From positions 11,017-75,016 of IMG/VR virus record IMGVR_UViG_2784746785_000001: a stretch of 64,000 nucleotides of DNA; one strand, 5' to 3'. Within the stretch, counting starts at the first letter, position 1, and every line of letters begins with the position of its first letter. Shown here piece after piece: positions 1-64,000 of the stretch. Origin of the DNA: a virus (Duplodnaviria; Caudoviricetes). The position numbers and the translations under genes were made by a program. The notes below the pieces were generated by a model. It worked only from the letters and a program-made list of their open reading frames with translations, had not been told where the DNA came from and did not search any database.

Positions 1-2195
1 ATCTTGATACCGTTGCAGACTGTCGTAATCGCGGTTTTGATGGCATTCCAGACGGTTGTGACGACAGTCTGAATGGCTGTGCATACCGTCGAAATCACAG
101 TCTTTATTGCGTTCCATATCGTGTTCACCACAGTCTGGATAGCTGTAAGAACGGTGGTAATGACCGTCTTGTAGATATTGAAGTAGGCTGTGACGACAGT
201 CTGTATCGCCGTAAAAATTGTGGTGAAGAATGTCTTGATGCCATTCCACACAGTCTGAATCACCGTGCTGATGGTGTTCATCACCGTTGTAACGATGCTC
301 TGTATTCCGTTCCACGCGCCGGACAGGAAGCTACTGATGCCGTTCATCGCGGAGGTGAACACGCCACTGATGGCAGTCCAGATGGTTGTGAAGAAGTCCT
401 TGATCGCTGTCCAGACGGTTATCGCGACTTCCTTGATGTTGTCCCAGAGGTTGATCCAGAAATTGCGGAAACTCTCGCAGTTGTTCCACAGGTAAATAAA
501 GGCCGCGACGAGCAGTCCAATTGCTGTAATGATGAGACCTATTGGATTCGCCGCTATTGCCGCGTTGAGCGCAGTCATGCCACCTTTAACTATATTGATT
601 GCAGATACGATCTTCGGCGCAAGCGTCATCAATGCCCCGACTCCTGTCGCCATCTTTCCAATGACGATCAGCACAGGACCGATGGCCGCCACGATTGCGG
701 TGATGGCCAGGATCATTTTCTGCATCGCCGGGTCCATGTTCATGATAGCGTTCATTACGTCGATGATCTTCTCCATCAGGCTCAGGAACGCCGGTGCGAC
801 TGCCTGACCGATGGTAACCGTCAGCACATCGAAGGTGGACTTGAGCTGCTCGATTGTACCGCCGGTGCCGCTCATCAGGGCGTTCGACATGTTCTCCGCC
901 GAGCCGCCGCAGTCGTCGAGCGCGTCGCGGAGAGACGACACCTCAGACGGTGAGGTCTGGATCAGCGTCAGCCACTTGGACATCTGTTCCTTGCCAAAGA
1001 TATTAGCGGCGGCTTCCAGCTTTTCCTGATCGGTCAGACCGGAGAACGCAGAGTTCAGATTTGCCAGCACGGTCGGCATGTCCTTGAGCGTGCCGTTTTC
1101 ATTGAAGATGGCGTAGGTCTGTCCGGTGGAAAGCCCGAGCTGATCCATTGCCGTCGCGCCTTCCTTGGCGGGAGAAGCGAGACGTGCGAGTCCTGTTTTC
1201 AGAGCGTTCGCACCTTCAGAACCGGAAATGCCCGCGTTTCCGAACACGTCAGTAATCGTCGCGAGATCCTTCACATCCCATCCGACGGTCTTGCAGATAG
1301 GCCCTGCAACGGACATTGCCTCGAAAAGCTCCGAGGTCGTGGTGTTCGCCTGTGCCTGCGCCTTGGCGAGAACGTCCGCGTAGTTTGCCGCTTCAGAGGA
1401 GTCCGCACCGAACATCTTCATGGCGTTGCCAAGTCCAGATGTGGTTTCGGAAAGATCCGTGCCAGTACCCGCGGCAAGGTTCATCGCCGGAGTCAGCATG
1501 TCGGTTGCTTCTTTTGCCGTGAAGCCCTGACGCGCGAAGTTCAAGGTGGCGTCGGCTGCGTCCTGCATGCCGTAGACAGATTCCTTCGCGGAGGTCCCGA
1601 TCTGGTCCCATAGTCCCTCGAAGTCCTCGACAGAGTTCGCTGTGTCGCCCATCGTCTGTTTGACGAGGTTGAACTGCTTGTCCACGTCGCCGTAGGCAGT
1701 GACTGCCGCTGTCGCTCCGGCCACAACGGGAGCAGTGAAGCCCATCGTCATTTTTGTTCCAGCACTGGAAAGGCTCTCGCCGACGGATTTGACCTTCTCA
1801 CCGGCTGCCGCAATCTTCTGTGCGGAGACGGAGCCGAAGTTCTCATATTCCTTGGTCAGGCTTTTGAGGTCTTGCTCGGTTTCGACGATTTCTCGCTGAA
1901 GCGCATCGTACTGGCTCTGGCTCATGTCGCCGTTTGCAAGAGCCTGATCTGCCTGTTTTGCTGCTTCCTTGAGCGCTTCAAGCCGCTCCTTAGTTGCGGC
2001 AATTTCAGTTTGAAGTCCTTTCTGCTTCTGGGAGAGGAGTTCCGTATTGCCAGGATCGAGCTTCAGGAGCTTGTTGACGTCCCGCAGGCTTTTCTGCGTA
2101 TTGCTGATCTGCTTGTCGACCGATTTGAGCGATTCGGTCAGCTTAGTGGTGTCGCCGCCGATCTCGACGGTGATGCCTTTGATTCTATTCGCCAT
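1..2195 (-). CDS. Phage tail tape measure protein (5' part; runs off the window)
   Basis: Manual translation from ATG 2195: [20 protein letters not shown]... Ala/Thr-rich, with periodic IW/VW repeats near 1-500. Follows the tail chaperones. Missing from the ORF track because it has no stop in the window. Confidence 0.92.
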
Positions 2196-2213
2196 GCGGA
2201 TTCCTCCTCCCTA

Positions 2214-2378
2214 TTAAAATCTATCCATCATTTCCTGTGTCGCGATTTCCGGGTAGTCCCAGTCGTCGTTGCTCATTTCGGCGTACATGTCGTTGACGGT
2301 GCCGATGGTCAGCAGGTCAAGCTCCGAGACATGCAGTCCGATCTGCACGCAGCGCAAAAGAAAGAGCGGGGTAGTCAT
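2214..2378 (-). CDS. Tail assembly chaperone C-terminal (gpT-like) ORF
   Basis: Manual translation MTTPLFLLRCVQIGLHVSELDLLTIGTVNDMYAEMSNDDWDYPEIATQEMMDRF*. Lies in the -1 frame of the upstream chaperone. Confidence 0.8.
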   Translation of the reverse strand: MTTPLFLLRCVQIGLHVSELDLLTIGTVNDMYAEMSNDDWDYPEIATQEMMDRF

Positions 2379-2752
2379 TTCCCGCTCTGTCGCGCGATGT
2401 TTTTTTTAGCGGATACCTGCTGCTCGGTATTGATGCCCCACAGCTCGATAATCTGCGGCAGCACCTCGTAAATCGAGAACGTGTTGAAGCCGTCCAGCCA
2501 TTCCTCCGGCGTATCCGGAACGGCTGCATCCGCGTGCTTTGCCATCAGCCATGCGATGTTCTCGAACAGCTCCAGCGAGAATGTATCCAGACTGGAATTT
2601 TCCGAGTCGTTCTCGCTGATGCCTTTCTGAAGCTCATTCAGGTCGCGGTAGATGTCTCGGTGGAACTTGTTTCTGTAGAGGCGTGGAATCGCAGCCGATG
2701 CTCTGAATGTCACTGGCTGCCCGTCAATCGTGATAGTTTTCGTCACTGCCAT
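2375..2752 (-). CDS. Tail assembly chaperone (gpG-like)
   Basis: Located between the major tail and tape measure genes; slippery A AAA AAC near the 3' end. Confidence 0.8.
   Translation of the reverse strand: MAVTKTITIDGQPVTFRASAAIPRLYRNKFHRDIYRDLNELQKGISENDSENSSLDTFSLELFENIAWLMAKHADAAVPDTPEEWLDGFNTFSIYEVLPQIIELWGINTEQQVSAKKNIARQSGK
2399..2407 (-). other. -1 programmed ribosomal frameshift site (A AAA AAC)
   Basis: Frame 0 GCT AAA AAA AAC. A -1 slip reads KKKHRATEREMTTPL, in frame with ORF 2214-2378. Confidence 0.8.
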
Positions 2753-2755
2753 CGT

Positions 2756-3379
2756 TTACTCCTCCTCTGTCGAATAGCTCATGTTTGCCTTTTCGCCGGA
2801 CGAGGTGGTCGTGGTGTCGCTTGGCTCGTAGACTTTGTCGTACCAGGCGTTGTAAACCGCGTCCGTGGTGTTCGTGCCGGTCTTGACCTTCACGAGTCCA
2901 GAAGGCAGCGGCGATACGGTGATGGAAAGCGTGTCCGTCTGTACCTCGGTCGAGTCTTCCTTGGTCTGACCTGAAACGGACGGTCTCGTCGCGGAGCAGT
3001 AGTACATACAGTGGCGGATCTTTCGCTGGTCGCCGGAAAATTCGAATAGCAGCGCGAAATGCTCCGGCTCCACATCCTTGTTCTCGGCAATCACGCCGTT
3101 CGCGTCCTCGGTCTCGTGCATCACGTCGGTGAGGAAGCTTTCCGGGATGAGTGCCAGCTCAAAGTCGCCGGAATATCCGTTGTTGTTGCTGACCATGTAA
3201 TAAACCGTGTCGTCGGCGTAGAACGGCTCGTTGTCGCCCTCGGCGTCAAGGGAAAGACTGACCGCGCCGGGCATCGCCACAGGCGTGCCGAATGTCACCG
3301 TTCCATCCTCGGCAAGCGTCGCGATCGCGTAGTGGCAGTTCTTCAGGCCAAACTTGACCTTGTTCTTCTTATTAGCCAT
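2756..3379 (-). CDS. Major tail protein (phi13 family)
   Basis: KNKVKFGLKNCHYA...PGAVSLSLDAEG...FYADD...FALLFEF signature; position in the tail module. Confidence 0.88.
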   Translation of the reverse strand: MANKKNKVKFGLKNCHYAIATLAEDGTVTFGTPVAMPGAVSLSLDAEGDNEPFYADDTVYYMVSNNNGYSGDFELALIPESFLTDVMHETEDANGVIAENKDVEPEHFALLFEFSGDQRKIRHCMYYCSATRPSVSGQTKEDSTEVQTDTLSITVSPLPSGLVKVKTGTNTTDAVYNAWYDKVYEPSDTTTTSSGEKANMSYSTEEE

Positions 3380-3384
3380 ATTCT

Positions 3385-3720
3385 TTAACCTCCAATAATC
3401 TGTGTTTGGTAGAGAACCTCGTACATCTTCTCGTCCTCGATCCAGACCTCCGACTTCTCATACGGCAATTCGTGAGAGGTGAGAATGTCCTCGATTTTCG
3501 ATTCAGTGTCCGGGTCCTTTTTGTCTGTGTAAAGCTCGATGTTCAGCTCGTCGACCTTCTGCCAGACCACGTTGTCCGCGAAAATGTTGTCCGTTCCCGG
3601 AAACAGGAAGCAGATGAACGGCGGGTCCGGAGACTCGCCCTCGGCAAAGTGGTCGTAGGCGACGGGAAGTCCGGCTTCCTCGAGCATGGTTACGATCTCG
3701 TCATAGTTCATAGGCGTCAT
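3385..3720 (-). CDS. Tail terminator/completion protein
   Basis: LPVAYDHFAEGESPDPPFICF...WIEDEKMYEVLY; lies between the gp10-like and major tail genes. Confidence 0.7.
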   Translation of the reverse strand: MTPMNYDEIVTMLEEAGLPVAYDHFAEGESPDPPFICFLFPGTDNIFADNVVWQKVDELNIELYTDKKDPDTESKIEDILTSHELPYEKSEVWIEDEKMYEVLYQTQIIGG

Positions 3721-4097
3721 CCTTTCAGTTTGGATTCAATCTCGCGCACCAGCTTCTCATTGCCTGCCTGCTCGGCAGGAGCGATATGCGGTCTTGCGGC
3801 CACACGGCCTCCGCCGCGCTTGGCGTGACCATGCTCCAGAAGGTGCGCAATCTGATAGCGGTTCCGCGAATGAACCACCATGTCGATGGAGTCCGCACTT
3901 TCGCTGACGGTCTTGACCGACCATGACTTCTTGTACTTGCCGGTACGCACAGGAGCGTTCGCCTGAATATCCTTGCGGACGGATTTCGCCGTATCCCTGA
4001 CCGCATCCTTCATGTCGTCGGCGGCAAGGTCGGCGTATTCCTGCAGGCCCTTCATCACGGCGTCACGCAGGCCGTCAATTGATACCTTCTCGTTCAT
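3717..4097 (-). CDS. HK97 gp10-family neck protein
   Basis: Start taken at MNEKVSIDGL; APVRTGKYKKSW...HLLEHGHAKRGGGRV motif. Confidence 0.85.
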   Translation of the reverse strand: MNEKVSIDGLRDAVMKGLQEYADLAADDMKDAVRDTAKSVRKDIQANAPVRTGKYKKSWSVKTVSESADSIDMVVHSRNRYQIAHLLEHGHAKRGGGRVAARPHIAPAEQAGNEKLVREIESKLKG

Positions 4098-4432
4098 GTC
4101 GTTTTCTCCAATGCGCAGTTGAATTTCAGCGTGTTCTTCTTGTAGCCCATCGGGTTCACATAGGTGATGTTGTACGTTTTGCCTTCCGCGAGAATCCGGT
4201 ACTTCGTGGAGACGACCTCGGCAAGCTCGGAGCACCAGCGGCAGGTGAAGTTCAGCGATTCCTCCGAGTTGATCACCTCGCCGGAAGTCTCCGAACCGTA
4301 GGAGTCCGTACCGACCGTCGCCCAGCACTTGAAGTAGTCTGTCCACGACGCCGTATGGTTTCCGTACTTGTCCGTGGTTATTTCATTCTTCTGGAATGTG
4401 ACCGGCACACGCATATTGGCGATCTTCATCAA
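4094..4432 (-). CDS. Phage head closure protein (SPP1 gp16-like)
   Basis: DKYGNHTASWTDYFKCWATV...YRILAEGKTYNI; synteny. Confidence 0.8.
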   Translation of the reverse strand: MMKIANMRVPVTFQKNEITTDKYGNHTASWTDYFKCWATVGTDSYGSETSGEVINSEESLNFTCRWCSELAEVVSTKYRILAEGKTYNITYVNPMGYKKNTLKFNCALEKTT

Positions 4433-4716
4433 AATCCCTCCTTGCGCACGCCGAACAGAAGCGCCCGGAGCGTCAGATTCAGCTGATTGTGGTCAGCGTC
4501 CTCGCGGTGCTCGTACAGGTACGCCACGGTGTAGAGAATGGCAATGCGCATGCGGATGAGGATTTTCTCCTCGCTTGCCTCCCATTCCTCGTCAGAGTAG
4601 CGGGCGATGTCCTGAACGGTCGCGGTGGCCGATGTTATGAGATTCTGGATCAGCTCGTCCTCATCGGAAGAACTAACTCGCAGATAGGTTTTTGCTTCCT
4701 CAAGCGTTACTTCCAT
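4429..4716 (-). CDS. Head-tail connector (gp6-like)
   Basis: MEVTLEEAKTYLRV...DELIQNLI...YLYEHRE. Confidence 0.88.
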   Translation of the reverse strand: MEVTLEEAKTYLRVSSSDEDELIQNLITSATATVQDIARYSDEEWEASEEKILIRMRIAILYTVAYLYEHREDADHNQLNLTLRALLFGVRKEGF

Positions 4717-4739
4717 GAGACACCTCCAATAAAAGTGAA

Positions 4740-4764
4740 GCGGACACCCGTAATGGATGCCCGC
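4740..4764 (-). terminator. Putative intrinsic terminator after the capsid gene
   Basis: Minus-strand stem GCGGGCATCC/GGGTGTCCGC followed by TTCACTTTT. Confidence 0.5.
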
Positions 4765-4784
4765 CCACAACAAAGCGAAATCAA

Positions 4785-5990
4785 TCAGCCCGCCGCCTTG
4801 ACGGAAAGACCGCGCACGGCTTCCGGCAGGATCAGCTTGCCATCTACGCGCTCAGACGCGAGGAATCCGATCTGGCCGTTCGCCGCGTAGAGCTCCGACA
4901 GGCGCTTGAAGGAGCGTCCCTGACGGTCGGCAATCCAGTAATAGGAGAAGTCTCCGAACAGGATCGGCACATTTCCGGCTGCCAGCTCCGGCGCGTAGAT
5001 GCTCGTGTGGTACGGACGGTTCAGGATGGTATCCGGCTGACCGGCTACGACGCTCGGCTGCCAGATGTAGTTTCCGTTGCCGTCCTTGATCTTGCGCAGC
5101 GCCTTGACGGTGGAGTCGTTCAGAATCCACACAGCGCGGTTGCGGTAGACCGAACGCAGGGAGTGGAACACGTCCATGATCTGGTCGAAGGTGAGGTTCG
5201 TGTTCGCGATCTCCGTGGTCGCGCCATCGGTCGCCTTGACCTTGGTGAAGACGCCCTCAGGCTTCTTCTGGCCGTCGCCGACGAGGAACGCCTCCTCCTC
5301 GGCGGCACCGATGCGCCGCGCGAACTCGGTGGAGATGTAGCTCTCGAGGTCGAAGACGGAGTCGTTCATCAGCTCCTCGGATACCTTGATCGCCGTTCCC
5401 AGCTTGTACGCGGAAAGCGTGATCTGGTCGAAGGTGTCGTCGGATTCCGGATAGAGCCCATTCTCCTCCATCCAGCTTGCCGTTCCGTGAGATGCGACAA
5501 TCGGAATCGTGTGCGTTCCGCTGTCGGTCTGAATGACGTGCGCGAGACTTCTGAAGAAGTTCTCGTCGGTCAGCGCCTGCACCAGCTGATGCTCGTACTC
5601 ATCCGGTACGAGGTACCCGCCGTTCGCGTCAGTGCCGACTTCGAGTACATTCTGTACGTCGTACCAGTTGCGCTTGCGGATCGAATCCCAGAAGGCGGTC
5701 TTGTACGCCTTGGAAGCAATGCCGGGCTTGTCGTCCGGTTCGTCCTTGGCACCGGGCTTGCCGGTGAGCGGTGCGGATGTCGGCGCGGAGAGCATCTTGT
5801 CGATCTGCTCCTGTCGCTGCAGGCGCTCGATGTCGTGCGTCAGATCGGTGACTTCCTTTTCCATCTTGTCGTAGGTGGCGGCGTCCTCCGCGGATACGTT
5901 GCCGCCGTTATCGGAGTGGGTGTCGAGAAAGTTCTTAGCCGCGTCCCACGCCTTGGCGCGTCTGTCCATGAGTTCCATAATCTTGGTCAT
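4785..5990 (-). CDS. Major capsid protein, HK97 family
   Basis: Coiled-coil delta domain; GGYLVPDE, YKLGTAIKVSEELMNDS, FGDFSYYWIADR and RVDGKL motifs. Confidence 0.95.
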   Translation of the reverse strand: MTKIMELMDRRAKAWDAAKNFLDTHSDNGGNVSAEDAATYDKMEKEVTDLTHDIERLQRQEQIDKMLSAPTSAPLTGKPGAKDEPDDKPGIASKAYKTAFWDSIRKRNWYDVQNVLEVGTDANGGYLVPDEYEHQLVQALTDENFFRSLAHVIQTDSGTHTIPIVASHGTASWMEENGLYPESDDTFDQITLSAYKLGTAIKVSEELMNDSVFDLESYISTEFARRIGAAEEEAFLVGDGQKKPEGVFTKVKATDGATTEIANTNLTFDQIMDVFHSLRSVYRNRAVWILNDSTVKALRKIKDGNGNYIWQPSVVAGQPDTILNRPYHTSIYAPELAAGNVPILFGDFSYYWIADRQGRSFKRLSELYAANGQIGFLASERVDGKLILPEAVRGLSVKAAG

Positions 5991-6009
5991 AATCGTTATC
6001 CTCCATTCA

Positions 6010-6756
6010 TTAGTGGCTGAGAAGCGAGAGCCGCTTCTCAAGATCTGCGACCTTCACGGTCTGTGTCTTTATTTCGGGTTTGCGTTTCGGTATCAGCTTC
6101 GAGAGCAGGGAATCCGTGACGGCTTTCCGGGAGAAAAGCATCTCGACTTCGCCGTCATCAGGCTCGTCGCCCTCGGTGCTTTCGTCGGGCTCGGTTCCGT
6201 CCGCGAACAGGATCTCGTCGGCGAATCCGAGCTTCTTGGCTTCCTTAGCGTTCATCCAGGTCTCAGCGTCCATGAGCTTGCTGATCTTGTTCCGGGAGAG
6301 ACCGGACTTGATCTCGTAGGCGTTCATGATGGATTCCTTGACCTCGGACAGCATGTCGATGGCTTTCTGCATTTCTTCCGAATCGCCGATTGCGATGGTC
6401 GCGGGATTATGCACCATCAGCATCGCGACCGGACTCATGCAGACCTTCGTTCCCGCCATTGCGATGACGCTTGCCGCCGAAGCCGCGAGCGCGTCGATCT
6501 TGACGGTCACCTCATACGGGTAGTCCATCAGCATGTTGTAGATCTGCGCCGCCGCGAAGACGTCGCCGCCGGGCGAATTGATCCAGAGCGTGATGTTGCC
6601 TTTTCCGCTGTTCAGCTCGTCCTTGAAGACCTGCGGCGTGACTTCGTCGCCGTACCAGGTCTCATCGGATATTTCCCCGTCGAGGTAGAGCGTGCGGTCG
6701 CTGCCGAAGCTGTCCGGCGTTTCGTTTCTGGTCCATCGCCAGAATTTTCTTGTCAT
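6010..6756 (-). CDS. ClpP-type prohead protease
   Basis: WINSPGGDVFAA, AASAASVIAMAG, MVHNP, ETWMNAKEA. Confidence 0.93.
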   Translation of the reverse strand: MTRKFWRWTRNETPDSFGSDRTLYLDGEISDETWYGDEVTPQVFKDELNSGKGNITLWINSPGGDVFAAAQIYNMLMDYPYEVTVKIDALAASAASVIAMAGTKVCMSPVAMLMVHNPATIAIGDSEEMQKAIDMLSEVKESIMNAYEIKSGLSRNKISKLMDAETWMNAKEAKKLGFADEILFADGTEPDESTEGDEPDDGEVEMLFSRKAVTDSLLSKLIPKRKPEIKTQTVKVADLEKRLSLLSH

Positions 6757-8108
6757 AGGGGCTTCCTCCTTTCCCGGAGCCGGTCACCGGACTCCGACTG
6801 TTCCTGTGATTCTTCCGATTTCTCGGTCGATTCTTGTTCTTCATTGGGTTGTTCCTCCGTTTCTGTTGAAGCTGATGCTGCGAAGATTCCGGCATCCTCG
6901 AGCTTGGTCATGTTGCCGTTGATGAGATACAGGTCGCCGCCCTTGTTCTCCGGAATGCGGTCGAGATTTTCAAGCTCGCGTATGTCGTTTGCCGACATCC
7001 ATCCGTTCTGCCTTGCAGTGGCGTAGCCGTTCATGCGGCTCTGATAGTCGCCTCTGAGCAGACCGTCCACGTTGAACTTGAAGAAGTAGTCCTTCTTCTC
7101 CTCGGGACGGAGCAGTGCTCTGCGCATCGACTGTTCCCAGCGGGATACCCACGGGTCGAGCGTGTACTTTACGAATTCCAGCGACTGCTGCTCGATATTC
7201 GAGTAGCTCGATTTATCGAGGTCACCGATCATGTGCGGCGGGATACGGAATATTCTCGCGATCTCGTCTATCTGGAACTTGCGCGTCTCAAGGAACTGCG
7301 CCTGCTCCGGGCTGATGCTGATTGGCGTGTATTTCATGCCTTCTTCGAGCACTGCGACCTTGTTGGAATTGGCAGAGCCGCCGAAGGCTGAGTTCCAGCT
7401 TTCACGGACTCGCTCCGGATCTTTGACCACGCCGGGATGCTCCAGAATGCCGCCCGGCGTCGCGCCATTGGCAAAGAACTTACTGCCGTACTCCTCGGTG
7501 GCAATGGCAAGCCCTATGGCGTTCTTGGCCATCGCAATCGGCGAGTAGCCGACTAAGCCGTCGAAGCCGAGACCGGGAATATGCAGCACATCCATCGGAG
7601 ACAGCCTTACCAGACTGCCTTTCATGGTGTGCGCCTCGTCTGTCGAGGTCTGGTATTCGTAGTAGAGCTGCCCGTTTTCGTCGCGATCGACCGTCATGCG
7701 GTTCGGCATCAGCGGATAGAGGGCCACGACGTCGCCCTTGCCGTTTCGGATGATCTGCGCGTAGGCGTTGCCCCACAGGAGCAGGTGCGTCATAAGCGTC
7801 TCCCGGAACACGAACGACGTCATCTCAGGATTCGGCTCGTCGTGCAGAAGCTCATAGAGCGGATGGTCGATGGCTTTTTCCTTCGAGCCGTTCTCTGCGT
7901 ATCTGTACAAATGCAATGGAAGCCCGGCTATCGCCTCGGACAGAATCCGGACGCAAGAGTAGACCGCCGTCATCTGCATGGCGGATCGCTCCGTCACGGC
8001 TTTGCCGCTTGTCGTTCCTCCGAAGAAGAAGCGGTACGAGCTGCCCGCTGTGCTGTCCTTGGGAGCGTCGCGCCCTCGAAACCATCTGTTGAATATGCTC
8101 ATTGCCAC
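6753..8108 (-). CDS. Portal protein, HK97 family
   Basis: AVYSCVRILSEAIAGLP, LLLWGNAY, GLVGYSPI, ARIFRIPPHMIG, SNIEQQSLEF. Confidence 0.95.
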   Translation of the reverse strand: MAMSIFNRWFRGRDAPKDSTAGSSYRFFFGGTTSGKAVTERSAMQMTAVYSCVRILSEAIAGLPLHLYRYAENGSKEKAIDHPLYELLHDEPNPEMTSFVFRETLMTHLLLWGNAYAQIIRNGKGDVVALYPLMPNRMTVDRDENGQLYYEYQTSTDEAHTMKGSLVRLSPMDVLHIPGLGFDGLVGYSPIAMAKNAIGLAIATEEYGSKFFANGATPGGILEHPGVVKDPERVRESWNSAFGGSANSNKVAVLEEGMKYTPISISPEQAQFLETRKFQIDEIARIFRIPPHMIGDLDKSSYSNIEQQSLEFVKYTLDPWVSRWEQSMRRALLRPEEKKDYFFKFNVDGLLRGDYQSRMNGYATARQNGWMSANDIRELENLDRIPENKGGDLYLINGNMTKLEDAGIFAASASTETEEQPNEEQESTEKSEESQEQSESGDRLRERRKPL

Positions 8109-8184
8109 ACCTCCATTTGATTAAGGGCCTCCCGCAGCAGCAGGAAGCCCAATAGTGAAATCAGAATCATTCATTTGTCCTCAT

Positions 8185-9792
8185 TCAGATAAAAAGAATG
8201 CCTCTCGAATCGTAAACGGAGGCAGCATTGTCATTGCCCATTCGTATCGCCCTGTCGAGCGCCATGATCGTGGCGATTGCGCCGTCGATCTTCTCCGTGG
8301 ATTTCTCCTTGTCGGCCTTAATGTTGCCCGCCGGATCGGTTCGGATGAAGATGTTGTCCATCATCCAGCGGAGCACCGGATGGCCTCCATGTGCTATTCG
8401 TTTCTCCAAGACCAGCTTCATCAGCTCCTTGGTCGGCGGAGACATGTCCTTGAAGCCCTGTCCGAAGGGAACGACGGTGAAGCCCATGCCCTCGAGATTC
8501 TGCACCATCTGGACGGCTCCCCAGCGGTCGAATGCGATCTCGCGGATGTTGAACCGTTCGCCGAGGTTCTCGATGAACTTTTCGATGTATCCGTAGTGGA
8601 TGACATTGCCCTCGGTCGTTTCGAGGACGCCTTGTTTCTGCCAGAGGTCGTAGGGAACGTGATCGCGCCGGACGCGCAAATCCAATGTGCCCTCCGGCAC
8701 CCAGAAGTATGGGAGAACCACATATTTGTCGTCCTCATCCTGCGGCGGGAAGACCAGCACGAACGCTGTAATATCCGTCGTGGATGACAGGTCGAGTCCG
8801 CCGTAGCAGACGCGGCCTTCCAAATCGTCCTCATCCACCGGGAATGCGCAGGCATCCCATTTGTCCATTGGCATCCACCTGACAGACTGTTTCACCCACT
8901 GGTTCAGGCGAAGCTGCCGGAATGCGTTCTCCTCACCGGGATTCTGCTTTGCCGATTCGCACGCGGCTTTGACCTTGTCGATGCCGACCGTGATACCAAG
9001 GCTCGGATTGGCTTTCTTCCAGACCTTCGGGTCGGTCCAGTCCTCGGACTCGTCCGCTCCGAAGATGACCGGGTAGAAGGTCGGATCGTGCTTCCTGCCG
9101 TTCATGATGTCGAGCGCTTTCTGGTGCTGCTCATAGCAGATCGACTGCGTATCATTCCCGGCAGTCGTGATCAGGAAGAACAGCGGCTGCATCCGCGCGT
9201 CGCCGGAGCCCTTGGTCATAACATCAAAGAGCTTCCGGTTCGGCTGCGTGTGCAGCTCGTCAAAGATCACGCCATGCGTATTGAATCCATGCTTGTTTGC
9301 CACATCGGCGGAGAGCACCTGGTAGAAGCTGTGCGTCGGCAGGTATTCGAGCCGCTTCTGCGATTCGAGGATCTTCACGCGCTTTGAGAGTGCCGGGCAG
9401 AAGCGCACCATATCGACTGCCACGTCAAAGACGATCTTGGCCTGATTCCTGTCAGCCGCGCAGCCGTACACCTCGGCACGCTCCTCGCCGTCTCCGCAGG
9501 TGAGCAGCAGCGCGATCGCAGCGGCAAGCTCCGACTTGCCTTGCTTCTTCGGAATCTCGACGTAGGCGGTGTTGAACTGCCGGTAGCCGTTCTCCTTAAT
9601 CACGCCGAACAGGTCGCGGACGATCTGCTCCTGCCAGTCGATCAGCTCGAAGGGCTTTCCGGCCCAGGTTCCCTTGGTATGGCAGAGCTGCTCGATGAAC
9701 AGGCAGGCGTAGTCGGCAAGATTCTCGTCGTAATGGGAGGTCTTCTCCATGAACCGCGTGACCTTGTATTTCTTCAGTTTCCGTACTGCCAA
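8185..9792 (-). CDS. terL: Terminase large subunit
   Basis: Walker A EIPKKQGKSEL, Walker B VIFDELH, nuclease GGLDLSSTTD and EKIDG. TTG start inferred from RBS GGGAGTG. Confidence 0.95.
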   Translation of the reverse strand: MAVRKLKKYKVTRFMEKTSHYDENLADYACLFIEQLCHTKGTWAGKPFELIDWQEQIVRDLFGVIKENGYRQFNTAYVEIPKKQGKSELAAAIALLLTCGDGEERAEVYGCAADRNQAKIVFDVAVDMVRFCPALSKRVKILESQKRLEYLPTHSFYQVLSADVANKHGFNTHGVIFDELHTQPNRKLFDVMTKGSGDARMQPLFFLITTAGNDTQSICYEQHQKALDIMNGRKHDPTFYPVIFGADESEDWTDPKVWKKANPSLGITVGIDKVKAACESAKQNPGEENAFRQLRLNQWVKQSVRWMPMDKWDACAFPVDEDDLEGRVCYGGLDLSSTTDITAFVLVFPPQDEDDKYVVLPYFWVPEGTLDLRVRRDHVPYDLWQKQGVLETTEGNVIHYGYIEKFIENLGERFNIREIAFDRWGAVQMVQNLEGMGFTVVPFGQGFKDMSPPTKELMKLVLEKRIAHGGHPVLRWMMDNIFIRTDPAGNIKADKEKSTEKIDGAIATIMALDRAIRMGNDNAASVYDSRGILFI

Positions 9793-9908
9793 TGGAAAAT
9801 CACTCCCTTCATGGCATAAAAATAACCGCATCGCTGCGGCTTCTATCAGTACGAGAGCGAGAGCCCGGTTGGGCTCTGCTTTCGGAATATTCAAATTCAG
9901 GTTGATGC

Positions 9909-10136
9909 TTAGTTGTACTGCTTCATGAGTACCGCGTAGGCAAGCTGACTGGCTTCGTCCTCGGGCTCGATGTCCCATCCGCGGTCGTAGTTGAGTGTGA
10001 CCTTGCCGCCGACACGCAGTTCCATCTTGGAAATGCGTCCGCCGTCGATTCCGTAATCCTCGGAAGGCTCCGGGTAGTGCTTTACCCAGTACTTTACAAC
10101 CGCTCCTTCGATGAGCAGTGATCCTTTTTCCCACAT
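9909..10136 (-). CDS. Small conserved phage hypothetical protein
   Basis: MWEKGSLL...YGIDGGRISK...NYDRGWD; RBS GGAGG. Confidence 0.75.
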   Translation of the reverse strand: MWEKGSLLIEGAVVKYWVKHYPEPSEDYGIDGGRISKMELRVGGKVTLNYDRGWDIEPEDEASQLAYAVLMKQYN

Positions 10137-10150
10137 TGTCTTGTCCTCCT

Positions 10151-10477
10151 TCAGGCTTTTCTGACTTCGACCAGCCATCCGGTAGTCGGGTGCTGTTCGC
10201 CGGTTTCCTTTTCCGTTACCATCCAGTCTTCGTCGATGAAGCAAAGGTGCTTTCCGACCTTGATGAAGCGGATGCTCTCGAATCCGGGAATGTTGCAGCG
10301 GATGACCTTTGCGCTGCGACTTTCTCCGTCGTAGCTTTTGCCGTCCCAGCCGTTGAAGGTGAAGCGGATGCTTTCCTTTGTCTTTGTGAAGGCTTCCTCG
10401 AAATCCTCCCGGCTGATGCTGGTGTTGTAATCTCCAAGTGTGAAGTGGCTTCTGAGTTCGTCGTAAATGTTTGTCAT
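10151..10477 (-). CDS. Hypothetical protein
   Basis: MTNIYDELRSH... with RBS GGAGG; downstream of repeated promoter copy 1. Confidence 0.7.
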   Translation of the reverse strand: MTNIYDELRSHFTLGDYNTSISREDFEEAFTKTKESIRFTFNGWDGKSYDGESRSAKVIRCNIPGFESIRFIKVGKHLCFIDEDWMVTEKETGEQHPTTGWLVEVRKA

Positions 10478-10502
10478 GGTGGTTTCCTCCGTTTGCTTTG
10501 TT

Positions 10503-10553
10503 TTCCCTTTCGGTGTGTACATATATCACTCTGAACGGCCTTTATAGCAAGTC
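10503..10553 (-). promoter_or_regulatory. Repeated promoter/operator element, copy 1
   Basis: Minus strand CTTGCTAT-N11-AGAGTGATRTATANACAY-CCGAAAGG, also found near 11114-11164 and 12417-12468. Confidence 0.7.
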
Positions 10554-10613
10554 GTTTCCGGAGAATATATGTGACAATCTTCAGGGCAGTTTCGGCGGAG
10601 AAAATTGTATAGT

Positions 10614-11081
10614 TTACAGCTCGAATTCGATGCCGTTCTTGCGTTCCGGCTCCTTGCTGCCGAAGCGGTGGTTGTCCACTCTGGTGACGGTCTTGAGTCC
10701 GTTCATCCGGCAGCCGAATGCCGTCAGTCCATAGATGCCGTCCATCAGGCCGGTGCTCTGGTCGGTCACCACAATCGCGGTGATTCCGGCTTCCCGGAGC
10801 GTCCTGACGAAATCCTCAAGCTCGTAGTCCCAGGGCAGGTCGTCGGCCTCGAAGGCGTCCGCGCCGTTCCTGAGGCTCCGGTCGTAAAGGACCAGCGCCT
10901 TGTTCTGACCGGCGGTGAAGGGGTACGGAAATTCCTCTTTCTCGCGCCTGTCAAAGGCTTTCACGCTGTCCCAGTCGTCCGCGGCGATCATCGTGTCGCG
11001 TTCCTTTTCACGGATGGCCTGCGCCTCGTTGTAGGCGATCGCTGTGTCTCTCATCTGTTCGAAGTATGTGTTCTTTTCCAT
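10614..11081 (-). CDS. Conserved phage hypothetical protein
   Basis: 155-aa ORF with RBS AGGAGG, downstream of repeated promoter copy 2. Confidence 0.75.
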   Translation of the reverse strand: MEKNTYFEQMRDTAIAYNEAQAIREKERDTMIAADDWDSVKAFDRREKEEFPYPFTAGQNKALVLYDRSLRNGADAFEADDLPWDYELEDFVRTLREAGITAIVVTDQSTGLMDGIYGLTAFGCRMNGLKTVTRVDNHRFGSKEPERKNGIEFEL

Positions 11082-11113
11082 CGTGTTTTCCTCCTGATTT
11101 TCGCTTGTTTTCT

Positions 11114-11164
11114 GTGCCTTTCGGCATGTATATACATCACTCTTTCGAGGGGATATAGCAAGTC
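11114..11164 (-). promoter_or_regulatory. Repeated promoter/operator element, copy 2
   Basis: Same consensus; contains the perfect palindrome ATGTATATACAT and a GCC-GAAA-GGC hairpin. Confidence 0.7.
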
Positions 11165-11204
11165 AATTCGGCCAGATAAATTGATAACTTTCTGTGCCTG
11201 AAAA

Positions 11205-11390
11205 TCAGGATTCCTGCGTTTCGCCGGTCATGATGAAATGCACGTATTCTTTGCGATGCTCTTCGATGAAGATCACCAGCTCGTAGTAGTTCCGGTCGAA
11301 GGCGAGGCGCTGCACGTAGGGCAGGTCGAACATGTTCGCCAGCCCGGTGTCGCGGATCGCGAGGATCTGCTCTTTGACCTTCTCATCCAT
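11205..11390 (-). CDS. DUF5049-like protein
   Basis: KVKEQILAIRDTGLANMFD...YVHFIMTG. Confidence 0.75.
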   Translation of the reverse strand: MDEKVKEQILAIRDTGLANMFDLPYVQRLAFDRNYYELVIFIEEHRKEYVHFIMTGETQES

Positions 11391-11391
11391 G

Positions 11392-11616
11392 TCAGTCCAC
11401 CACCTTCCGCACGATGTCTTCGCCGTAGATCACGTTGAGTCCGCTGCCGTTGTCCCAGTGGACCAGCAGGCTGCCGGTGTCGTCGATGCCGTAGACGGTT
11501 CCGCGGGTTCCGGCAGGCGGTGCCTGAATGTCGTCCATTTGGACGAGCTCCACGCGCGTGCCATTCGGGTAGGTTTCCTTGAGCCTCTTGAGCTGTTCCG
11601 GTCTGATTATCCTCAT
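11392..11616 (-). CDS. DUF4314-like protein
   Basis: YPNGTRVELVQMDD..APP.GT.GTV..IDDTGSLLVHWDNGSGLNVIYGED. Confidence 0.8.
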   Translation of the reverse strand: MRIIRPEQLKRLKETYPNGTRVELVQMDDIQAPPAGTRGTVYGIDDTGSLLVHWDNGSGLNVIYGEDIVRKVVD

Positions 11617-12377
11617 GCCTGCACCTCCTCGGTATCCGTAGCTTCCGCAGCAGGTTCTTCGGTGGCTTCTTTCTTGGGAGCGCCGTTCTTCCAGCTTGAG
11701 TTGCCCTCAAGGTTCTGGAGCAGGATCTTGCGTTCCTGTTTGTATTCGCTGCCGATGAATCCAAGGCGGAGCAGGAAGCAGCGGAATGCGTATTTCTCGT
11801 TGGTGACCGGCGTTTCGGTCGAGCTCGCGCGTTTCAGTTCCTTGGAAAGCTTGCAGAGCTGGGCGATGAACATCGTGTACGCTCTGGTTTCCTCCGGCGT
11901 GGGCAGTTCCTTGAACCAGGGGAAGGCGATCTTGTCGTCCCTAATCTCGAACCGAAGGTCGTCGATGCCGAGCGCCTTCTTGATGAGCGTTCCCTTGGCT
12001 TCGAGGATGTTGGTCAATGTTCCGACCGCAACCTTGTCGAGCGGAAGCTCAACCGTCAGGCCCGCTTCGTTGCCCTGTGGCGCGTCCTGTTCGCTTGTTT
12101 CCGGCTCTTCGGATACTTCTCCGGCTTCGGCTTCAGCCGTTTCCTGCAGCTCGGGCTCGAATCCCGCGGCAGCGATGGCTTCGAGAACCTTCTCGACCTC
12201 CTCGGAATCCGCCATGTCGTCGAACTCGAGCGTGCCGTCCTTGGTGACGGTGAAATAGTCGATCTCGTAGTTGCAGGTCGGCATGAATTTGTATTCTGCC
12301 TTGGCTCCGGTGGTGTCGGAGATGACCTTGACCAGTTCTTTCCTCTGTGCTCCTGTTACGTTGTAGTTGATTCGCAT
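11613..12377 (-). CDS. Phage 'virulence-related'/hypothetical protein
   Basis: MRINYNVTGAQRKELV...FPWF...NEKYAFRCFLLRLGFIGSEYK..RKILLQNLEGNSSWK. Confidence 0.75.
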   Translation of the reverse strand: MRINYNVTGAQRKELVKVISDTTGAKAEYKFMPTCNYEIDYFTVTKDGTLEFDDMADSEEVEKVLEAIAAAGFEPELQETAEAEAGEVSEEPETSEQDAPQGNEAGLTVELPLDKVAVGTLTNILEAKGTLIKKALGIDDLRFEIRDDKIAFPWFKELPTPEETRAYTMFIAQLCKLSKELKRASSTETPVTNEKYAFRCFLLRLGFIGSEYKQERKILLQNLEGNSSWKNGAPKKEATEEPAAEATDTEEVQA

Positions 12378-12416
12378 TGTGTTTACCTCCTTGGTATGCG
12401 TCTGTCCGGAAGGCCC

Positions 12417-12468
12417 TGTGCCTTTCGGCATGTCTATACATCACTCTGAAGGCCTGTAATAGCAAGCG
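12417..12468 (-). promoter_or_regulatory. Repeated promoter/operator element, copy 3
   Basis: Same consensus; ATGTCTATACAT near-palindrome. Confidence 0.7.
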
Positions 12469-12541
12469 AATCTGCGATATTTTTCTGGTAGAAAATCTTC
12501 TGATTATCCGGCTCTGAAACTGTGCTTAGTACACAAAGGGA

Positions 12542-13801
12542 TCACTCGCCGTCCGGCAGCTCGACCTCCTTCACAAGGTCGGAGTACATGAGTTTCTTGC
12601 CGTCGCGGACGACATGCACGTTCCCGGAATCGCCGGTGTCCTCGACGTAGCGTCGGAGGATGACGGAGGCGTATTTCGGATCAAGCTCGCACATATAGCA
12701 GGTGCGGTTGAGCTGCTCGCAGGCCATGAGCGTGGAACCGGAGCCGCCGAAAGTGTCGATGACGATGGCGTTCTCCTGCGTGGAGTTCTGGATCGGATAG
12801 CCGAGCAGGTCGAGAGGCTTGCTGGTCGGATGATCCTTGTTGCGCTTGGGTTTGTCGAAGTTCCATATGGTGGTTTCCGCGCGTCCTGCGTACCACGGAT
12901 GCTTGCCGTTCTGGAGGAATCCATAGAGCACGGGCTCATGCTGCCACTGGTAATCGGAGCGACCGAGTACGAGGCTGTTCTTCACCCAGATGCACACGCC
13001 TGCGAGATGGAATCCAGCGTCGACGAAAGCACGCCGGAAGGTCAGGCCCTCGGTGTCCGCATGGAAGCAGTATGCCGCGCCGCCTTTCTCCAGATGGTCG
13101 GCCATGTTCTTGAATGCGGAGAGCAGGAAGTTGTAGAATTCCTCGCCCTTGAGGCTGTCGTTCTGGATCGTCAGGCCATCGGATGCCTTGAAGGAAACGC
13201 CGTACGGCGGGTCCGTGAGTACGAGGTTCGCTCGCTTGCCGTCCATGAGTGTATCTACATCTTCAGCGCTGGTGGCGTCGCCACACATCAGCCTGTGCCG
13301 TCCGACCGCCCAGATGTCGTCGCGCTCCACGAAGGAGGCCTTCTCAAGTGCAGCGGACAGGTCGAAGTCGTCATCCTCGATGTCCTTGTCGGATTCTCCT
13401 TTCAGCAGCTTCTCAAGTTCCTTGTCGTCGAATCCGAGCAGGGAGAGGTCGAAGGCGTTCTCCTGCAAATCGGAGAGTTCGACGGAAAGCATCTCCTCAT
13501 CCCAACCGGCGTTCAGCGCGAGCTGATTGTCGGCGAGGATGTAGGCGCGTTTCTGCGCGTCGGTCAGATCCTCGGCGAATACGCAAGGGACGGTCTTGTA
13601 CCCTTCCTCTCGTGCAGCAGCAATCCGTCCGTGGCCGACGAGGATGTTGTAATCCTGATCGATGACCGCAGGGCTTACGAATCCGAACTCCCGGAGGGAG
13701 GAGCGGAGCTGCGCGATCTGTTCTTTACTATGTGTCCGGGCGTTCCGGGCATATGGCACCAGATTGTCAATCGGTACCTGTTCAAGTCTTTGTGTGTTCA
13801 T
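12542..13801 (-). CDS. ParB-like N-terminus fused to an N4/N6 DNA methyltransferase
   Basis: LVPYARNARTH and ILVGHGR (ParB); TDPPY and DTFGGSGST (MTase motifs IV and I). Confidence 0.92.
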   Translation of the reverse strand: MNTQRLEQVPIDNLVPYARNARTHSKEQIAQLRSSLREFGFVSPAVIDQDYNILVGHGRIAAAREEGYKTVPCVFAEDLTDAQKRAYILADNQLALNAGWDEEMLSVELSDLQENAFDLSLLGFDDKELEKLLKGESDKDIEDDDFDLSAALEKASFVERDDIWAVGRHRLMCGDATSAEDVDTLMDGKRANLVLTDPPYGVSFKASDGLTIQNDSLKGEEFYNFLLSAFKNMADHLEKGGAAYCFHADTEGLTFRRAFVDAGFHLAGVCIWVKNSLVLGRSDYQWQHEPVLYGFLQNGKHPWYAGRAETTIWNFDKPKRNKDHPTSKPLDLLGYPIQNSTQENAIVIDTFGGSGSTLMACEQLNRTCYMCELDPKYASVILRRYVEDTGDSGNVHVVRDGKKLMYSDLVKEVELPDGE

Positions 13802-14353
13802 TTACATTCCCTTTCTGGCACGAAGCAGTCTCTCCATCACGTCGTCCTGCGGATTCGCGCCGCCATACTCGGTGGAGCAGTTCTCCTTCACGATCTGGAA
13901 GATCTCGTCCCACAGGCGGTTCGCCTGATTCATGTAGTTGATGCCGATATTGATGAACGGCGACGGGATCGGCTTTCCGGTCGTCGGATGCTTGCTCAAA
14001 TATCCGAGCTTGGTCGTCATTTCCTCGCACTGAATCCATCTCGCGGAGCACATCGCATACCGTTCCAGCAGCTGCGGTGATACGGCTTTTGCGACGCCGA
14101 GCTTGTCGAGCCATTCCCAAGTCTCGCGGTAGATGTCGGCGGCCTCCAGAGTGGAGCCGTCATGCTGCCGAGCCGAGAGGAACTCGTGCGGTTCCGGCAT
14201 GTCCTCGCCCTCGGTGTCTGGGATGTCGAGCACTTCGAGCTTTCGTCCGCCCGGATTCCCGTTTTCGTATTTCTCCTTGACGGCGGTTTTCTTCCGGCCA
14301 GCGCCGGGACGTCTGCCGCCGCGACCGCCAGTGTTATTCGATTTTGTAGGCAT
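13802..14353 (-). CDS. terS: Terminase small subunit (P27 family)
   Basis: GGRRPGAGRKK, LERYAMCSARWIQCE, PIPSPF. Confidence 0.82.
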   Translation of the reverse strand: MPTKSNNTGGRGGRRPGAGRKKTAVKEKYENGNPGGRKLEVLDIPDTEGEDMPEPHEFLSARQHDGSTLEAADIYRETWEWLDKLGVAKAVSPQLLERYAMCSARWIQCEEMTTKLGYLSKHPTTGKPIPSPFINIGINYMNQANRLWDEIFQIVKENCSTEYGGANPQDDVMERLLRARKGM

Positions 14354-14399
14354 TTCGTCACCGCCTTTCTCGCATGTACGCGCGTAATAGATAAGGAGC

Positions 14400-14495
14400 C
14401 GGGTTATTACCCGTTTGATTTCGCTTTTTTCGTACAGAAAGCCCCGCGCCGTTTTCCGGGAGGCCGCCTCGCAGAGATTTCGACCGCCCCTACCG
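14400..14495 (-). other. Putative cos/packaging-initiation region
   Basis: GC-rich non-coding stretch (GGGGCGGTCGAAATCTCT...AACGGCGCGGGG) between HNH and terS, the usual cos position in HNH-terS phages. Cut site not identified. Confidence 0.35.
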
Positions 14496-14843
14496 GTCGC
14501 CGCGTTCCCTGTGGATCTTCTCGTGGCACGACCTGCAGAGGCTCATGAGGTTGCTCTCGTCGTTCGTCCCGCCTTCCGACAGCGGAACGATGTGGTGGAC
14601 TTCCTCGACCGCAACGTATCGTCCCCGCTTAAGGCACATCTCGCACAAGGGATGCTTGTGAACGTAACGGTCGCGGATGCGTTTCCAATGCCTGCCGTAA
14701 CGCTTGCCGGTGGAGTAGCCGCGCGTGAACGTCTCGTAGTGCTTCTCCATCAAGGCTTTGTGCTCCGGGCAGTACTGTTCGCCGTCGTCGCAGAGGTTCG
14801 GGCATCCGGGATAGCGGCAGGGCCGATTTGGTTTCATTGGCAT
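14490..14843 (-). CDS. Terminase-associated HNH endonuclease
   Basis: PCRYPGC, HPLCEMC, EEVHHIVPLSEGG, NLMSLCRSCH. Confidence 0.92.
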   Translation of the reverse strand: MPMKPNRPCRYPGCPNLCDDGEQYCPEHKALMEKHYETFTRGYSTGKRYGRHWKRIRDRYVHKHPLCEMCLKRGRYVAVEEVHHIVPLSEGGTNDESNLMSLCRSCHEKIHRERGDR

Positions 14844-14870
14844 AGGCGCTGCCTCCTTTCCGGGCATGAG

Positions 14871-14908
14871 AAAAGCCCCGGCAGGAGATTGCTCCCGTCG
14901 AGGCTTCT
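14871..14908 (-). terminator. Putative terminator in the late leader
   Basis: Minus strand AAGCCTCGACGGGAG...CTCCTGCCGGGGCTT followed by TTCT. Confidence 0.5.
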
Positions 14909-14929
14909 GGTTCTTCTTATGGTTTTCGC

Positions 14930-14993
14930 TATTGTAAGGATAACACAGAAGGCGTCTGCCATTCTGTGCCAAAGTGTGCCAAACCGTGCCAAC
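14930..14993 (-). promoter_or_regulatory. Putative late promoter with 10-bp-phased activator repeats
   Basis: GTGCCAA at 14966, 14976 and 14986 (partial at 14957), followed on the minus strand by TGTGTTATCCT (extended -10-like). Confidence 0.6.
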
Positions 14994-14997
14994 TTTT

Positions 14998-15411
14998 CTA
15001 ATCCGGCATTGTGAAGTTCTGAAGTGCCGATCCGTGGATGCGGTGTACGGTGCGGAGGCTGACGTTCAGCATGCTGGCGATCTCCTCCCATGTGCAGTTG
15101 TCGATGTACCGGTAGCGGAGAACCAGCTGCTCCTCGGGATCAGCCAGCAGGTCGATACGCGCGTTGATCTCGTCCCGCAGCGTAATGAGCTGCGCCACCT
15201 TCTTCTCCACGTCGGCCTGTATCTCGTCGATCTTGTGGAGGCAGGTGACGAAGTGCGCGTCGCTTGGCGTGTTCGGGTTCCTCGGCATGCCGTCGTAGCG
15301 CATGCCGCTGACGCTGGTGGACATTTCCCTCCAGTAGTCGATCTCCCGGAGCCGCGAGTGGATCAGCGCATCCAGGTGCTTGGCCTGATTCAGATATTGC
15401 TTCGGAGTCAT
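14998..15411 (-). CDS. RinA/ArpU-like late transcription activator (DUF1492)
   Basis: MTPKQYLNQA...VLRYRYIDNCTWEEIASMLNVSLRTVHRIHGSAL (C-terminal HTH). Confidence 0.82.
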   Translation of the reverse strand: MTPKQYLNQAKHLDALIHSRLREIDYWREMSTSVSGMRYDGMPRNPNTPSDAHFVTCLHKIDEIQADVEKKVAQLITLRDEINARIDLLADPEEQLVLRYRYIDNCTWEEIASMLNVSLRTVHRIHGSALQNFTMPD

Positions 15412-15629
15412 CTCATCACCTCCTCGTTGAGCTTTCTTATCAGCATCTCGCCGTCAACCGTCGTCAGCGCCTGATACCACTGAGAGCGGAAGAACCGTTC
15501 GATTGATTCCTTCTCCGTTTGAGCGGCCTTGTTCCGCGGGTTCATGCGCAGGGCCTTCAGTGCTGTCCGGTAGTCGCGGACAGCCTGCAGGATGACGGCG
15601 TTGGCGAGATTCTCGTAGGGGTCGTTCAT
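15408..15629 (-). CDS. Hypothetical phage protein
   Basis: MNDPYENLANAVILQAVRDYR...; overlaps both neighbours by ATGA-type coupling. Confidence 0.75.
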   Translation of the reverse strand: MNDPYENLANAVILQAVRDYRTALKALRMNPRNKAAQTEKESIERFFRSQWYQALTTVDGEMLIRKLNEEVMR

Positions 15630-16978
15630 CGCATCACCGCCTTCACCGCAGCGATAAGCGCTGACTGCGTCTTGTCCTTGCGTTTCAAGGCGTTGAGGAT
15701 CTGCCCGTCGATGGTGCTCGCAGTGACGATGTGCTGGATGACGACGGTCCGGCTTTTCTGGCCTTGCCGCCAGAGCCTTGCGTTCGTCTGCTGGTAGAGC
15801 TCCAATGACCACGTGAGGCCGAACCAGACAAGCGTCGATCCGCCGGACTGCAGGTTGAGCCCGTGACCGGCGGAGGCCGGGTGGATGACTGCTACAGGAA
15901 TATTGCCCGCATTCCAGTCATCGATGTCCTGCGACGACTTGATCTCCCGGACGTCGAACCATCTGCGGATTCTCTCCAGATCGTGCCGGAACCAGTAGGC
16001 GACAAGCAGCGGCTTCCCGTTCGCGGCCTCGATGATGTCCTCCAAGGCGTCGAGCTTCCGGTCATGGAATTCGATGATCTTCCCGTCGTCGGAGTAGATC
16101 GCGCCGTTTGCAAGCTGAGAGAGCTTCCCGGTAAGCGTTGCCGCGTTCGCTGCGGTGATCTCGTCGCCGTGAAGTTCCAGCACCAGATCGTTCTTCAGCT
16201 CCTCGTACCGTTTGCGCTCCTCGGCGGACAGCTGCACCTCGTACTGCGTGGAGATGAGCTCCGGCATCTTCAGATGATCGGTCGACTTCATGGAAATCGT
16301 GATATCCGAGATTTTCCGGTAGATCGCGTCCTCTGCATACGGCAGCGGCTTGTAGGAGTAGATGATCTCGCCGTTGCGCTTGTCGGGCATGAAGTAGGCC
16401 GTCCGGTACTGGGTGATGAAGCGTCCGAGGCGCTGTCCCTGATCGAGGGCCTTGAACTCCGCCCACAGATCCATGAGACCGTTGCTCGATGGCGTTCCGG
16501 TGAGTCCGATGATCCGCTTCACCTTCGGCCTGACCTTCATCAGGGCGCGGAACCGCTTTGACTTGTGGTTCTTGAAGGAGGAGAGCTCGTCCAATACCAC
16601 CATGTCGTAGGTGAAGGGAATGCCGGAGTCGTCGATCAGCCATCCGAGGTTCTCCCGGTTGATGATCGTGACATCCGCGCCCTGCAGGAGAGCCGCTTTC
16701 CGTTCGCGTGAGTTTCCGACTGCGACGGCGTAGGTGAGGCCGGAAAGGTGCTCCCATTTCCGTATCTCCGCGGGCCATGTGTCACGGGCGACTCTGAGAG
16801 GCGCGACCACGAGAATCCGGTGAACCTCGAAGCTGTCGAACAGGAGGTCAACGGCGGCGGTCAGCGTGATGATTGTTTTTCCAAGTCCGCAATCAAGGAA
16901 GATGGCGGCTGTTTCGTGCGTCTCGATATACGAGACGCAGTATTGCTGGTAGTAATGAAGGTCACTCAGTTTCGGCAT
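15626..16978 (-). CDS. SNF2-family helicase
   Basis: DCGLGKT, VVLDELSSFK, GLTGTP, HPASAGHGLNLQ, ARLWRQGQ. Confidence 0.93.
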   Translation of the reverse strand: MPKLSDLHYYQQYCVSYIETHETAAIFLDCGLGKTIITLTAAVDLLFDSFEVHRILVVAPLRVARDTWPAEIRKWEHLSGLTYAVAVGNSRERKAALLQGADVTIINRENLGWLIDDSGIPFTYDMVVLDELSSFKNHKSKRFRALMKVRPKVKRIIGLTGTPSSNGLMDLWAEFKALDQGQRLGRFITQYRTAYFMPDKRNGEIIYSYKPLPYAEDAIYRKISDITISMKSTDHLKMPELISTQYEVQLSAEERKRYEELKNDLVLELHGDEITAANAATLTGKLSQLANGAIYSDDGKIIEFHDRKLDALEDIIEAANGKPLLVAYWFRHDLERIRRWFDVREIKSSQDIDDWNAGNIPVAVIHPASAGHGLNLQSGGSTLVWFGLTWSLELYQQTNARLWRQGQKSRTVVIQHIVTASTIDGQILNALKRKDKTQSALIAAVKAVMR

Positions 16979-17474
16979 TTTCTTCGGCCTCCATTTCTTT
17001 TATCTGCTTGATGAACCATCTCAATTCGCTGTGGTGGTGAGCGTGTGCACTTTGCGACGGAAAAACGACCAGATTCTCGGGAGAATTGTTGTATCGGTTT
17101 CCGTCACGATGGTGTACGACTTCTCCGGGCATCAATGACCTTCCAAGCATCTGTTCAGCTACGACGCGATGTGCGGCGAGTCCATGGATTTTGGAATAAC
17201 CGTCGCATCTGCCTTTTCCGAGGCGGGATTCTCTGAGTTTCTCCTTGGTCTCAGGCGTCATACGATCCGGGTTGAGTTCCTCGTTTAGCTTTGTTATGTG
17301 CTGGCTTATGTTAGTGAAGTCCTTGAGGCTGGCATAGCCGTCTGGGTTCTTCGCTTTGCTGCTGAAATCCGCGAGGCATTGTCTGCTGCAGAAGTGGTGC
17401 TTCTTGCCTTTAAGCTGGGCTGAATCTCGGAAGAATTCACGTCCGCACCAATCACAGACTATTTTCAATTTCAT
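16962..17474 (-). CDS. Free-standing HNH (homing-type) endonuclease with N-terminal Zn finger
   Basis: CDWCG...FCSRQC; HRVVAEQMLGR...VVHHRDGNRYNNSPENL. Lower GC than its neighbours. Confidence 0.85.
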   Translation of the reverse strand: MKLKIVCDWCGREFFRDSAQLKGKKHHFCSRQCLADFSSKAKNPDGYASLKDFTNISQHITKLNEELNPDRMTPETKEKLRESRLGKGRCDGYSKIHGLAAHRVVAEQMLGRSLMPGEVVHHRDGNRYNNSPENLVVFPSQSAHAHHHSELRWFIKQIKEMEAEENAETE

Positions 17475-17739
17475 CTATCACACCTCCGATCTGTTCTGGA
17501 TTGTCGATGACATAGACGCGGAATCCGAGTTTCCGCAGGAGTCGGTGCCGTGCATATTGCAGTCTTCTTGGCTTCTTTCCGGGTGCCTTGAGCTCTGCGA
17601 AGGCGATGCGTGCGCCGGGCAGCAGGATGATCCGGTCCGGCATCCCGTCGAAGCCGGGTGAGACGAACTTCGGCGCGATGCCGCCGCGGCGCTTCACCTC
17701 GCTGGCGAGTTTCTGCTCGATCTGCTTTTCACTTCTCAT
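17452..17739 (-). CDS. VRR-NUC domain nuclease
   Basis: EKQIEQKL...KFVSPGFDGMPDRIILLP...FAELKAPG. Confidence 0.92.
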   Translation of the reverse strand: MRSEKQIEQKLASEVKRRGGIAPKFVSPGFDGMPDRIILLPGARIAFAELKAPGKKPRRLQYARHRLLRKLGFRVYVIDNPEQIGGVIDEIENSL

Positions 17740-18293
17740 GGTTTCGCCTCCGGAACCTGGTCGGCCAGGTTGAATGCGGCGTAGGCTGCGGAGAGGAAGT
17801 CGGTGATCGGCTTTCCCTTGTATGTCCAGACGCACTGGCCGTTGTATTTGACGCCGAGGCGCTCCGGGTTGTGGCGGCTGCGCCCGATGAGGATCTGCTC
17901 TCCGTGGTAGGTGAGACTCCAGCCGTTTGTCGTCCTTGTCCATTTGCGTCTGGGGAAGCTGCGTTTCCGCTTGGAGCGGTTCCGTATCAGGCGTTCGCGG
18001 TTCTTGGCGGCGAGGATGTCGCCTTCCATGACTCCGGCGCAGATGCAGCCGACGGATACATCCTCGAAGTAGTCCGGGTGCGTCATGACGTGAACGTAGC
18101 GGACCTTGGTGCAGCCGCACAGCTCGCATGCGTGGAGCGGTGCGTTCCAGTCGTCATCACGTACGTCGTAGATCTCCTTGCATGTCCATCCGGAGAACGG
18201 TGCTCCCCAGCTGCGTAGTGTCTTCTGGCAGCGGGCGAGATAGCTTTTGTCCTTTAGGCCGTCAATGCCTAAGACTTGTCCTGAATTGTTCAT
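17736..18293 (-). CDS. Hypothetical Cys-rich protein
   Basis: CELCG and VGCICAG; RBS GGAGG; coupled to VRR-NUC. Confidence 0.7.
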   Translation of the reverse strand: MNNSGQVLGIDGLKDKSYLARCQKTLRSWGAPFSGWTCKEIYDVRDDDWNAPLHACELCGCTKVRYVHVMTHPDYFEDVSVGCICAGVMEGDILAAKNRERLIRNRSKRKRSFPRRKWTRTTNGWSLTYHGEQILIGRSRHNPERLGVKYNGQCVWTYKGKPITDFLSAAYAAFNLADQVPEAKP

Positions 18294-18324
18294 GGTGTTA
18301 AAACCTCCGTGCTTTCAACGTTTT

Positions 18325-18536
18325 TGAGGCTTTGTCCCTTTTGTCGCTTTTGTCCCTCTATCCGTATTTCCATATGGTTTTGTAGAAGAATTGATAATAA
18401 ATAAATAAGTCTTTTTTGCTTTTTATAGGGGTTCGGACAAAAGGGACAAAACCCTGAAAGCCGCATGGATGCTGATGTTTTCGTGTCCCTGAACCTGTCC
18501 TGAAGGTCAGGACAGGCATAGGACGAAATGACAAAA
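18325..18536. other. Putative phage replication origin (iterons flanking an AT-rich core)
   Basis: TTTTGTCCC-type repeats at 18331-18356 face GGGACAAAA repeats at 18435-18451 across an AT-rich spacer, with further copies up to 18536. Directly downstream of the primase gene. Confidence 0.6.
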
Positions 18537-18537
18537 C

Positions 18538-20790
18538 TCACTTGTGCTCCTTCAGCCACGGATTGACGGCATACTTGGGAAGCGGCGGTCTGCCGGTCCC
18601 GGATGCCTTCTGCGGCCTCTGCGCGATGTATCCGTAGTCCTCAAGGAAGTCGAGAACCGGCTGGATGCTCTCCACGGTCTTGAAGGTCCGGCACATACGC
18701 ATGGCGTCACGCCGGTCGAAGTGGTCGATGTTCCGCTCCTTGAGCTTCTGGAGGATCATGTCGGCGTTCTTGTACATCGCATCCTCGGGAAGAACGGAGT
18801 AGGCGGCCTGCGCGTGGTTCAGGAAGTACCTGCCAAGCCGGATCGCATTCTGCATGGTCTCGCCCGATACGGTGAGTGCGCTGTGGACGTCGAGGAAGTC
18901 GTGGCTCTGATAGGTGGCTGCCCGGCAGAGGAGCCCGGCGATGCGCAGCACGTTGCCGACGAGCTTTCCAGCCCAGTCGGCCATCTCCGCATAGCCGGTG
19001 GTGAGCTTGGGCTCCAGCCAGTTGGCGAAGGCTTCAAGCTCGCGGTCGGCTTCCGGGCTGAGCGTGATGGTCTGCGGCTTCTCCGGGTACTCGTCGTCCA
19101 GCAGGTTTACGACCAGACGCTCATAGGCGCGGTAGATACTGTCGGTCACGGCCTCGCTCCGGTAGCGCCTGCTTCCCACACTGGAGACGGGCATGCTGTA
19201 GAGGAACCTCGCGGTGAGCCCTCGTCCGCGGAAGGTCGTGTTGCTGAGGACCGCGGAGACGACGTTCGGCTGCGCCATCAGGAGGATGGTGAGCGCCGGG
19301 TCCATGATGCTTTCACTGTCACGCCCGATACGGTCGACGCGGATCGTGTCTCCCGAGTAGCCCTTGAGCATGACGTCGATGTTCACGTTCCGCGTGTAGA
19401 TGCCGGAGAGCGTGTCGAAGATGCCGCCCTCACTGGAGATCAGCGAGGCGTGGCCGTGGTTGCTGGCGATGACGGAGACGAGCTTCTCGGTCGTAATATC
19501 ATCCACATACAATTGCAGCGGATTCACTTCCTCGAAGTCGGCGACCTCCTGCGCGATGCGCTCAAGCTCCTCCGGATCGGCGTTGCCCTTGGCGACCTTC
19601 TCCTCGAGGGCCTTCTGCCTGCGCTCCAGCACGCGCTTCTGCATGCGTCCCGCCTCGACGGCAGCGGCGTTGGTCTTGTTGTATTCGACCTCGTAGTCGT
19701 TGACCGGCTGCAGCATCAGATGCAATACCGACGACTTCCTCTCGGACGGCGGTGCGATGACGATCACGTAGGTGTTGAGCGGCTCCACCCAGTCGGACTT
19801 GCCCTGAATCCGGTACTTCTTCTGAAGACAGGTCGACAGGACGCTGATTGCAATGCTGCCTGCCATGTCGACGCTGGTCTGCGTGCTCTCCGCGACAGCA
19901 CGAACATAGTCGGCTATCGCCTGCGGGAGTGCGTCGACCGGGAAGGGCGCCATCGTGTACCGTGAGAACGGCAGCGGCTCGCTCCATCCGGTGTCCGGAT
20001 TGTTGTACTCCTGCGGGCTCACGTAGCCGGGCTGGCTTGCGATCTTCGCATAGTATTTCTGTGCGCTTCTCCAGATGTGGTTCAGCTCCTCCGTGGAGAG
20101 CGGCGGCTGGCATTTCTCCGCTTCCGTGAAATACGCGTTCTTGGATTCCTCTGAATCGCCATAGCGTTTCATGGAGCGTACTGCCCAGTGGAACATCGTG
20201 TTGTTCCGGCTGCCCTCCGGAATCGTGGCCTGCTTCTCGTAGCCGCCCGGCATGTCCCTGTCGAACTCGTCGCCGAACAGGAAGTCCGTGAGCGTCTTGC
20301 CTCCGGGATGGAACTCGACCTCCGGGTTCCTTGTCCCGTAGAGGAAGCGTGCCGCGTCGAGCGCGTTCGCATCCAGGTAGGGGAAGATTTCGTGCAGGAG
20401 CTGTTTCAATGCGACGTACGCCTCGTAGTCGGTCATCGGATCGATCTGGAAGAACAGGTGGAACCGCGGCCTTGCGGATTTCCCGTCCTTGGGCCGCATG
20501 TTGTGGCGGCTGTAGTGGACGGCGAAGAAGACGCCGGGCAGTGCCTTCTGAATATCCGCAGGCGTCTTCCAGTCACGCTTGCTGTCGGAGTGGTCGTTGT
20601 CACAGTCGACCGGCAGGCAGTCCGAGGAGATGAAGTTGTCGTTGCCGCGATAGTTGTTCCTGTACTTGGCGCACACGTGGTCGTGCGAGACGGCTCTTTT
20701 GAAGCTCGCCTCGTCGGCGACCTCGATTGGGTGCGGGTAGACGCAGTTGGATTCTTGCTGGTAGGCGTCAGATGTATAGATGGTGAACAT
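18538..20790 (-). CDS. Primase-polymerase-like/PriCT domain fused to a DUF3987 (YfjI-like) P-loop domain
   Basis: CLPVDCDNDH, HYSRHN, RPRFHLFF (AEP-like); IPEGSRNNTMF (PriCT); FPVDALP, SERKSS, SSEGGIF and GLTARFLY (DUF3987). Confidence 0.8.
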   Translation of the reverse strand: MFTIYTSDAYQQESNCVYPHPIEVADEASFKRAVSHDHVCAKYRNNYRGNDNFISSDCLPVDCDNDHSDSKRDWKTPADIQKALPGVFFAVHYSRHNMRPKDGKSARPRFHLFFQIDPMTDYEAYVALKQLLHEIFPYLDANALDAARFLYGTRNPEVEFHPGGKTLTDFLFGDEFDRDMPGGYEKQATIPEGSRNNTMFHWAVRSMKRYGDSEESKNAYFTEAEKCQPPLSTEELNHIWRSAQKYYAKIASQPGYVSPQEYNNPDTGWSEPLPFSRYTMAPFPVDALPQAIADYVRAVAESTQTSVDMAGSIAISVLSTCLQKKYRIQGKSDWVEPLNTYVIVIAPPSERKSSVLHLMLQPVNDYEVEYNKTNAAAVEAGRMQKRVLERRQKALEEKVAKGNADPEELERIAQEVADFEEVNPLQLYVDDITTEKLVSVIASNHGHASLISSEGGIFDTLSGIYTRNVNIDVMLKGYSGDTIRVDRIGRDSESIMDPALTILLMAQPNVVSAVLSNTTFRGRGLTARFLYSMPVSSVGSRRYRSEAVTDSIYRAYERLVVNLLDDEYPEKPQTITLSPEADRELEAFANWLEPKLTTGYAEMADWAGKLVGNVLRIAGLLCRAATYQSHDFLDVHSALTVSGETMQNAIRLGRYFLNHAQAAYSVLPEDAMYKNADMILQKLKERNIDHFDRRDAMRMCRTFKTVESIQPVLDFLEDYGYIAQRPQKASGTGRPPLPKYAVNPWLKEHK

Positions 20791-21119
20791 CAGTCGTACA
20801 CCTCCTTCGATTCTTCCTCCAGCACCTGTACGATGAACTTTAGGGCCATGATCATGGTTTCAAGCTCGCAGTCACCGCCGAGGGTAACCTCGAAGCCGCC
20901 GTTCCCGTACCTGTCCTGGATCGGGTTCACACGGATATCCGTGCCGCCGAGATCTGTGACACGGAAGAAGGTGCGTCCGCCGTGACCGGTGTCGCCTCCC
21001 ATATATCCGGTTGTTCCGGCCTCGGCCTCCAGCACGTTCGCGCTTTCGATCTCGCGGCTGTAGGTGGTGATGCTGGTTCCGTCGTAGAGCGTCCGCCTGT
21101 TTTCATTGATTGCATGCAT
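20790..21119 (-). CDS. Conserved phage hypothetical protein
   Basis: AGTTGYMGGDTGHGGRTF...GGDCELET; RBS GGAGG. Confidence 0.75.
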   Translation of the reverse strand: MHAINENRRTLYDGTSITTYSREIESANVLEAEAGTTGYMGGDTGHGGRTFFRVTDLGGTDIRVNPIQDRYGNGGFEVTLGGDCELETMIMALKFIVQVLEEESKEVYD

Positions 21120-21121
21120 GG

Positions 21122-21538
21122 TTAGACCTCCTTTAAATTCTCTGTGAAATAGCGCAGTCGGTATCCCTTCCAGCGGGCGTGTTTGATTTCCGTCGTCATA
21201 CCACGCGATATGCGGTTTCCGAACACCCAGACCTCGGCACACTTGCTCATGAGCGCGTTCCCAAAGAAGAGTCCGAGCTTGCGCTCCGTTGGATCGCTGT
21301 CGTCAAGGAACTGCGGGAACAGCAGGTGCGGCGCAATCGGGATGTATCCCTGATCGACCACGAAACGGCAGTAGCGCCTTGCCGCCTCCACGTTTTTCTG
21401 GATGTTGCCCGTATATGGTGAGCAGACATAGACGATGGGACGGAAAGCCCGGAGCGCCTTCTTTTCCTCGAGCTCGATACGGCTCAAGGCCTCGCAGCAT
21501 GTCGGGTCCGGATAGCCCTCAAAATTCCTGTAATCCAA
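21122..21538 (-). CDS. DUF4406-like (nucleoside deoxyribosyltransferase-fold) protein
   Basis: VYVCSPYTG, PIAPHLLFPQF, CAEVWVFG, SRGMTTEI. TTG start inferred. Confidence 0.75.
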   Translation of the reverse strand: MDYRNFEGYPDPTCCEALSRIELEEKKALRAFRPIVYVCSPYTGNIQKNVEAARRYCRFVVDQGYIPIAPHLLFPQFLDDSDPTERKLGLFFGNALMSKCAEVWVFGNRISRGMTTEIKHARWKGYRLRYFTENLKEV

Positions 21539-21586
21539 ACCGGTATCCTCCTTTCCGGCAGGCAATAGAAAAAGCGGCCTGCCTCT

Positions 21587-21622
21587 ACTTCCCACTGGAG
21601 GAGACAGACCGCTTTTGACGAA
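21587..21622 (-). promoter_or_regulatory. Candidate phage-sigma promoter, copy 1
   Basis: Minus strand TTCGTCAAAA-N11-CCTCCAGTGGGAAGT; identical arms and spacing at 26122-26157. Confidence 0.65.
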
Positions 21623-21628
21623 ACAGAT

Positions 21629-23626
21629 TCAGTTTTTCTTATAGAAATCGCAGACGTACCCGTCTGCACGCAGCACCAGACCATCCGCCCAAGAAGGGGC
21701 GCGTCCCATCTGCTCGCACAATGCGTCGAGCGAGACGCGCGGATCGGCTTCGATGACAAGCTCGTCATGGATATGCATGCAGATAGCGCAATGCCGGAGC
21801 GTCTTCATCGAATTGCACAGGATGTCGCGGGAGGTGGCCTGCACGATGTTCTCCACAAACTTCGGACCGTACGATTCGAGGCGCTCCCATTTCTTCGTGC
21901 CACCCACGCCCTCGTAGGTGATGCACTCGCTGCCGAAACGGTTCATGCCGACCTTTGGCTTCACATACGCGAGGCTCCGTCCGGACGGCAGGGTGATGAA
22001 CAGCATCCCGGACTGCCAGAAGAAGGTGAGCTTCCCAAGCCGGGTGGTGCGGTGGTTTTTCACGGCCTGCATGACGGCCTTGTCGACGTCCCACCAGAAG
22101 CGGACGATCTGCTGGTTTGCATCCCGCCACGAGGACACGATGTCCGGAAGTTCATCCTCGGAAAGTCCCATCTCGAGAGCGCCCATCGCCTTCAATGCGC
22201 CTGTCGAGCCGCCGTAGCCGCATGCCAGTTCAGCGATCTTACCCTTGGCGCGGAGCTCACCATTCACGCCGTGTTTGACGACCGGCTTGTGGAACATGCG
22301 GCTTGCTGTACTGCAGTAGATGTCCTCGCCGTTTGCGAATGCGTCGGATTTCCATTGCTCGCCTGCGTACCATGCGATGACTCTGGCTTCGATGGCGGAG
22401 AAGTCCGCCACATAGAACCGGCAGCCGTCCTGAGGTATGAACGCCGTGCGGATGAGCTGGCTAAGCGTATCCGGCACATCCTCGTAGATCATCTTTAAGG
22501 CTTCGTATTCGCCGGACTTCACAAGCGCCCGCGCAGCATCCAGGTCAGGCAGATGGTTCTGCGGCAGATTCTGCAATTGGATGAGTCTCCCGGCCCAGCG
22601 CCCGGTGCGGTTTGCGCCGTAGAACATGAACATGCCTCGCGCACGGCTGTCGGAGCATACGGCACGCTGCATTGTCTGGTATTTCTTCACGCTGGATTTC
22701 GCAAGCTGCTGCCGAAGTTCCAGCACCTCCGCAAGCTCAGGAGGAGCGGTCTTGAGCAGTGCGGCGACGGCTTTCTTGCCGAGGCTGTTGACCTCCATGC
22801 CGTTGTCGGAGAGCCACCGCTTCATCTGTTGGACGCTGTTCGGATTCTCCAAGTCCGTCAATTTCTGCATCTTCTCTGTGAGCTCGCTGCGGGAGCGGGT
22901 GTCCATGTCGAGGGCCTTTTCCACGAGATCCATGTCGATGCGCACGCCGCGGTCGTTGATCTTCTGATCGATGTGGTACTCATTCCACACGAAGTCCGGC
23001 ACAGGAAAATTCCGGAGTCGCTTCTGGATCAACATCTCGACTTCGACATCTCGCTTGTTGTATCTCTTGAACGTTGCCCACTTGGCTGGATCATCGGAGG
23101 GCCGATTACGTGTCCTGCCGCCGTTTGCCTTGGTAGGTGCGCAGGGGACGGAGAAGTAACGAATCAGTGCCTTTCCCTCGTCCATCTTCTGGTCTTCGAG
23201 ATTTAGGACTGCGCCGACTCCCTTTAGGGAGAGTGGGAGCCCCATTGTTGCTGCCCACACCATCGAGCAGCGCCAGCCCTGCGGATTCAGGAACCGGGCA
23301 GGCTCGGTCGACAGTGGATGCTTGTCGTGGAACGGATCAAGGCTTCGGCCCAGGTCACGCAGGTAGCGTGACAGGCAGACGCGTTCGAAGTTCGCGTTAA
23401 AGGCCCACTTGAGAACCGTGTCGTCGGTCAGGGCGTCCAGAATGTCCTCCGGGATCTGTTCACCGCAGGAAAGGTCGATGACCTGCACCGGTCCGTCGTC
23501 AACGCTGTAGCCGAACAGGAGAATTTCAAAGGAAGGCGACTCTGAATACTTGTATACGCCGCATTTGCCAAGACCGATGTCGGAAAACGTCTCGATGTCT
23601 ATGCTGATTGTCTTCACATTTTTCAC
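21629..23626 (-). CDS. Phage DNA polymerase, family A
   Basis: SIDIETFS (3'-5' exonuclease), ADFSAIEARV (motif A), KIAELACGYGG (motif B), MHIHDEL (motif C). Confidence 0.95.
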   Translation of the reverse strand: MKNVKTISIDIETFSDIGLGKCGVYKYSESPSFEILLFGYSVDDGPVQVIDLSCGEQIPEDILDALTDDTVLKWAFNANFERVCLSRYLRDLGRSLDPFHDKHPLSTEPARFLNPQGWRCSMVWAATMGLPLSLKGVGAVLNLEDQKMDEGKALIRYFSVPCAPTKANGGRTRNRPSDDPAKWATFKRYNKRDVEVEMLIQKRLRNFPVPDFVWNEYHIDQKINDRGVRIDMDLVEKALDMDTRSRSELTEKMQKLTDLENPNSVQQMKRWLSDNGMEVNSLGKKAVAALLKTAPPELAEVLELRQQLAKSSVKKYQTMQRAVCSDSRARGMFMFYGANRTGRWAGRLIQLQNLPQNHLPDLDAARALVKSGEYEALKMIYEDVPDTLSQLIRTAFIPQDGCRFYVADFSAIEARVIAWYAGEQWKSDAFANGEDIYCSTASRMFHKPVVKHGVNGELRAKGKIAELACGYGGSTGALKAMGALEMGLSEDELPDIVSSWRDANQQIVRFWWDVDKAVMQAVKNHRTTRLGKLTFFWQSGMLFITLPSGRSLAYVKPKVGMNRFGSECITYEGVGGTKKWERLESYGPKFVENIVQATSRDILCNSMKTLRHCAICMHIHDELVIEADPRVSLDALCEQMGRAPSWADGLVLRADGYVCDFYKKN

Positions 23627-23694
23627 CTCAATTCACGAATAAGGCGGCAGAGAGATAGGTCCCTGCCGCCCGCAATACTTGTATGGTTTATGGC

Positions 23695-23892
23695 TTAGCC
23701 GCGATGCGCTTCAAGCTCCTTCATGCGGCGCTCGTGGTACTCCTTGTCACGCTCTTCCTGACGGAGCTTGAGCTCCTTGTCCTCACGGTAGGAGCGGGCG
23801 CTCGTGACCGAGATGATGATCAGGAGCGCGATGCCGCTGAGACCGAGCAGGTCGTAGATGATGTAGAGAATCATGTTCATAATGGTTTCCAT
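23695..23892 (-). CDS. Small membrane-anchored hypothetical protein
   Basis: N-terminal hydrophobic stretch followed by a charged tail; RBS GGAGG. Confidence 0.6.
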   Translation of the reverse strand: METIMNMILYIIYDLLGLSGIALLIIISVTSARSYREDKELKLRQEERDKEYHERRMKELEAHRG

Positions 23893-23904
23893 TGGTTTGC
23901 CTCC

Positions 23905-24483
23905 TTAGTTCAGGAAATCGTCGTCGCTGTCGGTTGCAAAGTCCGCGAAGTCGGATTCAGCGCTGGCCTTGCTGCCGAGCGGTTCGCCGTCACGGATCTT
24001 CTGCAGGTTGTTCAGCCCGCAGGCGATACCGCGGTTGCCGGAGCTGTTGAACGCGTAGAACGTGATGCTGGCTCTGCCGTACACGCCGGAGTACACCTCG
24101 CTGCGGCTCATGATCGGGTTGAGATCCGCGTCCACGATGCCGGGAGCAGTCGTGGCGTTTGCGTTCACGAAGTAGGCGTTACGGTATGCCTCGTCGTCCG
24201 GGCGCTCCACATCGCCGTCACGAAGCGGCATCTTGATTGCGGAAAGGGCTGGCACAGACTTGCTGTTGCCCTTGAGCTTGGCTTCGCCCTCCTTGTAGGC
24301 CGCTTCGATGGCTGCCTTGATCTTGGCGACGGTCACGGTGTCGGATTTCGGGATGATGAGCGATACCGAGTACTTTGGCGTGCCACCGTTGATGGACTTG
24401 GGCTCCCACACGTTGGCGTAGGACCAGCGGGTGTTCACACCGGTGATGACCTTCATAGGATTGTGCATGGTTGTTTTACTCAT
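23905..24483 (-). CDS. DUF2815 ssDNA-binding protein
   Basis: RWSYANVWEPK, PKYSVSLIIPK, PLRDGD, GIACGLNNLQKIRDGEPL; acidic tail DDDFLN. Confidence 0.88.
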   Translation of the reverse strand: MSKTTMHNPMKVITGVNTRWSYANVWEPKSINGGTPKYSVSLIIPKSDTVTVAKIKAAIEAAYKEGEAKLKGNSKSVPALSAIKMPLRDGDVERPDDEAYRNAYFVNANATTAPGIVDADLNPIMSRSEVYSGVYGRASITFYAFNSSGNRGIACGLNNLQKIRDGEPLGSKASAESDFADFATDSDDDFLN

Positions 24484-25618
24484 GATCTTTTACCTCCATA
24501 AAATCGTTTTTGGCTGTATTCATCGCCGGACGCTTGTCTGAGTCCGGGACGAGGGTTGGTTTGCCCTGCGGCTTTTCGATGTAAGCCGACAGGAGTTCGT
24601 TGAACCGGTTCTTACCGAGGAACTTCTGCATGGCGGTGATGCTCAGTAGCTTTTGCTCGTACGGGTCGAATCCGGCGTTCTCGACTGCCGTTGCGACGGC
24701 GGTTTCATTGGTGTATTTGCGGACAGACCTGCCTTCGACGAGCTTGAAGCCGTGCCACTTTTTTCCGGAGAGTGCCTGCTGGAGCGCGTACTCCTTGATG
24801 TCGGACGCCCACAAGACCAACTCGTCCACCTGGGAGAGGATGGTTTCGATCTCCGCGTCGGAGAGCTCAGGCGGCAGCTTAAACTCGTACTGTGCGAGCT
24901 TCAGGTTCTCCTCGGCTCGCTTCCGGCAGATGGTCTTCGCCTTGCAGAACCGGCACCACGGGCCACAGGAGAATTCTCCATTGCCATTCCACGCCAGCTC
25001 CGCTGTGGGCTTCAGAACCTCGTTGGCCCATGCAAGCAGGTCCTTCTTGCTGATCTGCCATTCACTGATGTTCTGCCGCCTTGGCTGGTAGATGGTCATG
25101 CTGACCGTGTCGATGTCGTAGATATCGTCGAACAATTCGAGAGCACCGAGACTGTAGCAGGCCATCTGAGGATTGCGTTCCGCCGAGACCTCGACGCCCA
25201 GACCGTATTTCAGATCGATGATCCGGAGCGTGCCATCCGCGATGATCAAGGCGTCGGCGGTGCCGAAGCCCTGCTTCACCCAGTGAGAGAAGTTCACACG
25301 CTGTTCAACCAGAACAACCGGATCAGCGCATGTCTGCTTCGCATCCTCTACCTGCTCCAGCACGTAGGCGACATAGCCTTCCGTGGCCTCCTCCATCTCC
25401 TCGTTGTAGTAGTCGAGGCTCTCGGTCGGATCCTCCGCCGGGTAGCCGAGCGCCTTGCGGAGCTTGAATTCGGCAAGCGCGTGAGCGCAGGTGCCTTCGG
25501 CGGCGTAGCTGCTGCCTTCATCCTTGAATCCCTCGCTTAAGCGTACGGAAGGCGGGCAGTGAATCCACCTGTCCGAGCTCGATGCGGAGAGGACCGCGTG
25601 CTGTCTTTCAGAATTCAT
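24476..25618 (-). CDS. DUF2800 PD-(D/E)XK (Cas4-like) exonuclease
   Basis: HAVLSASSS.RW..CPPS, GFGTADA, IIDLKYG, CGPWCRFC. Confidence 0.88.
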   Translation of the reverse strand: MNSERQHAVLSASSSDRWIHCPPSVRLSEGFKDEGSSYAAEGTCAHALAEFKLRKALGYPAEDPTESLDYYNEEMEEATEGYVAYVLEQVEDAKQTCADPVVLVEQRVNFSHWVKQGFGTADALIIADGTLRIIDLKYGLGVEVSAERNPQMACYSLGALELFDDIYDIDTVSMTIYQPRRQNISEWQISKKDLLAWANEVLKPTAELAWNGNGEFSCGPWCRFCKAKTICRKRAEENLKLAQYEFKLPPELSDAEIETILSQVDELVLWASDIKEYALQQALSGKKWHGFKLVEGRSVRKYTNETAVATAVENAGFDPYEQKLLSITAMQKFLGKNRFNELLSAYIEKPQGKPTLVPDSDKRPAMNTAKNDFMEVKDHE

Positions 25619-25937
25619 TGAGTCCCTCCACATCGAAGAGCAGGGCCTCGTAGTCGTTCGGATCGACAGCCGACAGCTTGCTCGCACCGTACTTGTGGAG
25701 CAGCTCGCGGATCTGTGCCGTATAACCTGCGCGGGACCGTTCGGCAAGCACCTTCCGCACATCCTCCAGCTTCAGCTCCTTCTTCTCAGACTCAGCCTGC
25801 GGAGCTTCCGGCTCGGGAGCAGGTTCCTCCGTGGTGCCGGAGAACTGCTTGTAGAGCCAGTCGGCTGCATCATTGATAGCAGCGGCTGCATCGCGCAGGT
25901 CTTTGATGGTCTGATCCATGTCTGCCATTTTTGACAT
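25608..25937 (-). CDS. Hypothetical phage protein
   Basis: MSKMADM...LEDVRKVLAERSRAGYT..IRELLHKYGASKLS; usual neighbour of DUF2800. Confidence 0.75.
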   Translation of the reverse strand: MSKMADMDQTIKDLRDAAAAINDAADWLYKQFSGTTEEPAPEPEAPQAESEKKELKLEDVRKVLAERSRAGYTAQIRELLHKYGASKLSAVDPNDYEALLFDVEGLNEF

Positions 25938-26079
25938 TCTGTTTTCCTCCTTCCATTGATTTGCTTTCTGCTGCAAGAACACTCAGGTTCCTTGCTAGTC
26001 TTGCGGATACATGGCTTATCGCGATAAGAACTGCGATGGTTTCCGTGTCCGCGGGACTCCTGTTGCGCGTCTTGTTCAT
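25870..26079 (-). CDS. Small hypothetical protein
   Basis: MNKTRNRSPADTETIAVLIAISHVSARLARNL; RBS GGAGG. Confidence 0.6.
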   Translation of the reverse strand: MNKTRNRSPADTETIAVLIAISHVSARLARNLSVLAAESKSMEGGKQNVKNGRHGSDHQRPARCSRCYQ

Positions 26080-26121
26080 GGCGTCTGCCTCCTTTCCGGA
26101 GCAGATTTCTGTGCTCCTTAC

Positions 26122-26157
26122 ACTTCCCACTGGAGGCAGGGCACGCGTTTTGACGAA
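26122..26157 (-). promoter_or_regulatory. Candidate phage-sigma promoter, copy 2
   Basis: Same motif as 21587-21622; just downstream of the sigma-like gene. Confidence 0.65.
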
Positions 26158-26220
26158 GACGGAGGGAAGAAATTCTGAAAAAGCTCCGACCGCCATTTCA
26201 GGCAGCCGGAGCCGTGGGCT

Positions 26221-26745
26221 TTAGAACCAGTCCGGGAACTGTTCGGACATCGCTTCGGGGAACTCCTCACAAAGTTTCTCCCTGGCTTTTTCCAAACGGG
26301 ACCGGAAAGTCGTCCGCTTGATGCCGATGATGTCAGCGATGGCTTCATCGGAGAGACCGTCCTCGCGGAGCTTGCCGATCTGGATGGCTTCCGGCATGAG
26401 CTCCTGCAGACGCTTGAGCAACTGGGCGAGCTCGGCTTCATCGGCGAGCACCTCCTCGATGAGCGGCGCGTCGTCCGGCACGTAGTCGCCGAGCGTTCCC
26501 CCGCCGTCAGGCAGAGGATCATCAAGGGAGACGGTCGTGCTGTTGTGGAATTCGCAGTCCGGGCAGTTGCCGTCGCACAGCCACCATTTGCTGCGCGGAC
26601 AGAAGCATTCGCCTCGATACTGCATGCGCTTCCTGAGCGCTGTGCGCCAGCGGTCATACTCGCGGTACTGGTCCTCCGGGACCTCGTACCAGGTGCGAGT
26701 GGTCTTGTCGTAGATGCGTTTACTCTGGTTGTCATTGGTTTTCAT
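26221..26745 (-). CDS. Sigma-70 region-4-like transcription factor with a Cys cluster
   Basis: CFCPRSKWWLCDGNCPDCEF; C-terminal HTH GLSDEAIADIIGIKRTTFRSRL. Confidence 0.8.
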   Translation of the reverse strand: MKTNDNQSKRIYDKTTRTWYEVPEDQYREYDRWRTALRKRMQYRGECFCPRSKWWLCDGNCPDCEFHNSTTVSLDDPLPDGGGTLGDYVPDDAPLIEEVLADEAELAQLLKRLQELMPEAIQIGKLREDGLSDEAIADIIGIKRTTFRSRLEKAREKLCEEFPEAMSEQFPDWF

Positions 26746-26787
26746 GTGCGATACCTCCGTTCGCTTCTCCCGAACCGGAGGCCGCAC

Positions 26788-26850
26788 AAAAAAAGCGTGG
26801 CAGGCCAGACGGAACGGGAATTCAACTCGTTTCGTTCGGCCAGCCACGCT
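26788..26850 (-). terminator. Leader terminator (attenuator) upstream of the sigma-like gene
   Basis: Long stem closed by AGCGTGGC/GCCACGCT and followed by T7 on the minus strand, about 45 nt before the ATG. Confidence 0.7.
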
Positions 26851-26974
26851 CGTAGACTGGTTTCTTATTCACTTGTGACCGCTATGGCAGCTCGAGCCAC
26901 CTCTGTGCACCGGGGTGAACCGCCATGACGGTGAGCCTTTTAACGCCATACTCAGGGCAATGCAAATTACCTAA

Positions 26975-27169
26975 TTAGCGAAGATCCGCCTCTATGGCGT
27001 AAAGCTCGCTGAATACGTCCGGCAGATCCGCCGGATCAAGATCCTCGGCGCCATGAGCGCCGTAACGCTGGAATACGGAATCAATAACCTCTGGCCCGAT
27101 TTCAGAGGAGATAATGGAAGCTGACTCCTCGATGCTATTGATGTAGTCCTGTTTACTAATGCTTGACAT
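26975..27169 (-). CDS. Small acidic hypothetical protein
   Basis: 64-aa ORF with RBS AAGGAG; first gene of the leftward early unit. Confidence 0.6.
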   Translation of the reverse strand: MSSISKQDYINSIEESASIISSEIGPEVIDSVFQRYGAHGAEDLDPADLPDVFSELYAIEADLR

Positions 27170-27430
27170 ACTTTGTCTCCTTGTTTTGCTGGCTCCTCTT
27201 CCAGAGAAGGAGACCTGTTTTTTGCTTTGCGAGGCGCCTCACTGGATAGCGACTGATCGGTTCGCCTTTTGACTCCTCACGCTTTCTTGTTTGTGTCCTT
27301 AACGCAAACATTTAGTTTGACTTTTGAACGTCATCGTGCTATACTTATTTGGTAGTCTTATGCATGGCACGACTCCGTCTCTGAAGTCGCTTTTAATATA
27401 CGAAATCGGATTTTTGACCTGGGGATAGTT

Positions 27431-27457
27431 TGGTACGGCATGGTACGGCGTGGTACG
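27431..27457. repeat. Three 10-bp-phased TGGTACG direct repeats
   Basis: TGGTACG at 27431, 27441 and 27451. Confidence 0.85.
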
Positions 27458-27473
27458 AAAGTTGTGAGGAGGG

Positions 27474-28613
27474 ATGGCATTGGAATTCAAAACCTTGTTC
27501 CAGATTTTGAAGAAGCATCTGGCTGATGGCTACGATGTACCTCATTTCTTTCGTGATCTTATGGCTATGTTGACAGAGGTTACTGAGGAGGAATGGGGAA
27601 CTTCAAAAGATCCTTCCCAAGCGGGGAGAGATAAGTCTTTGCGCAGTTACGCAAAGCGCGGGCTACCTAAGAAGCTGGCACAAACAATCGTCTATAGACT
27701 TACTCCAGAGAATGTGGTTGATAGCATCAACAGCCATGGTGAAACGCAGCGGCGATTACTTGCGGAAGATTTGGAAGGATATGATCCCGATATAAACGCC
27801 GATAATGTTGCCGAGAAAGTTGCGGCTTGGCTGGTGGAAATAGTTCAGGTCTCTGCTGGACTTGTCCCACAGGACGAACTGACAAAGCAGAAACAGCAGC
27901 AGCTTGACGCACAGCTAAAAAGCAAATATGGCGACTACCTGCTTGCCGAAGAGGAAAACCATTGTGCGTTCCCCGGCTGCGGGCGCGAACTTGTGCTGAC
28001 TAAGGACGGCAGAATCTCCTACGCATATGAGGTAAGTCTGATTGATAAAGTTGCACCGGCAGTTCCCGACAATCTTCTGGCGATGTGTCCGCAGTGCCAT
28101 GCAACCTATCTGCTTGATTCCAACAAGAAGCTATGCAAGGAACTTCAGGAGACAAAAAAGGTACTGGCAACGCATAGACAGAATGTGCACATGCTTGATG
28201 ACCTTCCCTTGGAAAAAGGAATCGTCAGCGTGATAACGAGAATCGCCAAACTGAATGAAAAGGATCTTGCAGATGCGTCGCTTGATCCAAAGGAGATAAA
28301 GCAGAAGCTCGATCCGACAAAGGACACAGCCATCTACTATGCGGTGAACAATTACGTCGGCGTTTACTTTGTACGAATCAGAGAAATTATGATGAATCTT
28401 GATAAGCGCAGCGTCATTGACTACGAGGAAATCCAAGATCAGATGCATGCGCTGTACCGCCGCTTGAAGAAGGCGAAGAAAACTCGCCTTGAAATATTCA
28501 ACGAGATAACGAACAAGGTACATCGCGTCTCGCTGCAGGATGAAATCTACTGCCAGATCGTGGTTGCCTACTTCGTTCAAAGCTGTGAGGTGTTCGATGC
28601 AATTACCGAATAA
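27474..28613 (+). CDS. ABC-three-component (Lamassu-like) effector: HNH-like Zn module plus C-terminal CTD
   Basis: HCAFPGC...DNLLAMCPQCH; C-terminal IVVAYFVQSCEVFD typical of ABC-3C CTDs. Confidence 0.75.
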   Translation: MALEFKTLFQILKKHLADGYDVPHFFRDLMAMLTEVTEEEWGTSKDPSQAGRDKSLRSYAKRGLPKKLAQTIVYRLTPENVVDSINSHGETQRRLLAEDLEGYDPDINADNVAEKVAAWLVEIVQVSAGLVPQDELTKQKQQQLDAQLKSKYGDYLLAEEENHCAFPGCGRELVLTKDGRISYAYEVSLIDKVAPAVPDNLLAMCPQCHATYLLDSNKKLCKELQETKKVLATHRQNVHMLDDLPLEKGIVSVITRIAKLNEKDLADASLDPKEIKQKLDPTKDTAIYYAVNNYVGVYFVRIREIMMNLDKRSVIDYEEIQDQMHALYRRLKKAKKTRLEIFNEITNKVHRVSLQDEIYCQIVVAYFVQSCEVFDAITE

Positions 28614-28827
28614 GCTTTATTCATATGAAGAAAGCACCCTGGCATTGTTGCCGAGGGTGCTGAACGAACTGAAAAACGGGTCAGTTTCTGCGGGAGAGCT
28701 GTATCTATCGCTGAAGCATAGCCTGAAGGATCCTACGGATTTTCTATCCGCAATGGACTGCCTCTACGCTTTGCGGGCAATAGACATGAGCGATGACGGG
28801 GAGGTTTCCATATGCTTAAAGAAATGA
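28597..28827 (+). CDS. ABC-3C middle component (LmuC-like)
   Basis: MQLPNKLYSYEESTL...FLSAMDCLYALRAID; overlaps both neighbours. Confidence 0.78.
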   Translation: MQLPNKLYSYEESTLALLPRVLNELKNGSVSAGELYLSLKHSLKDPTDFLSAMDCLYALRAIDMSDDGEVSICLKK

Positions 28828-30464
28828 GATCCCCGGCCTTCAGAATAGATGGTGAGGAGAGACCGCCGATAACTTTTCACGAGGGATTAAATGTTGTCCT
28901 TGGAATGGGAAACGGCAAGAATTCAATAGGAAAGTCCTCTGCAATGCAGGCTATCGACTTTGTGTTCGGTGGAAGCACCTATGTCAAAGGCGACGGCGTA
29001 AAGCATGTGGGGCACCATACGATTTTCTTCACGTTTGAATTTGACGGGCAGGAATACCGCTTTGCAAGAAATACCGGTGATCCGGATATTATTCAGGTGT
29101 GTACAGACGGATATGCCTTGACCGGAGAGACGAAGGGGAAAAGCGAATTTGTTGAGTGGCTTAAAGGAAAATATGACCTTGACTATCCCGGCTTGTCTTT
29201 CCGTTCTACACTGAGCAGTTTTTTCCGGATGCATGGGAAAAGCAATGTGAGCGCCCAGGAGACTCCACTGTATGGTGTGCGCGGGGACAGCATGCAGAAA
29301 TCATTGGACCGGCTTGTCAAGTTGTTCAATCGATATAAGGACATTGAGGCTTCCAACGCCAATCTGAGGGAACAGGACGATAAGCTCACCGCATACAAGG
29401 CTGCACGGAAGTATCAGTTTGTCTCCGATCTCGTTGGCGGCGACAAGCAATATGAAGCGAATTCCGCCAAGATCCGCTCTCTGCAGGTGGAACTTGATAA
29501 TCTCACTTCCGAGCAAGTGGAGGTGCATTCTGAAGAGGATATCGAAAAGCAGCAGAAGAAGGCCGAGCTTCGTGGACGAAAGCTTAAAATCGAGACGCAG
29601 ATCGAGGCAAAGCAACGTCGATTGAATCTGCTGGATATGAGCCTTGAGTATGGCCTGTATCCGACACAGGCTGATCTGAAATCCCTGCAGGAGTTCTTTC
29701 CTGACGTGAATATCCGGAAGCTTTACGAGGTGGAGAACTATCATCAAAAGCTCGCCAGGATTCTCGATGACCAGTTTGAAAGCGAAAAACAGGCTGTTCT
29801 TCTTGAGATCGCGGATTTGGTAGGACAGAGAAAAGATGTCAGTGAGCAGATAAAGGCACTCGGATTTGTGGGAAACATTTCCAAGGAGTTCCTTGACAGG
29901 CATTCAGAGTTAAAGGGAACCATTGATGCGTTGAAAGCACAGAACGAGTCATATTTGACACTTCGAGATTTGAAGGAGGCAAAAAAACTCGCGAATGATC
30001 AACTGAAAAATGCCATCCGGCAGGTCCTAACTGATATCGAGCAGACCATCAATGCAAAGATGGCCGAATACAACAGCACGTTGTATTCAGAACACCATAA
30101 CCCGCCAAAGCTGACGATTAAGGAATACAATAGTTTCACGTTTGAAACTAAGGGAGACGACGGAACGGCAGCGGCTTACAAGGGAATGATCATATATGAT
30201 CTTGCGATTTTGAACACTACTGGCCTTCCAGCAATCGCACATGATTCTTTGCTCTATGGTGATTTGAGTTTTGAACTGGTAGAGGGAATCATGAAGCTGT
30301 ACATGCAGAATAAAAAACAGGTGTTCATTTCATTTGACAAGCAGGAGGCACATACTCCTGAAACGCAGCGGATACTTGAAGACCATACAGTCATAAGGTT
30401 ATCTGATGGAACCGGAAAGCTATATGGACAGTCATGGGATACAGAGACAGAGGATGAGTCATGA
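28812..30464 (+). CDS. ABC-3C SMC-like ATPase (DUF2326, LmuB-like)
   Basis: Walker A NSIGKSSAMQAIDFVFGG, long coiled coil, KGDDGTAAAYK, IAHDS Walker B variant. Confidence 0.85.
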   Translation: MLKEMRSPAFRIDGEERPPITFHEGLNVVLGMGNGKNSIGKSSAMQAIDFVFGGSTYVKGDGVKHVGHHTIFFTFEFDGQEYRFARNTGDPDIIQVCTDGYALTGETKGKSEFVEWLKGKYDLDYPGLSFRSTLSSFFRMHGKSNVSAQETPLYGVRGDSMQKSLDRLVKLFNRYKDIEASNANLREQDDKLTAYKAARKYQFVSDLVGGDKQYEANSAKIRSLQVELDNLTSEQVEVHSEEDIEKQQKKAELRGRKLKIETQIEAKQRRLNLLDMSLEYGLYPTQADLKSLQEFFPDVNIRKLYEVENYHQKLARILDDQFESEKQAVLLEIADLVGQRKDVSEQIKALGFVGNISKEFLDRHSELKGTIDALKAQNESYLTLRDLKEAKKLANDQLKNAIRQVLTDIEQTINAKMAEYNSTLYSEHHNPPKLTIKEYNSFTFETKGDDGTAAAYKGMIIYDLAILNTTGLPAIAHDSLLYGDLSFELVEGIMKLYMQNKKQVFISFDKQEAHTPETQRILEDHTVIRLSDGTGKLYGQSWDTETEDES

Positions 30465-30745
30465 AGAGAAAAATGAGCTATAAGAAACTGTGGAAGTTGC
30501 TGATTGACAGAGATATGAAAAAAACAGACCTCAGAACAGGAGCGGGTATCAGTTCGTCTTCCCTCGCTAAGCTCAGCAAGGACGAAAATGTCACGACAGA
30601 TGTTTTGCTGCGGATATGTGACTCGTTGGATGTAGATTTGAATGATATAGCAGAAACTGTGCCTGAAGGTGAAACAGTTGTAGAAGTAAGAGCTGAGAAA
30701 CGCAGGCGAACGGCAACAAAACAACATAGGATTGAAAGAACCTGA
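30461..30745 (+). CDS. Cro/C1-type HTH regulator
   Basis: MSYKKLWKLLIDRDMKKTDL...LLRICDSLDVDLNDI. Confidence 0.88.
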   Translation: MKRKMSYKKLWKLLIDRDMKKTDLRTGAGISSSSLAKLSKDENVTTDVLLRICDSLDVDLNDIAETVPEGETVVEVRAEKRRRTATKQHRIERT

Positions 30746-30838
30746 TGAGGATATGATAGAGATTTAAATTCGCAGGCACAAAAGGACTTATAAATAAGCT
30801 TTCTAATTTAAGCTGATATTACATAGAGAAGAGGATAC

Positions 30839-33800
30839 TTGCAGATGCTTAATAGGGAAATTCCCTTTAGACCAAAGCTTGAGGGCGATTTTCGAATTCG
30901 GTTTTACAATGCTGTATCAAGCATTACTGAACAGACTTCGCTTTTTGAAATCGAGCAAATAGCCAACGATGAAATAAGGTGGGTGCAGGATGAGTGCACC
31001 TATAATTTGGAGCAAAGAAAAAAATATAGAGCGATATGGATGCTTTTCCGCGATTTAACGAGAGCATCCTGGAAAGCGTGCTACCGAGATGGCGTTTTAT
31101 ATATGAGCTTACCTAGCCTGAATGGGGCCAATTTCCACGACAGCTCATCTCCTGAGGTAAAAAGCTTATTGAGGAAATGGATGAGCGAAAGCCGCCACGA
31201 GCGCTTGGTTTCATACACTGATTTTATTCAACGGATGGAGCGCAAGAATTCAAGCGGGCATAGCATAGATGAACTTATTGCTGATGGACAAGAATTAAGC
31301 AATAGACTAAGGAAAGCAAAAGATGGCGCTATTGATATTTCTGAGGCAGTAAAACCGTATTTACAGCTAGTAGTTGAAAATGAAAGAGATGAGTATACAG
31401 GCATAAAGACATCTGAGATATGGAGATATTTTCGCCTTACGTGGTCAACCCCTGCAGAAACCACGCCTGGAAGAACTATGCAATATCTTATTAGAGACGC
31501 AGCTCATCCCATGCATGCAGTTATGGGTATTGCTTCTCTTGAAAACTGTGCAGTTCAGATTACATGCCGCGATGATTTCATTGGCTGGAATCAGAAGGCT
31601 TTTATTGATCGAATCACAAAGCTGAACTCCGAACAGGCACGTGCTGAATTTGACAGACTTTTGAATTACATAGAAGTTGGCATTTCAGGGATTGATTATG
31701 AGGAACTTTGTACACAGGCAACTGTAGATAATCCGACGGATGAGGATATACAGCAACTGCTCGATATTGCCACAAGTGCTGAGCAGCGTAGGCAGGAGTT
31801 ACTAAAAAAAGGTGTAATTGACGGTATAGATGAGGAAGATAAAAGCGATCTAGGGAGCATTTCAAAAGAAACCGAGGATGCGCTTTACAGAAGAAAAAGA
31901 GCGGAGCAGTTAGGACGGCTTTTGATGGCAAAAAAAGAGCTTTTAGCTGTTTATAGGTCTGAGGATTTTAATTCGATTTGGGTAGAGTTCTGTAATAGCG
32001 AGGTAGGAAATTCCTCTATAAGAACAGCTTTGGTTGCTCAAAAGACTCAACATATCGGGTCAAGCTTAATGGAACTGAATGTTTGCGGTGCTATACCACC
32101 ATATAATGAAATCCTTGGAGGAAAGCTTGTCGCGCTACTGGCATTATCTCCGCAGGTAATACACGATTATAAGGAACGCTATTCAAATAAGGCTAGTATG
32201 ATTGCAAGCCGACTTAAAGGTGAGGATGTCGTTCGCCCTGCTGATTTGGTGTATGTGGGAACTACATCCTTGTACTATGTTGGCTCAAGTCAATATAACA
32301 GATTAAAAATACCTGGAAGCATATTTAATGACGACTATGATGTTGTATGGAAAAAGCTTGGTATGACAATTGGCTATGGCACAATGCATATTAGTAAGGC
32401 CACAACCCTTAGCCTTACTGAGGCAACAAGCGAAGGCTTTACTCGTATTAACCATGTATTTGGTGAAGGCGCAAGTCCTAAGATGCGTCTTTTGACGATG
32501 GCCATCCGTGAGTTACTAGAGTCAACAAATGAGGACTCAAAGGATTTTTCAAAGCATGCCATGTCTCGAATTGTTTATGGTGCTTGTTTAGCCAAAAATA
32601 CAGTGCAGTACTTAATGGGTGAAGCAGATAAACCTGATTATTACACTGATGTATCAAAATATCAGGAAGGGACACAAAAAATAATAGATTACTGGACAAA
32701 TCGATGGTTGAAAAGCAGATTGAATTTTGAACCGATTTACCAGAGAATCCGCGATTTTGATAAGAAGAACCTGATGGTTGGATATCAGATTAATGACGAT
32801 GAAAGATGGAAATTCGAGAAACTCGAGGAGGTGCCACAAATGCCAGCTAATGATGAGAATAAGGTTGGGCTGCAGTTTGTCCGTGATTTCTATAGAGGAA
32901 TGAGCGCCTATGCGGATCATATCGCCCCAAAACTCCTCACGGGAATTCATCTAAAGACAAAATTAGATGATGCTGTCCTTAATGCGGCAAGGTCTGGAAA
33001 AGACGTTGTTCTCACTGGGAATCCAGGAGATGGAAAAACGCACATTATCCGCATGCTGAAGGATCAGCTAGAAAAACTGGCTGTTCCGATGGTAATCGAG
33101 CTTGATGCGAGTACTCTATCTGACGAAGAAATATATTCTCATTGGGAGCAGGCTCATAAGGATGGCAAGGCGTTTATCATAGCAATAAATGCCGCAGTTC
33201 TTTATTCGGTTTATAAAAGCCATCCTGCGTTTGGATCTGTTAAAAATGCATATGGACAAATGGCGGATGCGATAGTCTTTCACAAAAAAGATATTGATAC
33301 TAGCTCGCTTGTCGTATTTGATCTTAGTAAACGAGAGGCGCTCACGCCTGAAATACTTAGTCAGGCCATCCTTAAAATGACTGATGAAAGCCACTATAGT
33401 GAGTGCAGGTCCTGTCCACTAAGATCAAACTGTGTGGTGCATAAAAACCGAGCGCTGCTGAGAAATGATCTTTTCCAGCAAAGGCTTGGCTTAGTATTAG
33501 AGCGAGTGTCGCTCAGAGGATATCATGCAACTATTAGAGAAATTCAAAGCTTCATTTCTTATTTGATTTTCGGTGATAGAAGTTGTAAGCAACTGAACCA
33601 GACTGCAGGGAACAGTGAATACGACCTTGTTAACCTCATATATTCAGGTAAAGGCGCGTTGTTTGACGAGATTGGAAAAGCTATCGATCCTGTCAATATT
33701 TCTCATCCTATTTGGGATGAGAGGATACTACTAAACGACATTGATTCAAACTCATGGATTGAAGGCTTTGAGGTTCCGGCAGAGGCCATTGCCTATGATA

Positions 33801-34435
33801 ATGAAGACCTTTTCAATCTTAGGAAAAGACAGTTCTTCTTTTTCAATCAGTATGGGGAGGATCTGCTTTCTATTCTTGATGATGATATATCCAGATTCAG
33901 GACTTTTCTTCAGCAAGATGATGGAAAGATAATCAAGGAGTTAATAGGGAAACTTAATAGCTTTTTTGGAGCGACTAACGCTTCTAATTCGCGGTTACAA
34001 ATATGGACGGGACATCGATACAACAATGAACCAAGAAAGGTACTTATCTCAGTTGGAACTGTAAAGAAAAGTGAATTAAGCATTGGCCATCCCAGACTTC
34101 TGTCGAGTATGCAGGAAGGAATTGATATGCTTCCTAATTATATTCGATTGGAGAAGAAGTCCTCTCCTAATACCTTTCTAAAGGTGGATTTTGAGATGTA
34201 CCTTTTGCTTAATGAGGCTCAAAGAGGTGTCCCTGTTTTGTTTACGGAATCTGATCTAGTAAAGAAGGTATGGCGGTTTATCGAACAACTACAGTCATAT
34301 AGTAGTATTGATGATGAAGATATAGTTGATATTGGCCTGATGGATGTTCAGAACAAGAAAACCATTATGGTGAGCCTTGACAGGGAAGATAATAAATATT
34401 CATCGATTGAAAGCGAAAAAACAAGGGAGGCATAA
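30839..34435 (+). CDS. DruA-like (DUF4338) domain fused to a DndF/DptF-like P-loop ATPase
   Basis: N-part: YLIRD, CRDDFIGW, CGAIPPYNEILGGKLVA, TTSLYYVGSSQYNRL. C-part: LTGNPGDGKTH, IIAINAAVL, CRSCPLRSNC, TIREIQSFISYLIFG. Confidence 0.78.
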   Translation: MQMLNREIPFRPKLEGDFRIRFYNAVSSITEQTSLFEIEQIANDEIRWVQDECTYNLEQRKKYRAIWMLFRDLTRASWKACYRDGVLYMSLPSLNGANFHDSSSPEVKSLLRKWMSESRHERLVSYTDFIQRMERKNSSGHSIDELIADGQELSNRLRKAKDGAIDISEAVKPYLQLVVENERDEYTGIKTSEIWRYFRLTWSTPAETTPGRTMQYLIRDAAHPMHAVMGIASLENCAVQITCRDDFIGWNQKAFIDRITKLNSEQARAEFDRLLNYIEVGISGIDYEELCTQATVDNPTDEDIQQLLDIATSAEQRRQELLKKGVIDGIDEEDKSDLGSISKETEDALYRRKRAEQLGRLLMAKKELLAVYRSEDFNSIWVEFCNSEVGNSSIRTALVAQKTQHIGSSLMELNVCGAIPPYNEILGGKLVALLALSPQVIHDYKERYSNKASMIASRLKGEDVVRPADLVYVGTTSLYYVGSSQYNRLKIPGSIFNDDYDVVWKKLGMTIGYGTMHISKATTLSLTEATSEGFTRINHVFGEGASPKMRLLTMAIRELLESTNEDSKDFSKHAMSRIVYGACLAKNTVQYLMGEADKPDYYTDVSKYQEGTQKIIDYWTNRWLKSRLNFEPIYQRIRDFDKKNLMVGYQINDDERWKFEKLEEVPQMPANDENKVGLQFVRDFYRGMSAYADHIAPKLLTGIHLKTKLDDAVLNAARSGKDVVLTGNPGDGKTHIIRMLKDQLEKLAVPMVIELDASTLSDEEIYSHWEQAHKDGKAFIIAINAAVLYSVYKSHPAFGSVKNAYGQMADAIVFHKKDIDTSSLVVFDLSKREALTPEILSQAILKMTDESHYSECRSCPLRSNCVVHKNRALLRNDLFQQRLGLVLERVSLRGYHATIREIQSFISYLIFGDRSCKQLNQTAGNSEYDLVNLIYSGKGALFDEIGKAIDPVNISHPIWDERILLNDIDSNSWIEGFEVPAEAIAYDNEDLFNLRKRQFFFFNQYGEDLLSILDDDISRFRTFLQQDDGKIIKELIGKLNSFFGATNASNSRLQIWTGHRYNNEPRKVLISVGTVKKSELSIGHPRLLSSMQEGIDMLPNYIRLEKKSSPNTFLKVDFEMYLLLNEAQRGVPVLFTESDLVKKVWRFIEQLQSYSSIDDEDIVDIGLMDVQNKKTIMVSLDREDNKYSSIESEKTREA

Positions 34436-34440
34436 CTGTA

Positions 34441-35934
34441 ATGGAAAGAATATACCTACGCGAAGCACGTGGAGATGTTGATAAAAAATATGTTGGATTT
34501 ACTCCCAATGGGTCTGCAGTTAAGCCGGTCCATATTGCGGGAGGGTCTCTACGCTGTATCTACGGTAAATACAATCGCACGCGAAATATAAAGAAAATGG
34601 CACTTGTTTCTGATGCGAAGGGTAATGTGCCTTCTGGGAATGACGCTGATACGATTTATCAGGAGTTAGAGAATAAGGAATTAATTGAAGATAACGTTAC
34701 AGAAAACTCAGTCGAATCTATGCGAAATGAAATGCAAAGACTGCTTTCTGTAGATAGAGGTGTTTATGTCGTTAAAGGATTGAAGGATGGGATGATTTCT
34801 TACTCTGCTGGTTCAAAATACTTTTTGACTAGTAAGGCGATGTATGAGGATGCTGGAGAATTTATGGGAAGCATCGTTAGAGCCTATTGTCCTGACCTTG
34901 CGGAGTATATAAGTGAACTTCTTGATAAAGGAACAGATGCAATTACTCTGTTATTTCAACCTGTTCTTGAGGCTGACATGGAGGAATTCACTGACCAGAA
35001 TCAATATGAGGATATCCCTGCGTTTCAGAGCATGAATGACCAAATGAAAAGGTTTACCACCGGCATTGCTGAAGCCGGTTCATGCCTGTTGGACAATCTG
35101 CGGCATCATCCGAATCCCTTGACACAACTGAGGCTTTTTAACTTTTTTTGCATCTTTAACTTGATTAGATATATGGCCCTGCTAGAAGCCTTTTATTGTG
35201 GTGAGTCCGTTAGACCAATCCTTCTTGATTTTAGCGGTAAAAGTCAAAGCTTTAGCAGCGTTGCTCGTGCCTCAGAGATGTCTTATACGCAAATGTATAA
35301 ATCCATCAACAGATTTTATGCGTGGGGCTATGCAAAATGGCTTGAAGACGACAAGGGATATACAAAGGACGATCTCTTAAACTCCGAAACTCCAGCATAT
35401 GAGGAAGGTAAAAAGGTATCGAAAACGAGCAAGGAGGAATTAGATGCCTTGTGGACGCTTGCAAAGGAACGAGCGAGTACCCTTGATGGGGAGGAAATGT
35501 ATACAGCGTTTGGCGAGACAATGTATGACATGCTTGCGCTGGAGGCCTCTTCACATCCGGTTAATTATTTGAGAGCACTCGGTAACTTATCAGGGATTCT
35601 TTACCCGCCTGACAAATTCCATCCGAATAAGCGCTTTGTTGTTTCGCAGGATATCTTAGAGATGCTCCTGAGGAGTTGCGTTAAATCAAGTGAAGTAATA
35701 AGTGGTCAGGATATCAGAAAACGTCTATGGGACCGCTTTGGCATTATTATAGGCGGCGGACAATTTGAAATGACGACTCTTCACCAGAGTGGCATGATCC
35801 TTCAGATCGACGAAGATGCTCTAGAAGATAATTTCTCTGCCTTTGCATCTGTTCTTGAGTCAATGGATTTTGCAGAAATCATGGCAGATGGCATTTTGCA
35901 GATCAGATTAGGAGGCACTGAAAATGATAGATAA
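34441..35934 (+). CDS. DndG/DptG-like protein
   Basis: 497 aa, between the ATPase and FtsK genes. C-terminal LEMLLRSCV...LWDRFGIIIGG...LESMDFAEIMADG resembles DndG-type C-termini. Assignment rests largely on size and synteny. Confidence 0.55.
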   Translation: MERIYLREARGDVDKKYVGFTPNGSAVKPVHIAGGSLRCIYGKYNRTRNIKKMALVSDAKGNVPSGNDADTIYQELENKELIEDNVTENSVESMRNEMQRLLSVDRGVYVVKGLKDGMISYSAGSKYFLTSKAMYEDAGEFMGSIVRAYCPDLAEYISELLDKGTDAITLLFQPVLEADMEEFTDQNQYEDIPAFQSMNDQMKRFTTGIAEAGSCLLDNLRHHPNPLTQLRLFNFFCIFNLIRYMALLEAFYCGESVRPILLDFSGKSQSFSSVARASEMSYTQMYKSINRFYAWGYAKWLEDDKGYTKDDLLNSETPAYEEGKKVSKTSKEELDALWTLAKERASTLDGEEMYTAFGETMYDMLALEASSHPVNYLRALGNLSGILYPPDKFHPNKRFVVSQDILEMLLRSCVKSSEVISGQDIRKRLWDRFGIIIGGGQFEMTTLHQSGMILQIDEDALEDNFSAFASVLESMDFAEIMADGILQIRLGGTENDR

Positions 35935-38900
35935 GCAAGAACTTGTTATAGAACTTCTCGGTCAGCACCTGGCGGCATTAAAGGTTGGCATCATTATTAA
36001 AGGGGTAGATGGAATCTCTCCTGAATCAATAATTGCTGGCCTAGCATCAGATAGTCAGCACTTATATGGAGCAGCTATAGGATACGATGGGGTAAAGGAG
36101 CATGCAGAGAAGAACTACGATATTACAGATTCTATAGAAAAGGCAGTTCTATGGAGGAGTATTCCGGAGTGTGCGGGGCGCATAGTCGTTTTTATAAAAA
36201 CAGATACTGACAAGCTTCATTCTCTGTCAGAATTTGAAAATATAAGTACAAGAGACATCTCTCGCTATTTACTTGAGAAGCAGGTAAACAGCAACAATAA
36301 CACCCCTACAAATAATTTTTGGTCAGCTTTAGAAAAAACCTCTGACTACTACACATTCGAAGCTGTTGAAGATTTTGTTAATGCAGTCGCGAGAAGTAAA
36401 AGGCCTGAGGACGCAATACCTAAAAACATGTGGCGATTAAACTTGCTTGAGGATAATGACATCCTTGGCACGAAGAGTAAGCCAGAGGATCGCCTTGCTC
36501 AAAATCGAGATATGATTTTTGCTATTGGGCAGCTAAGTGAAGATTCAAGAAAAAAGCTTAGCCGTTCGCTCGTTCGCTCGAAGGCAAAGGACAAGGCTCG
36601 CTTGCAAGCAGCTTATCGTAGCTTACAGAATTTTTACAAGTATGGTAATCAGGATACATTAAAGGATCTTGACCTTACTACTGTTCAAGAGCTCTTTTCC
36701 GCCTCACAGAAGAAGGAGAAAGTGAAGAAGAAGGAGACACCTAATCCAACCGATGGTCCGGATTCTGACGAGCCAGATTCCAATACTCCTATTCGTCCTA
36801 AGGAACTTGATAGGTTGGTTTCTGATGCCATCGTTTTTGGCGATGATGAGGAACAAAGGGATATAAGCAATCTTCTAGAGGAGTTGGATAAGCATTACGA
36901 TACTGAGACTGAGGAAAATGATGATTCAATTCCTCCTATCGGGGGTATTTTCGAAGATCGTAGTATCGCTCTTGATACGCATCAGACAGATTTAAGGAAA
37001 CTCGTTGGTAAGTTCTGCGGCCTAAATTCATGGGGCGGCATCATGGAGACAGACGAAAGTGTCCTGAAGGATGCTATTTCCGCAGATATTAACGCTCTAC
37101 ATATATTCGACCCTGAGAGTAAAGATGCTGTCATTTCGTTTGTAGGAGGCATAGACGGAAATCAGCCTTTATTTGATTTTATTAAGCAGTTTGATGAGCA
37201 ATTTGACAGCAAAGGTCTGGAGACTCTTGAGAGATTCACTCCAATAATTGACAATCTTAAGATTGCAAGAAAAAGCCTTCTTACACATCTTGACCTGATT
37301 ATGTATCATCCAGTTCTTTTGTTTGGCGCATCTGAAAAGAGCAAGAATGATCTCATTGAATATATTCAGGCCTGGGAGCGGCTATATCACGCTTTCTGCA
37401 ACAATGAACCTACCATGAGGCAGATAAGTCCGGGCGGAACAAGTTTTATTGCAAGAGCGATATTGCTATTAGACATACTATACGTAAAAACTCCAAAGGA
37501 ATGGAAGGGTATTTTATTGCCGCTTCATCCTATTTATTTGTGGCGGTATTATGAGGTCTTCAGGACACTCCCCAATAAAAAAGCCACACTTGCGGAAGAG
37601 GATAAGGAAGCACTAGCAAAGGTCCTAACTCAATTGCCACAGGTTTTAAGTTTTATTGTTGCTAATAATCTCGTGACAAATACTTCTGAGGATCGTATTC
37701 TGCCCTGCTCTGGTAGTATTGAAATGCTACCAACGTTTGAAAACAAGACGAACCGCTACCTGGGAAATGATGGGACAGAATCGATAGAGGAAATTCTTAC
37801 AAGATGGATTGGATTCGCTCCATATACAAGAAACGAAATCAGAATTTGCTCTGTTGATGCGCCGGACTTGATTGGAATAATCCGTCAGGTCAAGCATTTT
37901 ATGGATAAAAATGAAGTAAAAAGAGTCGTTTATGATGTTTACCTTACGAGAAATCAAAATGGAAACACCGAGCTTTCAAAGCTTGATTATTCTGGCAAGG
38001 ACTACGAAATAGGTGAATTTATAAGAAATGATCGAATTGCAATTAGCATACATAATTGCAAGGATTCTACCGAAGTTAAAGTGGCATTAGAGTTTAGGCC
38101 GGTACATGTGGCTTTTTACTTTGATCAATCCTCGTATTCCATCGAGTATGGCCCGAATAGTCACAACCTGTATATTAATCCGCTTGTTATCACCTATGAG
38201 TATGACTTTGATGAGATTCAGCATAAAGGAACAATCTTCCCTTCATCTGAGTCTGAATCTGGACTTATAGGAGACTATAACAAGCTATTAAGGTCAGCGG
38301 ACATTATAAGTAACAATATGAATCCGAGGACAACATATAATGGAAATGCAGACATGACTGCTGTTGTTTCTACCATAAAGGATGCGCAGACCCAATGGCT
38401 CGTTGTAGCGGATAGAGATACAAATAACTATCAGCCTCAGTCCGCTATTCCTATTGGTGAGATGCAGTACGACAAGCGAATGGTTAATGCTTGGGCGGCA
38501 GACAATTCAAGAATAATTACGCAGTATTTGGATCTTCTTCGAGGCTATAACCTCTATCCTAAGAAGGACACACTTGTTGATATATTGCGTCAATTTGGAC
38601 ATATTGCTTCGAACGGGTTGATTAGCATACCGAGGTTCGGCGCTGATACGCAGGCAATAGACAATAAGAAGAAGGGTTTAATAGGAACACTTTTTGCAGC
38701 GTCCTGGTATATGAAAAAGTATGATGACGCCCTTGTTGCATCATTAGATGACGATAAGGCTCGCCTTTGGCTGCAAGATAGCAAATATGGAAATGAAAGA
38801 GCTGACCTTGTAGGTCTTCATTATGATGCGGTTGAAAACAAGCTTTATGTTGAGCCCATTGAGGTCAAGACTAGAGATGAATCTCCAGATGCGACAATAA

Positions 38901-40705
38901 CTAGAGATGAGGCCGATTCCAAGCACTTTAACATCTCAGGTCATGCCGCAGAGCAGATAGCGTCTATGGTTGAGCTGTTGCGGGAAATTTTCTACTCGGA
39001 TAAAAACTCAATGGATATGTTTACCTCTGCGCGGAGAGAGGTTTTGAAGTATCAAATTGTTTCTGAGTGCTTCAGAAATGTGCATGATTCTGATTGGCAA
39101 AAGAGATGGTATCTAATCTTGAAAAAGGCCTTCGGTAGTGGCGAAAGCGAAGGACTTAAGATTGAAGTTTCTGGAATTCTTCTTCATATAAAGTTGAACG
39201 AGGCCTCTGGAGGCGAACATATACCATGTAAGAATCCTGATTACGACGATTGCTCAATAGATTACTGGAAATTAACGGCAAAGGAAATACAACACGATAT
39301 CCTTGGCGAGGAAACCAAAATAAAGGAATCAATTACTCCGGATTTTGACAATTCTGAGGAATCTGATAAGGAAACTGAATCTAGTGATGACGCCTTTATT
39401 GATACTGACATAGAGGTAGCGAAGGACGAAATGGTGCCTGACAATAATGCAGTAGGACTGTATTCTAGGGATTTTTCTGATCATGGTCAAAAAGTACCGA
39501 TGGTTGCTGAGGGGAATCCAAGCAGTGCAAGCATTCTCAGAGATTCTGGTCCTACACCATATGAGACTAAAAAAAATGCTGAGAAGGAAAATAATGGTGT
39601 CAGCCGCTCCGAGATAGATCGGTTGGTTAAGGATTTTAGGCGCTCGTGTGGTGACTATCATGTTACGCTTAAGGAATGCAATGCAGAGGATACTGTTGTT
39701 GGCCCAAGCGTTATAAGGTTGAAATTCAAGCTTGGGCGAGGACAGGCCCTGCAGGGACTGCAAAGTCATCTCGAAGACATTGGCAGAGAAATGAAGAGGA
39801 CAGGCGTAATTATTCAACAGGTGCCAAATTCTGATGAGCTCTTATTGGATGTGCCGAGGCTTAAACGAGAAAAGGTACTGTTTAGGGATGTGATTGGCTC
39901 ATTACCAAAGGTCACTTCACCTGAGCAGTTGTATTTCCCGTTAGGAAGAACTCCTAATGGTACGGATCTTTTTGAGGATCTTGGAGAGATGCCACATATG
40001 CTTGTGGGAGGAAGTACTGGCTCTGGTAAATCAGTATTCCTTTTCTCAATGCTTGCCGCGATGCTGATGACTCATCCTCGAAAAGAAGACTTGCAATTAA
40101 TTCTTTCTTCAGCAAAGCTGGAGGATTTCATCCATTTTGCTGGGCTTCCCCATTTATACTCTGGCAGTATTATTTCAGATGCTGAGGAGGCCACCCGCGT
40201 AATAAAAGAGGTGGTTTATGAAGAGTCTGAGCGCAGAGGGAAGCTATTAGCTGATGCAAGAGTTGCTAACATTATAGAATACAACAAAATTGCAACTGAG
40301 AAACTTGCTCCAATTGTTGTTGTAATAGATGAGTTCGCGGATTTGGCGGACCAATTAGAAACAAAGAAGGAGCAGAATGCTTTTTATAAGCCTGTACAGC
40401 GCATAGCGCAGGCTGGCAGGAGCAGAGGAATTCATCTCGTTATATGTACGCAGAGGCCAGAAGCTAAACTGGTTCCTTCAACGACAAAAGCTCAATTGAA
40501 TGGCCGAGTTGCGTTGCGTGTAAATGATGCCATTTCTTCTAGAATGATTATTGAGGAGCCTGATGCCCAGTATCTACAGAAGCATGGAGACATGATATAT
40601 AGAAATGGTGATGTTATAGAAAGAGCCCAGGGATATTTAATCGAAATCCCTGAGTTGGACGAAATAGTTCAAAACGTAATAGACGGGAAGTATTTGAAGA
40701 GGTGA
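35924..40705 (+). CDS. DndH-like large protein: PD-(D/E)XK nuclease plus C-terminal FtsK/SpoIIIE translocase
   Basis: ERADLVG...PIEVKTRD (nuclease); HMLVGGSTGSGKS, VVVIDEFADL, GRSRGIHLVICTQRP and GDMIY (FtsK). Confidence 0.82.
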   Translation: MIDKQELVIELLGQHLAALKVGIIIKGVDGISPESIIAGLASDSQHLYGAAIGYDGVKEHAEKNYDITDSIEKAVLWRSIPECAGRIVVFIKTDTDKLHSLSEFENISTRDISRYLLEKQVNSNNNTPTNNFWSALEKTSDYYTFEAVEDFVNAVARSKRPEDAIPKNMWRLNLLEDNDILGTKSKPEDRLAQNRDMIFAIGQLSEDSRKKLSRSLVRSKAKDKARLQAAYRSLQNFYKYGNQDTLKDLDLTTVQELFSASQKKEKVKKKETPNPTDGPDSDEPDSNTPIRPKELDRLVSDAIVFGDDEEQRDISNLLEELDKHYDTETEENDDSIPPIGGIFEDRSIALDTHQTDLRKLVGKFCGLNSWGGIMETDESVLKDAISADINALHIFDPESKDAVISFVGGIDGNQPLFDFIKQFDEQFDSKGLETLERFTPIIDNLKIARKSLLTHLDLIMYHPVLLFGASEKSKNDLIEYIQAWERLYHAFCNNEPTMRQISPGGTSFIARAILLLDILYVKTPKEWKGILLPLHPIYLWRYYEVFRTLPNKKATLAEEDKEALAKVLTQLPQVLSFIVANNLVTNTSEDRILPCSGSIEMLPTFENKTNRYLGNDGTESIEEILTRWIGFAPYTRNEIRICSVDAPDLIGIIRQVKHFMDKNEVKRVVYDVYLTRNQNGNTELSKLDYSGKDYEIGEFIRNDRIAISIHNCKDSTEVKVALEFRPVHVAFYFDQSSYSIEYGPNSHNLYINPLVITYEYDFDEIQHKGTIFPSSESESGLIGDYNKLLRSADIISNNMNPRTTYNGNADMTAVVSTIKDAQTQWLVVADRDTNNYQPQSAIPIGEMQYDKRMVNAWAADNSRIITQYLDLLRGYNLYPKKDTLVDILRQFGHIASNGLISIPRFGADTQAIDNKKKGLIGTLFAASWYMKKYDDALVASLDDDKARLWLQDSKYGNERADLVGLHYDAVENKLYVEPIEVKTRDESPDATITRDEADSKHFNISGHAAEQIASMVELLREIFYSDKNSMDMFTSARREVLKYQIVSECFRNVHDSDWQKRWYLILKKAFGSGESEGLKIEVSGILLHIKLNEASGGEHIPCKNPDYDDCSIDYWKLTAKEIQHDILGEETKIKESITPDFDNSEESDKETESSDDAFIDTDIEVAKDEMVPDNNAVGLYSRDFSDHGQKVPMVAEGNPSSASILRDSGPTPYETKKNAEKENNGVSRSEIDRLVKDFRRSCGDYHVTLKECNAEDTVVGPSVIRLKFKLGRGQALQGLQSHLEDIGREMKRTGVIIQQVPNSDELLLDVPRLKREKVLFRDVIGSLPKVTSPEQLYFPLGRTPNGTDLFEDLGEMPHMLVGGSTGSGKSVFLFSMLAAMLMTHPRKEDLQLILSSAKLEDFIHFAGLPHLYSGSIISDAEEATRVIKEVVYEESERRGKLLADARVANIIEYNKIATEKLAPIVVVIDEFADLADQLETKKEQNAFYKPVQRIAQAGRSRGIHLVICTQRPEAKLVPSTTKAQLNGRVALRVNDAISSRMIIEEPDAQYLQKHGDMIYRNGDVIERAQGYLIEIPELDEIVQNVIDGKYLKR

Positions 40706-40711
40706 TTACTG

Positions 40712-41392
40712 ATGTCTGAGCCGGAGGTTAAATATGGCATATTTAAGACAGAAATCAAAAACCGTTTTCTGTGCACTGTGAATGTCGACGGGATAGACAC
40801 ACTATGCTATATTCCCTCCTCCTGCAGATTAAGTAACTTTATTAATATGAAAGGCCGAATGGTTTTGCTGTTGCCTATAAAGAAAGAAAATGCACGGACG
40901 AAATATTCCGTGTATGCCATTCAGTACAGACGAGGCTTTGTACCCGTAAGCTTGTCGAGTGTTAATCAAGTTATAAAAAACGAGCTTAATAGAAGAATTT
41001 TCTCTTTCTTGGGTAGCAGAAAACAAGTTTTTGGTGAAAAAAGCATTGATGGTTATAAGAGCGATCTTTATATAGAAGATAGCGATACAGTCGTTGAAAT
41101 TAAAAGCATTCTTTCTTTTGGCAAGGAAGCTTTGTTTCCAACCGTATCCTCAGAGCGGGCTAATCACCAGTTAGAGAATATCAGGGAACTTCTTCTGAAT
41201 GGACATAAAGTATGCTATATGTTTATTTCTATGTATGGAGGTACAAAGCAGATAACCGTTAATGAGGAGCAAACAGAATACTTTTCTCTTTTTAGGAAAT
41301 GTATAGAGGTAGGCATGACGGTTCGTGGTTTTTCCTTATATATGGATAATGGCGTGCCAAAGGTGAAGGCAACAGTCAAATGCATCTTTTAA
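40712..41392 (+). CDS. sfsA: SfsA-family DNA/RNA nuclease
   Basis: NRFLCTV..DG...CYIPSSCRL (OB fold); SDLYIE...VVEIKS; ERANHQLENI. Confidence 0.8.
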   Translation: MSEPEVKYGIFKTEIKNRFLCTVNVDGIDTLCYIPSSCRLSNFINMKGRMVLLLPIKKENARTKYSVYAIQYRRGFVPVSLSSVNQVIKNELNRRIFSFLGSRKQVFGEKSIDGYKSDLYIEDSDTVVEIKSILSFGKEALFPTVSSERANHQLENIRELLLNGHKVCYMFISMYGGTKQITVNEEQTEYFSLFRKCIEVGMTVRGFSLYMDNGVPKVKATVKCIF

Positions 41393-41827
41393 AACCCGTT
41401 CATTTGAATTAAACCTTTCAACGATAGCCATACTTTTCAACAATTGCAGATTGGGGGTGTCGCTTTTGACTACAGCTACCGCAGCAGCATATGAATACAG
41501 AACCAGAAGTGCACTCCCGCACCATGCCCTGAAACGCAGAAAAGCCCAGAAACTGCGCGGTTTCTGGGCTAAAAGTACATACGGGCATTGTATCAAAGAT
41601 TACGTCTTGTTAGATACGGCACGAGTGTCGGAATTAGATGTCATGCATAGGAATCTTTTAACGATGGATGCGCAGAACCGCTGAAAGAATGCTGGTCGGA
41701 CATTCATGGCGATTGAAAAACCGGACATTGAAGGTATGTTAGAACTAATTTGGTAGGGAAAGTAACAACCCGAGAAGCAATAAGAAAAGCAACTTGATCG
41801 CTGACCGACCAAGTCGATGACAGATAG

Positions 41828-42081
41828 GGTTGAGATCGTAATGACGCGGCGCCGAACTGCAGGAGAGCAGGTTGAGACGATGGCCTCCCTCCTGCCCGCA
41901 GTATTATAGGTAGAAAAAGCCTTTGGATAAATTTCCGCAAACGCCGAGCACCTGTAAAAACGCCGCTTTTCGGCTTTGAGCAGTTCCCGCAAACGGACGG
42001 AAATGTGTCCAAAATCCAGACATCAAGGTGCTTTTCTCAAGCCATGTGGAGACGGTAGTATTGATGTCTAAGATGAAATGA
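41828..42081 (+). repeat. Cluster of degenerate rumA/RlmD 3'-end (att-like) half-sites
   Basis: Translates as LDKFPQT (41923), QFPQT (41981), HVETVVLMSKMK* (42043), QVETMASLL (41868) and VEIVMTR (41830). Confidence 0.7.
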
Positions 42082-42317
42082 TAAGGTGTGAAAAAGGCTT
42101 GATTTCAGGTCTTTTTTGCTATCGAGATTATGGAAACATTCAATCAAAGGCCTTAACATAACGCTCTGCGGAAACAGTGCAACGAAGACTTGCCTGAAAA
42201 AGTGTGTATAGTTTAGACGCCGATTTAGATGTCGGGCATTAAAACAGTGGTTTAGATGTCAGAGAGAGTTTAGGTAGCGGATTGAATGTCGATGGAGAGA
42301 AAGGAGATAATTTGCGA

Positions 42318-43304
42318 ATGGAAAGAAATTTACTCGTAGGTAACGGTATTAATATTCAGTTTGGCGGAAAAGATGTATATTCTGGCTGTGCAACAATGAA
42401 TAGAGTAGTTGAAAATATAAAGGCCGGAAAATATACAGCACTAGCGGAAAATTCATTATCGACAGAAGAACAGCTTGAATTTTTAGAGGGACTGGTAAAT
42501 GTTATTAATCAAATCAGAGGAAAAAAACTCAGAGGTAATGCTGAAGGTTTGTTTATGGTAATGGAATTAGATAGAATTTCAAGAACATATCCAGAAAGAA
42601 GTAATGTGCTGTCTGTCTTTTTAGAGGATTACTTTTTGGCTTTTGAGATATTTAATAATGGATTTAGAGCAGAAGATGGAGAGGAACAGAGTGAAAAATT
42701 CAGAAAAATAGGATTTGCTTTTCTTCGCCAAATGATAGTTGATGGCATATATAATAACGGTGAAATCAACAATGTGTATAAAAATTTTTATCCAGGGATG
42801 AATAAGTACCTCAATCGATTCAGTAATATCTTCACAACAAATTACGATTATAACTTGGAAAGTACGTTAGGCAGTTCAGAGCGAATATGTCATCTTCATG
42901 GGGAGTTTTCAAAATTAGCACCAGAGTACAGTAATACCAGTTTATACTACCAGGAGCATAAACAGGAGTGCAAAAAATTGATATCTAATATGATTCATGG
43001 GATGGAACAATGCTATAGTGATGCAGTTATGAGTTGGTCTTGGCTTGATAAGTATGGAGAATTGATTGAGTCTGAAACAAAGTATAAAGAATCTCTGTTT
43101 AAATCGATAGGTGGACAGTTGGAAGTAGTTGGACTTGCACCAGCAAATGATGAGCACCTGTTTTTACTTATTAGCACCAATCCTAAAATTAAATCAGTTG
43201 TATATTACTATCATAATGATGAAGAGAGAAACGAATTGCCACACCACATTAAAAAGCCTGTAACATATAAAAAAGCAGAAAAACTATGGGATTCGCTGAA
43301 ATGA
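42318..43304 (+). CDS. SIR2-like/AbiH-like hypothetical protein
   Basis: LLVGNGINI, IFTTNYDYNLE, CHLHGEF, VVGLAPANDEH. Confidence 0.65.
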   Translation: MERNLLVGNGINIQFGGKDVYSGCATMNRVVENIKAGKYTALAENSLSTEEQLEFLEGLVNVINQIRGKKLRGNAEGLFMVMELDRISRTYPERSNVLSVFLEDYFLAFEIFNNGFRAEDGEEQSEKFRKIGFAFLRQMIVDGIYNNGEINNVYKNFYPGMNKYLNRFSNIFTTNYDYNLESTLGSSERICHLHGEFSKLAPEYSNTSLYYQEHKQECKKLISNMIHGMEQCYSDAVMSWSWLDKYGELIESETKYKESLFKSIGGQLEVVGLAPANDEHLFLLISTNPKIKSVVYYYHNDEERNELPHHIKKPVTYKKAEKLWDSLK

Positions 43305-43322
43305 TATTTTTTGAAAAAATAC

Positions 43323-43354
43323 TTGACAGGGACAAAGTCCCTACTTGCTAAGAT
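43323..43354 (+). promoter_or_regulatory. MerR-type promoter with dyad operator
   Basis: TTGACA, 20-bp spacer, TAAGAT; dyad AGGGAC-AAA-GTCCCT at 43328-43342. Confidence 0.8.
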
Positions 43355-43379
43355 AGGTCTTGAAAGGAGGTCGAAGTAT

Positions 43380-44066
43380 ATGAGACCAAAAGAAATTCAA
43401 GAAAAACTCAATATCGATGGTGACAGAATTAAGCTGTTTAAGAGGGAGGGAATCTTCACACCGGAGAATCCACCATCTGGAAATCGAAGCACCAATTATA
43501 CAGATGCAGATTGTGAGCATTTACGATTGCTTGTAGTGCTTACTAAATCTGGGCTTACATGCAGCGATATCAGAAAGTTGCAAGAAGGTGAATGCACTTT
43601 AGAAGAAGCAATAAAAATCAGAAAGAATAATATTGATGCTGAGATAAAGAGAAAGCAAAATGCATTGATTTTGCTTTCAGAACTTCTTGCTGATAAGGTG
43701 GAATTTGAAACATTCGAAACAGACCATTATTGGAATGTTATTGCGGCGAGAGAAGCAGAGGGCGAGGAATTCATCAATACAGAAGATATGTATGGCTATC
43801 GTGCGGTATCGTTAATTCGCAGTATCAAATGCCCTTATTGCGGTGAGGAACATGAAGTGGATTTAGAAGATTACATGTATGACGAGAGCAGTTATGAGAA
43901 AGAGAATGGAATGGGACCAGATGTAGTCTATAGCTTTAATTCCGAGGATGGTTATGAATGTCATGAATGTGGTAGAATTATACAAATCGAAGGTTGGATT
44001 CGAGAATACCCTGAAGGGGCATACGATTCGGAAGATATCAATGTAGTCGAAGGAGAGAAGGATTAG
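43380..44066 (+). CDS. MerR-family regulator with a C-terminal Zn-ribbon-like domain
   Basis: N-terminal MerR HTH (REGIFTPE...NYTDAD..HL..L..L...GLTCSDI); CPYC and CHEC motifs. Confidence 0.82.
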   Translation: MRPKEIQEKLNIDGDRIKLFKREGIFTPENPPSGNRSTNYTDADCEHLRLLVVLTKSGLTCSDIRKLQEGECTLEEAIKIRKNNIDAEIKRKQNALILLSELLADKVEFETFETDHYWNVIAAREAEGEEFINTEDMYGYRAVSLIRSIKCPYCGEEHEVDLEDYMYDESSYEKENGMGPDVVYSFNSEDGYECHECGRIIQIEGWIREYPEGAYDSEDINVVEGEKD

Positions 44067-44343
44067 TGCAACTTACAACTGCATCGAATAATAAGGCATC
44101 TTCATTGATACGAATGTTCTTCGAAAATTCCAGAATCATGTCTTCCAGCAAAGCAGAATCTGGGCTTTGAATTTTTGAATATGTAAGATTTAGAGCATAC
44201 GGATGCTCTGTAATATACGAATAAGCCGCTTCCCACATGGGATGGTAGCAAACATTGTAAATAAACTGTTCGATCTCGTTATTATACGTGCTCAACTTGT
44301 ACAGCCTTCCTTCCCTGAAAACCGGTGTAATTGATAATTTCAT
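44038..44343 (-). CDS. Hypothetical protein
   Basis: 101-aa ORF filling an otherwise empty gap; no motif recognised. Confidence 0.45.
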   Translation of the reverse strand: MKLSITPVFREGRLYKLSTYNNEIEQFIYNVCYHPMWEAAYSYITEHPYALNLTYSKIQSPDSALLEDMILEFSKNIRINEDALLFDAVVSCTNPSLLRLH

Positions 44344-44492
44344 ATTATAGCAGAATTGTGTTGTGCATTCAATAGAATAAAAAGAAAATTCTTCTATTCA
44401 TGAAGAATTACTCTTTATTCTGAAACGAGAAGATGATACACTATACTCATGCTGCGGTAATATCTGTTTTTGAAAATCGAGAGGTGACCACC

Positions 44493-44714
44493 ATGGAAGT
44501 TAGTTATAAAAAATTATGGAAAATTTTGATCGACAAAGACATGAAAAAGAAAGACTTACAGGCAGCTGCTGGAATGAGCTGGGCTTCAGTTACAAAGCTT
44601 TCAAAGGGAGAGACTGTAAGCATGGAAGTGTTGATGAAGGTGTGCAAGGCACTTGACTGTAATATAGGAGATATTATGGATTTTATCCCCACAGATGGAG
44701 ATAGCAAAGCTTGA
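44493..44714 (+). CDS. Cro/C1-type HTH regulator
   Basis: MEVSYKKLWKILIDKDMKKKDL...VCKALDCNIGDI; paralogue of 30461. Confidence 0.88.
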   Translation: MEVSYKKLWKILIDKDMKKKDLQAAAGMSWASVTKLSKGETVSMEVLMKVCKALDCNIGDIMDFIPTDGDSKA

Positions 44715-44725
44715 GGGGTGAGAAT

Positions 44726-45850
44726 ATGTCAGGCAGAAGAAAAAATGTAATCAGTAAAGCCAGTCCCCATACGATAAAGAAATTTGAATTGATCGAAGAG
44801 TACATAAAATCGTGGGCGCAGAAACTTATGCTGACCGACTCGTGCAATGGTCTTATCTTTATTGATTGTATGTGCAATTGCGGTGTGTATACAAACGATG
44901 CCGGAGAAATAGTAAAGGGAACGGCACTGCGAGTTTCTGAAGCTCTGCTGAATGTTGCAAGGCTTTATCCAAATAAAACAGTACAAGTTTATTTAAACGA
45001 CAAAGATAAAAATCGAGTGGATGAGTTGGAAAAACACTTGCCACAGAATGAACGGAATTTTCAGATTGTGACGTCACGACTTGATGCACATGAACTTTTA
45101 AGAACTATAGGGCCGCAGCTATATCAGGCCGGTCATTTACATTATTTTCTATTTTATGATCCTTACGATGCCGATATCGATTGGGAAGCGTTGCTACCAT
45201 TTTTTCGCAACTGGGGCGAAGTTGTAATCAATCACATGGTTTCTGATCCGGTTAGAGCGATTACAAGTGCTAAGAAGAAAACCACTAAAGAAAAATATGA
45301 GAATACGTATCTTGAAGATTTTGAAAAATTGGTTCCGTTTGGAAGTGACAAGGTTGCATATGAGGCAAGAGTTGAGGAGATTATTAATTCCCTAAAGGGA
45401 ACACGCAGGTACTTTGTGTCGGCATTTCCTTTCTATAACACGCAGAACTCACACATGTATAACCTGATACATTGCACAAGTAATAAAGAAGGGTTCAAGC
45501 TATACAAGAAAAGTGCCTGGAAGGTATTTGGCAATCAGTCGTCTACCAAGAATTCTCCGGAGAGTGAGCAACTTTCTTTTGATTCTTATGGCATCATTAC
45601 AAATGAAACGGATGAATCTTGCTTCCATGTTTCTGATATTTCGAGATACCTTCAGCAAAACTTCAAAGGCCGTAAACAGGTGCAGCTTACCGAAATGTGG
45701 GAACTACTGGATGATCACCCGATTTTCCCGTCAGAAGGGTATCGGAATGAGATAAAGAAGGATCTTTCTGAAAGATTTGGCGCAAAAATAGAACAGATTG
45801 TAAGCGATGAAAATGGTAAGAAAGAAACAGTCATCTTCTTCTCCTTGTAA
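44726..45850 (+). CDS. tcmP: Three-Cys-motif partner (TcmP) methyltransferase-fold protein 1
   Basis: HTIKKFELIEEY, FIDCMCNCG (motif I variant), LFYDPY; C-terminal extension. Confidence 0.78.
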   Translation: MSGRRKNVISKASPHTIKKFELIEEYIKSWAQKLMLTDSCNGLIFIDCMCNCGVYTNDAGEIVKGTALRVSEALLNVARLYPNKTVQVYLNDKDKNRVDELEKHLPQNERNFQIVTSRLDAHELLRTIGPQLYQAGHLHYFLFYDPYDADIDWEALLPFFRNWGEVVINHMVSDPVRAITSAKKKTTKEKYENTYLEDFEKLVPFGSDKVAYEARVEEIINSLKGTRRYFVSAFPFYNTQNSHMYNLIHCTSNKEGFKLYKKSAWKVFGNQSSTKNSPESEQLSFDSYGIITNETDESCFHVSDISRYLQQNFKGRKQVQLTEMWELLDDHPIFPSEGYRNEIKKDLSERFGAKIEQIVSDENGKKETVIFFSL

Positions 45851-45884
45851 GGCAGAGGGCATATTAATGAGGATGGGAAAACAA

Positions 45885-46748
45885 ATGGCAACATCACAAA
45901 AATTTGGAGGCCACTGGACAGAAGAAAAACTGAATATTTTCACAAGTTATCTGGATGCATACCTCATTGCGCTACAAAATCAGAAGTTTAAGAAAATTTA
46001 TATAGATGCATTTGCCGGAACAGGCGAGATTGAAACAAGTGATGGCGAACAGCACCTTGTCGGATCTGCAAAGAGGGCATTGTCAGCTGATATGAAATTC
46101 GATCATTATTACTTCATTGAAGCTGATGATCAAAAAGCGGATGAACTTCGAAATATGGTAAACACTGAGTTTCCGCTTTTAATGCGAATGGTTACGATCT
46201 ACTGTGGAGATGCCAATGATAAACTTGCTCAGATCATCAACGATGTGGATTGGCGATATAACAGAGGACTCCTGTTCTTAGACCCCTATGCGACGCAGGT
46301 GAATTGGACAACTCTTGTGGATGTGTCAAGGACGCAATCTATTGATGTTTGGTACCTGTTTCCATTTTCGGTGCTGGAAAGAATGCTGCCAAAAAACGGG
46401 AAATATGATAGATGGGAAGATTGCATAGATCGACTGCTTGGCGACTCCGGATGGCAGACAGAGTTTTACAGGAAAGATCCACAATTAACTTTATTTGATA
46501 TATTTCCTGATGAGACGACTATAAATCAGGGAGAAAGATTAGTTAAAGATGCAAATCCTGAACACGTTAAGGATTACATTATCTCTCGTCTTGAGACGAT
46601 ATTTCCCTGTGTGTCCAAGCACCCTCGCATATTCAGAAATGTCAAAAGGTCGCCGATGTTCCTGTTCTGCTTTGCAATTTCAAACAAGAGCTCAGCAGCA
46701 CAGAACCTTGCGCTAAAGATAGCAGATTATATACTGAAAAACAAGTAG
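45885..46748 (+). CDS. tcmP: TcmP methyltransferase-fold protein 2
   Basis: FGGHWTEEKL..F.SYL.AY, YIDAFAGTG, CGDAN, LFLDPYATQVNW. Confidence 0.82.
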   Translation: MATSQKFGGHWTEEKLNIFTSYLDAYLIALQNQKFKKIYIDAFAGTGEIETSDGEQHLVGSAKRALSADMKFDHYYFIEADDQKADELRNMVNTEFPLLMRMVTIYCGDANDKLAQIINDVDWRYNRGLLFLDPYATQVNWTTLVDVSRTQSIDVWYLFPFSVLERMLPKNGKYDRWEDCIDRLLGDSGWQTEFYRKDPQLTLFDIFPDETTINQGERLVKDANPEHVKDYIISRLETIFPCVSKHPRIFRNVKRSPMFLFCFAISNKSSAAQNLALKIADYILKNK

Positions 46749-46764
46749 GCGGAGGAAATTTTAC

Positions 46765-47529
46765 TTGAAGACCATTATACGAAAATCCATGCTTTATCAA
46801 ACCGGGGTGGAGTATGGCGATTACACAATGAATCATGTACAGGGATGTGCACACGGATGCAGATATCCATGCTATGCATTTCTTATGAAAAAACGGTTCG
46901 GGCAGATTAAAAATTATGAAAGCTGGATTGAACCAGCACTTGTTTCAAATACGCTTGATCTATTGGATAAAGAAATTCCACGGTTGAAAGACAAAATTCA
47001 TTCTGTTCAACTTTGCTTTACGACCGATCCGTTTATGAATGGATATCCGGAAGTTTCTGAAATGAGTATAGCTGCTATTCGAAAATTAAACGATGCAGGT
47101 ATAAAATGTACAACACTTACTAAGGGACTCTTGCCAATGGAACTGGCGGAGCTTTCAAAAGAAAATGAGCATGGAATTACATTGATTTCACTTGACGAGA
47201 CATACCGTGAACAGATGGAGCCAGGAGCGACATCTTCTGTAAATCGGCTGGCTGCTCTCCGGGCACTCCATGACGCGGGGTGCAAGACCTGGGTAAGCAT
47301 CGAACCTTATCCGACACCGAACATGATCGAGCAAGATCTGCATGAAATATTGGAAGCTATAGATTTTGTAGATCGAATTATTTTTGGAAGGACAAACTAC
47401 AGTAAAGTCGCAAATTCTTATGAAGGACATAATCATTTTTATAATGAGTGCGCTGCAGAAGTAATTGCTTTTTGTAAAGAGCACGGCATTGATTATCATA
47501 TCAAGTCAAAGACAATAACGGAAGAATGA
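46765..47529 (+). CDS. Radical SAM protein (SPL-like)
   Basis: NHVQGCAHGCRYPCYA, CFTTDPF, TLTKG, GITL, WVSIEP; TTG start after GGAGG. Confidence 0.82.
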   Translation: MKTIIRKSMLYQTGVEYGDYTMNHVQGCAHGCRYPCYAFLMKKRFGQIKNYESWIEPALVSNTLDLLDKEIPRLKDKIHSVQLCFTTDPFMNGYPEVSEMSIAAIRKLNDAGIKCTTLTKGLLPMELAELSKENEHGITLISLDETYREQMEPGATSSVNRLAALRALHDAGCKTWVSIEPYPTPNMIEQDLHEILEAIDFVDRIIFGRTNYSKVANSYEGHNHFYNECAAEVIAFCKEHGIDYHIKSKTITEE

Positions 47530-47538
47530 GGTGGAACC

Positions 47539-49668
47539 ATGGCACTATTACAAGACCTGATCCAGCAGATTGATGACCCCGCACTCCGGGAACGAATCCT
47601 GCAGGAAACGAATAAGTTACTCAAGCAGAAAAAATTCGGCCTTGTTTTTGAAGAGCATATTCCAGAGTGCACGCCTCTTTACGACATTCCCGTAAGGAAG
47701 GGTGCTCTTGTTGCAATTAAAGGCAAGAACATTCAGCAGAGTTATATGGTGGAGTCAATTACGGGCGGTACAGCTAAATGCTATGAAAAGGAAAGAAAAA
47801 CGACGGTTGAGATCCCTGTTTCGTCTCTTGTATGTATTGCTCGATTTGGTGACCCGATTTATCCGTGTCTGAAGCCGATTGATAAGGTTGAAAATGCGCC
47901 TGATAGTGATCTCTGGCACACACTGATCGAGGCAGACAATTATCATGCGCTTCAGTTGTTGGAGTATCTCTATGCTGGAAAGGTTGATTGTATCTATATT
48001 GATCCGCCATATAATACCGGTGCTCGTGACTGGAAATATAATAACGATTATGTCGACAGCTCAGATGCCTACAGGCACAGCAAATGGCTGTCAATGATGG
48101 AGAAACGCCTGAAGCTGGCGAAGAAACTTCTGAATCCCGAAGATTCAGTGTTAATTGTTACTATCGATGAAAAAGAGTATCTACATCTTGGCTGCCTACT
48201 TGAGGAAATATTTCCAGAGGCACGTATGCAGATGGTGACGTCGAGGATAAATAAAAAAGCATCTACAAGAGTGGGACAGTTTGCAAGATGTGATGAATAC
48301 TTGTTCTTTCTTCAGTTTGGCTCGATGAATATACAAAAATCTAAATATTCTATGCTCGATGTTACTGATAACAGCAATCACAATGCAAAAGAAGCGAAAA
48401 CCGACACAATATGGAATAGCATGTTACGCCGAGGCTCTAATGGATCTTCTAGAAGAGAGTCGCCAAATTTGTTTTATCCAGTATGGGTTGATGAGAAGAG
48501 AAGAAAGATAGAAGTTGTTGGCGAACCACTTCCAATTGATGTAAACAGGCATGACATCGAAAAAAAACCTCCTATTCCAGGGCTAAAGGCGGTATGGCCA
48601 ATTAGAACAGATAATAGTGAAGGAAGATGGCAACTTGGATATGATACTTTGCAAAGTTATTTGAAGCAAGGAATAGCAAAATTAGGTGCATATAACAAGA
48701 AGAGAGACCAATGGGCTATCGTTTTTCTGAAAAAGAAACAGAAAGAACAATTGCGTGATGGCATTCTTATTGCAACCGGTAAAGAAGCTGACGGCTCACT
48801 TATCCTAGAATGGAATGAAGATGAGGAACAGGACAGGGAGCCAAAGACAATGTGGGTTCGCGACTGGCATGACGCCAGCACTTATGGAACAAATCTCATA
48901 GATAAAGTAATTCCCAATAGAGACTTTCCTTTTCCAAAGTCGTTGTATGCAGTAGAAGATACTTTGCGATTTTATATTGCAGACAAGAAAGATGCTTTGA
49001 TTGTGGACTTCTTTTCGGGATCAGGAACAACACTGCATGCGGTAAATTTGCTAAATGCAGAAGATAATGGACATCGTCGGTGCATAATGGTGACAAATAA
49101 TGAAGTTTCCGACAGAGAAGCTAAATCACTGTACAAAAAAGGTCTTCATCAAGGAGACAGCGAATGGGAGAAGTTTGGAATAGCCCGTTATATTACTTGG
49201 CCCCGTACAGTCTGTACAATAGAGGGTCATGATTCGAATGGCAATCCGCTGAATGGAAATTACTTGGGCTCGGGTTTTCCAATGGCAAGTGGGTTCAAGA
49301 CAAATTGTGAATACTTTAAATTAACCTTTCTCGATAAAACTTCTATCGCACTTGGTAGGCAGTTTCGAGAGCTGTTTCCAGTACTTTGGATGAAAGGTGG
49401 AGCCATTGGAAGGTGCCCTGTGCTTGAGTCGGATGAACTCCCCAACATGCTTATCCTTTCACAAAATAAGATGGCAGTCTTGATAGATGAGATTTATTAT
49501 TCCGAATTTGACGCGGAAATGCAAAAGCATCCAGAGATCCGGACGGTCTTCATTGTAACGGATTCAGAGGTAGCATACCAGACGATGATTCGTACATATG
49601 ATGGCAAAGACTGCTACCAGCTTTATAGAGATTATCTGGATAATTTCCGGATCAATTCAGGGAGGTAA
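47539..49668 (+). CDS. mod: Type III R-M methyltransferase (Mod)
   Basis: LIEADNYHAL, YIDPPYNTG, HSKWLSMM, FPFPKS, VDFFSGSGTT. Confidence 0.93.
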   Translation: MALLQDLIQQIDDPALRERILQETNKLLKQKKFGLVFEEHIPECTPLYDIPVRKGALVAIKGKNIQQSYMVESITGGTAKCYEKERKTTVEIPVSSLVCIARFGDPIYPCLKPIDKVENAPDSDLWHTLIEADNYHALQLLEYLYAGKVDCIYIDPPYNTGARDWKYNNDYVDSSDAYRHSKWLSMMEKRLKLAKKLLNPEDSVLIVTIDEKEYLHLGCLLEEIFPEARMQMVTSRINKKASTRVGQFARCDEYLFFLQFGSMNIQKSKYSMLDVTDNSNHNAKEAKTDTIWNSMLRRGSNGSSRRESPNLFYPVWVDEKRRKIEVVGEPLPIDVNRHDIEKKPPIPGLKAVWPIRTDNSEGRWQLGYDTLQSYLKQGIAKLGAYNKKRDQWAIVFLKKKQKEQLRDGILIATGKEADGSLILEWNEDEEQDREPKTMWVRDWHDASTYGTNLIDKVIPNRDFPFPKSLYAVEDTLRFYIADKKDALIVDFFSGSGTTLHAVNLLNAEDNGHRRCIMVTNNEVSDREAKSLYKKGLHQGDSEWEKFGIARYITWPRTVCTIEGHDSNGNPLNGNYLGSGFPMASGFKTNCEYFKLTFLDKTSIALGRQFRELFPVLWMKGGAIGRCPVLESDELPNMLILSQNKMAVLIDEIYYSEFDAEMQKHPEIRTVFIVTDSEVAYQTMIRTYDGKDCYQLYRDYLDNFRINSGR

Positions 49669-49670
49669 CC

Positions 49671-52553
49671 ATGAACGTAGAATTATTTCCTTTTCAGAGA
49701 AAGTCGCTTCTCGATATACGCATGAAAACGGCGGAGGCTATGGGTAGTTTTCATAGAACGCATGCGCCGCAGGTTGTTTCATTCACTGCACCGACTGGGG
49801 CCGGAAAGACAATTATTATGTCGGCTTTGATCGAGAATTTTTTTTTCGGTGACGAGAATTATGCTGAACAGCAGGACGCTATTATCGTCTGGCTCTCTGA
49901 TTCTCCGCAATTGAACGAACAATCCAAGCAGAAGATCGATTCCAAGGCAGATAAAATCAGGCTTTCACAGTGTGTTACAGTTTCCGAGGAGTCATTTGAT
50001 AGAGAGGTATTTGAGAACGGACATATCTATTTTCTGAATACGCAGAAGTTGTCCGTTTCTTCCAAGCTTACGAAGAATGGAGATGGCCGTACTTATACCA
50101 TCTGGCAGACACTTGCTAATACCATTCGAGAAAAGAGCGACCGTCTGTATTTTATCATTGATGAGGCGCATCGCGGCATGCAGGGGCGAGAAGCCGGCAA
50201 AGCAACTACTATCATGCAAAAGTTCATCAAGGGCAGCGATGATGACTGTATCCCTCCGATGCCGGTTGTCATTGGCATGTCCGCCACAACTCAGAGATTC
50301 AATGCGTTGGTCGAGGGCACATCCTCTACAATACACAAAGCTATCGTCACATCTGATGAAGTTCGTGCATCAGGATTGCTAAAAGACAGAATTGTCATCA
50401 CTTATCCGGAGGAAGGTGCAGTTAATAATGATATGGCGATCTTACAGGCTGCAGCGGATGATTGGAAGGAAAAATGGGAGCATTGGACGCAGTATTGCTA
50501 TGAGCAGCACTATGCCTATGTGAATCCGATCCTGATTGTCCAGGTATTAAACGGAACCGGAGATAAATTGACTGATACAAATCTGGAAGATTGCATAGCC
50601 AAAATTGAAGAGCGGTCGGGTTTCAAACTGGAAAACGGTCAAGTTGTACATACATTCGGCGGCACGACGGCGTCACTTTCAATAAATGGACTTGAAGTGC
50701 GCTACGAAGAGCCATCTCGTATAGCGGAGGACAGGAACATTCGCATTGTGTTCTTTAAAGAAAACCTTTCTACAGGCTGGGATTGTCCAAGAGCTGAGAC
50801 CATGATGTCATTCAAGCACGCCAGTGATGCCACATATATTGCACAGCTCCTTGGAAGAATGGTCAGGACACCGATGCAGATGCATATTCAGGTTGATGAT
50901 GTTCTGAATGATGTGCATCTCTATTTGCCGTATTTTAATGAAAATACAGTAAAAGATGTTGTAGAGGCATTACAGAGTACCGAGGGTGGGGATATACCTT
51001 CAGATATTTTTGGAGAGTCATTGTCTGGTAAGCAATTTGAGACATTGACCGTAAAGCCCAAGAAAAAGAAAATCGATATGCAGTATCCTAGGCAGATGAC
51101 ACTGGATGTGTTTATGAATCAAGGAACTGAGACTCACAGTTTTGGTGAGGCAAGTTCAGCGCTGCATGAAGAAATTTATGCGACGGGGCAAGAACAAACT
51201 TCTGATGGACTGTTACAACCCGAATCACAGCCGACAGCAATCCAACCAAAGCAGGAAGCTGAGAATGATCAGCATTCAAGTCAGAACATATCTCCTGCCG
51301 CGGTTGCCCAGGCATTAGGGAGAGCATCGGAAGACCAGGCTGCAACTACAAGTACGCAGGAAAACTCGCAGGAAGAACCAGCAGAGGATCAGTTTGACCG
51401 TGAGGCAGTCATGAAATTCATAAATGACGCAGGTCTGCTTTCTTATAACGTCAGGGCACTTAGAATCAACGATTATTTGAAATCACTGTTCAGAATGGCA
51501 CATTTGCTCAGTATATCTAATTTGCACCGCGAAGCAATCAGAGAGGTGCAGGGCGAAATTGTTCAGATGATTCACGATTACATAGGAGCCCTGAGAGTTA
51601 AGGGCAAATATGATGAGCTCGTTCAACAGGTAAAGCAGTTCAAACTTGCCACACAGATTTTTGATGCTTTTGGCGAAACCGTGGACAACTATTCAGTGCA
51701 TGATATGTTCACAACGACCGATACAGACCTTGAACGACAGTTCCAAGTTGCAGATGCAAAACTTGGACGTGAAGGTATCGGAATGGCCTATGGAAATAAG
51801 TATATGGACATGTCTGATCTATCAGCTTTTAAGGTAGATGTAATTCTGTTTGTTGCGGATCAAGATTGTATGGACAGACTCTACTCGTATGCAGAGAATC
51901 GCTTTCATAGCTTGAATGATGATTATCGGAGATATATTGCAACTATTGATTCAGAAAAAATTCGTCGAGAATATGACAGTATCGTTTCCGATGGCGATGT
52001 GATAAGCAAGCATAATTTCCGGCTTCCAGAGACCATCCAGGTTCCACATGAAGAAGGCGGCACAGCCTATAAGGATCACCTTTTTGTTAACGATAAAACA
52101 GGAACAGCTACGATGAAGTTAAATTCTTGGGAATCTGGTGTTATTGAGGAAGAAGAGAAAAGACCTGATTTTGTTTGTTGGATTCGCAATCCGTCCAGAG
52201 CATCATGGGCGCTTTGTATTCCATATGAAATCGATGGTGAGATTAAACCGACTTTCCCTGATTTTATTATTGTTAGAAAAGATCCAGTGTCAGAATATGT
52301 CATTGACATTCTTGAGCCGCATAATCCTGACTTTAAGGACAATCTTGGTAAGGCAAAGGGCTTCGCAGAGTACGCAAGGCAGAATCCGGGCGTTGGAAGT
52401 ATTCAACTTATTCGTATGAGCAAGGATGCAGCTGGAAAAGACCGGTTCAGGAGACTGAATATGTACAAGTCTGCAATTCGGGATAAGGTATCACATGCGG
52501 TCAACACTGACGAGTTGGATCATATTTTTAATACCGACGGAGACTTCATGTAA
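49671..52553 (+). CDS. res: Type III R-M restriction subunit (Res; SF2 helicase plus nuclease)
   Basis: APTGAGKT, IIDEAH, GMSAT, LSTGWDCPRA, QLLGRMVR; C-terminal FPDF...DILEPH. Confidence 0.9.
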   Translation: MNVELFPFQRKSLLDIRMKTAEAMGSFHRTHAPQVVSFTAPTGAGKTIIMSALIENFFFGDENYAEQQDAIIVWLSDSPQLNEQSKQKIDSKADKIRLSQCVTVSEESFDREVFENGHIYFLNTQKLSVSSKLTKNGDGRTYTIWQTLANTIREKSDRLYFIIDEAHRGMQGREAGKATTIMQKFIKGSDDDCIPPMPVVIGMSATTQRFNALVEGTSSTIHKAIVTSDEVRASGLLKDRIVITYPEEGAVNNDMAILQAAADDWKEKWEHWTQYCYEQHYAYVNPILIVQVLNGTGDKLTDTNLEDCIAKIEERSGFKLENGQVVHTFGGTTASLSINGLEVRYEEPSRIAEDRNIRIVFFKENLSTGWDCPRAETMMSFKHASDATYIAQLLGRMVRTPMQMHIQVDDVLNDVHLYLPYFNENTVKDVVEALQSTEGGDIPSDIFGESLSGKQFETLTVKPKKKKIDMQYPRQMTLDVFMNQGTETHSFGEASSALHEEIYATGQEQTSDGLLQPESQPTAIQPKQEAENDQHSSQNISPAAVAQALGRASEDQAATTSTQENSQEEPAEDQFDREAVMKFINDAGLLSYNVRALRINDYLKSLFRMAHLLSISNLHREAIREVQGEIVQMIHDYIGALRVKGKYDELVQQVKQFKLATQIFDAFGETVDNYSVHDMFTTTDTDLERQFQVADAKLGREGIGMAYGNKYMDMSDLSAFKVDVILFVADQDCMDRLYSYAENRFHSLNDDYRRYIATIDSEKIRREYDSIVSDGDVISKHNFRLPETIQVPHEEGGTAYKDHLFVNDKTGTATMKLNSWESGVIEEEEKRPDFVCWIRNPSRASWALCIPYEIDGEIKPTFPDFIIVRKDPVSEYVIDILEPHNPDFKDNLGKAKGFAEYARQNPGVGSIQLIRMSKDAAGKDRFRRLNMYKSAIRDKVSHAVNTDELDHIFNTDGDFM

Positions 52554-52697
52554 CCTCAATGTTTATTAACAATCTGGAGCAGATATTACGCAGGTTAATA
52601 TAAAGACTATTTCTTGATGGATATGTACGATTCTTTAGTTATGACTTGCAATGCAAAGAAAAAGCTGTGAAATGAATCAGAACAGGAGGACATCAGC

Positions 52698-53617
52698 ATG
52701 GACGACCGTGGAGAAATAATTATATACCAGACCGAAGATGGTCTGACGAAGATAGATGTCAGTATGCAGGACGAAACGGTATGGCTGTCGCTGGAGCAGA
52801 TGGCTGATTTGTTTCAACGAGATAAGTCTACCATATCCAAGCATATTAAAAACATCTTTGAGGATGGAGAATTAGTCAGAAATTCAGTTGTTGCAAATTT
52901 TGCAACAACTGCTGCGGATGGAAAAACATATCAAGTGGATTATTATAATCTCGATGTTATTATCTCCGTTGGCTATCGTGTCAAATCCCAGCGTGGCGTG
53001 CAGTTCCGTATATGGGCAAGAGACATATTAAAGGAATACATCAAAAAAGGTTTTGCAATGGATGATGACCGTTTGAAAGAGCTGGGCGGTGGCGGATACT
53101 TTAAGGAGTTACTGGAAAGAATCCGTGACATCCGAGCTTCTGAAAAAGTGTTCTATCGTCAGGTGTTGGAAATCTATGCGACAAGCGTTGATTACAATCC
53201 CAATGCAGAAGTCTCTATACAATTTTCAAGCGAGTTCAGAACAAGATTCATTATGCTGTTTCCGGCGAGACTGCTGCGGAGGTTATCTATCATCGTGCTG
53301 ACGCAGAAAAGGATTTTATGGGCTTGATGACTTTTTCAGGAGACCAGCCTACACTCCGTGAAGCGAAGATTGCAAAAAACTATCTGAATGAAAAAGAGCT
53401 TCGCGCGATGGGCCAGCTTGTTTCCGGATATCTTGATTTTGCCGAGAGACAGGCAGAGCGTGAGATTCCAATGACTATGGAGGACTGGGCCAAACATCTC
53501 GACGGCATTTTGACCTCCACAGGAGAAAAGCTGCTGATTGGAAATGGGACGGTCAGCCATGATCAGGCAATGGACAAGGCACAGACGGAGTATAAAAATA
53601 CAAAGCGAAAACGATAA
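52698..53617 (+). pseudogene. rhuM: RhuM-family protein split by a 1-nt frameshift
   Basis: Adding one T to TTTT at 53223-53226 restores FFKRVQNKIHYAVSGETAAEVIY and joins ORFs 52698 and 53318. Confidence 0.82.
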
Positions 53618-53712
53618 GCCGCGTGGAGCAGGATTACCTGGATAGCATAAAGCAGCTGGAACAGAAAGGTAAAAAATAACCTATCACGGCCACTGGGAAA
53701 TCCAAGAACAAG

Positions 53713-54010
53713 GGTTGAGACGATGGCAATCCTGACTTGTTCCCACGGAGCGCAGTCTCGAGACGGTCGGAAAATCTTTCAGATTGCGTATAGTAAGTAG
53801 GAGCCGCCTCATAGACATTTTTCCGAGAACGGACAAGGCTATATTTTGACCACATTTCGGCTGATTTTACCCTTGGATAAATTTCCGCATACAGCCGGAA
53901 CGTATTTGCAGCATCCAGACATCCATCCTGAGCAATCGAGCCATGTGGAGACGTGCGTACTGCTTTCCCACAAGAATCCAGATAGTCATATCAACATAAA
54001 AGTGGAGTTA
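53713..54010 (+). repeat. Second cluster of rumA 3'-end (att-like) half-sites
   Basis: VETM (53715), DLFPRS..ETV (53734-53768), IDIFPRT (53811), LDKFPHT (53873), HVETCVLLSHKNPDSHINIKVE (53942). Confidence 0.72.
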
Positions 54011-54933
54011 TTTTTTATGACAAGATTGTCATAATTACTATATCCACTTAGTTCCGGAATGCTTTTCTGAGTTGTCCGGAATGGATCTGAATGCTTATGA
54101 ATCATTGATTCCGGAGGTGACACATGAAGCTAAAGGATGAGGCACTGATAAAAGCCATCCATGATTTTTTCCAGATATATCTGCCAAAGCAAAAGTGCTA
54201 CAGCGGGAATACGGTAGCATCCTATAAATATGCCTTTAATTTATTTCTTGATTATATGAGTGAATCAAAGTCCATTTCTCTTTTTGAATTATCCATAAAT
54301 GATGTCAATAAGGACAATATCAATGGTTTTCTGGAATGGCTGACAGTTAAGCGTCAAAACAGCTCCAGTACTTGCAATCAACGCTTAATGGCCTTGCGGT
54401 CTTTTGCCAAATATCTTGGATTGAACGATTTTTCCCTATCGTCTGTCTATGCGGGAGTATGCGCTGTTCCTGCGAAAAAGAAAAATTCAAAAATCGTAGA
54501 GTTCTTAAGCGAGCCAGCATTAATAGAGCTACTGAATCAACCCGATACCAGAAAATCAAAAGAACTGCGGAATCAGTTTTTTATGATTCTGATGTATGAT
54601 ACTGCGGCGCGCTGCCAGGAACTGCTTGATATAAGAATTAAAGATTTATCCATAAGCAGTGGAGCACCGTTTGTATATCTAACAGGAAGAGGAAACAAAA
54701 TCAGAACCGTTCCTTTAATGGATACAACGGTCAGGCACTTACTGAATTATCTATCGATATTTCACCCAGAATACCAAAAGTATGGAGATAAATATCTGTT
54801 TTATGTGGTAACCCATGGGGTAAGCCATCGGATGTCAACCGACACCGTAGAAACTTTCATGAAGAAGTATGGAAAATCAGCCCTCCAAAACTGCCCTGAC
54901 GTTCCCAAACAGGTGCACCCTCACCAACTCCGT

Positions 54934-55030
54934 CATTATGGAGAGTGTTTTAAAATGGGGAGTGATTGCTCGTAAGGATGATATTTCCGATGACCTTTGG
55001 ATATCGTGCGCAAAACACTCACCATTTTAT
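54934..55030. repeat. RIT left inverted repeat (97 bp)
   Basis: Reverse complement of 58335-58431 with 2 mismatches. Confidence 0.92.
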
Positions 55031-55084
55031 GTATAATTATCCTTGTAACAATTGATTCTCACAATACACTTAAGGAGGATGATT

Positions 55085-56341
55085 ATGTTGGAAAACCAGG
55101 ATATCCATAGTGCTATTTTAGCAATCATGGAAGGACTAACGCGTGAAGGAAAATCACCGAAAACACTCAAGACCTATGCAACCTCATTTAACTCTTTTGA
55201 GAATTATCTGAAAGACAACGGAATTAAATCCATTGATGAAAGTATGTGTCTGGAGTACATTTACCTGAAAACAGGTCAACGATTTAGTAGTTTTGGATGT
55301 GTCACTTCAGATTGCAGGGTGGATTACCGTATGCGGCCATTATCACTTTTACTGTATTACTTGGAAAATGGACATTTCTGCAATAAAGTCCGAAAAACAA
55401 AACCAAAGTTTATCTGCCCACCCTCTTTTGAATCGGAATACGAAGCGTTCTGCGAAGAACTGATTTATCGCGGATACAGAAAATCTACAATCGAATCAAA
55501 CACCCAGAAAACTCAATTGCTGATTATGTATTTGAATGAGCAGGGGGTTACCTCATCTAACGATATTACAATCCTGCATGTTGAATGCTATCTGAAGACC
55601 CTAAAGAATTATGCCATCAAATATATTGGAACATTTTTGTATGTTTTTAGAAATTTCTTTTCTTTTTTGTATAACCGGGGCTATATCGACCAGGATATAG
55701 CGTCTATGCTGCCCAAAGTACGTACTCCCCGCAATGCATCTATCCCTTATGTCTGGTCAAAAGAAGACCTGCAAAAACTACTTGGTGCCATTGACCGAGA
55801 GGATCCTAAAGGGAAGCGGGACTACGCAATTCTTTTAATCGCAATCCGACTTGGTCTTCGTATTGGCGATATTAGGAGCCTTAAACTGTCTTCTATCGAT
55901 TGGAACCGGAAAACAATAAGTTTAATCATGATCAAAACTGGGCAGCCAATCGAACTCCCGTTGCTTCCGGACGTAGGGTGGGCAATCATTGACTACCTCC
56001 AGAACGGTCGTCCTGCTACAAACAGTGAATGCCTGTTTGTCCGGCATAAGGCACCATTCAATGCTTTTGGCGACCGCAACGCATTTAGCAGAGAGCTGCA
56101 TCGCTATATATTGAAAGCCGGCTTACATTTGCCCGGTAACCAACAACATGGGATGCACTCTTTAAGAAGCACTTTAGCGGGAAATATGCTTGACGTTAAA
56201 GCACCGCTGCCGATCATATCTGAAACTTTAGGGCATCAGTCTATCAATACAACCGGTCTTTACCTAAAGATAGATATTGAGGGACTGCGTAAATGTGCAA
56301 TTGACCCGGAGGAGGTGTTTGCTATTGAAAACACCTTATAA
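55085..56341 (+). CDS. ritA: RIT tyrosine recombinase A
   Basis: RDYAILL..IRLGLRIGDI, KTG, HSLRS, LGH.S..TT.LY. Confidence 0.88.
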   Translation: MLENQDIHSAILAIMEGLTREGKSPKTLKTYATSFNSFENYLKDNGIKSIDESMCLEYIYLKTGQRFSSFGCVTSDCRVDYRMRPLSLLLYYLENGHFCNKVRKTKPKFICPPSFESEYEAFCEELIYRGYRKSTIESNTQKTQLLIMYLNEQGVTSSNDITILHVECYLKTLKNYAIKYIGTFLYVFRNFFSFLYNRGYIDQDIASMLPKVRTPRNASIPYVWSKEDLQKLLGAIDREDPKGKRDYAILLIAIRLGLRIGDIRSLKLSSIDWNRKTISLIMIKTGQPIELPLLPDVGWAIIDYLQNGRPATNSECLFVRHKAPFNAFGDRNAFSRELHRYILKAGLHLPGNQQHGMHSLRSTLAGNMLDVKAPLPIISETLGHQSINTTGLYLKIDIEGLRKCAIDPEEVFAIENTL

Positions 56342-57320
56342 GTGGAAAAGTAATCTTGCCGAGGTCATTCAAAACTATATTTCCCTGAAACAGCATACCG
56401 GTATGAAGTTTGAAACCCAAGAACGCTACCTACGGCACTTTGACTCCTTTTATTTCAATAATGGGTTTGATGGAGCAACGCTGACAAAGGAGCTAGTCAA
56501 TGATTTTATCTATGATAAGAACGAGCGCCCGTGTTCACATCGGAACAAGGAACTGGTCATGAGAGATTTTGCGGTTTATCTTTCAGACAGGGGTTACCAC
56601 ACGTATATAGCCGAAGTGAGAACCGAGCTGCCACGTTGTAAATTCATTCCCTATATCTTAAGCGATGATGAGGTTCGGCGTTTTTTCACGACCATTGATG
56701 GTTATCCAAAGTCGTACCTACAGGCAAGGTTTTCGTACAGGACAACTGTAGATCCAGTCCTATTCAGATTTTTATATAGTACGGGTGTCAGGATATCTGA
56801 GGCACTGAACCTGGTTCTTGACGATATGGATATAGATTCCGGAATTGCTACCATTCGCGCTGCTAAAAATGGGAAGGATCGCTTGATTCCACTGTCTGAC
56901 AGCATGACAAAACGCATTGCCACTTTTGTTGATGAATTTCATCGATTCAGTGATAGCAGGATGTTTCTTTTCCCCGGCTGCCACAATGGTGTCATGGGGC
57001 AGATGGACAAAAGCACTGCCTATACCCATTTTAGGGACTACCTGTTGATGGCCGACATCCCCCACACAGCAATAGGTCCCCGAATCCATAGCTTTCGTCA
57101 CGGCTTTGCCGTCAAATGTCTTAAAGGCTGGGTTTTGTCCGACAATGACCTGACCGTCATGCTGCCATACCTTGCTGCATATATGGGACACTCGGATTTC
57201 CGCGCCACTCAGTATTATTTATCGCTTACATCAGATCTTTATCCGGAGATTGTTAAGCGTGTTGAAGCCGAGTTTGGTTATGTCATCCCAGAATGGGAGG
57301 CTGTATATGATGAAAGCTGA
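56325..57320 (+). CDS. ritB: RIT tyrosine recombinase B
   Basis: LYSTGVRISEAL, KNGKDR, HSFRHGFAV, YMGH, TQYY; TTG start inferred. Confidence 0.88.
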   Translation: MKTPYKWKSNLAEVIQNYISLKQHTGMKFETQERYLRHFDSFYFNNGFDGATLTKELVNDFIYDKNERPCSHRNKELVMRDFAVYLSDRGYHTYIAEVRTELPRCKFIPYILSDDEVRRFFTTIDGYPKSYLQARFSYRTTVDPVLFRFLYSTGVRISEALNLVLDDMDIDSGIATIRAAKNGKDRLIPLSDSMTKRIATFVDEFHRFSDSRMFLFPGCHNGVMGQMDKSTAYTHFRDYLLMADIPHTAIGPRIHSFRHGFAVKCLKGWVLSDNDLTVMLPYLAAYMGHSDFRATQYYLSLTSDLYPEIVKRVEAEFGYVIPEWEAVYDES

Positions 57321-58332
57321 TCTGCCTTATTACTTGACCACATTCCTCAGTAAATACCTGCCAGGTGAAAAAAATGCCAGCCTTCACACCATACAGTCGT
57401 ATTCTTTCACATTTAAACTGTTGCTGATTTTTTTTGAGAGTGTGAAGTCGATTACGCCAGAGCTACTTGCCATGTCAGACTTGACCCGCGATGCTGTCAC
57501 TGACTTTTTAGATTGGCTTGAGTCTACACGAGGTTGCAGCATCACAACCAGAAATCAACGGCTGGTGGCAATCCATTCGTTTGTACGTTTTGTCCAGAAA
57601 CAATCGCTGGAGAATCTATATGAATTCCAGAGGATACTAAACATCCCAAATAAAAAGTGTGCAAAGACAGTAGTTCCTTTCCTTACCGGGAATGAGATGA
57701 AAATTTTGTTATCTATGCCAGACCCATCAAATAAAAATGGGCTAAGGGATCTGGTACTACTGGCACTCTTATACGATAGTGCTGCCCGGGTTCAGGAGAT
57801 CATTGACCTAAAAGTAAAAGACTTGCGATTGAAAAAGCCCGCGGTCATTACATTACACGGGAAGGGGCAAAAAACACGGCACGTACCCATCACTGAAAAA
57901 ACGAAAAGCTTGTTACAGTCTTACTTAAAATGTAGTTCTAATAATACGGGCATCAGCACAGGTGAAGAGTATGTGTTTGTAAATCAAAAAAAGCAACCGT
58001 TTTCACGTTGGGGAATATCCTACATCATAGGTAAATATGTTGATATGGCTAAACTACAAGAAGGGTTTGATGTGCGCTTCCCTGTTACAGCACATGTATT
58101 TCGGCACAGCAAGAGCGTCCATCTCCTACAATCAGGCGTTAATCTGGTCTATATCAGAGATCTGCTGGGGCATTGCGATTGCAGCACTACACAAATCTAC
58201 GCCAAAGCCGACACGGAGACTCGAAGAAAAGCACTGGAGGCGGCATATATAGATATACTTCCAACAAATGAATTGCCGGACTGGTCAGATGATAAGAACT
58301 TAATGGATTTTTTAAATACATTAAGTCGTTGA
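57307..58332 (+). CDS. ritC: RIT tyrosine recombinase C
   Basis: RNQRLVAI, YDSAARVQE, GKGQKTR, HVFRHS, LGH, TTQIY. Confidence 0.88.
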   Translation: MMKADLPYYLTTFLSKYLPGEKNASLHTIQSYSFTFKLLLIFFESVKSITPELLAMSDLTRDAVTDFLDWLESTRGCSITTRNQRLVAIHSFVRFVQKQSLENLYEFQRILNIPNKKCAKTVVPFLTGNEMKILLSMPDPSNKNGLRDLVLLALLYDSAARVQEIIDLKVKDLRLKKPAVITLHGKGQKTRHVPITEKTKSLLQSYLKCSSNNTGISTGEEYVFVNQKKQPFSRWGISYIIGKYVDMAKLQEGFDVRFPVTAHVFRHSKSVHLLQSGVNLVYIRDLLGHCDCSTTQIYAKADTETRRKALEAAYIDILPTNELPDWSDDKNLMDFLNTLSR

Positions 58333-58334
58333 CG

Positions 58335-58431
58335 ATAAAATGGTGAGTGTTTTGCGCACGATATCCAAAGGTTATCGGAAATATCATCCTTACGAGCAAT
58401 CACTCACCATTTTAAAACACTCTCCATAATG
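58335..58431. repeat. RIT right inverted repeat (97 bp)
   Basis: Partner of 54934-55030. Confidence 0.92.
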
Positions 58432-58462
58432 GCGCAAATGGGGAGCTCCCCATTTGCGCCAT
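58429..58462. repeat. Perfect 34-bp palindrome
   Basis: ATGGCGCAAATGGGGAGCTCCCCATTTGCGCCAT. Confidence 0.95.
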
Positions 58463-58745
58463 ACGAGATCCATTCACTTATATCGTGGTGGTATGCCGTT
58501 GGCGTTGCTTAGTGAATTCCTTGGTCATGCGTCTATAGAAACGACCAGAATCTATGCTTATGCTGATACAGAAATGAAACGGAAGGCCATTGAAAAAGCA
58601 ACCTCTGTCACAACGGATAGTGATGAGCCGCCAATTTGGGATGACTCCGATGAGGAAACACTGCGTAAACTTGCCGGACTGCGATAAGCAATCTTAGTTA
58701 TCCCGAATTTCTAGTACATACACTCACAGAAAGGAGCAGTATACA

Positions 58746-59147
58746 ATGATTTATTATGAATCATCCCTAAAATTCGGGATAACTATTTTTTCGGCATTAG
58801 ATGCACAGGCAAACCTCACAATGGCACTCGGATATAACAAGCCAGATGATATTCCTGTTACCCTCCCTACCATTATGCAGAAAATCATAGACGATATCGT
58901 GGATGTTTACGCCACCGGGCAGCATCAGGAAGTCATGGAGGAACTGGACAAGCTGTATAAAAGGTATCCGAAGGTAAAAGATGTCGTTGATATTGACAAA
59001 CCGCATGGGCTGTCAGAGGAAAAATGTGTTGCATTGATTTGCATCTACAGTTTGCACAATAAACTGACTGCTATTGAAATGCAGGATGTCTATTTCAAAG
59101 GCTGTAGGGATTGTGTGGGGTATCTTAAAAGGATAAATATGCTTTAA
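58746..59147 (+). CDS. Hypothetical protein
   Basis: 133-aa ORF, RBS AAGGAG, followed by a terminator. Confidence 0.6.
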   Translation: MIYYESSLKFGITIFSALDAQANLTMALGYNKPDDIPVTLPTIMQKIIDDIVDVYATGQHQEVMEELDKLYKRYPKVKDVVDIDKPHGLSEEKCVALICIYSLHNKLTAIEMQDVYFKGCRDCVGYLKRINML

Positions 59148-59154
59148 AGAGTAG

Positions 59155-59184
59155 CGGCATTGGCGAGGAGCTGATGCCGTTTTT
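59155..59184 (+). terminator. Intrinsic terminator
   Basis: CGGCATTGGC/GCTGATGCCG stem followed by TTTTT. Confidence 0.7.
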
Positions 59185-59264
59185 ACATAGCCGAAATTGG
59201 TAGAAAAGTTCATAGATATGAGGTATAATATATAAAAAATGTTAGTAAATGAGGTAGATGAAAC

Positions 59265-60515
59265 ATGTTTGATGAAAGCAAGAAGAATGCTAATAGTTAT
59301 GGTGAATTAGCTGTAGAACTATTGTCTGAAATATCAAAAATATATTGGAGCAAGATGTTTCATTATATAAAAGATAACAATATTGATATCAATAATGTCA
59401 ATTGTTTTATTATTGACCCCGAAAGCATAATTCTCTATTTTAGCAAAGAGTATCTCGCTATTGAGTATTGCGGAAATCCATTTAGCAAGGTGATCCAACC
59501 AAAGTCGCAAAAAGTCATTACATTAAATGATTGGACAAAAGAAAATATTACCACTCAACAATTTATGGAAAAGATTATTGGGTTTCAATTTGATGGGAGC
59601 AGTGGTGTCGTTTATCCCCTAATAAGTGACTTGTATGAGGATTTAGTATTACCAACTAATGCAGGGATGGAAAAACTTATTGATTTGAAATGGAATTTTG
59701 CAGCACAAAACCATTCCATAGGATTCAATGCAGATGGAATTGATATTGTAGGAAATCAGTTTGTACGATTGATTAATTGTACTTTCTTTGATTGTAAGAA
59801 CAATGACTTGAAAACAAGAACTATTAAATGGATGGATTTTTTGCCATTGAAATATGACGACACGTTAGAGGGCGAATACGATGAGTTGAAATTCAATTTT
59901 TCAGAATATAGTAGTAACTGGCTTAGGGATATGTTTTATCAATATCCTGAACCTGTTGACTACAAGTATGATAAATTGCCTAAAATGAATCACTTTATTG
60001 AATTATTTGGTGATTCTACGAATTCTGAGACTGATATTACCTCCTTTTTGGAGCAAGACGAGAATAAATTTATTATGACAATGGCTTTTCAAGGAATCCG
60101 TTCAGTTGGACAAGTAGAGTGCAAATGGCAGAGTGAAAACAGACCCAATATTAAGCCGGACTTCTTCGTACTTAAAGCTAATGGGTATGCGGATATAGTT
60201 GAATTTAAGTTGCCGAATATAAAACACGGTGCAATTGTTGGTAGAAATAATAGAGAAAATTTCAGCTCAGAAATCAACTCATATATTGCCCAAACGAGAG
60301 TATATCAGCAATATTTCGATGACCCTAACAACCAAATGTGGTGTGAAAAAGAGCATGATATCAAGGCTTACAAACCAAGGAGATATTTAGTGGTCGGACG
60401 AAGGAGCGATTTTGAAGCTGAAGTATGGATGGAAATCAAAGCACAATATCAAGATTTGGAAATTATCACTTATGACGATTTAGTTGATACTGTGGTAGCA
60501 CAGTTTTATCAATGA
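59265..60515 (+). CDS. sduA: Shedu anti-phage nuclease (DUF4263) with an N-terminal extension
   Basis: SETDITSFL, KPDF, DIVEFKLP, IAQTRVY, YLVVGRR, IITYDDL. Confidence 0.85.
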   Translation: MFDESKKNANSYGELAVELLSEISKIYWSKMFHYIKDNNIDINNVNCFIIDPESIILYFSKEYLAIEYCGNPFSKVIQPKSQKVITLNDWTKENITTQQFMEKIIGFQFDGSSGVVYPLISDLYEDLVLPTNAGMEKLIDLKWNFAAQNHSIGFNADGIDIVGNQFVRLINCTFFDCKNNDLKTRTIKWMDFLPLKYDDTLEGEYDELKFNFSEYSSNWLRDMFYQYPEPVDYKYDKLPKMNHFIELFGDSTNSETDITSFLEQDENKFIMTMAFQGIRSVGQVECKWQSENRPNIKPDFFVLKANGYADIVEFKLPNIKHGAIVGRNNRENFSSEINSYIAQTRVYQQYFDDPNNQMWCEKEHDIKAYKPRRYLVVGRRSDFEAEVWMEIKAQYQDLEIITYDDLVDTVVAQFYQ

Positions 60516-60551
60516 TTTGATAAATGGAAGTAAAAGGACAGGAGGGATATT

Positions 60552-61869
60552 GTGGTTGACAACAAATTTATTCAGTGCAATGCTTGCGGAACGAAGATAA
60601 ATCTTCGCATTCAGGTGGGTGCATATGATATTCCTTTCCATATTCAGTGTCCCACTTGTCAGTCAACAATGCACGGTAAAGTTTATATTGAGGAATACAA
60701 TATTAATGTAGAGAATGCAGATGTTACTAACTGTGACGATAAAGAGTTTTATTCAGTTGAACTTTCAGCGGAGTTTCCTACCAGAAAAAGCAATATACAA
60801 AAAGCTCGGCGAGGTTGAACTTTCACCGTACATGAGGAACTCTACACTTTATAATGATGGAGAAGCGGCAATAAAAGCGACCCAACAGGCTATGTGTTTT
60901 GCTGATTTTATGAAGCATGACTTGAGTAAAACGAAGCAAAACTTTGAACTGTTTTGGAATGCTCAAGATGCGATTTTATTCCCAAAATTGGAGAACTTAG
61001 TTTCTAAATACTCTTATATCCCGATTACGAAAATCAATAACAGACTCGATGCATCAATGGCATTGCATCAACTCCTATTAACGACAACAGGTATTTCAAA
61101 TGTTATCGGGGCAGGCAGCTTACAAGAATATTCGAGAATTGGTAAAACTGTAATTGGAACAGCAGCTAATTTTGATAAAATATTTGAATTTATAGAAAAT
61201 AACCAGATTGATTTTTGCAAAATTGAGCGAAATGCATTTAAGTTAATTGATTTATTTGCGAAGATATATGAACAATTAGTTCCCGTAGTTGCCCTCAGAA
61301 ATGGAAACTGTGTTGAGAACGTTGATAAAGAGCAGCATGGTATTATGACGGCAAATTTCAATGAGTTATCCGATTTTTACGCTAAAAGCTTTGAATGGAT
61401 ACTTGAAAATGTTGCAATAATTATTGGGTTAAATAACATATATCTACGAAGCGATTGGAAGCAGTGTGTTAATGGAAAGACCTATGCTGATTTTCTTAAA
61501 GAAACAAAAGGAAATAGATTACAGAATGGATACATAGGCGAAAAAGAACCATTTAGCAAGTCCGTTAATAGTTTGAATAATAAAATAAGAAACGCCATAC
61601 AACATTTTGATAGTGACATTGATTACAAGACACAATTACTTACGTTCAAAGACAGAAACAAGTCTGTTAATTTGTATTTACTTGAATTTGCTGATTTGTG
61701 TATAGAAAACTTTTGCATCATCTTTTATATATTAGAGCTGATATATAATCTACAAAAATCGACTCTAACACAGGAAGGCAATGTCCCCATTTTTCTGATA
61801 AATAATTTAGAAGTTCAAAGAACATCAAATCGAAAAAACAGGGAGAAAGGAACATTGAACCTGTGGTAG
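60552..61869 (+). pseudogene. Zn-finger plus HEPN-like protein split by a +1 frameshift
   Basis: CNACG/CPTC; RNAIQH (RxxxxH). Removing one A from 60785-60789 fuses the two ORFs. Confidence 0.6.
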
Positions 61870-61918
61870 TGGAAAGAAATGTAAACGCTGTTGTGGACAA
61901 CAATATTTAAGGAGAAAG

Positions 61919-62563
61919 ATGAAAAAAATATTCAGTTACAATGCAGACATCAATAAGAATGCCTATATGAATTGGAGAACTAATAATCACGAACCAATTC
62001 ATAATATGAACGTAATCGCTGAGGGGTATTTTGAAAGTGCGATATTATTAGCAGAGTGTTGCCTAAAAGATAACTCTGACAAAAAGGCTGATGGTATTAT
62101 ATTTCCTATGCTATTCTCAATAAATCACGGTATTGAGTTATATGAGAAATCAATTTGCTGGAGCTTAAATATTTTACTTGGTAATAACTCTTCTTTCAAA
62201 GAGAACCACGATATACGAGGAATTTGGCTTACTACAAAGCAAAAGATTAAAAAATTCGGTTTTGGAATAGGGCATGAAGAATCTGAATTTAACAATATGA
62301 TAATGAATTTAGAATCATATCTTGATGAGCTTTCAAAAACAATTATGGGAGATGACATAAACAAAGCCTATTATAATATCGATTTTAGTCGGTATCCTAT
62401 GAACAATCACAAGGAATACCATTTTTACTTGAAAACATATGAAAATGTCGTTGTGGATTTAGAGAACTTTGTTCTTGTTTTCAAAGATATTAAGGACTGT
62501 TTGTCATGTCTATCAGGTTACTATTATGGCTTAGTATTCGAGAGTTGGCAAACCAACGATTAG
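61919..62563 (+). CDS. HEPN-like hypothetical protein
   Basis: YFESAILL, IFPMLFSINHGIELYEK, NHDI..IW, DFSRYP. Confidence 0.6.
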   Translation: MKKIFSYNADINKNAYMNWRTNNHEPIHNMNVIAEGYFESAILLAECCLKDNSDKKADGIIFPMLFSINHGIELYEKSICWSLNILLGNNSSFKENHDIRGIWLTTKQKIKKFGFGIGHEESEFNNMIMNLESYLDELSKTIMGDDINKAYYNIDFSRYPMNNHKEYHFYLKTYENVVVDLENFVLVFKDIKDCLSCLSGYYYGLVFESWQTND

Positions 62564-62612
62564 ATTTTAATAAGCATAACTCGTCCTTTTTATATTTGAA
62601 CAATTCCTACAT

Positions 62613-62692
62613 AGCCGAGTGGTTTCACCCCGAAACCCACTCGGCTTTGCGATGGTAAGCACTCTGCCGGAAAGCGGGGTGCTTAATTTTCT
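62613..62692 (+). terminator. Two tandem hairpins; the second is terminator-like
   Basis: AGCCGAGTGG/CCACTCGGCT, then TAAGCAC/GTGCTTA followed by ATTTTCT. Confidence 0.5.
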
Positions 62693-62782
62693 GAAATTCA
62701 TTGAAAAAGTCATGGAAGTACGGTACAATAAATTATCTGATTTGTGTAATTCGTTGAAAGCAGTGCGGACAAGGAGATTTTT

Positions 62783-62995
62783 ATGTTGAAAAATAATATA
62801 GAATTAGATGTTAAGGTGAAATGTATAGAGAGTGGTATTACTCAGGCACAGCTTGCGGAGAAGATTAAAACTACAAGTCCATATGTCAATCGCATCATCA
62901 AAAAGCAAGACGGTGTTGTGAATAAGACTTTTGTACAGATGCTGGAGGCTCTTGGGTATGACATTGAACTAACCTATGTGAAGAGAAATGATTAA
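62783..62995 (+). CDS. XRE-family HTH protein
   Basis: GITQAQLAEKIKTTSPYVNRII...MLEALGYDIEL. Confidence 0.85.
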   Translation: MLKNNIELDVKVKCIESGITQAQLAEKIKTTSPYVNRIIKKQDGVVNKTFVQMLEALGYDIELTYVKRND

Positions 62996-63006
62996 GGCGG
63001 TGTGCT

Positions 63007-63588
63007 ATGATTATTTATGCTACAAAACGGACATTTGAACGATATAAATTAAAACTTCCGGCAGAATTAACCCCTCCAATTAATAGGATTACTCAAGCAG
63101 TGATTGAAAAAGAAAGTGGCGATAAACTTCTGGAATGGGGTGCAAAGCTATTTTATTTCGATAGAAGGAAGTGCATTCAAGTTGTAAATTTTGCCAGTAA
63201 GTTCACGCTGTTTCTGATAGATATTAAAGTGGCCGACTTAGAAAATGTTGGCGACATGATGGCTCACTATTTGCTCGAACTATATAAAAATGACAGGGAA
63301 ATGACAAAAGCGCTTAAAAAGATGTTTGAAGGGAATTTTGTGACCTGCTTTGCGAAACTTACAGATAAGAGTGCAATTGCCACCCTTAATACGACACAGA
63401 GCAGGTTTGCTGATGATGGGTATCGTTTTTATGAGTTTATTCGTGGCGGCATATTACATTCGATGGAGATTAACCATGATGTGAATTTCAAGTGGTTATT
63501 TACGATGAAGACAGATGGAAAAACAGAGTATTTTTATGGGGGAGAAAAATTCAGAAAGATTGTACTTGATAGATACGGAAAATCTTGA
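63007..63588 (+). CDS. DUF6933-like hypothetical protein
   Basis: MIIYATKR...WGAKLFYFDRRKC...N.ASKFTL. Confidence 0.6.
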   Translation: MIIYATKRTFERYKLKLPAELTPPINRITQAVIEKESGDKLLEWGAKLFYFDRRKCIQVVNFASKFTLFLIDIKVADLENVGDMMAHYLLELYKNDREMTKALKKMFEGNFVTCFAKLTDKSAIATLNTTQSRFADDGYRFYEFIRGGILHSMEINHDVNFKWLFTMKTDGKTEYFYGGEKFRKIVLDRYGKS

Positions 63589-63616
63589 CCAGTAAAACCG
63601 AAGGGAGAACACTGCA

Positions 63617-64000
63617 GTGGATAATTATGGAGAAATGTTGATTTATCAGACCGAAGATGGTTTGACTAAAATAGATGTCAATATGCAGGATGAAACGGTG
63701 TGGCTTACACAAGAGCAGATGGCAGAACTGTTTCAAAGAGACAAATCTACTATCTCGCGCCACATTAGAAACATATTTACTGAGGGAGAGTTAGATGAAA
63801 AAGTGGTTGTTGCAGAATTTGCAACAACCAGTCAGCACGGTGCTATGGAAGGCAAAAAGCAAAGCAATATTACAAGATTCTACAATCTTGATGTTGTTAT
63901 CTCTGTCGGATATCGTGTAAAATCACAGCGTGGCGTGCAGTTTCGGATATGGGCAGCCAACACTGCGGGAAGCGAAAATCGCAAAGAATTATCTGGATGA
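63617..64000 (+). pseudogene. rhuM: Second rhuM copy with an internal deletion
   Basis: N-terminus nearly identical to 52698. After FRIW the DNA jumps to sequence encoding QPTLREAKIAKNYLD in another frame. Confidence 0.8.

Follow-up and report, generated by a model that had tools for sequence, protein, structure and literature searches.

A prophage-borne operon probably representing a DruA-associated branch of the DndFGH/SspFGH restriction machines

The SspFGH system of Vibrio anguillarum FF-93 (Wang et al. 2021, PMC8092258) comprises a Walker A protein (SspF), a partner (SspG), and a giant protein that ends in an FtsK-like motor (SspH), encoded in this order. Defense needs all three genes, which are accompanied by sspBCD/iscS phosphorothioation (PT); without PT, SspFGH damages cells (PMC8092258). 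DndFGH (DptFGH) machines are mostly stand-alone and usually decoupled from PT modification (PMC10853773). DndF is recognized by a canonical Walker A, an Asn in Walker B, and an acidic residue that follows strand 2, together with a large helical lid and an alpha+beta domain; DndH combines three domains, an inactive methyltransferase, an REase, and HerA/FtsK (PMC10853773). Variable N-terminal fusions of DndF, among them the clear effectors HEPN, NERD, and kinases, were read by Rakesh, Aravind and Krishnan (NAR 2024, PMC10853773) as protein-targeting back-up effectors; a GNAT (DUF4338) fusion is also listed and is given one phrase, as an optional protein-targeting co-effector. The main text of that paper has no occurrence of SfsA and no mention of Druantia, linkage to DruE1, or an arrangement with DruA, F, G, and H as separate genes. 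Type I Druantia (DruABCDE; e.g., P. putida pKF715A) begins with the gene for the DruA/DUF4338 module, and cells with this system, which has no methylase domain, gain a motif-specific "m6A" SMRT signal (bioRxiv 10.1101/2024.04.14.589459). The GNAT-fold enzyme Mom of phage Mu, with catalytic residues R111/S124, transfers glycine to adenine N6 in double-stranded DNA (PMC13219725).

The analyzed window, a 64,000-nt stretch of DNA, contains four co-directional, tightly packed plus-strand ORFs at 30845–41392. The first (30839–34435) encodes 1198 aa if opened at TTG, but the ATG at 30845, giving 1196 aa, is the more likely start because the purine-rich ribosome-binding site AGAAGAGGA lies just 5' of it and almost all homologues are 1196 aa long. 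The others are located at 34441–35934 (497 aa), 35924–40705 (1593 aa), and 40712–41392 (226 aa). The intergenic distances of 5, −11, and 6 nt are exactly those given in an earlier note on this DNA.

Gene 1 (30845–34435) encodes a long-form DruA (DUF4338, GNAT fold) fused to a DndF/SspF-type P-loop protein, as judged from HMMs and an AF2 model (mean pLDDT 92.5, pTM 0.86) in which the two halves are packed confidently; the two-part composition proposed previously, DruA/DUF4338-like and P-loop ATPase, was thus recovered. The DruA module of 665 aa, absent from SspF, matched Pfam DruA at 1e-33 and the long-form PADLOC DruA1 model over its whole length (1e-118, positions 43–639 of 675), while the short classical Druantia DruA (409 aa) aligns only with residues ~387–633. 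The GNAT-fold core with a long helical insertion (aa ~165–600; 31337–32644) was delimited by VIA-align and conservation. The best-covering structural match of the model was Mom (PDB 8bv8, chain B; Z 9.7, rmsd 3.6 Å, 171 of 202 residues aligned). This likeness, a comparison by fold, is non-specific: sequence identity is about 10%, DruA is three times larger, dozens of GNATs match at Z 8–9.4, tying Mom with ordinary acetyltransferases, and the GNAT matches lie within one Z unit of each other. Most of them are protein or small-molecule acetyltransferases. Conservation computed over 64 fused and stand-alone DruAs highlighted the beta4-alpha3 loop C414-G-A..P419-Y..G426-K-L, which looks cofactor-loop-like, and the motif S482-Q-Y-N-R486. 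The DruA half is probably a conserved and active GNAT-fold acyl or aminoacyl transferase; a winged-helix-like pattern at its N-terminus is only our reading of the predicted secondary structure.

The second half of gene 1 (aa ~670–1196; 32852–34432) matched PADLOC SspF at 1e-16 over residues 693–935 and DndF at 4e-7. It has an intact Walker A (G725-NPGDGKT732), D754 after strand 2, and Asn782 in the Walker B position, and the secondary structure of the model adds a ~200-aa helical lid and a C-terminal alpha+beta domain. With these features, this half fits the published DndF signature (PMC10853773). In VIA-align its P-loop domain matched STAND/ORC proteins at Z 9–10.4.

Gene 2 (34441–35934) was assigned to the SspG/DndG/MAD7 family of partner proteins from the HMM matches of the gene and its homologues. 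The window copy matched no Pfam family and gave weak matches to SspG in PADLOC (E 0.0047) and to MAD7 in NCBIfam (E 0.0023). The SspG model was matched by 5 of 12 family members (best 4e-16), an archaeal homologue matched SspG at 2.5e-12, and Atlas neighbors of gene 2 carry PF26611 MAD7. The product is presumed to be a DNA-binding subunit. The MADS system of Pseudomonas aeruginosa (bioRxiv 10.1101/2023.03.30.534895, PMC13662399) also bears a likeness to the gene 3 motor, which matched the mad8 model in all 11 homologues. However, the MADS matches of the window proteins are far under NCBIfam cut-offs, and MADS consists of eight genes, including its own methyltransferase, kinase, and OLD-like MAD3/4 module, none of which are present in the window operon.

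Gene 3 (35924–40705) encodes a DndH/SspH-like giant subunit, identified from HMMs and an AF2 model (mean pLDDT 78 for residues 1–1200). Matches were obtained to SspH in PADLOC (8e-63) and to Pfam FtsK_SpoIIIE (3e-30), and all 11 homologues matched SspH or DndH. A class I methyltransferase fold (aa ~608–862; 37745–38509) was recognized by VIA-align, with Z 10–12.2 to many SAM methyltransferases and 247 chains at Z ≥ 8, and by Foldseek, whose matches include M.BseCI. Neither the [DNS]PP[YFW] motif nor the Gly-rich SAM loop was found in it, and the fold is predicted to be inactive. It is followed by a PD-(D/E)xK nuclease domain (aa ~910–1128; 38651–39307) resembling McrC (6hz4_M; Z 9.5, 128 residues aligned). 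Its residues D961...E980-V-K982 do not vary in alignments of 11 and of 40 homologues reaching down to 19% identity. The C-terminal FtsK alpha+beta translocase motor (aa ~1254–1581; 39683–40666) was defined by phmmer, Pfam, and conserved residues; it matched FtsK 2ius/2iuu in the PDB at 2e-38 (phmmer), and its Walker A GSGK1369S, D1469/E1470, Arg finger R1499, and sensor Q1510 are conserved. The 1593-aa PD-(D/E)XK nuclease-FtsK protein described in the earlier note was thereby borne out. The order of inactive methyltransferase, intact REase, and FtsK alpha/beta motor matches domains v–vii of DndH, while the N-terminal ~600 aa gave no match to the SWI2/SNF2-like, beta-sandwich, or TRD domains of DndH. 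Compared with the DndH "capture" variants (PMC10853773), the window motor is of the cellular-FtsK type with an alpha domain.

Gene 4 (40712–41392) encodes a divergent SfsA nuclease with an OB domain and a PD-(D/E)xK domain (Pfam SfsA and SfsA_N). Its nuclease motif, D118 and E129-I-K131, is invariant in six homologues. The protein scored 67 bits against TIGR00230 (cut-off 126), while a canonical sfsA elsewhere in the genome scored 169 bits; gene 4 is thus a second SfsA. An SfsA partner recurs in relatives, downstream or upstream, but is missing in many of them and is therefore non-essential: SfsA is a common accessory that the system can do without. Its identity as the fourth gene stood, while its membership in the core did not.

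No match to DndC, DndE, DUF4007/SspB, or the MZB domain of the DruE-type helicase was found in the window or in the whole 3.72-Mb genome (98.9% complete), which extends the previously reported absence of PT genes and DruE from the 64 kb; for DndE and DUF4007/SspB the negatives are weak, since their controls matched in no genome. Genes 2–4 gave no DruB/C/D matches, in contrast to type I Druantia. The operon is thus more probably than not a stand-alone machine of the DndFGH/SspFGH superfamily, as most DndFGH machines are. The proposed DndFGH likeness holds for the F/G/H restriction module, but by HMM SspFGH is the closer kin, being the best PADLOC match of the three proteins. Outside the motor, sequence similarity to SspFGH is low (SspF 1e-16; SspG 5e-3 for the window copy), and the operon differs from it in the lack of detected PT genes and in the attached SfsA gene. 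Within the reach of this analysis, the operon corresponds to no catalogued complete system; the claim of an undescribed system does not survive, since GNAT (DUF4338)-DndF fusions are listed in PMC10853773.

Genes 1-2-3 were found colinear in at least 15 loci, at identities from 97% down to about 20%; chance falls far short of explaining the conservation of the gene set. DruA together with F/G/H, fused or split, occurs in Clostridia, Bacteroidota, and on haloarchaeal plasmids, to about 20%–30% identity; it is separate from F on these plasmids and in locus L013. The combination is old and widespread in bacteria and archaea, and not the one-off rewiring of DndFGH to a DruA-like module that had been suggested. 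Some relatives have HerA/DUF87 in place of FtsK, with the N-terminal 1100 aa remaining homologous, an exchange named "HerA/FtsK capture" by Rakesh et al. (PMC10853773). On haloarchaeal plasmids, a full DruE1 helicase operon lies divergently beside the DruA and SspFGH-like genes, together with a weak DruD-like gene, which points to a relation to Druantia closer than a borrowed domain. Decaying copies (L001, L007, L008, and a Hymenobacter locus with an IS insertion) indicate that the system is often lost.

On balance we favor the view that the operon is a distinct DruA-associated branch of the ATP-driven DndFGH/SspFGH restriction machines, carried as prophage cargo and supplemented with an SfsA nuclease. 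By homology to DndFGH/SspFGH, where all three genes are required, the products of genes 1, 2, and 3 would form one complex. Binding and reading of DNA may fall to gene 2 together with the N-terminal two thirds of gene 3, its dead methyltransferase fold included; the FtsK motor, whose motifs are intact, would move along double-stranded DNA, and the likewise intact PD-(D/E)xK domain would nick or cut DNA judged foreign. The P-loop half of gene 1 may bind nucleotide and gate the machine; an intact Walker A with Asn in the Walker B position makes this half likelier to act as a sensor or kinase than as a motor. SfsA could serve as an optional second nuclease, finishing nicked or unwound DNA, or as a back-up effector. 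Because unrestrained SspFGH/DndFGH is toxic and the operon has no other modification enzyme, the DruA half might, by analogy with Mom acting at adenine N6, mark host DNA for self/non-self discrimination, which we consider a tentative but serious option. A protein-directed co-effector is a lesser possibility, and a sensor or regulator is an equally modest one.

It is rather unlikely, although already published as an interpretation (PMC10853773), that in the same machine the GNAT half serves as a back-up suicide effector or as an acylator of host or phage proteins, acting when the main restriction is blocked. Self-discrimination would then have no basis other than the many DNA-binding domains and nucleotide sensing. 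The effector nature of the HEPN, NERD, and kinase fusions and the mostly protein or small-molecule acetyltransferases among the GNAT matches agree with this explanation. However, DruA is not sporadic: to about 25% identity and into Archaea it accompanies F/G/H, either fused or encoded by a first gene of its own, and in type I Druantia it is just as constant, a retention pattern better suited to a core function than to an optional back-up. The confident packing of the gene 1 halves also argues against it.

The operon is prophage-borne cargo; the earlier note had placed it in a prophage-adjacent defense island. A prophage makes up the left 26 kb of the window, with genes for tail, capsid, portal, TerL, primase, PolA, and DUF2800, and the operon lies within an adjoining block of 41% GC. 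Its flanking defense neighbors are ABC-3C, Type III R-M, and Shedu, and the carriers are prophages or mobile elements. A gene for a Cro/C1-type HTH protein (30461–30745, plus strand, 94 aa; Pfam HTH_26 2e-18) is located directly 5' of gene 1, as are homologous small HTH genes in loci L001–L007, P0009, and L029; it is likely the transcriptional regulator of the operon. Upstream, on the same strand, is an ABC-3C system (27474–30464) consisting of a CTD11 effector (27474–28613), MC7 (28540–28827), and a DUF2326 ABC ATPase (28812–30464). It is kept in L002, L003, L005, L006, and P0009, with a partial copy in L001, which makes it a recurrent upstream neighbor, possibly co-transcribed with the operon.

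That these three genes, the HTH gene, and the four-gene operon form one co-transcribed, co-operating eight-gene cassette is improbable. The ABC ATPase gene runs into the HTH gene, its stop codon overlapping the start of the latter, and the sole strong promoter-like site (27317–27345) lies upstream of ABC-3C. The ABC ATPases are about 30% identical where gene 1 is 70%–77% identical; different ABC-3C variants thus hold the same position. On the other hand, ABC-3C is missing from L028, L029, L017, L018, and all distant relatives, the ABC ATPase is broken at P0009 where the four genes are intact, and the co-location may be due only to a cargo slot that both share in prophages. Three genes already make up a complete ABC-3C system. 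It is highly improbable that the operon is a mobile-element module for DNA segregation, transfer, or packaging around an FtsK pump, since, although the motor has a genuine FtsK alpha/beta domain and the loci sit on prophages, mobilizable elements, and plasmids, the intact restriction-type nuclease, the dead methyltransferase fold, and SspF/G/H homology are traits of proven defense systems, the motor was swapped between clades with the remainder kept, the neighbors are defense genes, and the distribution is patchy (no copy in the 399 other genomes sampled from the class).

For the DruA-associated restriction machine, the new elements are the confident model giving the DruA half a GNAT fold with Mom as its best-covering match, the recurrent SfsA partner, the ABC-3C/HTH neighbors, and the archaeal DruE1 link. 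The DruA-fused operon may show what DruA does.

The four ORFs that the earlier note had placed at 30839-41392 were reproduced exactly in position, strand and spacing. All lie on the plus strand: gene 1 at 30839-34435, gene 2 at 34441-35934 (497 aa), gene 3 at 35924-40705 and gene 4 at 40712-41392, with intergenic spacings of 5, -11 and 6 nt, the 11-nt overlap being that of genes 2 and 3. The true start of gene 1 is more probably the ATG at 30845, since a purine-rich ribosome-binding site lies directly 5' of it and 1196 aa is the length of nearly all close homologues. Judged from its sequence, the operon belongs to a widespread branch of the DndFGH/SspFGH superfamily that is linked to DruA; in the window, it includes an accessory nuclease, SfsA, and is carried by a prophage.

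The operon is contained in a block of ~41% GC, which starts at about 27 kb. To the left of it, 26 kb of the window have ~57% GC and represent a prophage with genes for tail, capsid, portal, large terminase, primase, family A polymerase and DUF2800 proteins; one prophage gene (12542-13801) encodes a ParB_N-fused N6/N4 DNA methylase, a typical phage anti-restriction methylase. Upstream of the operon, the low-GC block contains a complete ABC-3C system (CTD11 effector, MC7 middle component at 28540-28827, and DUF2326 ABC ATPase) and a small HTH_26 gene, together occupying 27474-30745; the HTH gene, whose start overlaps the ABC stop codon, lies directly upstream of the operon. Just downstream (42282-44066), a family-less 340-aa ORF is followed after a 6-nt gap by a gene for a 251-aa MerR-type HTH protein, and neither is conserved in related loci. 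Two more ORFs without a family (44711-45850 and 45807-46748) precede the gene for a radical SAM protein (254 aa, weak similarity to DUF5131), which is located directly upstream of a Type III restriction-modification pair (Mod at 47539-49668, Res at 49671-52553; whole region 46765-52553). RhuM and four tandem same-strand tyrosine recombinase genes (54124-58332; 283, 429, 347, and 386 aa) are also found downstream, the latter followed by Shedu SduA (59265-60515) and then by a DUF6933 protein (63007-63588). The location had been described as a prophage-adjacent defence island, and this was correct, given the 26-kb prophage and the ABC-3C, Type III Mod/Res and Shedu neighbours.

Gene 1 encodes a fusion of DruA with an F subunit. 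It matched the PADLOC DruA1 model at 1e-118 over positions 43-639 of 675, which corresponds to the whole long form, and the Pfam family DruA (PF14236, DUF4338) at 1e-33; for residues 1-165, a lenient Pfam scan gave nothing usable. The AlphaFold2 model of gene 1, built from 72 diverse sequences, had a mean pLDDT of 92.5 and a pTM of 0.86. In a wide structural search with this model, residues ~165-600 were recognized as a GNAT fold with a long helical insertion, matching dozens of acetyltransferases at Z 8-9.4. The best-covering match of the DruA half was phage Mu Mom (8bv8_B; Z 9.7, rmsd 3.6 Å, 171 residues aligned), whose catalytic residues are R111 and S124; the likeness is one of fold. On the basis of the model, the GNAT fold is established, and specific kinship with Mom is not, since the GNAT Z values are tied within one unit. 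The GNAT core is conserved in fused and free homologues, both in the beta4-alpha3 loop (C414-G-A..P419-Y..G426-K-L) and in the block S482-Q-Y-N-R486.

The F half of gene 1 matched the PADLOC model of SspF at 1e-16 (residues 693-935) and that of DndF more weakly, at 4e-7. A P-loop domain similar to those of STAND/ORC proteins (Z 9-10.4) is formed by residues ~672-944; its Walker A motif G725-NPGDGKT732, D754 following strand 2 and, in the Walker B position, Asn782 were conserved in all 51 of 51 sequences. In the model, helices at 835-1040 make up a lid of ~200 residues, and an alpha+beta region spans 1050-1191. This set of features (Walker A, Walker B Asn, post-strand-2 acidic residue, lid, and C-terminal alpha+beta domain) is the DndF signature given in the re-analysis of DndFGH by Rakesh, Aravind and Krishnan (PMC10853773). 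Sequence searches of PDB with genes 1 and 2 found nothing, and Foldseek searches of PDB with the whole models of genes 1 and 3 gave no match at E <= 1e-3; the domains of genes 1 and 3 were resolved only by the wide structural aligner.

No Pfam family was found for gene 2, even in a lenient scan. The window copy weakly matched SspG of PADLOC (E 0.0047), and its similarity to MAD7 was sub-threshold (17 bits against a cut-off of 410). Among 12 members of the gene 2 family, five matched PADLOC SspG (PDLC02799; best 4e-16); an archaeal homologue matched SspG at 2.5e-12, and language-model neighbours of gene 2 carry Pfam MAD7. By size (450-500 aa) and homology to DndG/SspG, gene 2 is predicted to be the G subunit, with stronger support at the family level than for the window copy. 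In the reference module, the G subunit is built of three winged-helix domains.

Gene 3 encodes a giant DndH/SspH-like protein. Its C-terminus is a bona fide FtsK alpha+beta motor (2e-38 to PDB 2ius) with the conserved Walker A GSGKS, arginine finger R1499 and sensor glutamine Q1510. Two domains were recognizable in the model of residues 1-1200 (pLDDT 78). Residues ~608-862 adopt a class I methyltransferase fold (Z 10-12; 247 chains at Z >= 8) in which neither the [DNS]PP[YFW] motif nor a glycine-rich SAM loop was found. Residues ~910-1128 form a McrC-like PD-(D/E)xK domain (Z 9.5), and its D961 and E980-V-K982 are invariant among homologues down to 19% identity. The order of an inactive methylase, a REase with an intact motif and a HerA/FtsK motor is the C-terminal architecture of DndH. 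For residues 1-600, the model had a pLDDT of about 70-90, and the structure-search matches were filled by the methyltransferase domain. The N-terminus of DndH consists of an inactive SWI2/SNF2 C-domain, an HTH, two beta-sandwiches and a TRD. Lenient Pfam scans of gene 3, covering residues 1-610 and the methyltransferase-like and nuclease parts, gave nothing usable.

Gene 4 encodes an SfsA-type nuclease with OB and PD-(D/E)xK domains (Pfam SfsA_N at 5e-8, SfsA at 7e-13), and D118 and E129-I-K131 are invariant in the alignment of its homologues. Catalytic motifs are intact in both nucleases and both P-loop domains of the operon, and its methyltransferase fold is dead. By sequence criteria, gene 4 is an extra, divergent SfsA paralogue, since it scored 67 bits with TIGR00230, below the equivalog cut-off of 126, and a canonical sfsA is present on another contig of the genome. 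A third, partial SfsA_N-like match to the OB domain was observed in the same genome near a contig start (G000:C14:1457-1660, L021; 37 bits, 115-aa frame). SfsA follows gene 3 in seven close-clade loci and is degraded in one; a relative with 52% identity, located on a mobilisable element, has it directly upstream of the fusion gene. That it has been kept in two different positions speaks for a functional link to the operon. It was absent from L029, L017 and all more distant related loci and is therefore considered accessory.

The distribution of the fusion was analyzed next to its gene order. Full-length relatives of gene 1 with 70-97% identity form more than 120 clusters (at 90% identity); clustering at 50% identity gave about fifty full-length fusion clusters, reaching 29% identity. 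The earlier note had read the operon as an undescribed chimera in which a DndFGH-like machine was rewired to DruA. The domain identities, their combination and the stand-alone status held; a recent origin is rejected given this depth of the fusion family, and the fused architecture and stand-alone status have already been published, in silico (PMC10853773). The main text of that paper mentions neither SfsA nor Druantia, and the text of its supplement has no DUF4338, SfsA or GNAT entries. The fusion was found in Peptoniphilaceae, Lachnospiraceae, Anaerovoracaceae, Oscillospiraceae and other Clostridia. Besides fusions, DruA-like (~650-700 aa) and F-like (~520 aa) relatives also exist as free proteins. 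A split form, in which the operon opens with a DruA gene of its own and the F-, G- and H-like genes come after it, was found in locus L013 and in three genera of haloarchaea, on plasmids. The operon structure is conserved: in the neighbourhood survey suggested earlier, every locus of sufficient length showed genes 1-2-3 in colinear arrangement, which amounts to 15 or more related loci with identities from 97% down to ~20%. Distant members have a HerA/DUF87-type motor, yet the N-terminal ~1100 residues of gene 3 are still homologous; this motor swap is the "HerA/FtsK capture" of Rakesh et al. (PMC10853773).

The neighbourhood statistics are based on ~20 loci, some of which are mutually related and which come from metagenomes, MAGs and plasmids. 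The most constant neighbour of the operon is the small HTH gene. Six or seven close-clade loci have ABC-3C and the HTH gene ahead of the operon; elsewhere, ABC-3C is lacking. Identity of the ABC ATPase is only ~30% at 70-77% identity of gene 1, as though one slot were filled by different ABC-3C variants. Among 400 species genomes of the same class, the system was present only in the window's own genome (0/399 others) and is therefore patchy and mobile. The same PolA/DUF2800 prophage genes are located upstream in L006, and a PolA fragment lies downstream in L003, which indicates that the cassette travels with related prophages; despite prophage carriage here, tblastn against 50,697 phage genomes found no relative. 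Decaying copies were also observed. In L001 (5570-10533), gene 3 is split into two ORFs, and only remnants of SfsA are left. Gene 1 is truncated in a Cryptobacteroides MAG of Bacteroidota (L007 6844-8598, 584 aa) and in an Oscillospiraceae MAG (L008 10001-10777, 258 aa), and the copy on a Hymenobacter plasmid (L023 12295-20901) is interrupted by an IS3 element.

Comparison with named systems placed the operon closest to DndFGH/SspFGH. Genes 1-3 have the three-gene F, G, H order, and gene 3 combines the features of the H subunit (inactive methyltransferase fold, REase with an intact motif, and FtsK with the arginine finger and sensor glutamine). The classical phosphorothioate partnership with dndABCDE or sspABCD was not found, and the 2024 re-appraisal does not demand it. 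A single copy of gene 1 is present in the genome (3.72 Mb, 98.9% complete). The earlier note had found no dndBCDE or DruE in the 64 kb, and this extends to the whole genome: DndC was not matched, and neither were DndE and DUF4007/SspB, these two being weak negatives since their controls gave a signal in no control genome. The MZB domain of DruE-type helicases (PF09369) also gave no match throughout the genome, its control being positive in 8 of 14 genomes.

Type I Druantia shares DruA (DUF4338) with the window, where the features of DruE, DruB, DruC and DruD were not found; the PADLOC scan of genes 2-4 gave no match to DruB, DruC or DruD. The classical type I Druantia of P. putida pKF715A contains a 409-aa DruA followed by four genes, the last encoding an 1841-aa helicase. 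This short DruA aligns only with residues ~387-633 of gene 1, in contrast to the long-form module of the window. Haloarchaeal plasmids of three genera (NZ_CP127176.1, NZ_CP098517.1 and NZ_CP087722.1; L024 58-18773, L025, and L026) have a common seven-gene layout. One arm encodes a hypothetical protein, a weakly DruD-like protein and a DruE1 helicase (1807 aa; full PADLOC DruE1 model, 1569 bits), and the other, divergent from it, encodes DruA1, SspF-like and SspG-like proteins and an SspH-like FtsK. At this one locus, DruA thus has a Druantia-type arm on one side and an SspFGH-type arm on the other. A third context of long-form DruA was observed on the Roseobacter plasmids NZ_CP083555.1 (L031 7578-22852) and NZ_CP045391.1 (L027), where two genes for "ATP-binding proteins" (641 and 588 aa) lie ahead of DruA and the second of them runs into its start; in Leisingera, a 2094-aa DEAD/DEAH helicase and a NERD protein come after long-form DruA. 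MADS, with its core of MAD6, MAD7 and MAD8 plus a methyltransferase, is a poor description of the operon, which has a sub-threshold MAD7, motor-only similarity to mad8 and no MAD1-6 equivalent.

By analogy with the studied relatives (PMC8092258, PMC10853773), the three core proteins would form one complex, all three being needed, which would translocate on DNA and damage it. SspFGH expressed without phosphorothioation damages the host (PMC8092258); an orphan system therefore needs either gating or a mark on self DNA. In the published reading, such DndF fusions are back-up co-effectors, i.e., protein-directed effectors, and all eight Dnd genes occur together in only 7% of taxa with Dnd genes (PMC10853773). 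Another reading is that DruA writes a mark on self DNA. Mom is a GNAT enzyme that moves glycine from Gly-tRNA to adenine N6 in double-stranded DNA (PMC13219725). E. coli with type I Druantia gains an "m6A" SMRT signal at CAGCTGNC, with no methylase domain in the system (bioRxiv 10.1101/2024.04.14.589459), and DruA is the sole enzyme-like module common to type I Druantia and the window system. These three points make a writer role plausible. However, the Mom match is not specific, no DNA-binding domain has been demonstrated in DruA, and the published reading is that of a protein-directed effector, so we regard DNA writing by DruA as rather unlikely. The full proposal is, if anything, slightly more doubtful: DruA would be a Mom-like GNAT that writes a motif-specific adenine-N6 adduct on host DNA, would be the source of the m6A-like signal of type I Druantia, and would spare the chromosome from the orphan F/G/H proteins. 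We rate the identity of the operon as a DruA-associated F/G/H restriction system much higher. The Type III Mod (47539-49668) and the prophage ParB-methylase (12542-13801) were rejected as cognate modifiers, since the related loci contained neither.

DruA is the signature protein of type I Druantia, and DndFGH/SspFGH are toxic without a modification partner, yet mostly occur without one. The operon joins both puzzles in one polypeptide, and the fused form recurs in bacteria and archaea beside split and DruE1-flanked forms. In the ordinary reading, as a DruA-associated F/G/H system, it defines a widespread prophage- and plasmid-borne branch that annotation pipelines apparently split up; plasmid copies are labelled in RefSeq as "Druantia anti-phage system protein DruA", "hypothetical protein" and "DNA translocase FtsK". 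If DruA were a writer, type I Druantia and the window system would represent two restriction arms, a DruB-E helicase-nuclease and an F/G/H translocase-nuclease, around one modification enzyme of a new kind, neither methyl nor phosphorothioate, and on the haloarchaeal plasmids both arms would share a single DruA. This would account for the methylase-free DNA marking by type I Druantia and would bring a new class of epigenetic mark into restriction-modification. The main value of the operon is as a compact four-gene test bed for whether DruA provides the self/non-self signal by DNA marking or acts as an effector.

Follow-up and report, generated by a model that had tools for sequence, protein, structure and literature searches.

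The analysed DNA, a stretch of 64,000 nucleotides referred to below as the window, carries a translocase-nuclease cassette of the SspFGH/DndFGH type in a host that lacks the phosphorothioate (PT) machinery, and the first large gene of this cassette joins a DruA half to an SspF-like ATPase. Our tentative reading, held with limited confidence, is that the DruA half acts as a DNA "writer" which marks self DNA. Two problems come together in this cassette, namely the function of DruA and the way in which orphan DndFGH/SspFGH modules spare their own DNA. To our knowledge, DruA has been without a function since Druantia was described in 2018, reportedly by Doron et al.; the sparing of self DNA needs an explanation, given the toxicity of the Vibrio system in the absence of PT. 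The cassette is horizontally acquired, and adjoins a prophage within a defence island. Its features, in window positions, are the following:

30461..30745, + strand: gene for a Cro/C1-type helix-turn-helix (HTH) protein, 94 aa (Pfam HTH_26, E = 1.7e-18)
30839..34435, + strand: DruA-SspF fusion gene, a single open reading frame of 1,198 aa counted from TTG
30839..31339, + strand: N-terminal domain of the DruA half (aa 1-167), predicted as three helices, a beta-hairpin and more helices
31340..32647, + strand: GNAT-fold core of the DruA half (aa 168-603) in the AlphaFold2 model, broken by a helical insert
31589..32053, + strand: helical insert (aa ~251-405) between GNAT strands beta3 and beta4, from secondary structure
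32072..32134, + strand: segment ELNVCGAIPPYNEILGGKLVA (aa 412-432), predicted as strand beta4, a loop and the N-terminus of helix alpha3
32826..32842, + strand: candidate internal start at the DruA/SspF junction (Shine-Dalgarno GAGGAGG and in-frame ATG, Met668)
32840..34435, + strand: SspF/DndF-like P-loop half of the fusion (aa 668-1198; PADLOC SspF E = 1.2e-16, DndF E = 3.8e-7)
34441..35934, + strand: SspG-like gene, 497 aa, a marginal match (SspG E = 0.0047, MAD7 E = 0.0023)
35924..40705, + strand: SspH-like gene, 1,593 aa, with a long N-terminal region and a C-terminal FtsK/HerA-type ATPase
40712..41392, + strand: accessory gene for an SfsA-family nuclease, 226 aa (OB and PD-(D/E)xK domains)

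The region 30839-32839, which encodes residues 1-667 of the fusion, had been described in an earlier note as a DruA-like half, and it is indeed a DruA/DUF4338 module of full length, joined to a P-loop ATPase that resembles SspF/DndF. The long-form PADLOC model DruA1 (PDLC00001) matches residues 43-639 on model positions 43-650 of 675 (E = 1.2e-118), and Pfam PF14236 (DruA) covers residues 400-594 with 116.9 bits against a cut-off of 27. A search of the ESM Atlas returned DruA clusters only, and the best 120 results of a search for short-form DruA relatives consisted solely of fragments, split forms and stand-alone DruA genes. Pfam gave no match for the N-terminal part, the helical insert or the C-terminal tail of this half, and PHROGs holds no family for any of the four cassette proteins. 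The start of the gene is probably ATG 30845 (residue 3), since an AGAGGA Shine-Dalgarno sequence precedes it and relatives, found in >100 clusters at 74-98% identity, are ~1,196 aa long; the product would then have 1,196 aa.

In the other half of the fusion, the SspF model matches residues ~693-935, the DndF match being weak. The Walker A motif GNPGDGKT at aa 727-734 (window 33017-33040) is invariant, and so are T726, G727, G730-T734, D756 and N784 in 35 fusions. [quoted passage not shown] The arrangement (A/T)(A/T)GGAGG-N7-8-ATG at the junction is kept at the DNA level in ~20 Bacillota loci, where the linker peptide is variable, and the SspF-like gene of split forms starts at the position equivalent to Met668. 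Initiation at this ATG would yield free SspF.

The genes downstream are as previously described, with the qualification that the SspG assignment is weak and the SspH assignment covers the C-terminal part only. Homologues of the SspG-like protein (21-90% identity) occupy the same position in most sufficiently long loci from many phyla. The PADLOC SspH match is confined to aa 1244-1581 (E = 7.9e-63); the same C-terminus matches Pfam FtsK_SpoIIIE (E = 2.8e-30) and has a Walker A motif at aa 1363. The N-terminal part is conserved in position across phyla and contains, at approximately aa 956-979, a putative PD-(D/E)xK-like D...EVK motif read from the sequence only. The SfsA protein is recognised by Pfam SfsA (E = 7.4e-13) and SfsA_N (E = 4.8e-8), and by TIGR00230 at a score under the cut-off of that model (E = 1.5e-18). 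SfsA is present in ~27 of 79 loci, mostly from Bacillota. In L020 and L028 it immediately precedes DruA, and in the Druantia I-like Bacillota locus L087 it is the next gene after a 634-aa DruA of the same form. In 18 related loci, a homologue of the HTH gene stands immediately upstream of DruA-SspF in the same orientation, and the product of the HTH gene is probably the transcriptional controller of the cassette. Most of these 18 loci are without ABC-3C genes.

The AlphaFold2 model of the DruA half (670 aa modelled) is of high confidence (pLDDT 92.2, pTM 0.91). When it was compared with 48,161 solved chains using VIA-align, the best 50 matches were all GNATs, which cover model residues 168-603 (Z 7.8-9.6, rmsd 2.7-4.6, 129-173 residues aligned). 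The GNAT core was detected solely by this exhaustive search: Foldseek missed it and found nothing in the PDB with the 670-aa model (best E 0.55), and sequence and profile searches of PDB sequences gave 0 matches. A GNAT core is built as beta1-alpha1-alpha2-beta2-beta3-beta4-alpha3-beta5-alpha4-beta6, and, as far as the predicted model goes, the DruA half has this fold, in line with what had been guessed from the sequence. The N-terminal domain, modelled alone (pLDDT 86.6), resembles mixed helical proteins at best (top structural Z 7.1), with Foldseek E-values all >0.29, and neither Pfam nor the structural search nor Foldseek revealed a recognisable DNA-binding domain in these 167 residues. A winged helix suspected there (aa 1-168) from secondary structure was rejected as unsupported; a few wHTH repressors appear among the insignificant Foldseek results (E 0.7-1.3).

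Conservation is centred on the GNAT core, where sequence entropy, calculated from 104 close homologues, is lower than anywhere else in the 1,198-aa protein. The helical insert is the most variable region of the DruA half, with entropy of up to 1.55 bits versus 0.06-0.5 in the core, K353 and R354 within it being invariant. Across 84 DruA proteins, ~27-56% identical to the query, 15 residues do not vary; six of them are arginines, and the motif-A-like segment CG..PY...GGK is also represented. This set would fit an active enzyme that binds a polyanion, and DruA is a highly conserved and probably active acyltransferase.

The segment ELNVCGAIPPYNEILGGKLVA is the best-conserved motif of the DruA family: C416, G417, P421, L426, G428 and K429 are invariant in 35 fusions that are 25-64% identical to the query, and G417, P421, Y422 and L430 in the 84 DruA proteins. 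In GNATs, the cofactor phosphates are bound at beta4/alpha3, the position of motif A, whose canonical form Q/R-x-x-G-x-G/A forms the acyl-CoA pyrophosphate site in the beta4-alpha3 loop. The model has a strand at 410-418 and helices at 422-425 and 427-434, so that PPYNEILGGK stands at the place of motif A, with the conserved G427, G428 and K429 at the helix N-terminus and a spacing that departs from the consensus. The proposal that this segment is an acyl-CoA-binding motif is thus supported as to its predicted position, but the canonical pattern is unmatched.

A comparison with Mom-like DNA modifiers gave a similarly divided result. Mom, a phage-encoded protein of 231 aa, is a GNAT whose target is N6 of adenine in double-stranded DNA; it uses Gly-tRNA, and its residues R111, S124 and R151 are essential (Silva et al., Nat Commun 2026, PMC13219725). 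The phage Mu protein (8bv8_B) is nominally the top structural match of the DruA half (Z 9.6, rmsd 4.0, 173 of 202 residues aligned), but its score cannot be separated statistically from those of ordinary GNATs that act on proteins or small molecules (Z 9.1-7.8), the 50 structural neighbours being for the most part acetyltransferases of these kinds. Profile similarity is lacking: with the DruA profile, hhalign gave a probability of 0.4% against Mu Mom and 0.17% against an alignment of eight Mom members from phage records, and none of 35 fusions matched a Mom-family Pfam model at E<=1. A likeness noticed by eye (ELN..P[RY]N) lacks statistical support, and in this by-eye alignment of ELNR../PRNSES with ELNV../PYNEIL the essential Arg and Ser of Mom are not kept, their places being taken by V415 and L426. 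Both proteins share the GNAT fold, and Mom offers a precedent for DNA-modifying GNATs in restriction conflicts, whereas DruA differs in its 150-aa insert and 167-aa N-terminal domain and has no evident counterparts of R111 and S124.

The host genome (98.9% complete, 70 contigs) was searched for the enzymes of PT modification. It contains no PF01507 (PAPS reductase fold), a family detected in 14 of 14 control genomes, and therefore no DndC or SspD; likewise, TIGR03183 (DndC) and PF13182 (SspB) had no match, and TIGR03185 (DndD) gave only weak N-terminal matches far under its cut-off. These results confirm that the module is an orphan in its host and that dnd/ssp modification genes are not found elsewhere in this genome, and, because no PAPS-reductase-fold gene is present, PT supplied to the cassette in trans is very unlikely. 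Within the operon, the four cassette proteins contain neither the amino-methyltransferase motif [DNS]PP[YFW] nor a methylase domain, which leaves DruA as the only writer candidate, as the earlier note had it. It had further assumed that no orphan module can do without a writer. That premise is weakened by published counts, DndFGH occurring in 1,798 taxa versus 316 with all eight dnd genes, and most of the DndFGH systems carrying no DruA domain (PMC10853773).

These searches also bear on the view that the cassette needs PT or another known mark in trans (dnd/ssp/BREX-4 or a type III methylase), with DruA irrelevant to self-recognition. Twelve of 50 fusion genomes do carry DndC or SspB somewhere, and the island also contains a type III Mod/Res pair (47539-52553), 6 kb downstream of the cassette. 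However, the remaining 38 have neither marker, all markers for which contig names or coordinates permitted a check are far from the fusion (the others being on different or unmappable contigs), and the type III pair is not conserved beside the cassette in relatives. Considering also the gene content of the host, we regard dependence on a mark in trans as hardly credible, and its PT version as close to refuted.

The fusion occurs in hundreds of genomes from many bacterial phyla and haloarchaea, with DruA-SspF, SspG and SspH in the same order from Bacillota to Halobacteria. Overall, the order SspF-SspG-SspH is kept in most of the 79 loci that are long enough, bearing in mind that the corresponding matches of the query are partial, marginal and C-terminal only. 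Every informative stand-alone SspF-like relative (L009, L090, L091 and L092) has a separate DruA gene immediately upstream; in L009, the separate 523-aa SspF-like protein aligns to aa 668-1193 with 34% identity (E = 8e-113). In all cases examined, DruA is therefore the obligate partner of the SspF-like gene in this clade, either fused to it or encoded just upstream.

GNAT toxins such as TacT and AtaT acylate aminoacyl-tRNA, and the DruA half could by the same logic be a back-up or abortive effector, which acylates a protein or aminoacyl-tRNA when the main restriction is blocked and shuts down the infected cell. Rakesh et al. list DUF4338 with HEPN, NERD and kinases among the variable N-terminal effectors of DndF and propose a protein-directed back-up action (PMC10853773); the predominance of protein and small-molecule acetyltransferases among the structural neighbours and the frequent occurrence of DndFGH without modification genes point in the same direction. 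A variable add-on is, however, difficult to reconcile with a domain that is present, fused or split, in every case of the clade examined, is more conserved than the ATPase to which it is fused, and recurs as a core gene of Druantia type I. In addition, no antitoxin-like partner was seen, and toxin GNATs have ~170 aa as against a 667-aa module with extra conserved domains. We consider an effector role unlikely.

Alternatively, the GNAT domain might be a regulator or sensor that binds acyl-CoA or a phage-made nucleotide, or acylates SspF, SspG or SspH, so that the machine is switched on only during infection and no self-mark is written. This would suit the proposal that DndFGH senses soluble infection signals and works stand-alone (Rakesh et al., PMC10853773), the covalent tie to a nucleotide-binding subunit, and the conserved internal start, through which free and fused SspF could be made in fixed proportions. 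The fast-evolving helical insert and N-terminal region are likewise as expected of surfaces that meet invader molecules. On the other hand, the putative catalytic cleft is strictly conserved over two unrelated backbones, Druantia I and the SspFGH-like one, which argues for a shared reaction rather than system-specific regulation, and the adenine signal reported for Druantia I (see below) would be left unexplained. A purely regulatory function thus appears somewhat unlikely.

The writer role is favoured because DruA is an obligate partner in the clade, because no part of the protein is more conserved than its GNAT core, and because cells expressing Druantia I, which has no methylase, give an adenine "m6A" (CAGCTGNC) signal according to a preprint (bioRxiv 10.1101/2024.04.14.589459). 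The signal was found on uninfected host DNA, and the responsible gene was not named by the authors (bioRxiv 10.1101/2024.04.14.589459). It comes from a single preprint, which also makes a less credible claim on a 44-aa phage protein, and is not assigned to a gene. Also in favour of a writer are the GNAT fold, with Mom nominally first among the matches, the independence of the cassette from PT and the failure to find another writer in the operon. The writer reading is weakened by the missing profile similarity to Mom, by the failure to find a DNA-binding domain and by the abundance of orphan DndFGH modules without DruA. The scarcity of DruA in phages, with one occurrence in 50,697 phage records and no PHROG family, also counts against it, since phages might be expected to take up DruA if its mark protected DNA.

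If DruA is a writer, its domain would be an active transferase on nucleic acid, adding an acyl or aminoacyl-derived group, with acyl-CoA or aminoacyl-tRNA as donor, to the host's own DNA; by analogy with Mom, the target would most likely be adenine N6. Marking may take place while DruA is tethered to the restriction complex, similarly to the methylases of type I/IIG restriction-modification and BREX systems. The mark would restrain the SspG/SspH motor-nuclease on self DNA, a restraint that the module should need because Vibrio SspFGH is toxic without PT (PMC8092258), while incoming DNA without the mark would be nicked or cut, SfsA serving as an auxiliary nuclease. The HTH protein, together with the internal start that would provide free SspF, could set which comes first, marking or cutting, and in what proportion.

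A variant is that the GNAT acts on nucleic acid without writing a self-mark, either tagging or blocking the ends of invader DNA or RNA, or preparing DNA for SfsA or SspH. Indeed, DNA is what the partners of DruA work on, both the helicase of Druantia and the motor-nuclease of SspFGH, and SfsA adjoins DruA in three different arrangements. Nevertheless, the Druantia I signal was on uninfected host DNA and we are unaware of any defence system that marks the invader in order to cut it, which makes this variant very improbable.

Should the writer reading be true, the cassette would represent a new DNA modification and a new restriction-modification chemistry and logic, and would provide DruA/DUF4338 with a function. 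It is a practical system for testing DruA because it is compact, with four or five genes, and occurs in cultured hosts, for example Anaerotruncus colihominis DSM 17241, whose version (L022) has 70% identity to it; it would be useful even if DruA writes no mark.

Among known systems, the closest in architecture are the fusions in the survey of Rakesh, Aravind and Krishnan (NAR 2024, PMC10853773), where DUF4338 was recognised as a GCN5-like acetyltransferase and the GNAT (DUF4338)-DndF fusion was already listed. Neither the GNAT assignment nor the fusion is therefore new, both having been published in 2024 with a different reading. In those three-gene F-G-H systems, often uncoupled from PT modification, DUF4338 is N-terminal to the DndF P-loop core, and the architecture of the present cassette is identical. 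The survey devotes a single sentence to the fusion, counting it among six occasional add-ons, whereas here DruA is the obligate partner in a large clade and the most conserved part of the protein, accompanied in Bacillota by the HTH gene and SfsA.

The SspABCD-SspFGH system of Vibrio anguillarum FF-93 has a Walker-A SspF and an FtsK-like SspH, and its SspFGH by itself causes DNA damage and toxicity where cells lack PT (Wang et al., mBio 2021, PMC8092258). It shares with the cassette a three-gene restriction module in which the SspF and SspH models match. In contrast to the cassette, its SspF has no DruA domain, and the module lies beside sspBCD and requires PT to spare the host; the cassette has no ssp/dnd modification genes, and its SspG match is marginal and its SspH match limited to the C-terminal ATPase.

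Druantia type I consists of DruA with DruB, DruC, DruD and the DruE helicase. The cassette falls outside this type, as the neighbours of its DruA are SspF/G/H-like proteins and SfsA, and a DruE1 query from L087 found no DruE in the 98.9% complete host genome. DruA of Druantia I and of the cassette nevertheless have in common the full-length match to the long-form model and the same invariant residues, with the difference that the DruA of the cassette is paired with an SspFGH-like machine, to which it is covalently joined, and not with the DruE helicase. We infer that DruA is the only component of Druantia I with a transferase fold. It is possible, albeit doubtful, that DruA/DUF4338 constitutes a new class of DNA-modifying GNAT writers, which would place a non-methyl adduct on adenine or another base as the self-mark for at least two unrelated machines; such a class would explain the "m6A" signal of the methylase-free Druantia I.

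Window positions 30839-34435 (+) hold one open reading frame, 1,198 codons if counted from TTG, in which residue 3 (ATG at 30845) is the likely start codon, since an AGAGGA Shine-Dalgarno sequence lies 5′ of this ATG and the relatives are 1,196 aa long. The DruA half (window 30839-32839, aa 1-667) matches the PADLOC long-form DruA model end to end (aa 43-639, E 1.2e-118) and Pfam PF14236 (aa 400-594, 116.9 bits, cut-off 27); aa ~693-935 match SspF models (E 1e-16), the DndF match being weak. Three genes follow downstream, with intergenic gaps of 5, -11 and 6 nt:

Gene 2 of the cassette, SspG/MAD7-like (weak profile matches)
Gene 3 of the cassette, SspH-like, 1,593 aa, C-terminal FtsK/HerA ATPase (SspH E 7.9e-63, C-terminal part only)
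Gene 4 of the cassette, SfsA nuclease (profile match)

At the DruA/SspF junction (window 32826-32842) lies an internal Shine-Dalgarno sequence, GAGGAGG, 7 nt 5′ of the in-frame ATG of Met668. The pattern (A/T)(A/T)GGAGG-N7-8-ATG is conserved at the DNA level in ~20 Bacillota relatives, with G-rich codons every time inside an AT-rich gene. Since the linker peptide itself varies, this conservation in the DNA points to a free SspF-like ATPase that would be produced alongside the fusion. Immediately upstream of the cassette is an ABC-3C system (27474-30464; CTD11 effector, small middle component, DUF2326 ATPase), and such a neighbour, intact or decayed, is found again at six or more related sites (L005/L006, L011, L012, L013, L027, L034). 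The stop codon of the ABC-3C ATPase gene lies within a 4-nt overlap with a Cro/C1-type HTH gene (30461-30745, 94 aa). In 18 loci, the majority without ABC-3C genes, a homologue of this HTH gene stands directly 5′ of DruA-SspF, and by analogy with the C proteins of R-M systems the HTH product may be a controller of the cassette.

The G+C content drops from ~0.57 to ~0.41 at window 27-28 kb; the minus-strand prophage has ~57% G+C, against ~41% for the defence genes. The main features on either side of the cassette, the last eight belonging to the remainder of the defence island (42282-64000), are:

1-27000 (-), prophage genes: major head, portal, large terminase, helicase, primase, DNA polymerase, exonuclease
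12542-13801 (-), ParB-fused DNA methyltransferase of the prophage
43311-44066, MerR gene
46765-47529, radical-SAM gene
47539-49668, type III Mod
49671-52553, type III Res
52698-53327, RhuM-family gene
54124-58332, four consecutive tyrosine recombinases
59265-60515, Shedu SduA-like gene
63007-63588, DUF6933

The fusion gene was not found in the 40 related genomes searched (4 from the host's genus, 20 from its family and 16 from its order), and the cassette is therefore horizontally acquired cargo.

The earlier note took the cassette for an orphan of dnd/ssp modification genes, and allowed that such genes elsewhere in the host might supply phosphorothioate (PT) in trans. The orphan state is confirmed by the assembly of the host (3.72 Mb, completeness 98.9%): it has no match to PF01507, the PAPS-reductase fold, which is common to DndC, SspD and the BREX-4 enzyme and was found in 14 of 14 control genomes, nor to TIGR03183 (DndC) or PF13182 (SspB), while TIGR03185 (DndD) gave weak SMC-like N-terminal matches and nothing more. 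With no dnd/ssp modification gene found host-wide, PT in trans is all but excluded in this host. In the four cassette proteins, neither a motif nor a domain of an amino-methyltransferase was found. Being entirely without a PF01507 gene, unlike the controls, the host (G000) probably lacks assimilatory sulphate reduction.

In a survey of 50 genomes carrying the fusion, DndC was above cut-off in 7 (with fragments in one more) and SspB in 8; one or both were present in 12, and neither in 38. Mappable markers lay hundreds of kb from the fusion or on another contig; visible linkage to the cassette was seen in none of the 50 genomes, some markers being unmappable. The cultured carrier Anaerotruncus colihominis DSM 17241 (G011) has, ~7 kb 5′ of the cassette and on the same strand, an ORF of 468 aa that matches DndC weakly in a PP-loop-like stretch (C1:184039-184275, E 5.9e-4).

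Relatives of the fusion occur in at least 444 species genomes, among others of Bacillota, Chloroflexota, Actinomycetota, Cyanobacteria, Myxococcota, Pseudomonadota, Bacteroidota, Acidobacteriota, Verrucomicrobiota, Planctomycetota and Spirochaetota, and also in Halobacteria. The order DruA-SspF, SspG-like, SspH-like is constant, and the SspH motor domain and the SfsA gene vary. Those stand-alone SspF-like relatives that could be placed lie at a contig end or have a DruA gene directly upstream, either separate (680-689 aa; L009, L090, L091) or itself interrupted by the contig end (L092), and the split SspF gene starts exactly at Met668 of the fusion. DruA is thus no occasional add-on in this clade. 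SfsA accompanies DruA in different backbones: a Druantia I-like locus of Paenibacillus brevis (L087:4142-12572) encodes DruE1 (1,857 aa), DruA (634 aa) and SfsA (227 aa), and in two SspFGH-type loci (L020, L028, ~9322-9930) SfsA lies directly 5′ of DruA, not at the operon end. Protective methylases are often captured by phages; in contrast, the DruA domain was found in one of 50,697 phage records, as an orphan gene of Pelagibacter phage Mosig, and in none of the PHROG families. The Mosig DUF4338 gene (L095:3395-4693, 432 aa) belongs to a T4-like pelagiphage and neighbours 2OG-oxygenase, MazG and deformylase genes. A Foldseek comparison with modelled viral proteins (BFVD) also gave matches to uncharacterised giant-virus MAG proteins of 469, 1,157 and 1,260 aa, the latter two of about the length of the fusion.

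For the analysis of the DruA half, 84 DruA proteins (~27-56% identity to the query) were aligned and aa 1-670 were modelled (mean pLDDT 92.2, pTM 0.91). The model gave no Foldseek match in the PDB; in an exhaustive VIA-align comparison with 48,161 chains, the best 50 rows were all GNAT acyltransferases (Z 7.8-9.6, model residues 168-603). The GNAT fold proposed earlier for the DruA half is therefore supported, yet not new, both the assignment and the DUF4338-DndF fusion having been published previously (Rakesh, Aravind & Krishnan, 2024, PMC10853773). A helical insert of ~150 residues (aa ~251-405) splits the core between strands 3 and 4. The segment proposed as acyl-CoA motif (aa 412-432) runs from strand 4 through a loop into the first part of helix 3, the place of GNAT motif A (Q/R-x-x-G-x-G/A), which binds the cofactor pyrophosphate; its position fits, but PPYNEILGGK is off the consensus, and the donor therefore cannot be named. 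Folded alone (pLDDT 86.6), the N-terminal 168 residues could not be assigned convincingly to a fold, and none of their matches to DNA-binding proteins was significant.

Across 104 homologues (74-98% identity), entropy is lower in aa 181-260 and 401-580, the GNAT core on either side of the insert, than anywhere else in the protein (0.06-0.5 bits). It rises to as much as 1.55 bits in the insert and is mostly 0.5-1.5 bits in the SspF half. Fifteen residues, six of them arginines, are invariant in the 84 DruA proteins. Such conservation fits an active enzyme binding a polyanion, without pointing to a particular one. We tentatively favour, as the single likeliest mechanism, the hypothesis that the DruA half is a writer, whose self-mark on host DNA would replace phosphorothioation; another nucleic-acid-directed role appears very unlikely. 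Vibrio SspFGH alone causes DNA damage and toxicity without PT (Wang et al., 2021, PMC8092258), so that some restraint is needed in PT-free hosts. Numbers from the literature weaken the earlier argument that an orphan module must have a writer: DndFGH is recorded from 1,798 taxa, the full set of eight dnd genes from only 316, and the majority of DndFGH systems lack a DruA domain (PMC10853773); orphan DndFGH being common and mostly DruA-free, a writer is no logical necessity. These DruA-free orphans count against the writer, as do the N-terminal region without a DNA-binding match and the rarity in phages. The DruA half might instead regulate or sense, a role we consider somewhat unlikely. The published reading, a back-up effector acting on proteins, comes from authors who also make the case that DndFGH works on its own (PMC10853773), and strikes us as unlikely.

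For the writer, a weak lead comes from one preprint (bioRxiv 10.1101/2024.04.14.589459), which reports, unattributed to a gene, an adenine “m6A” signal in cells expressing Druantia I, a system without a methylase domain; the same analysis credits a second motif to induction by a 44-aa phage protein. DruA, the one protein of Druantia I with a transferase fold, is the obvious candidate for its source, and a larger adduct at N6 might be read as m6A.

Mom of phage Mu is a GNAT that modifies adenine N6 in double-stranded DNA with Gly-tRNA, R111 and S124 being its essential Arg and Ser (PMC13219725). It ranked first in VIA-align (8bv8_B, Z 9.6, rmsd 4.0, 173 of 202 residues aligned), tied, by the program's own rule, with the ordinary N-acetyltransferases next in rank (up to Z 9.1). 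At the sequence level, hhalign gave the DruA profile a probability of 0.4% against Mu Mom and 0.17% against an 8-member Mom alignment assembled from phage records, and 0 of 35 fusion proteins matched the Mom families in Pfam at E<=1. A by-eye pairing of ELNR...PRNSES in Mom with ELNV...PYNEIL in DruA was given no weight; R111 and S124 (GenBank numbering plus 10, after PMC13219725) would land on V415 and L426. DruA thus resembles Mom in fold only. The cassette belongs to the SspFGH/DndFGH kind, as a variant that carries DruA and is independent of PT; being small, it allows direct tests of what DruA does and of how orphan Dnd-type systems recognise self.
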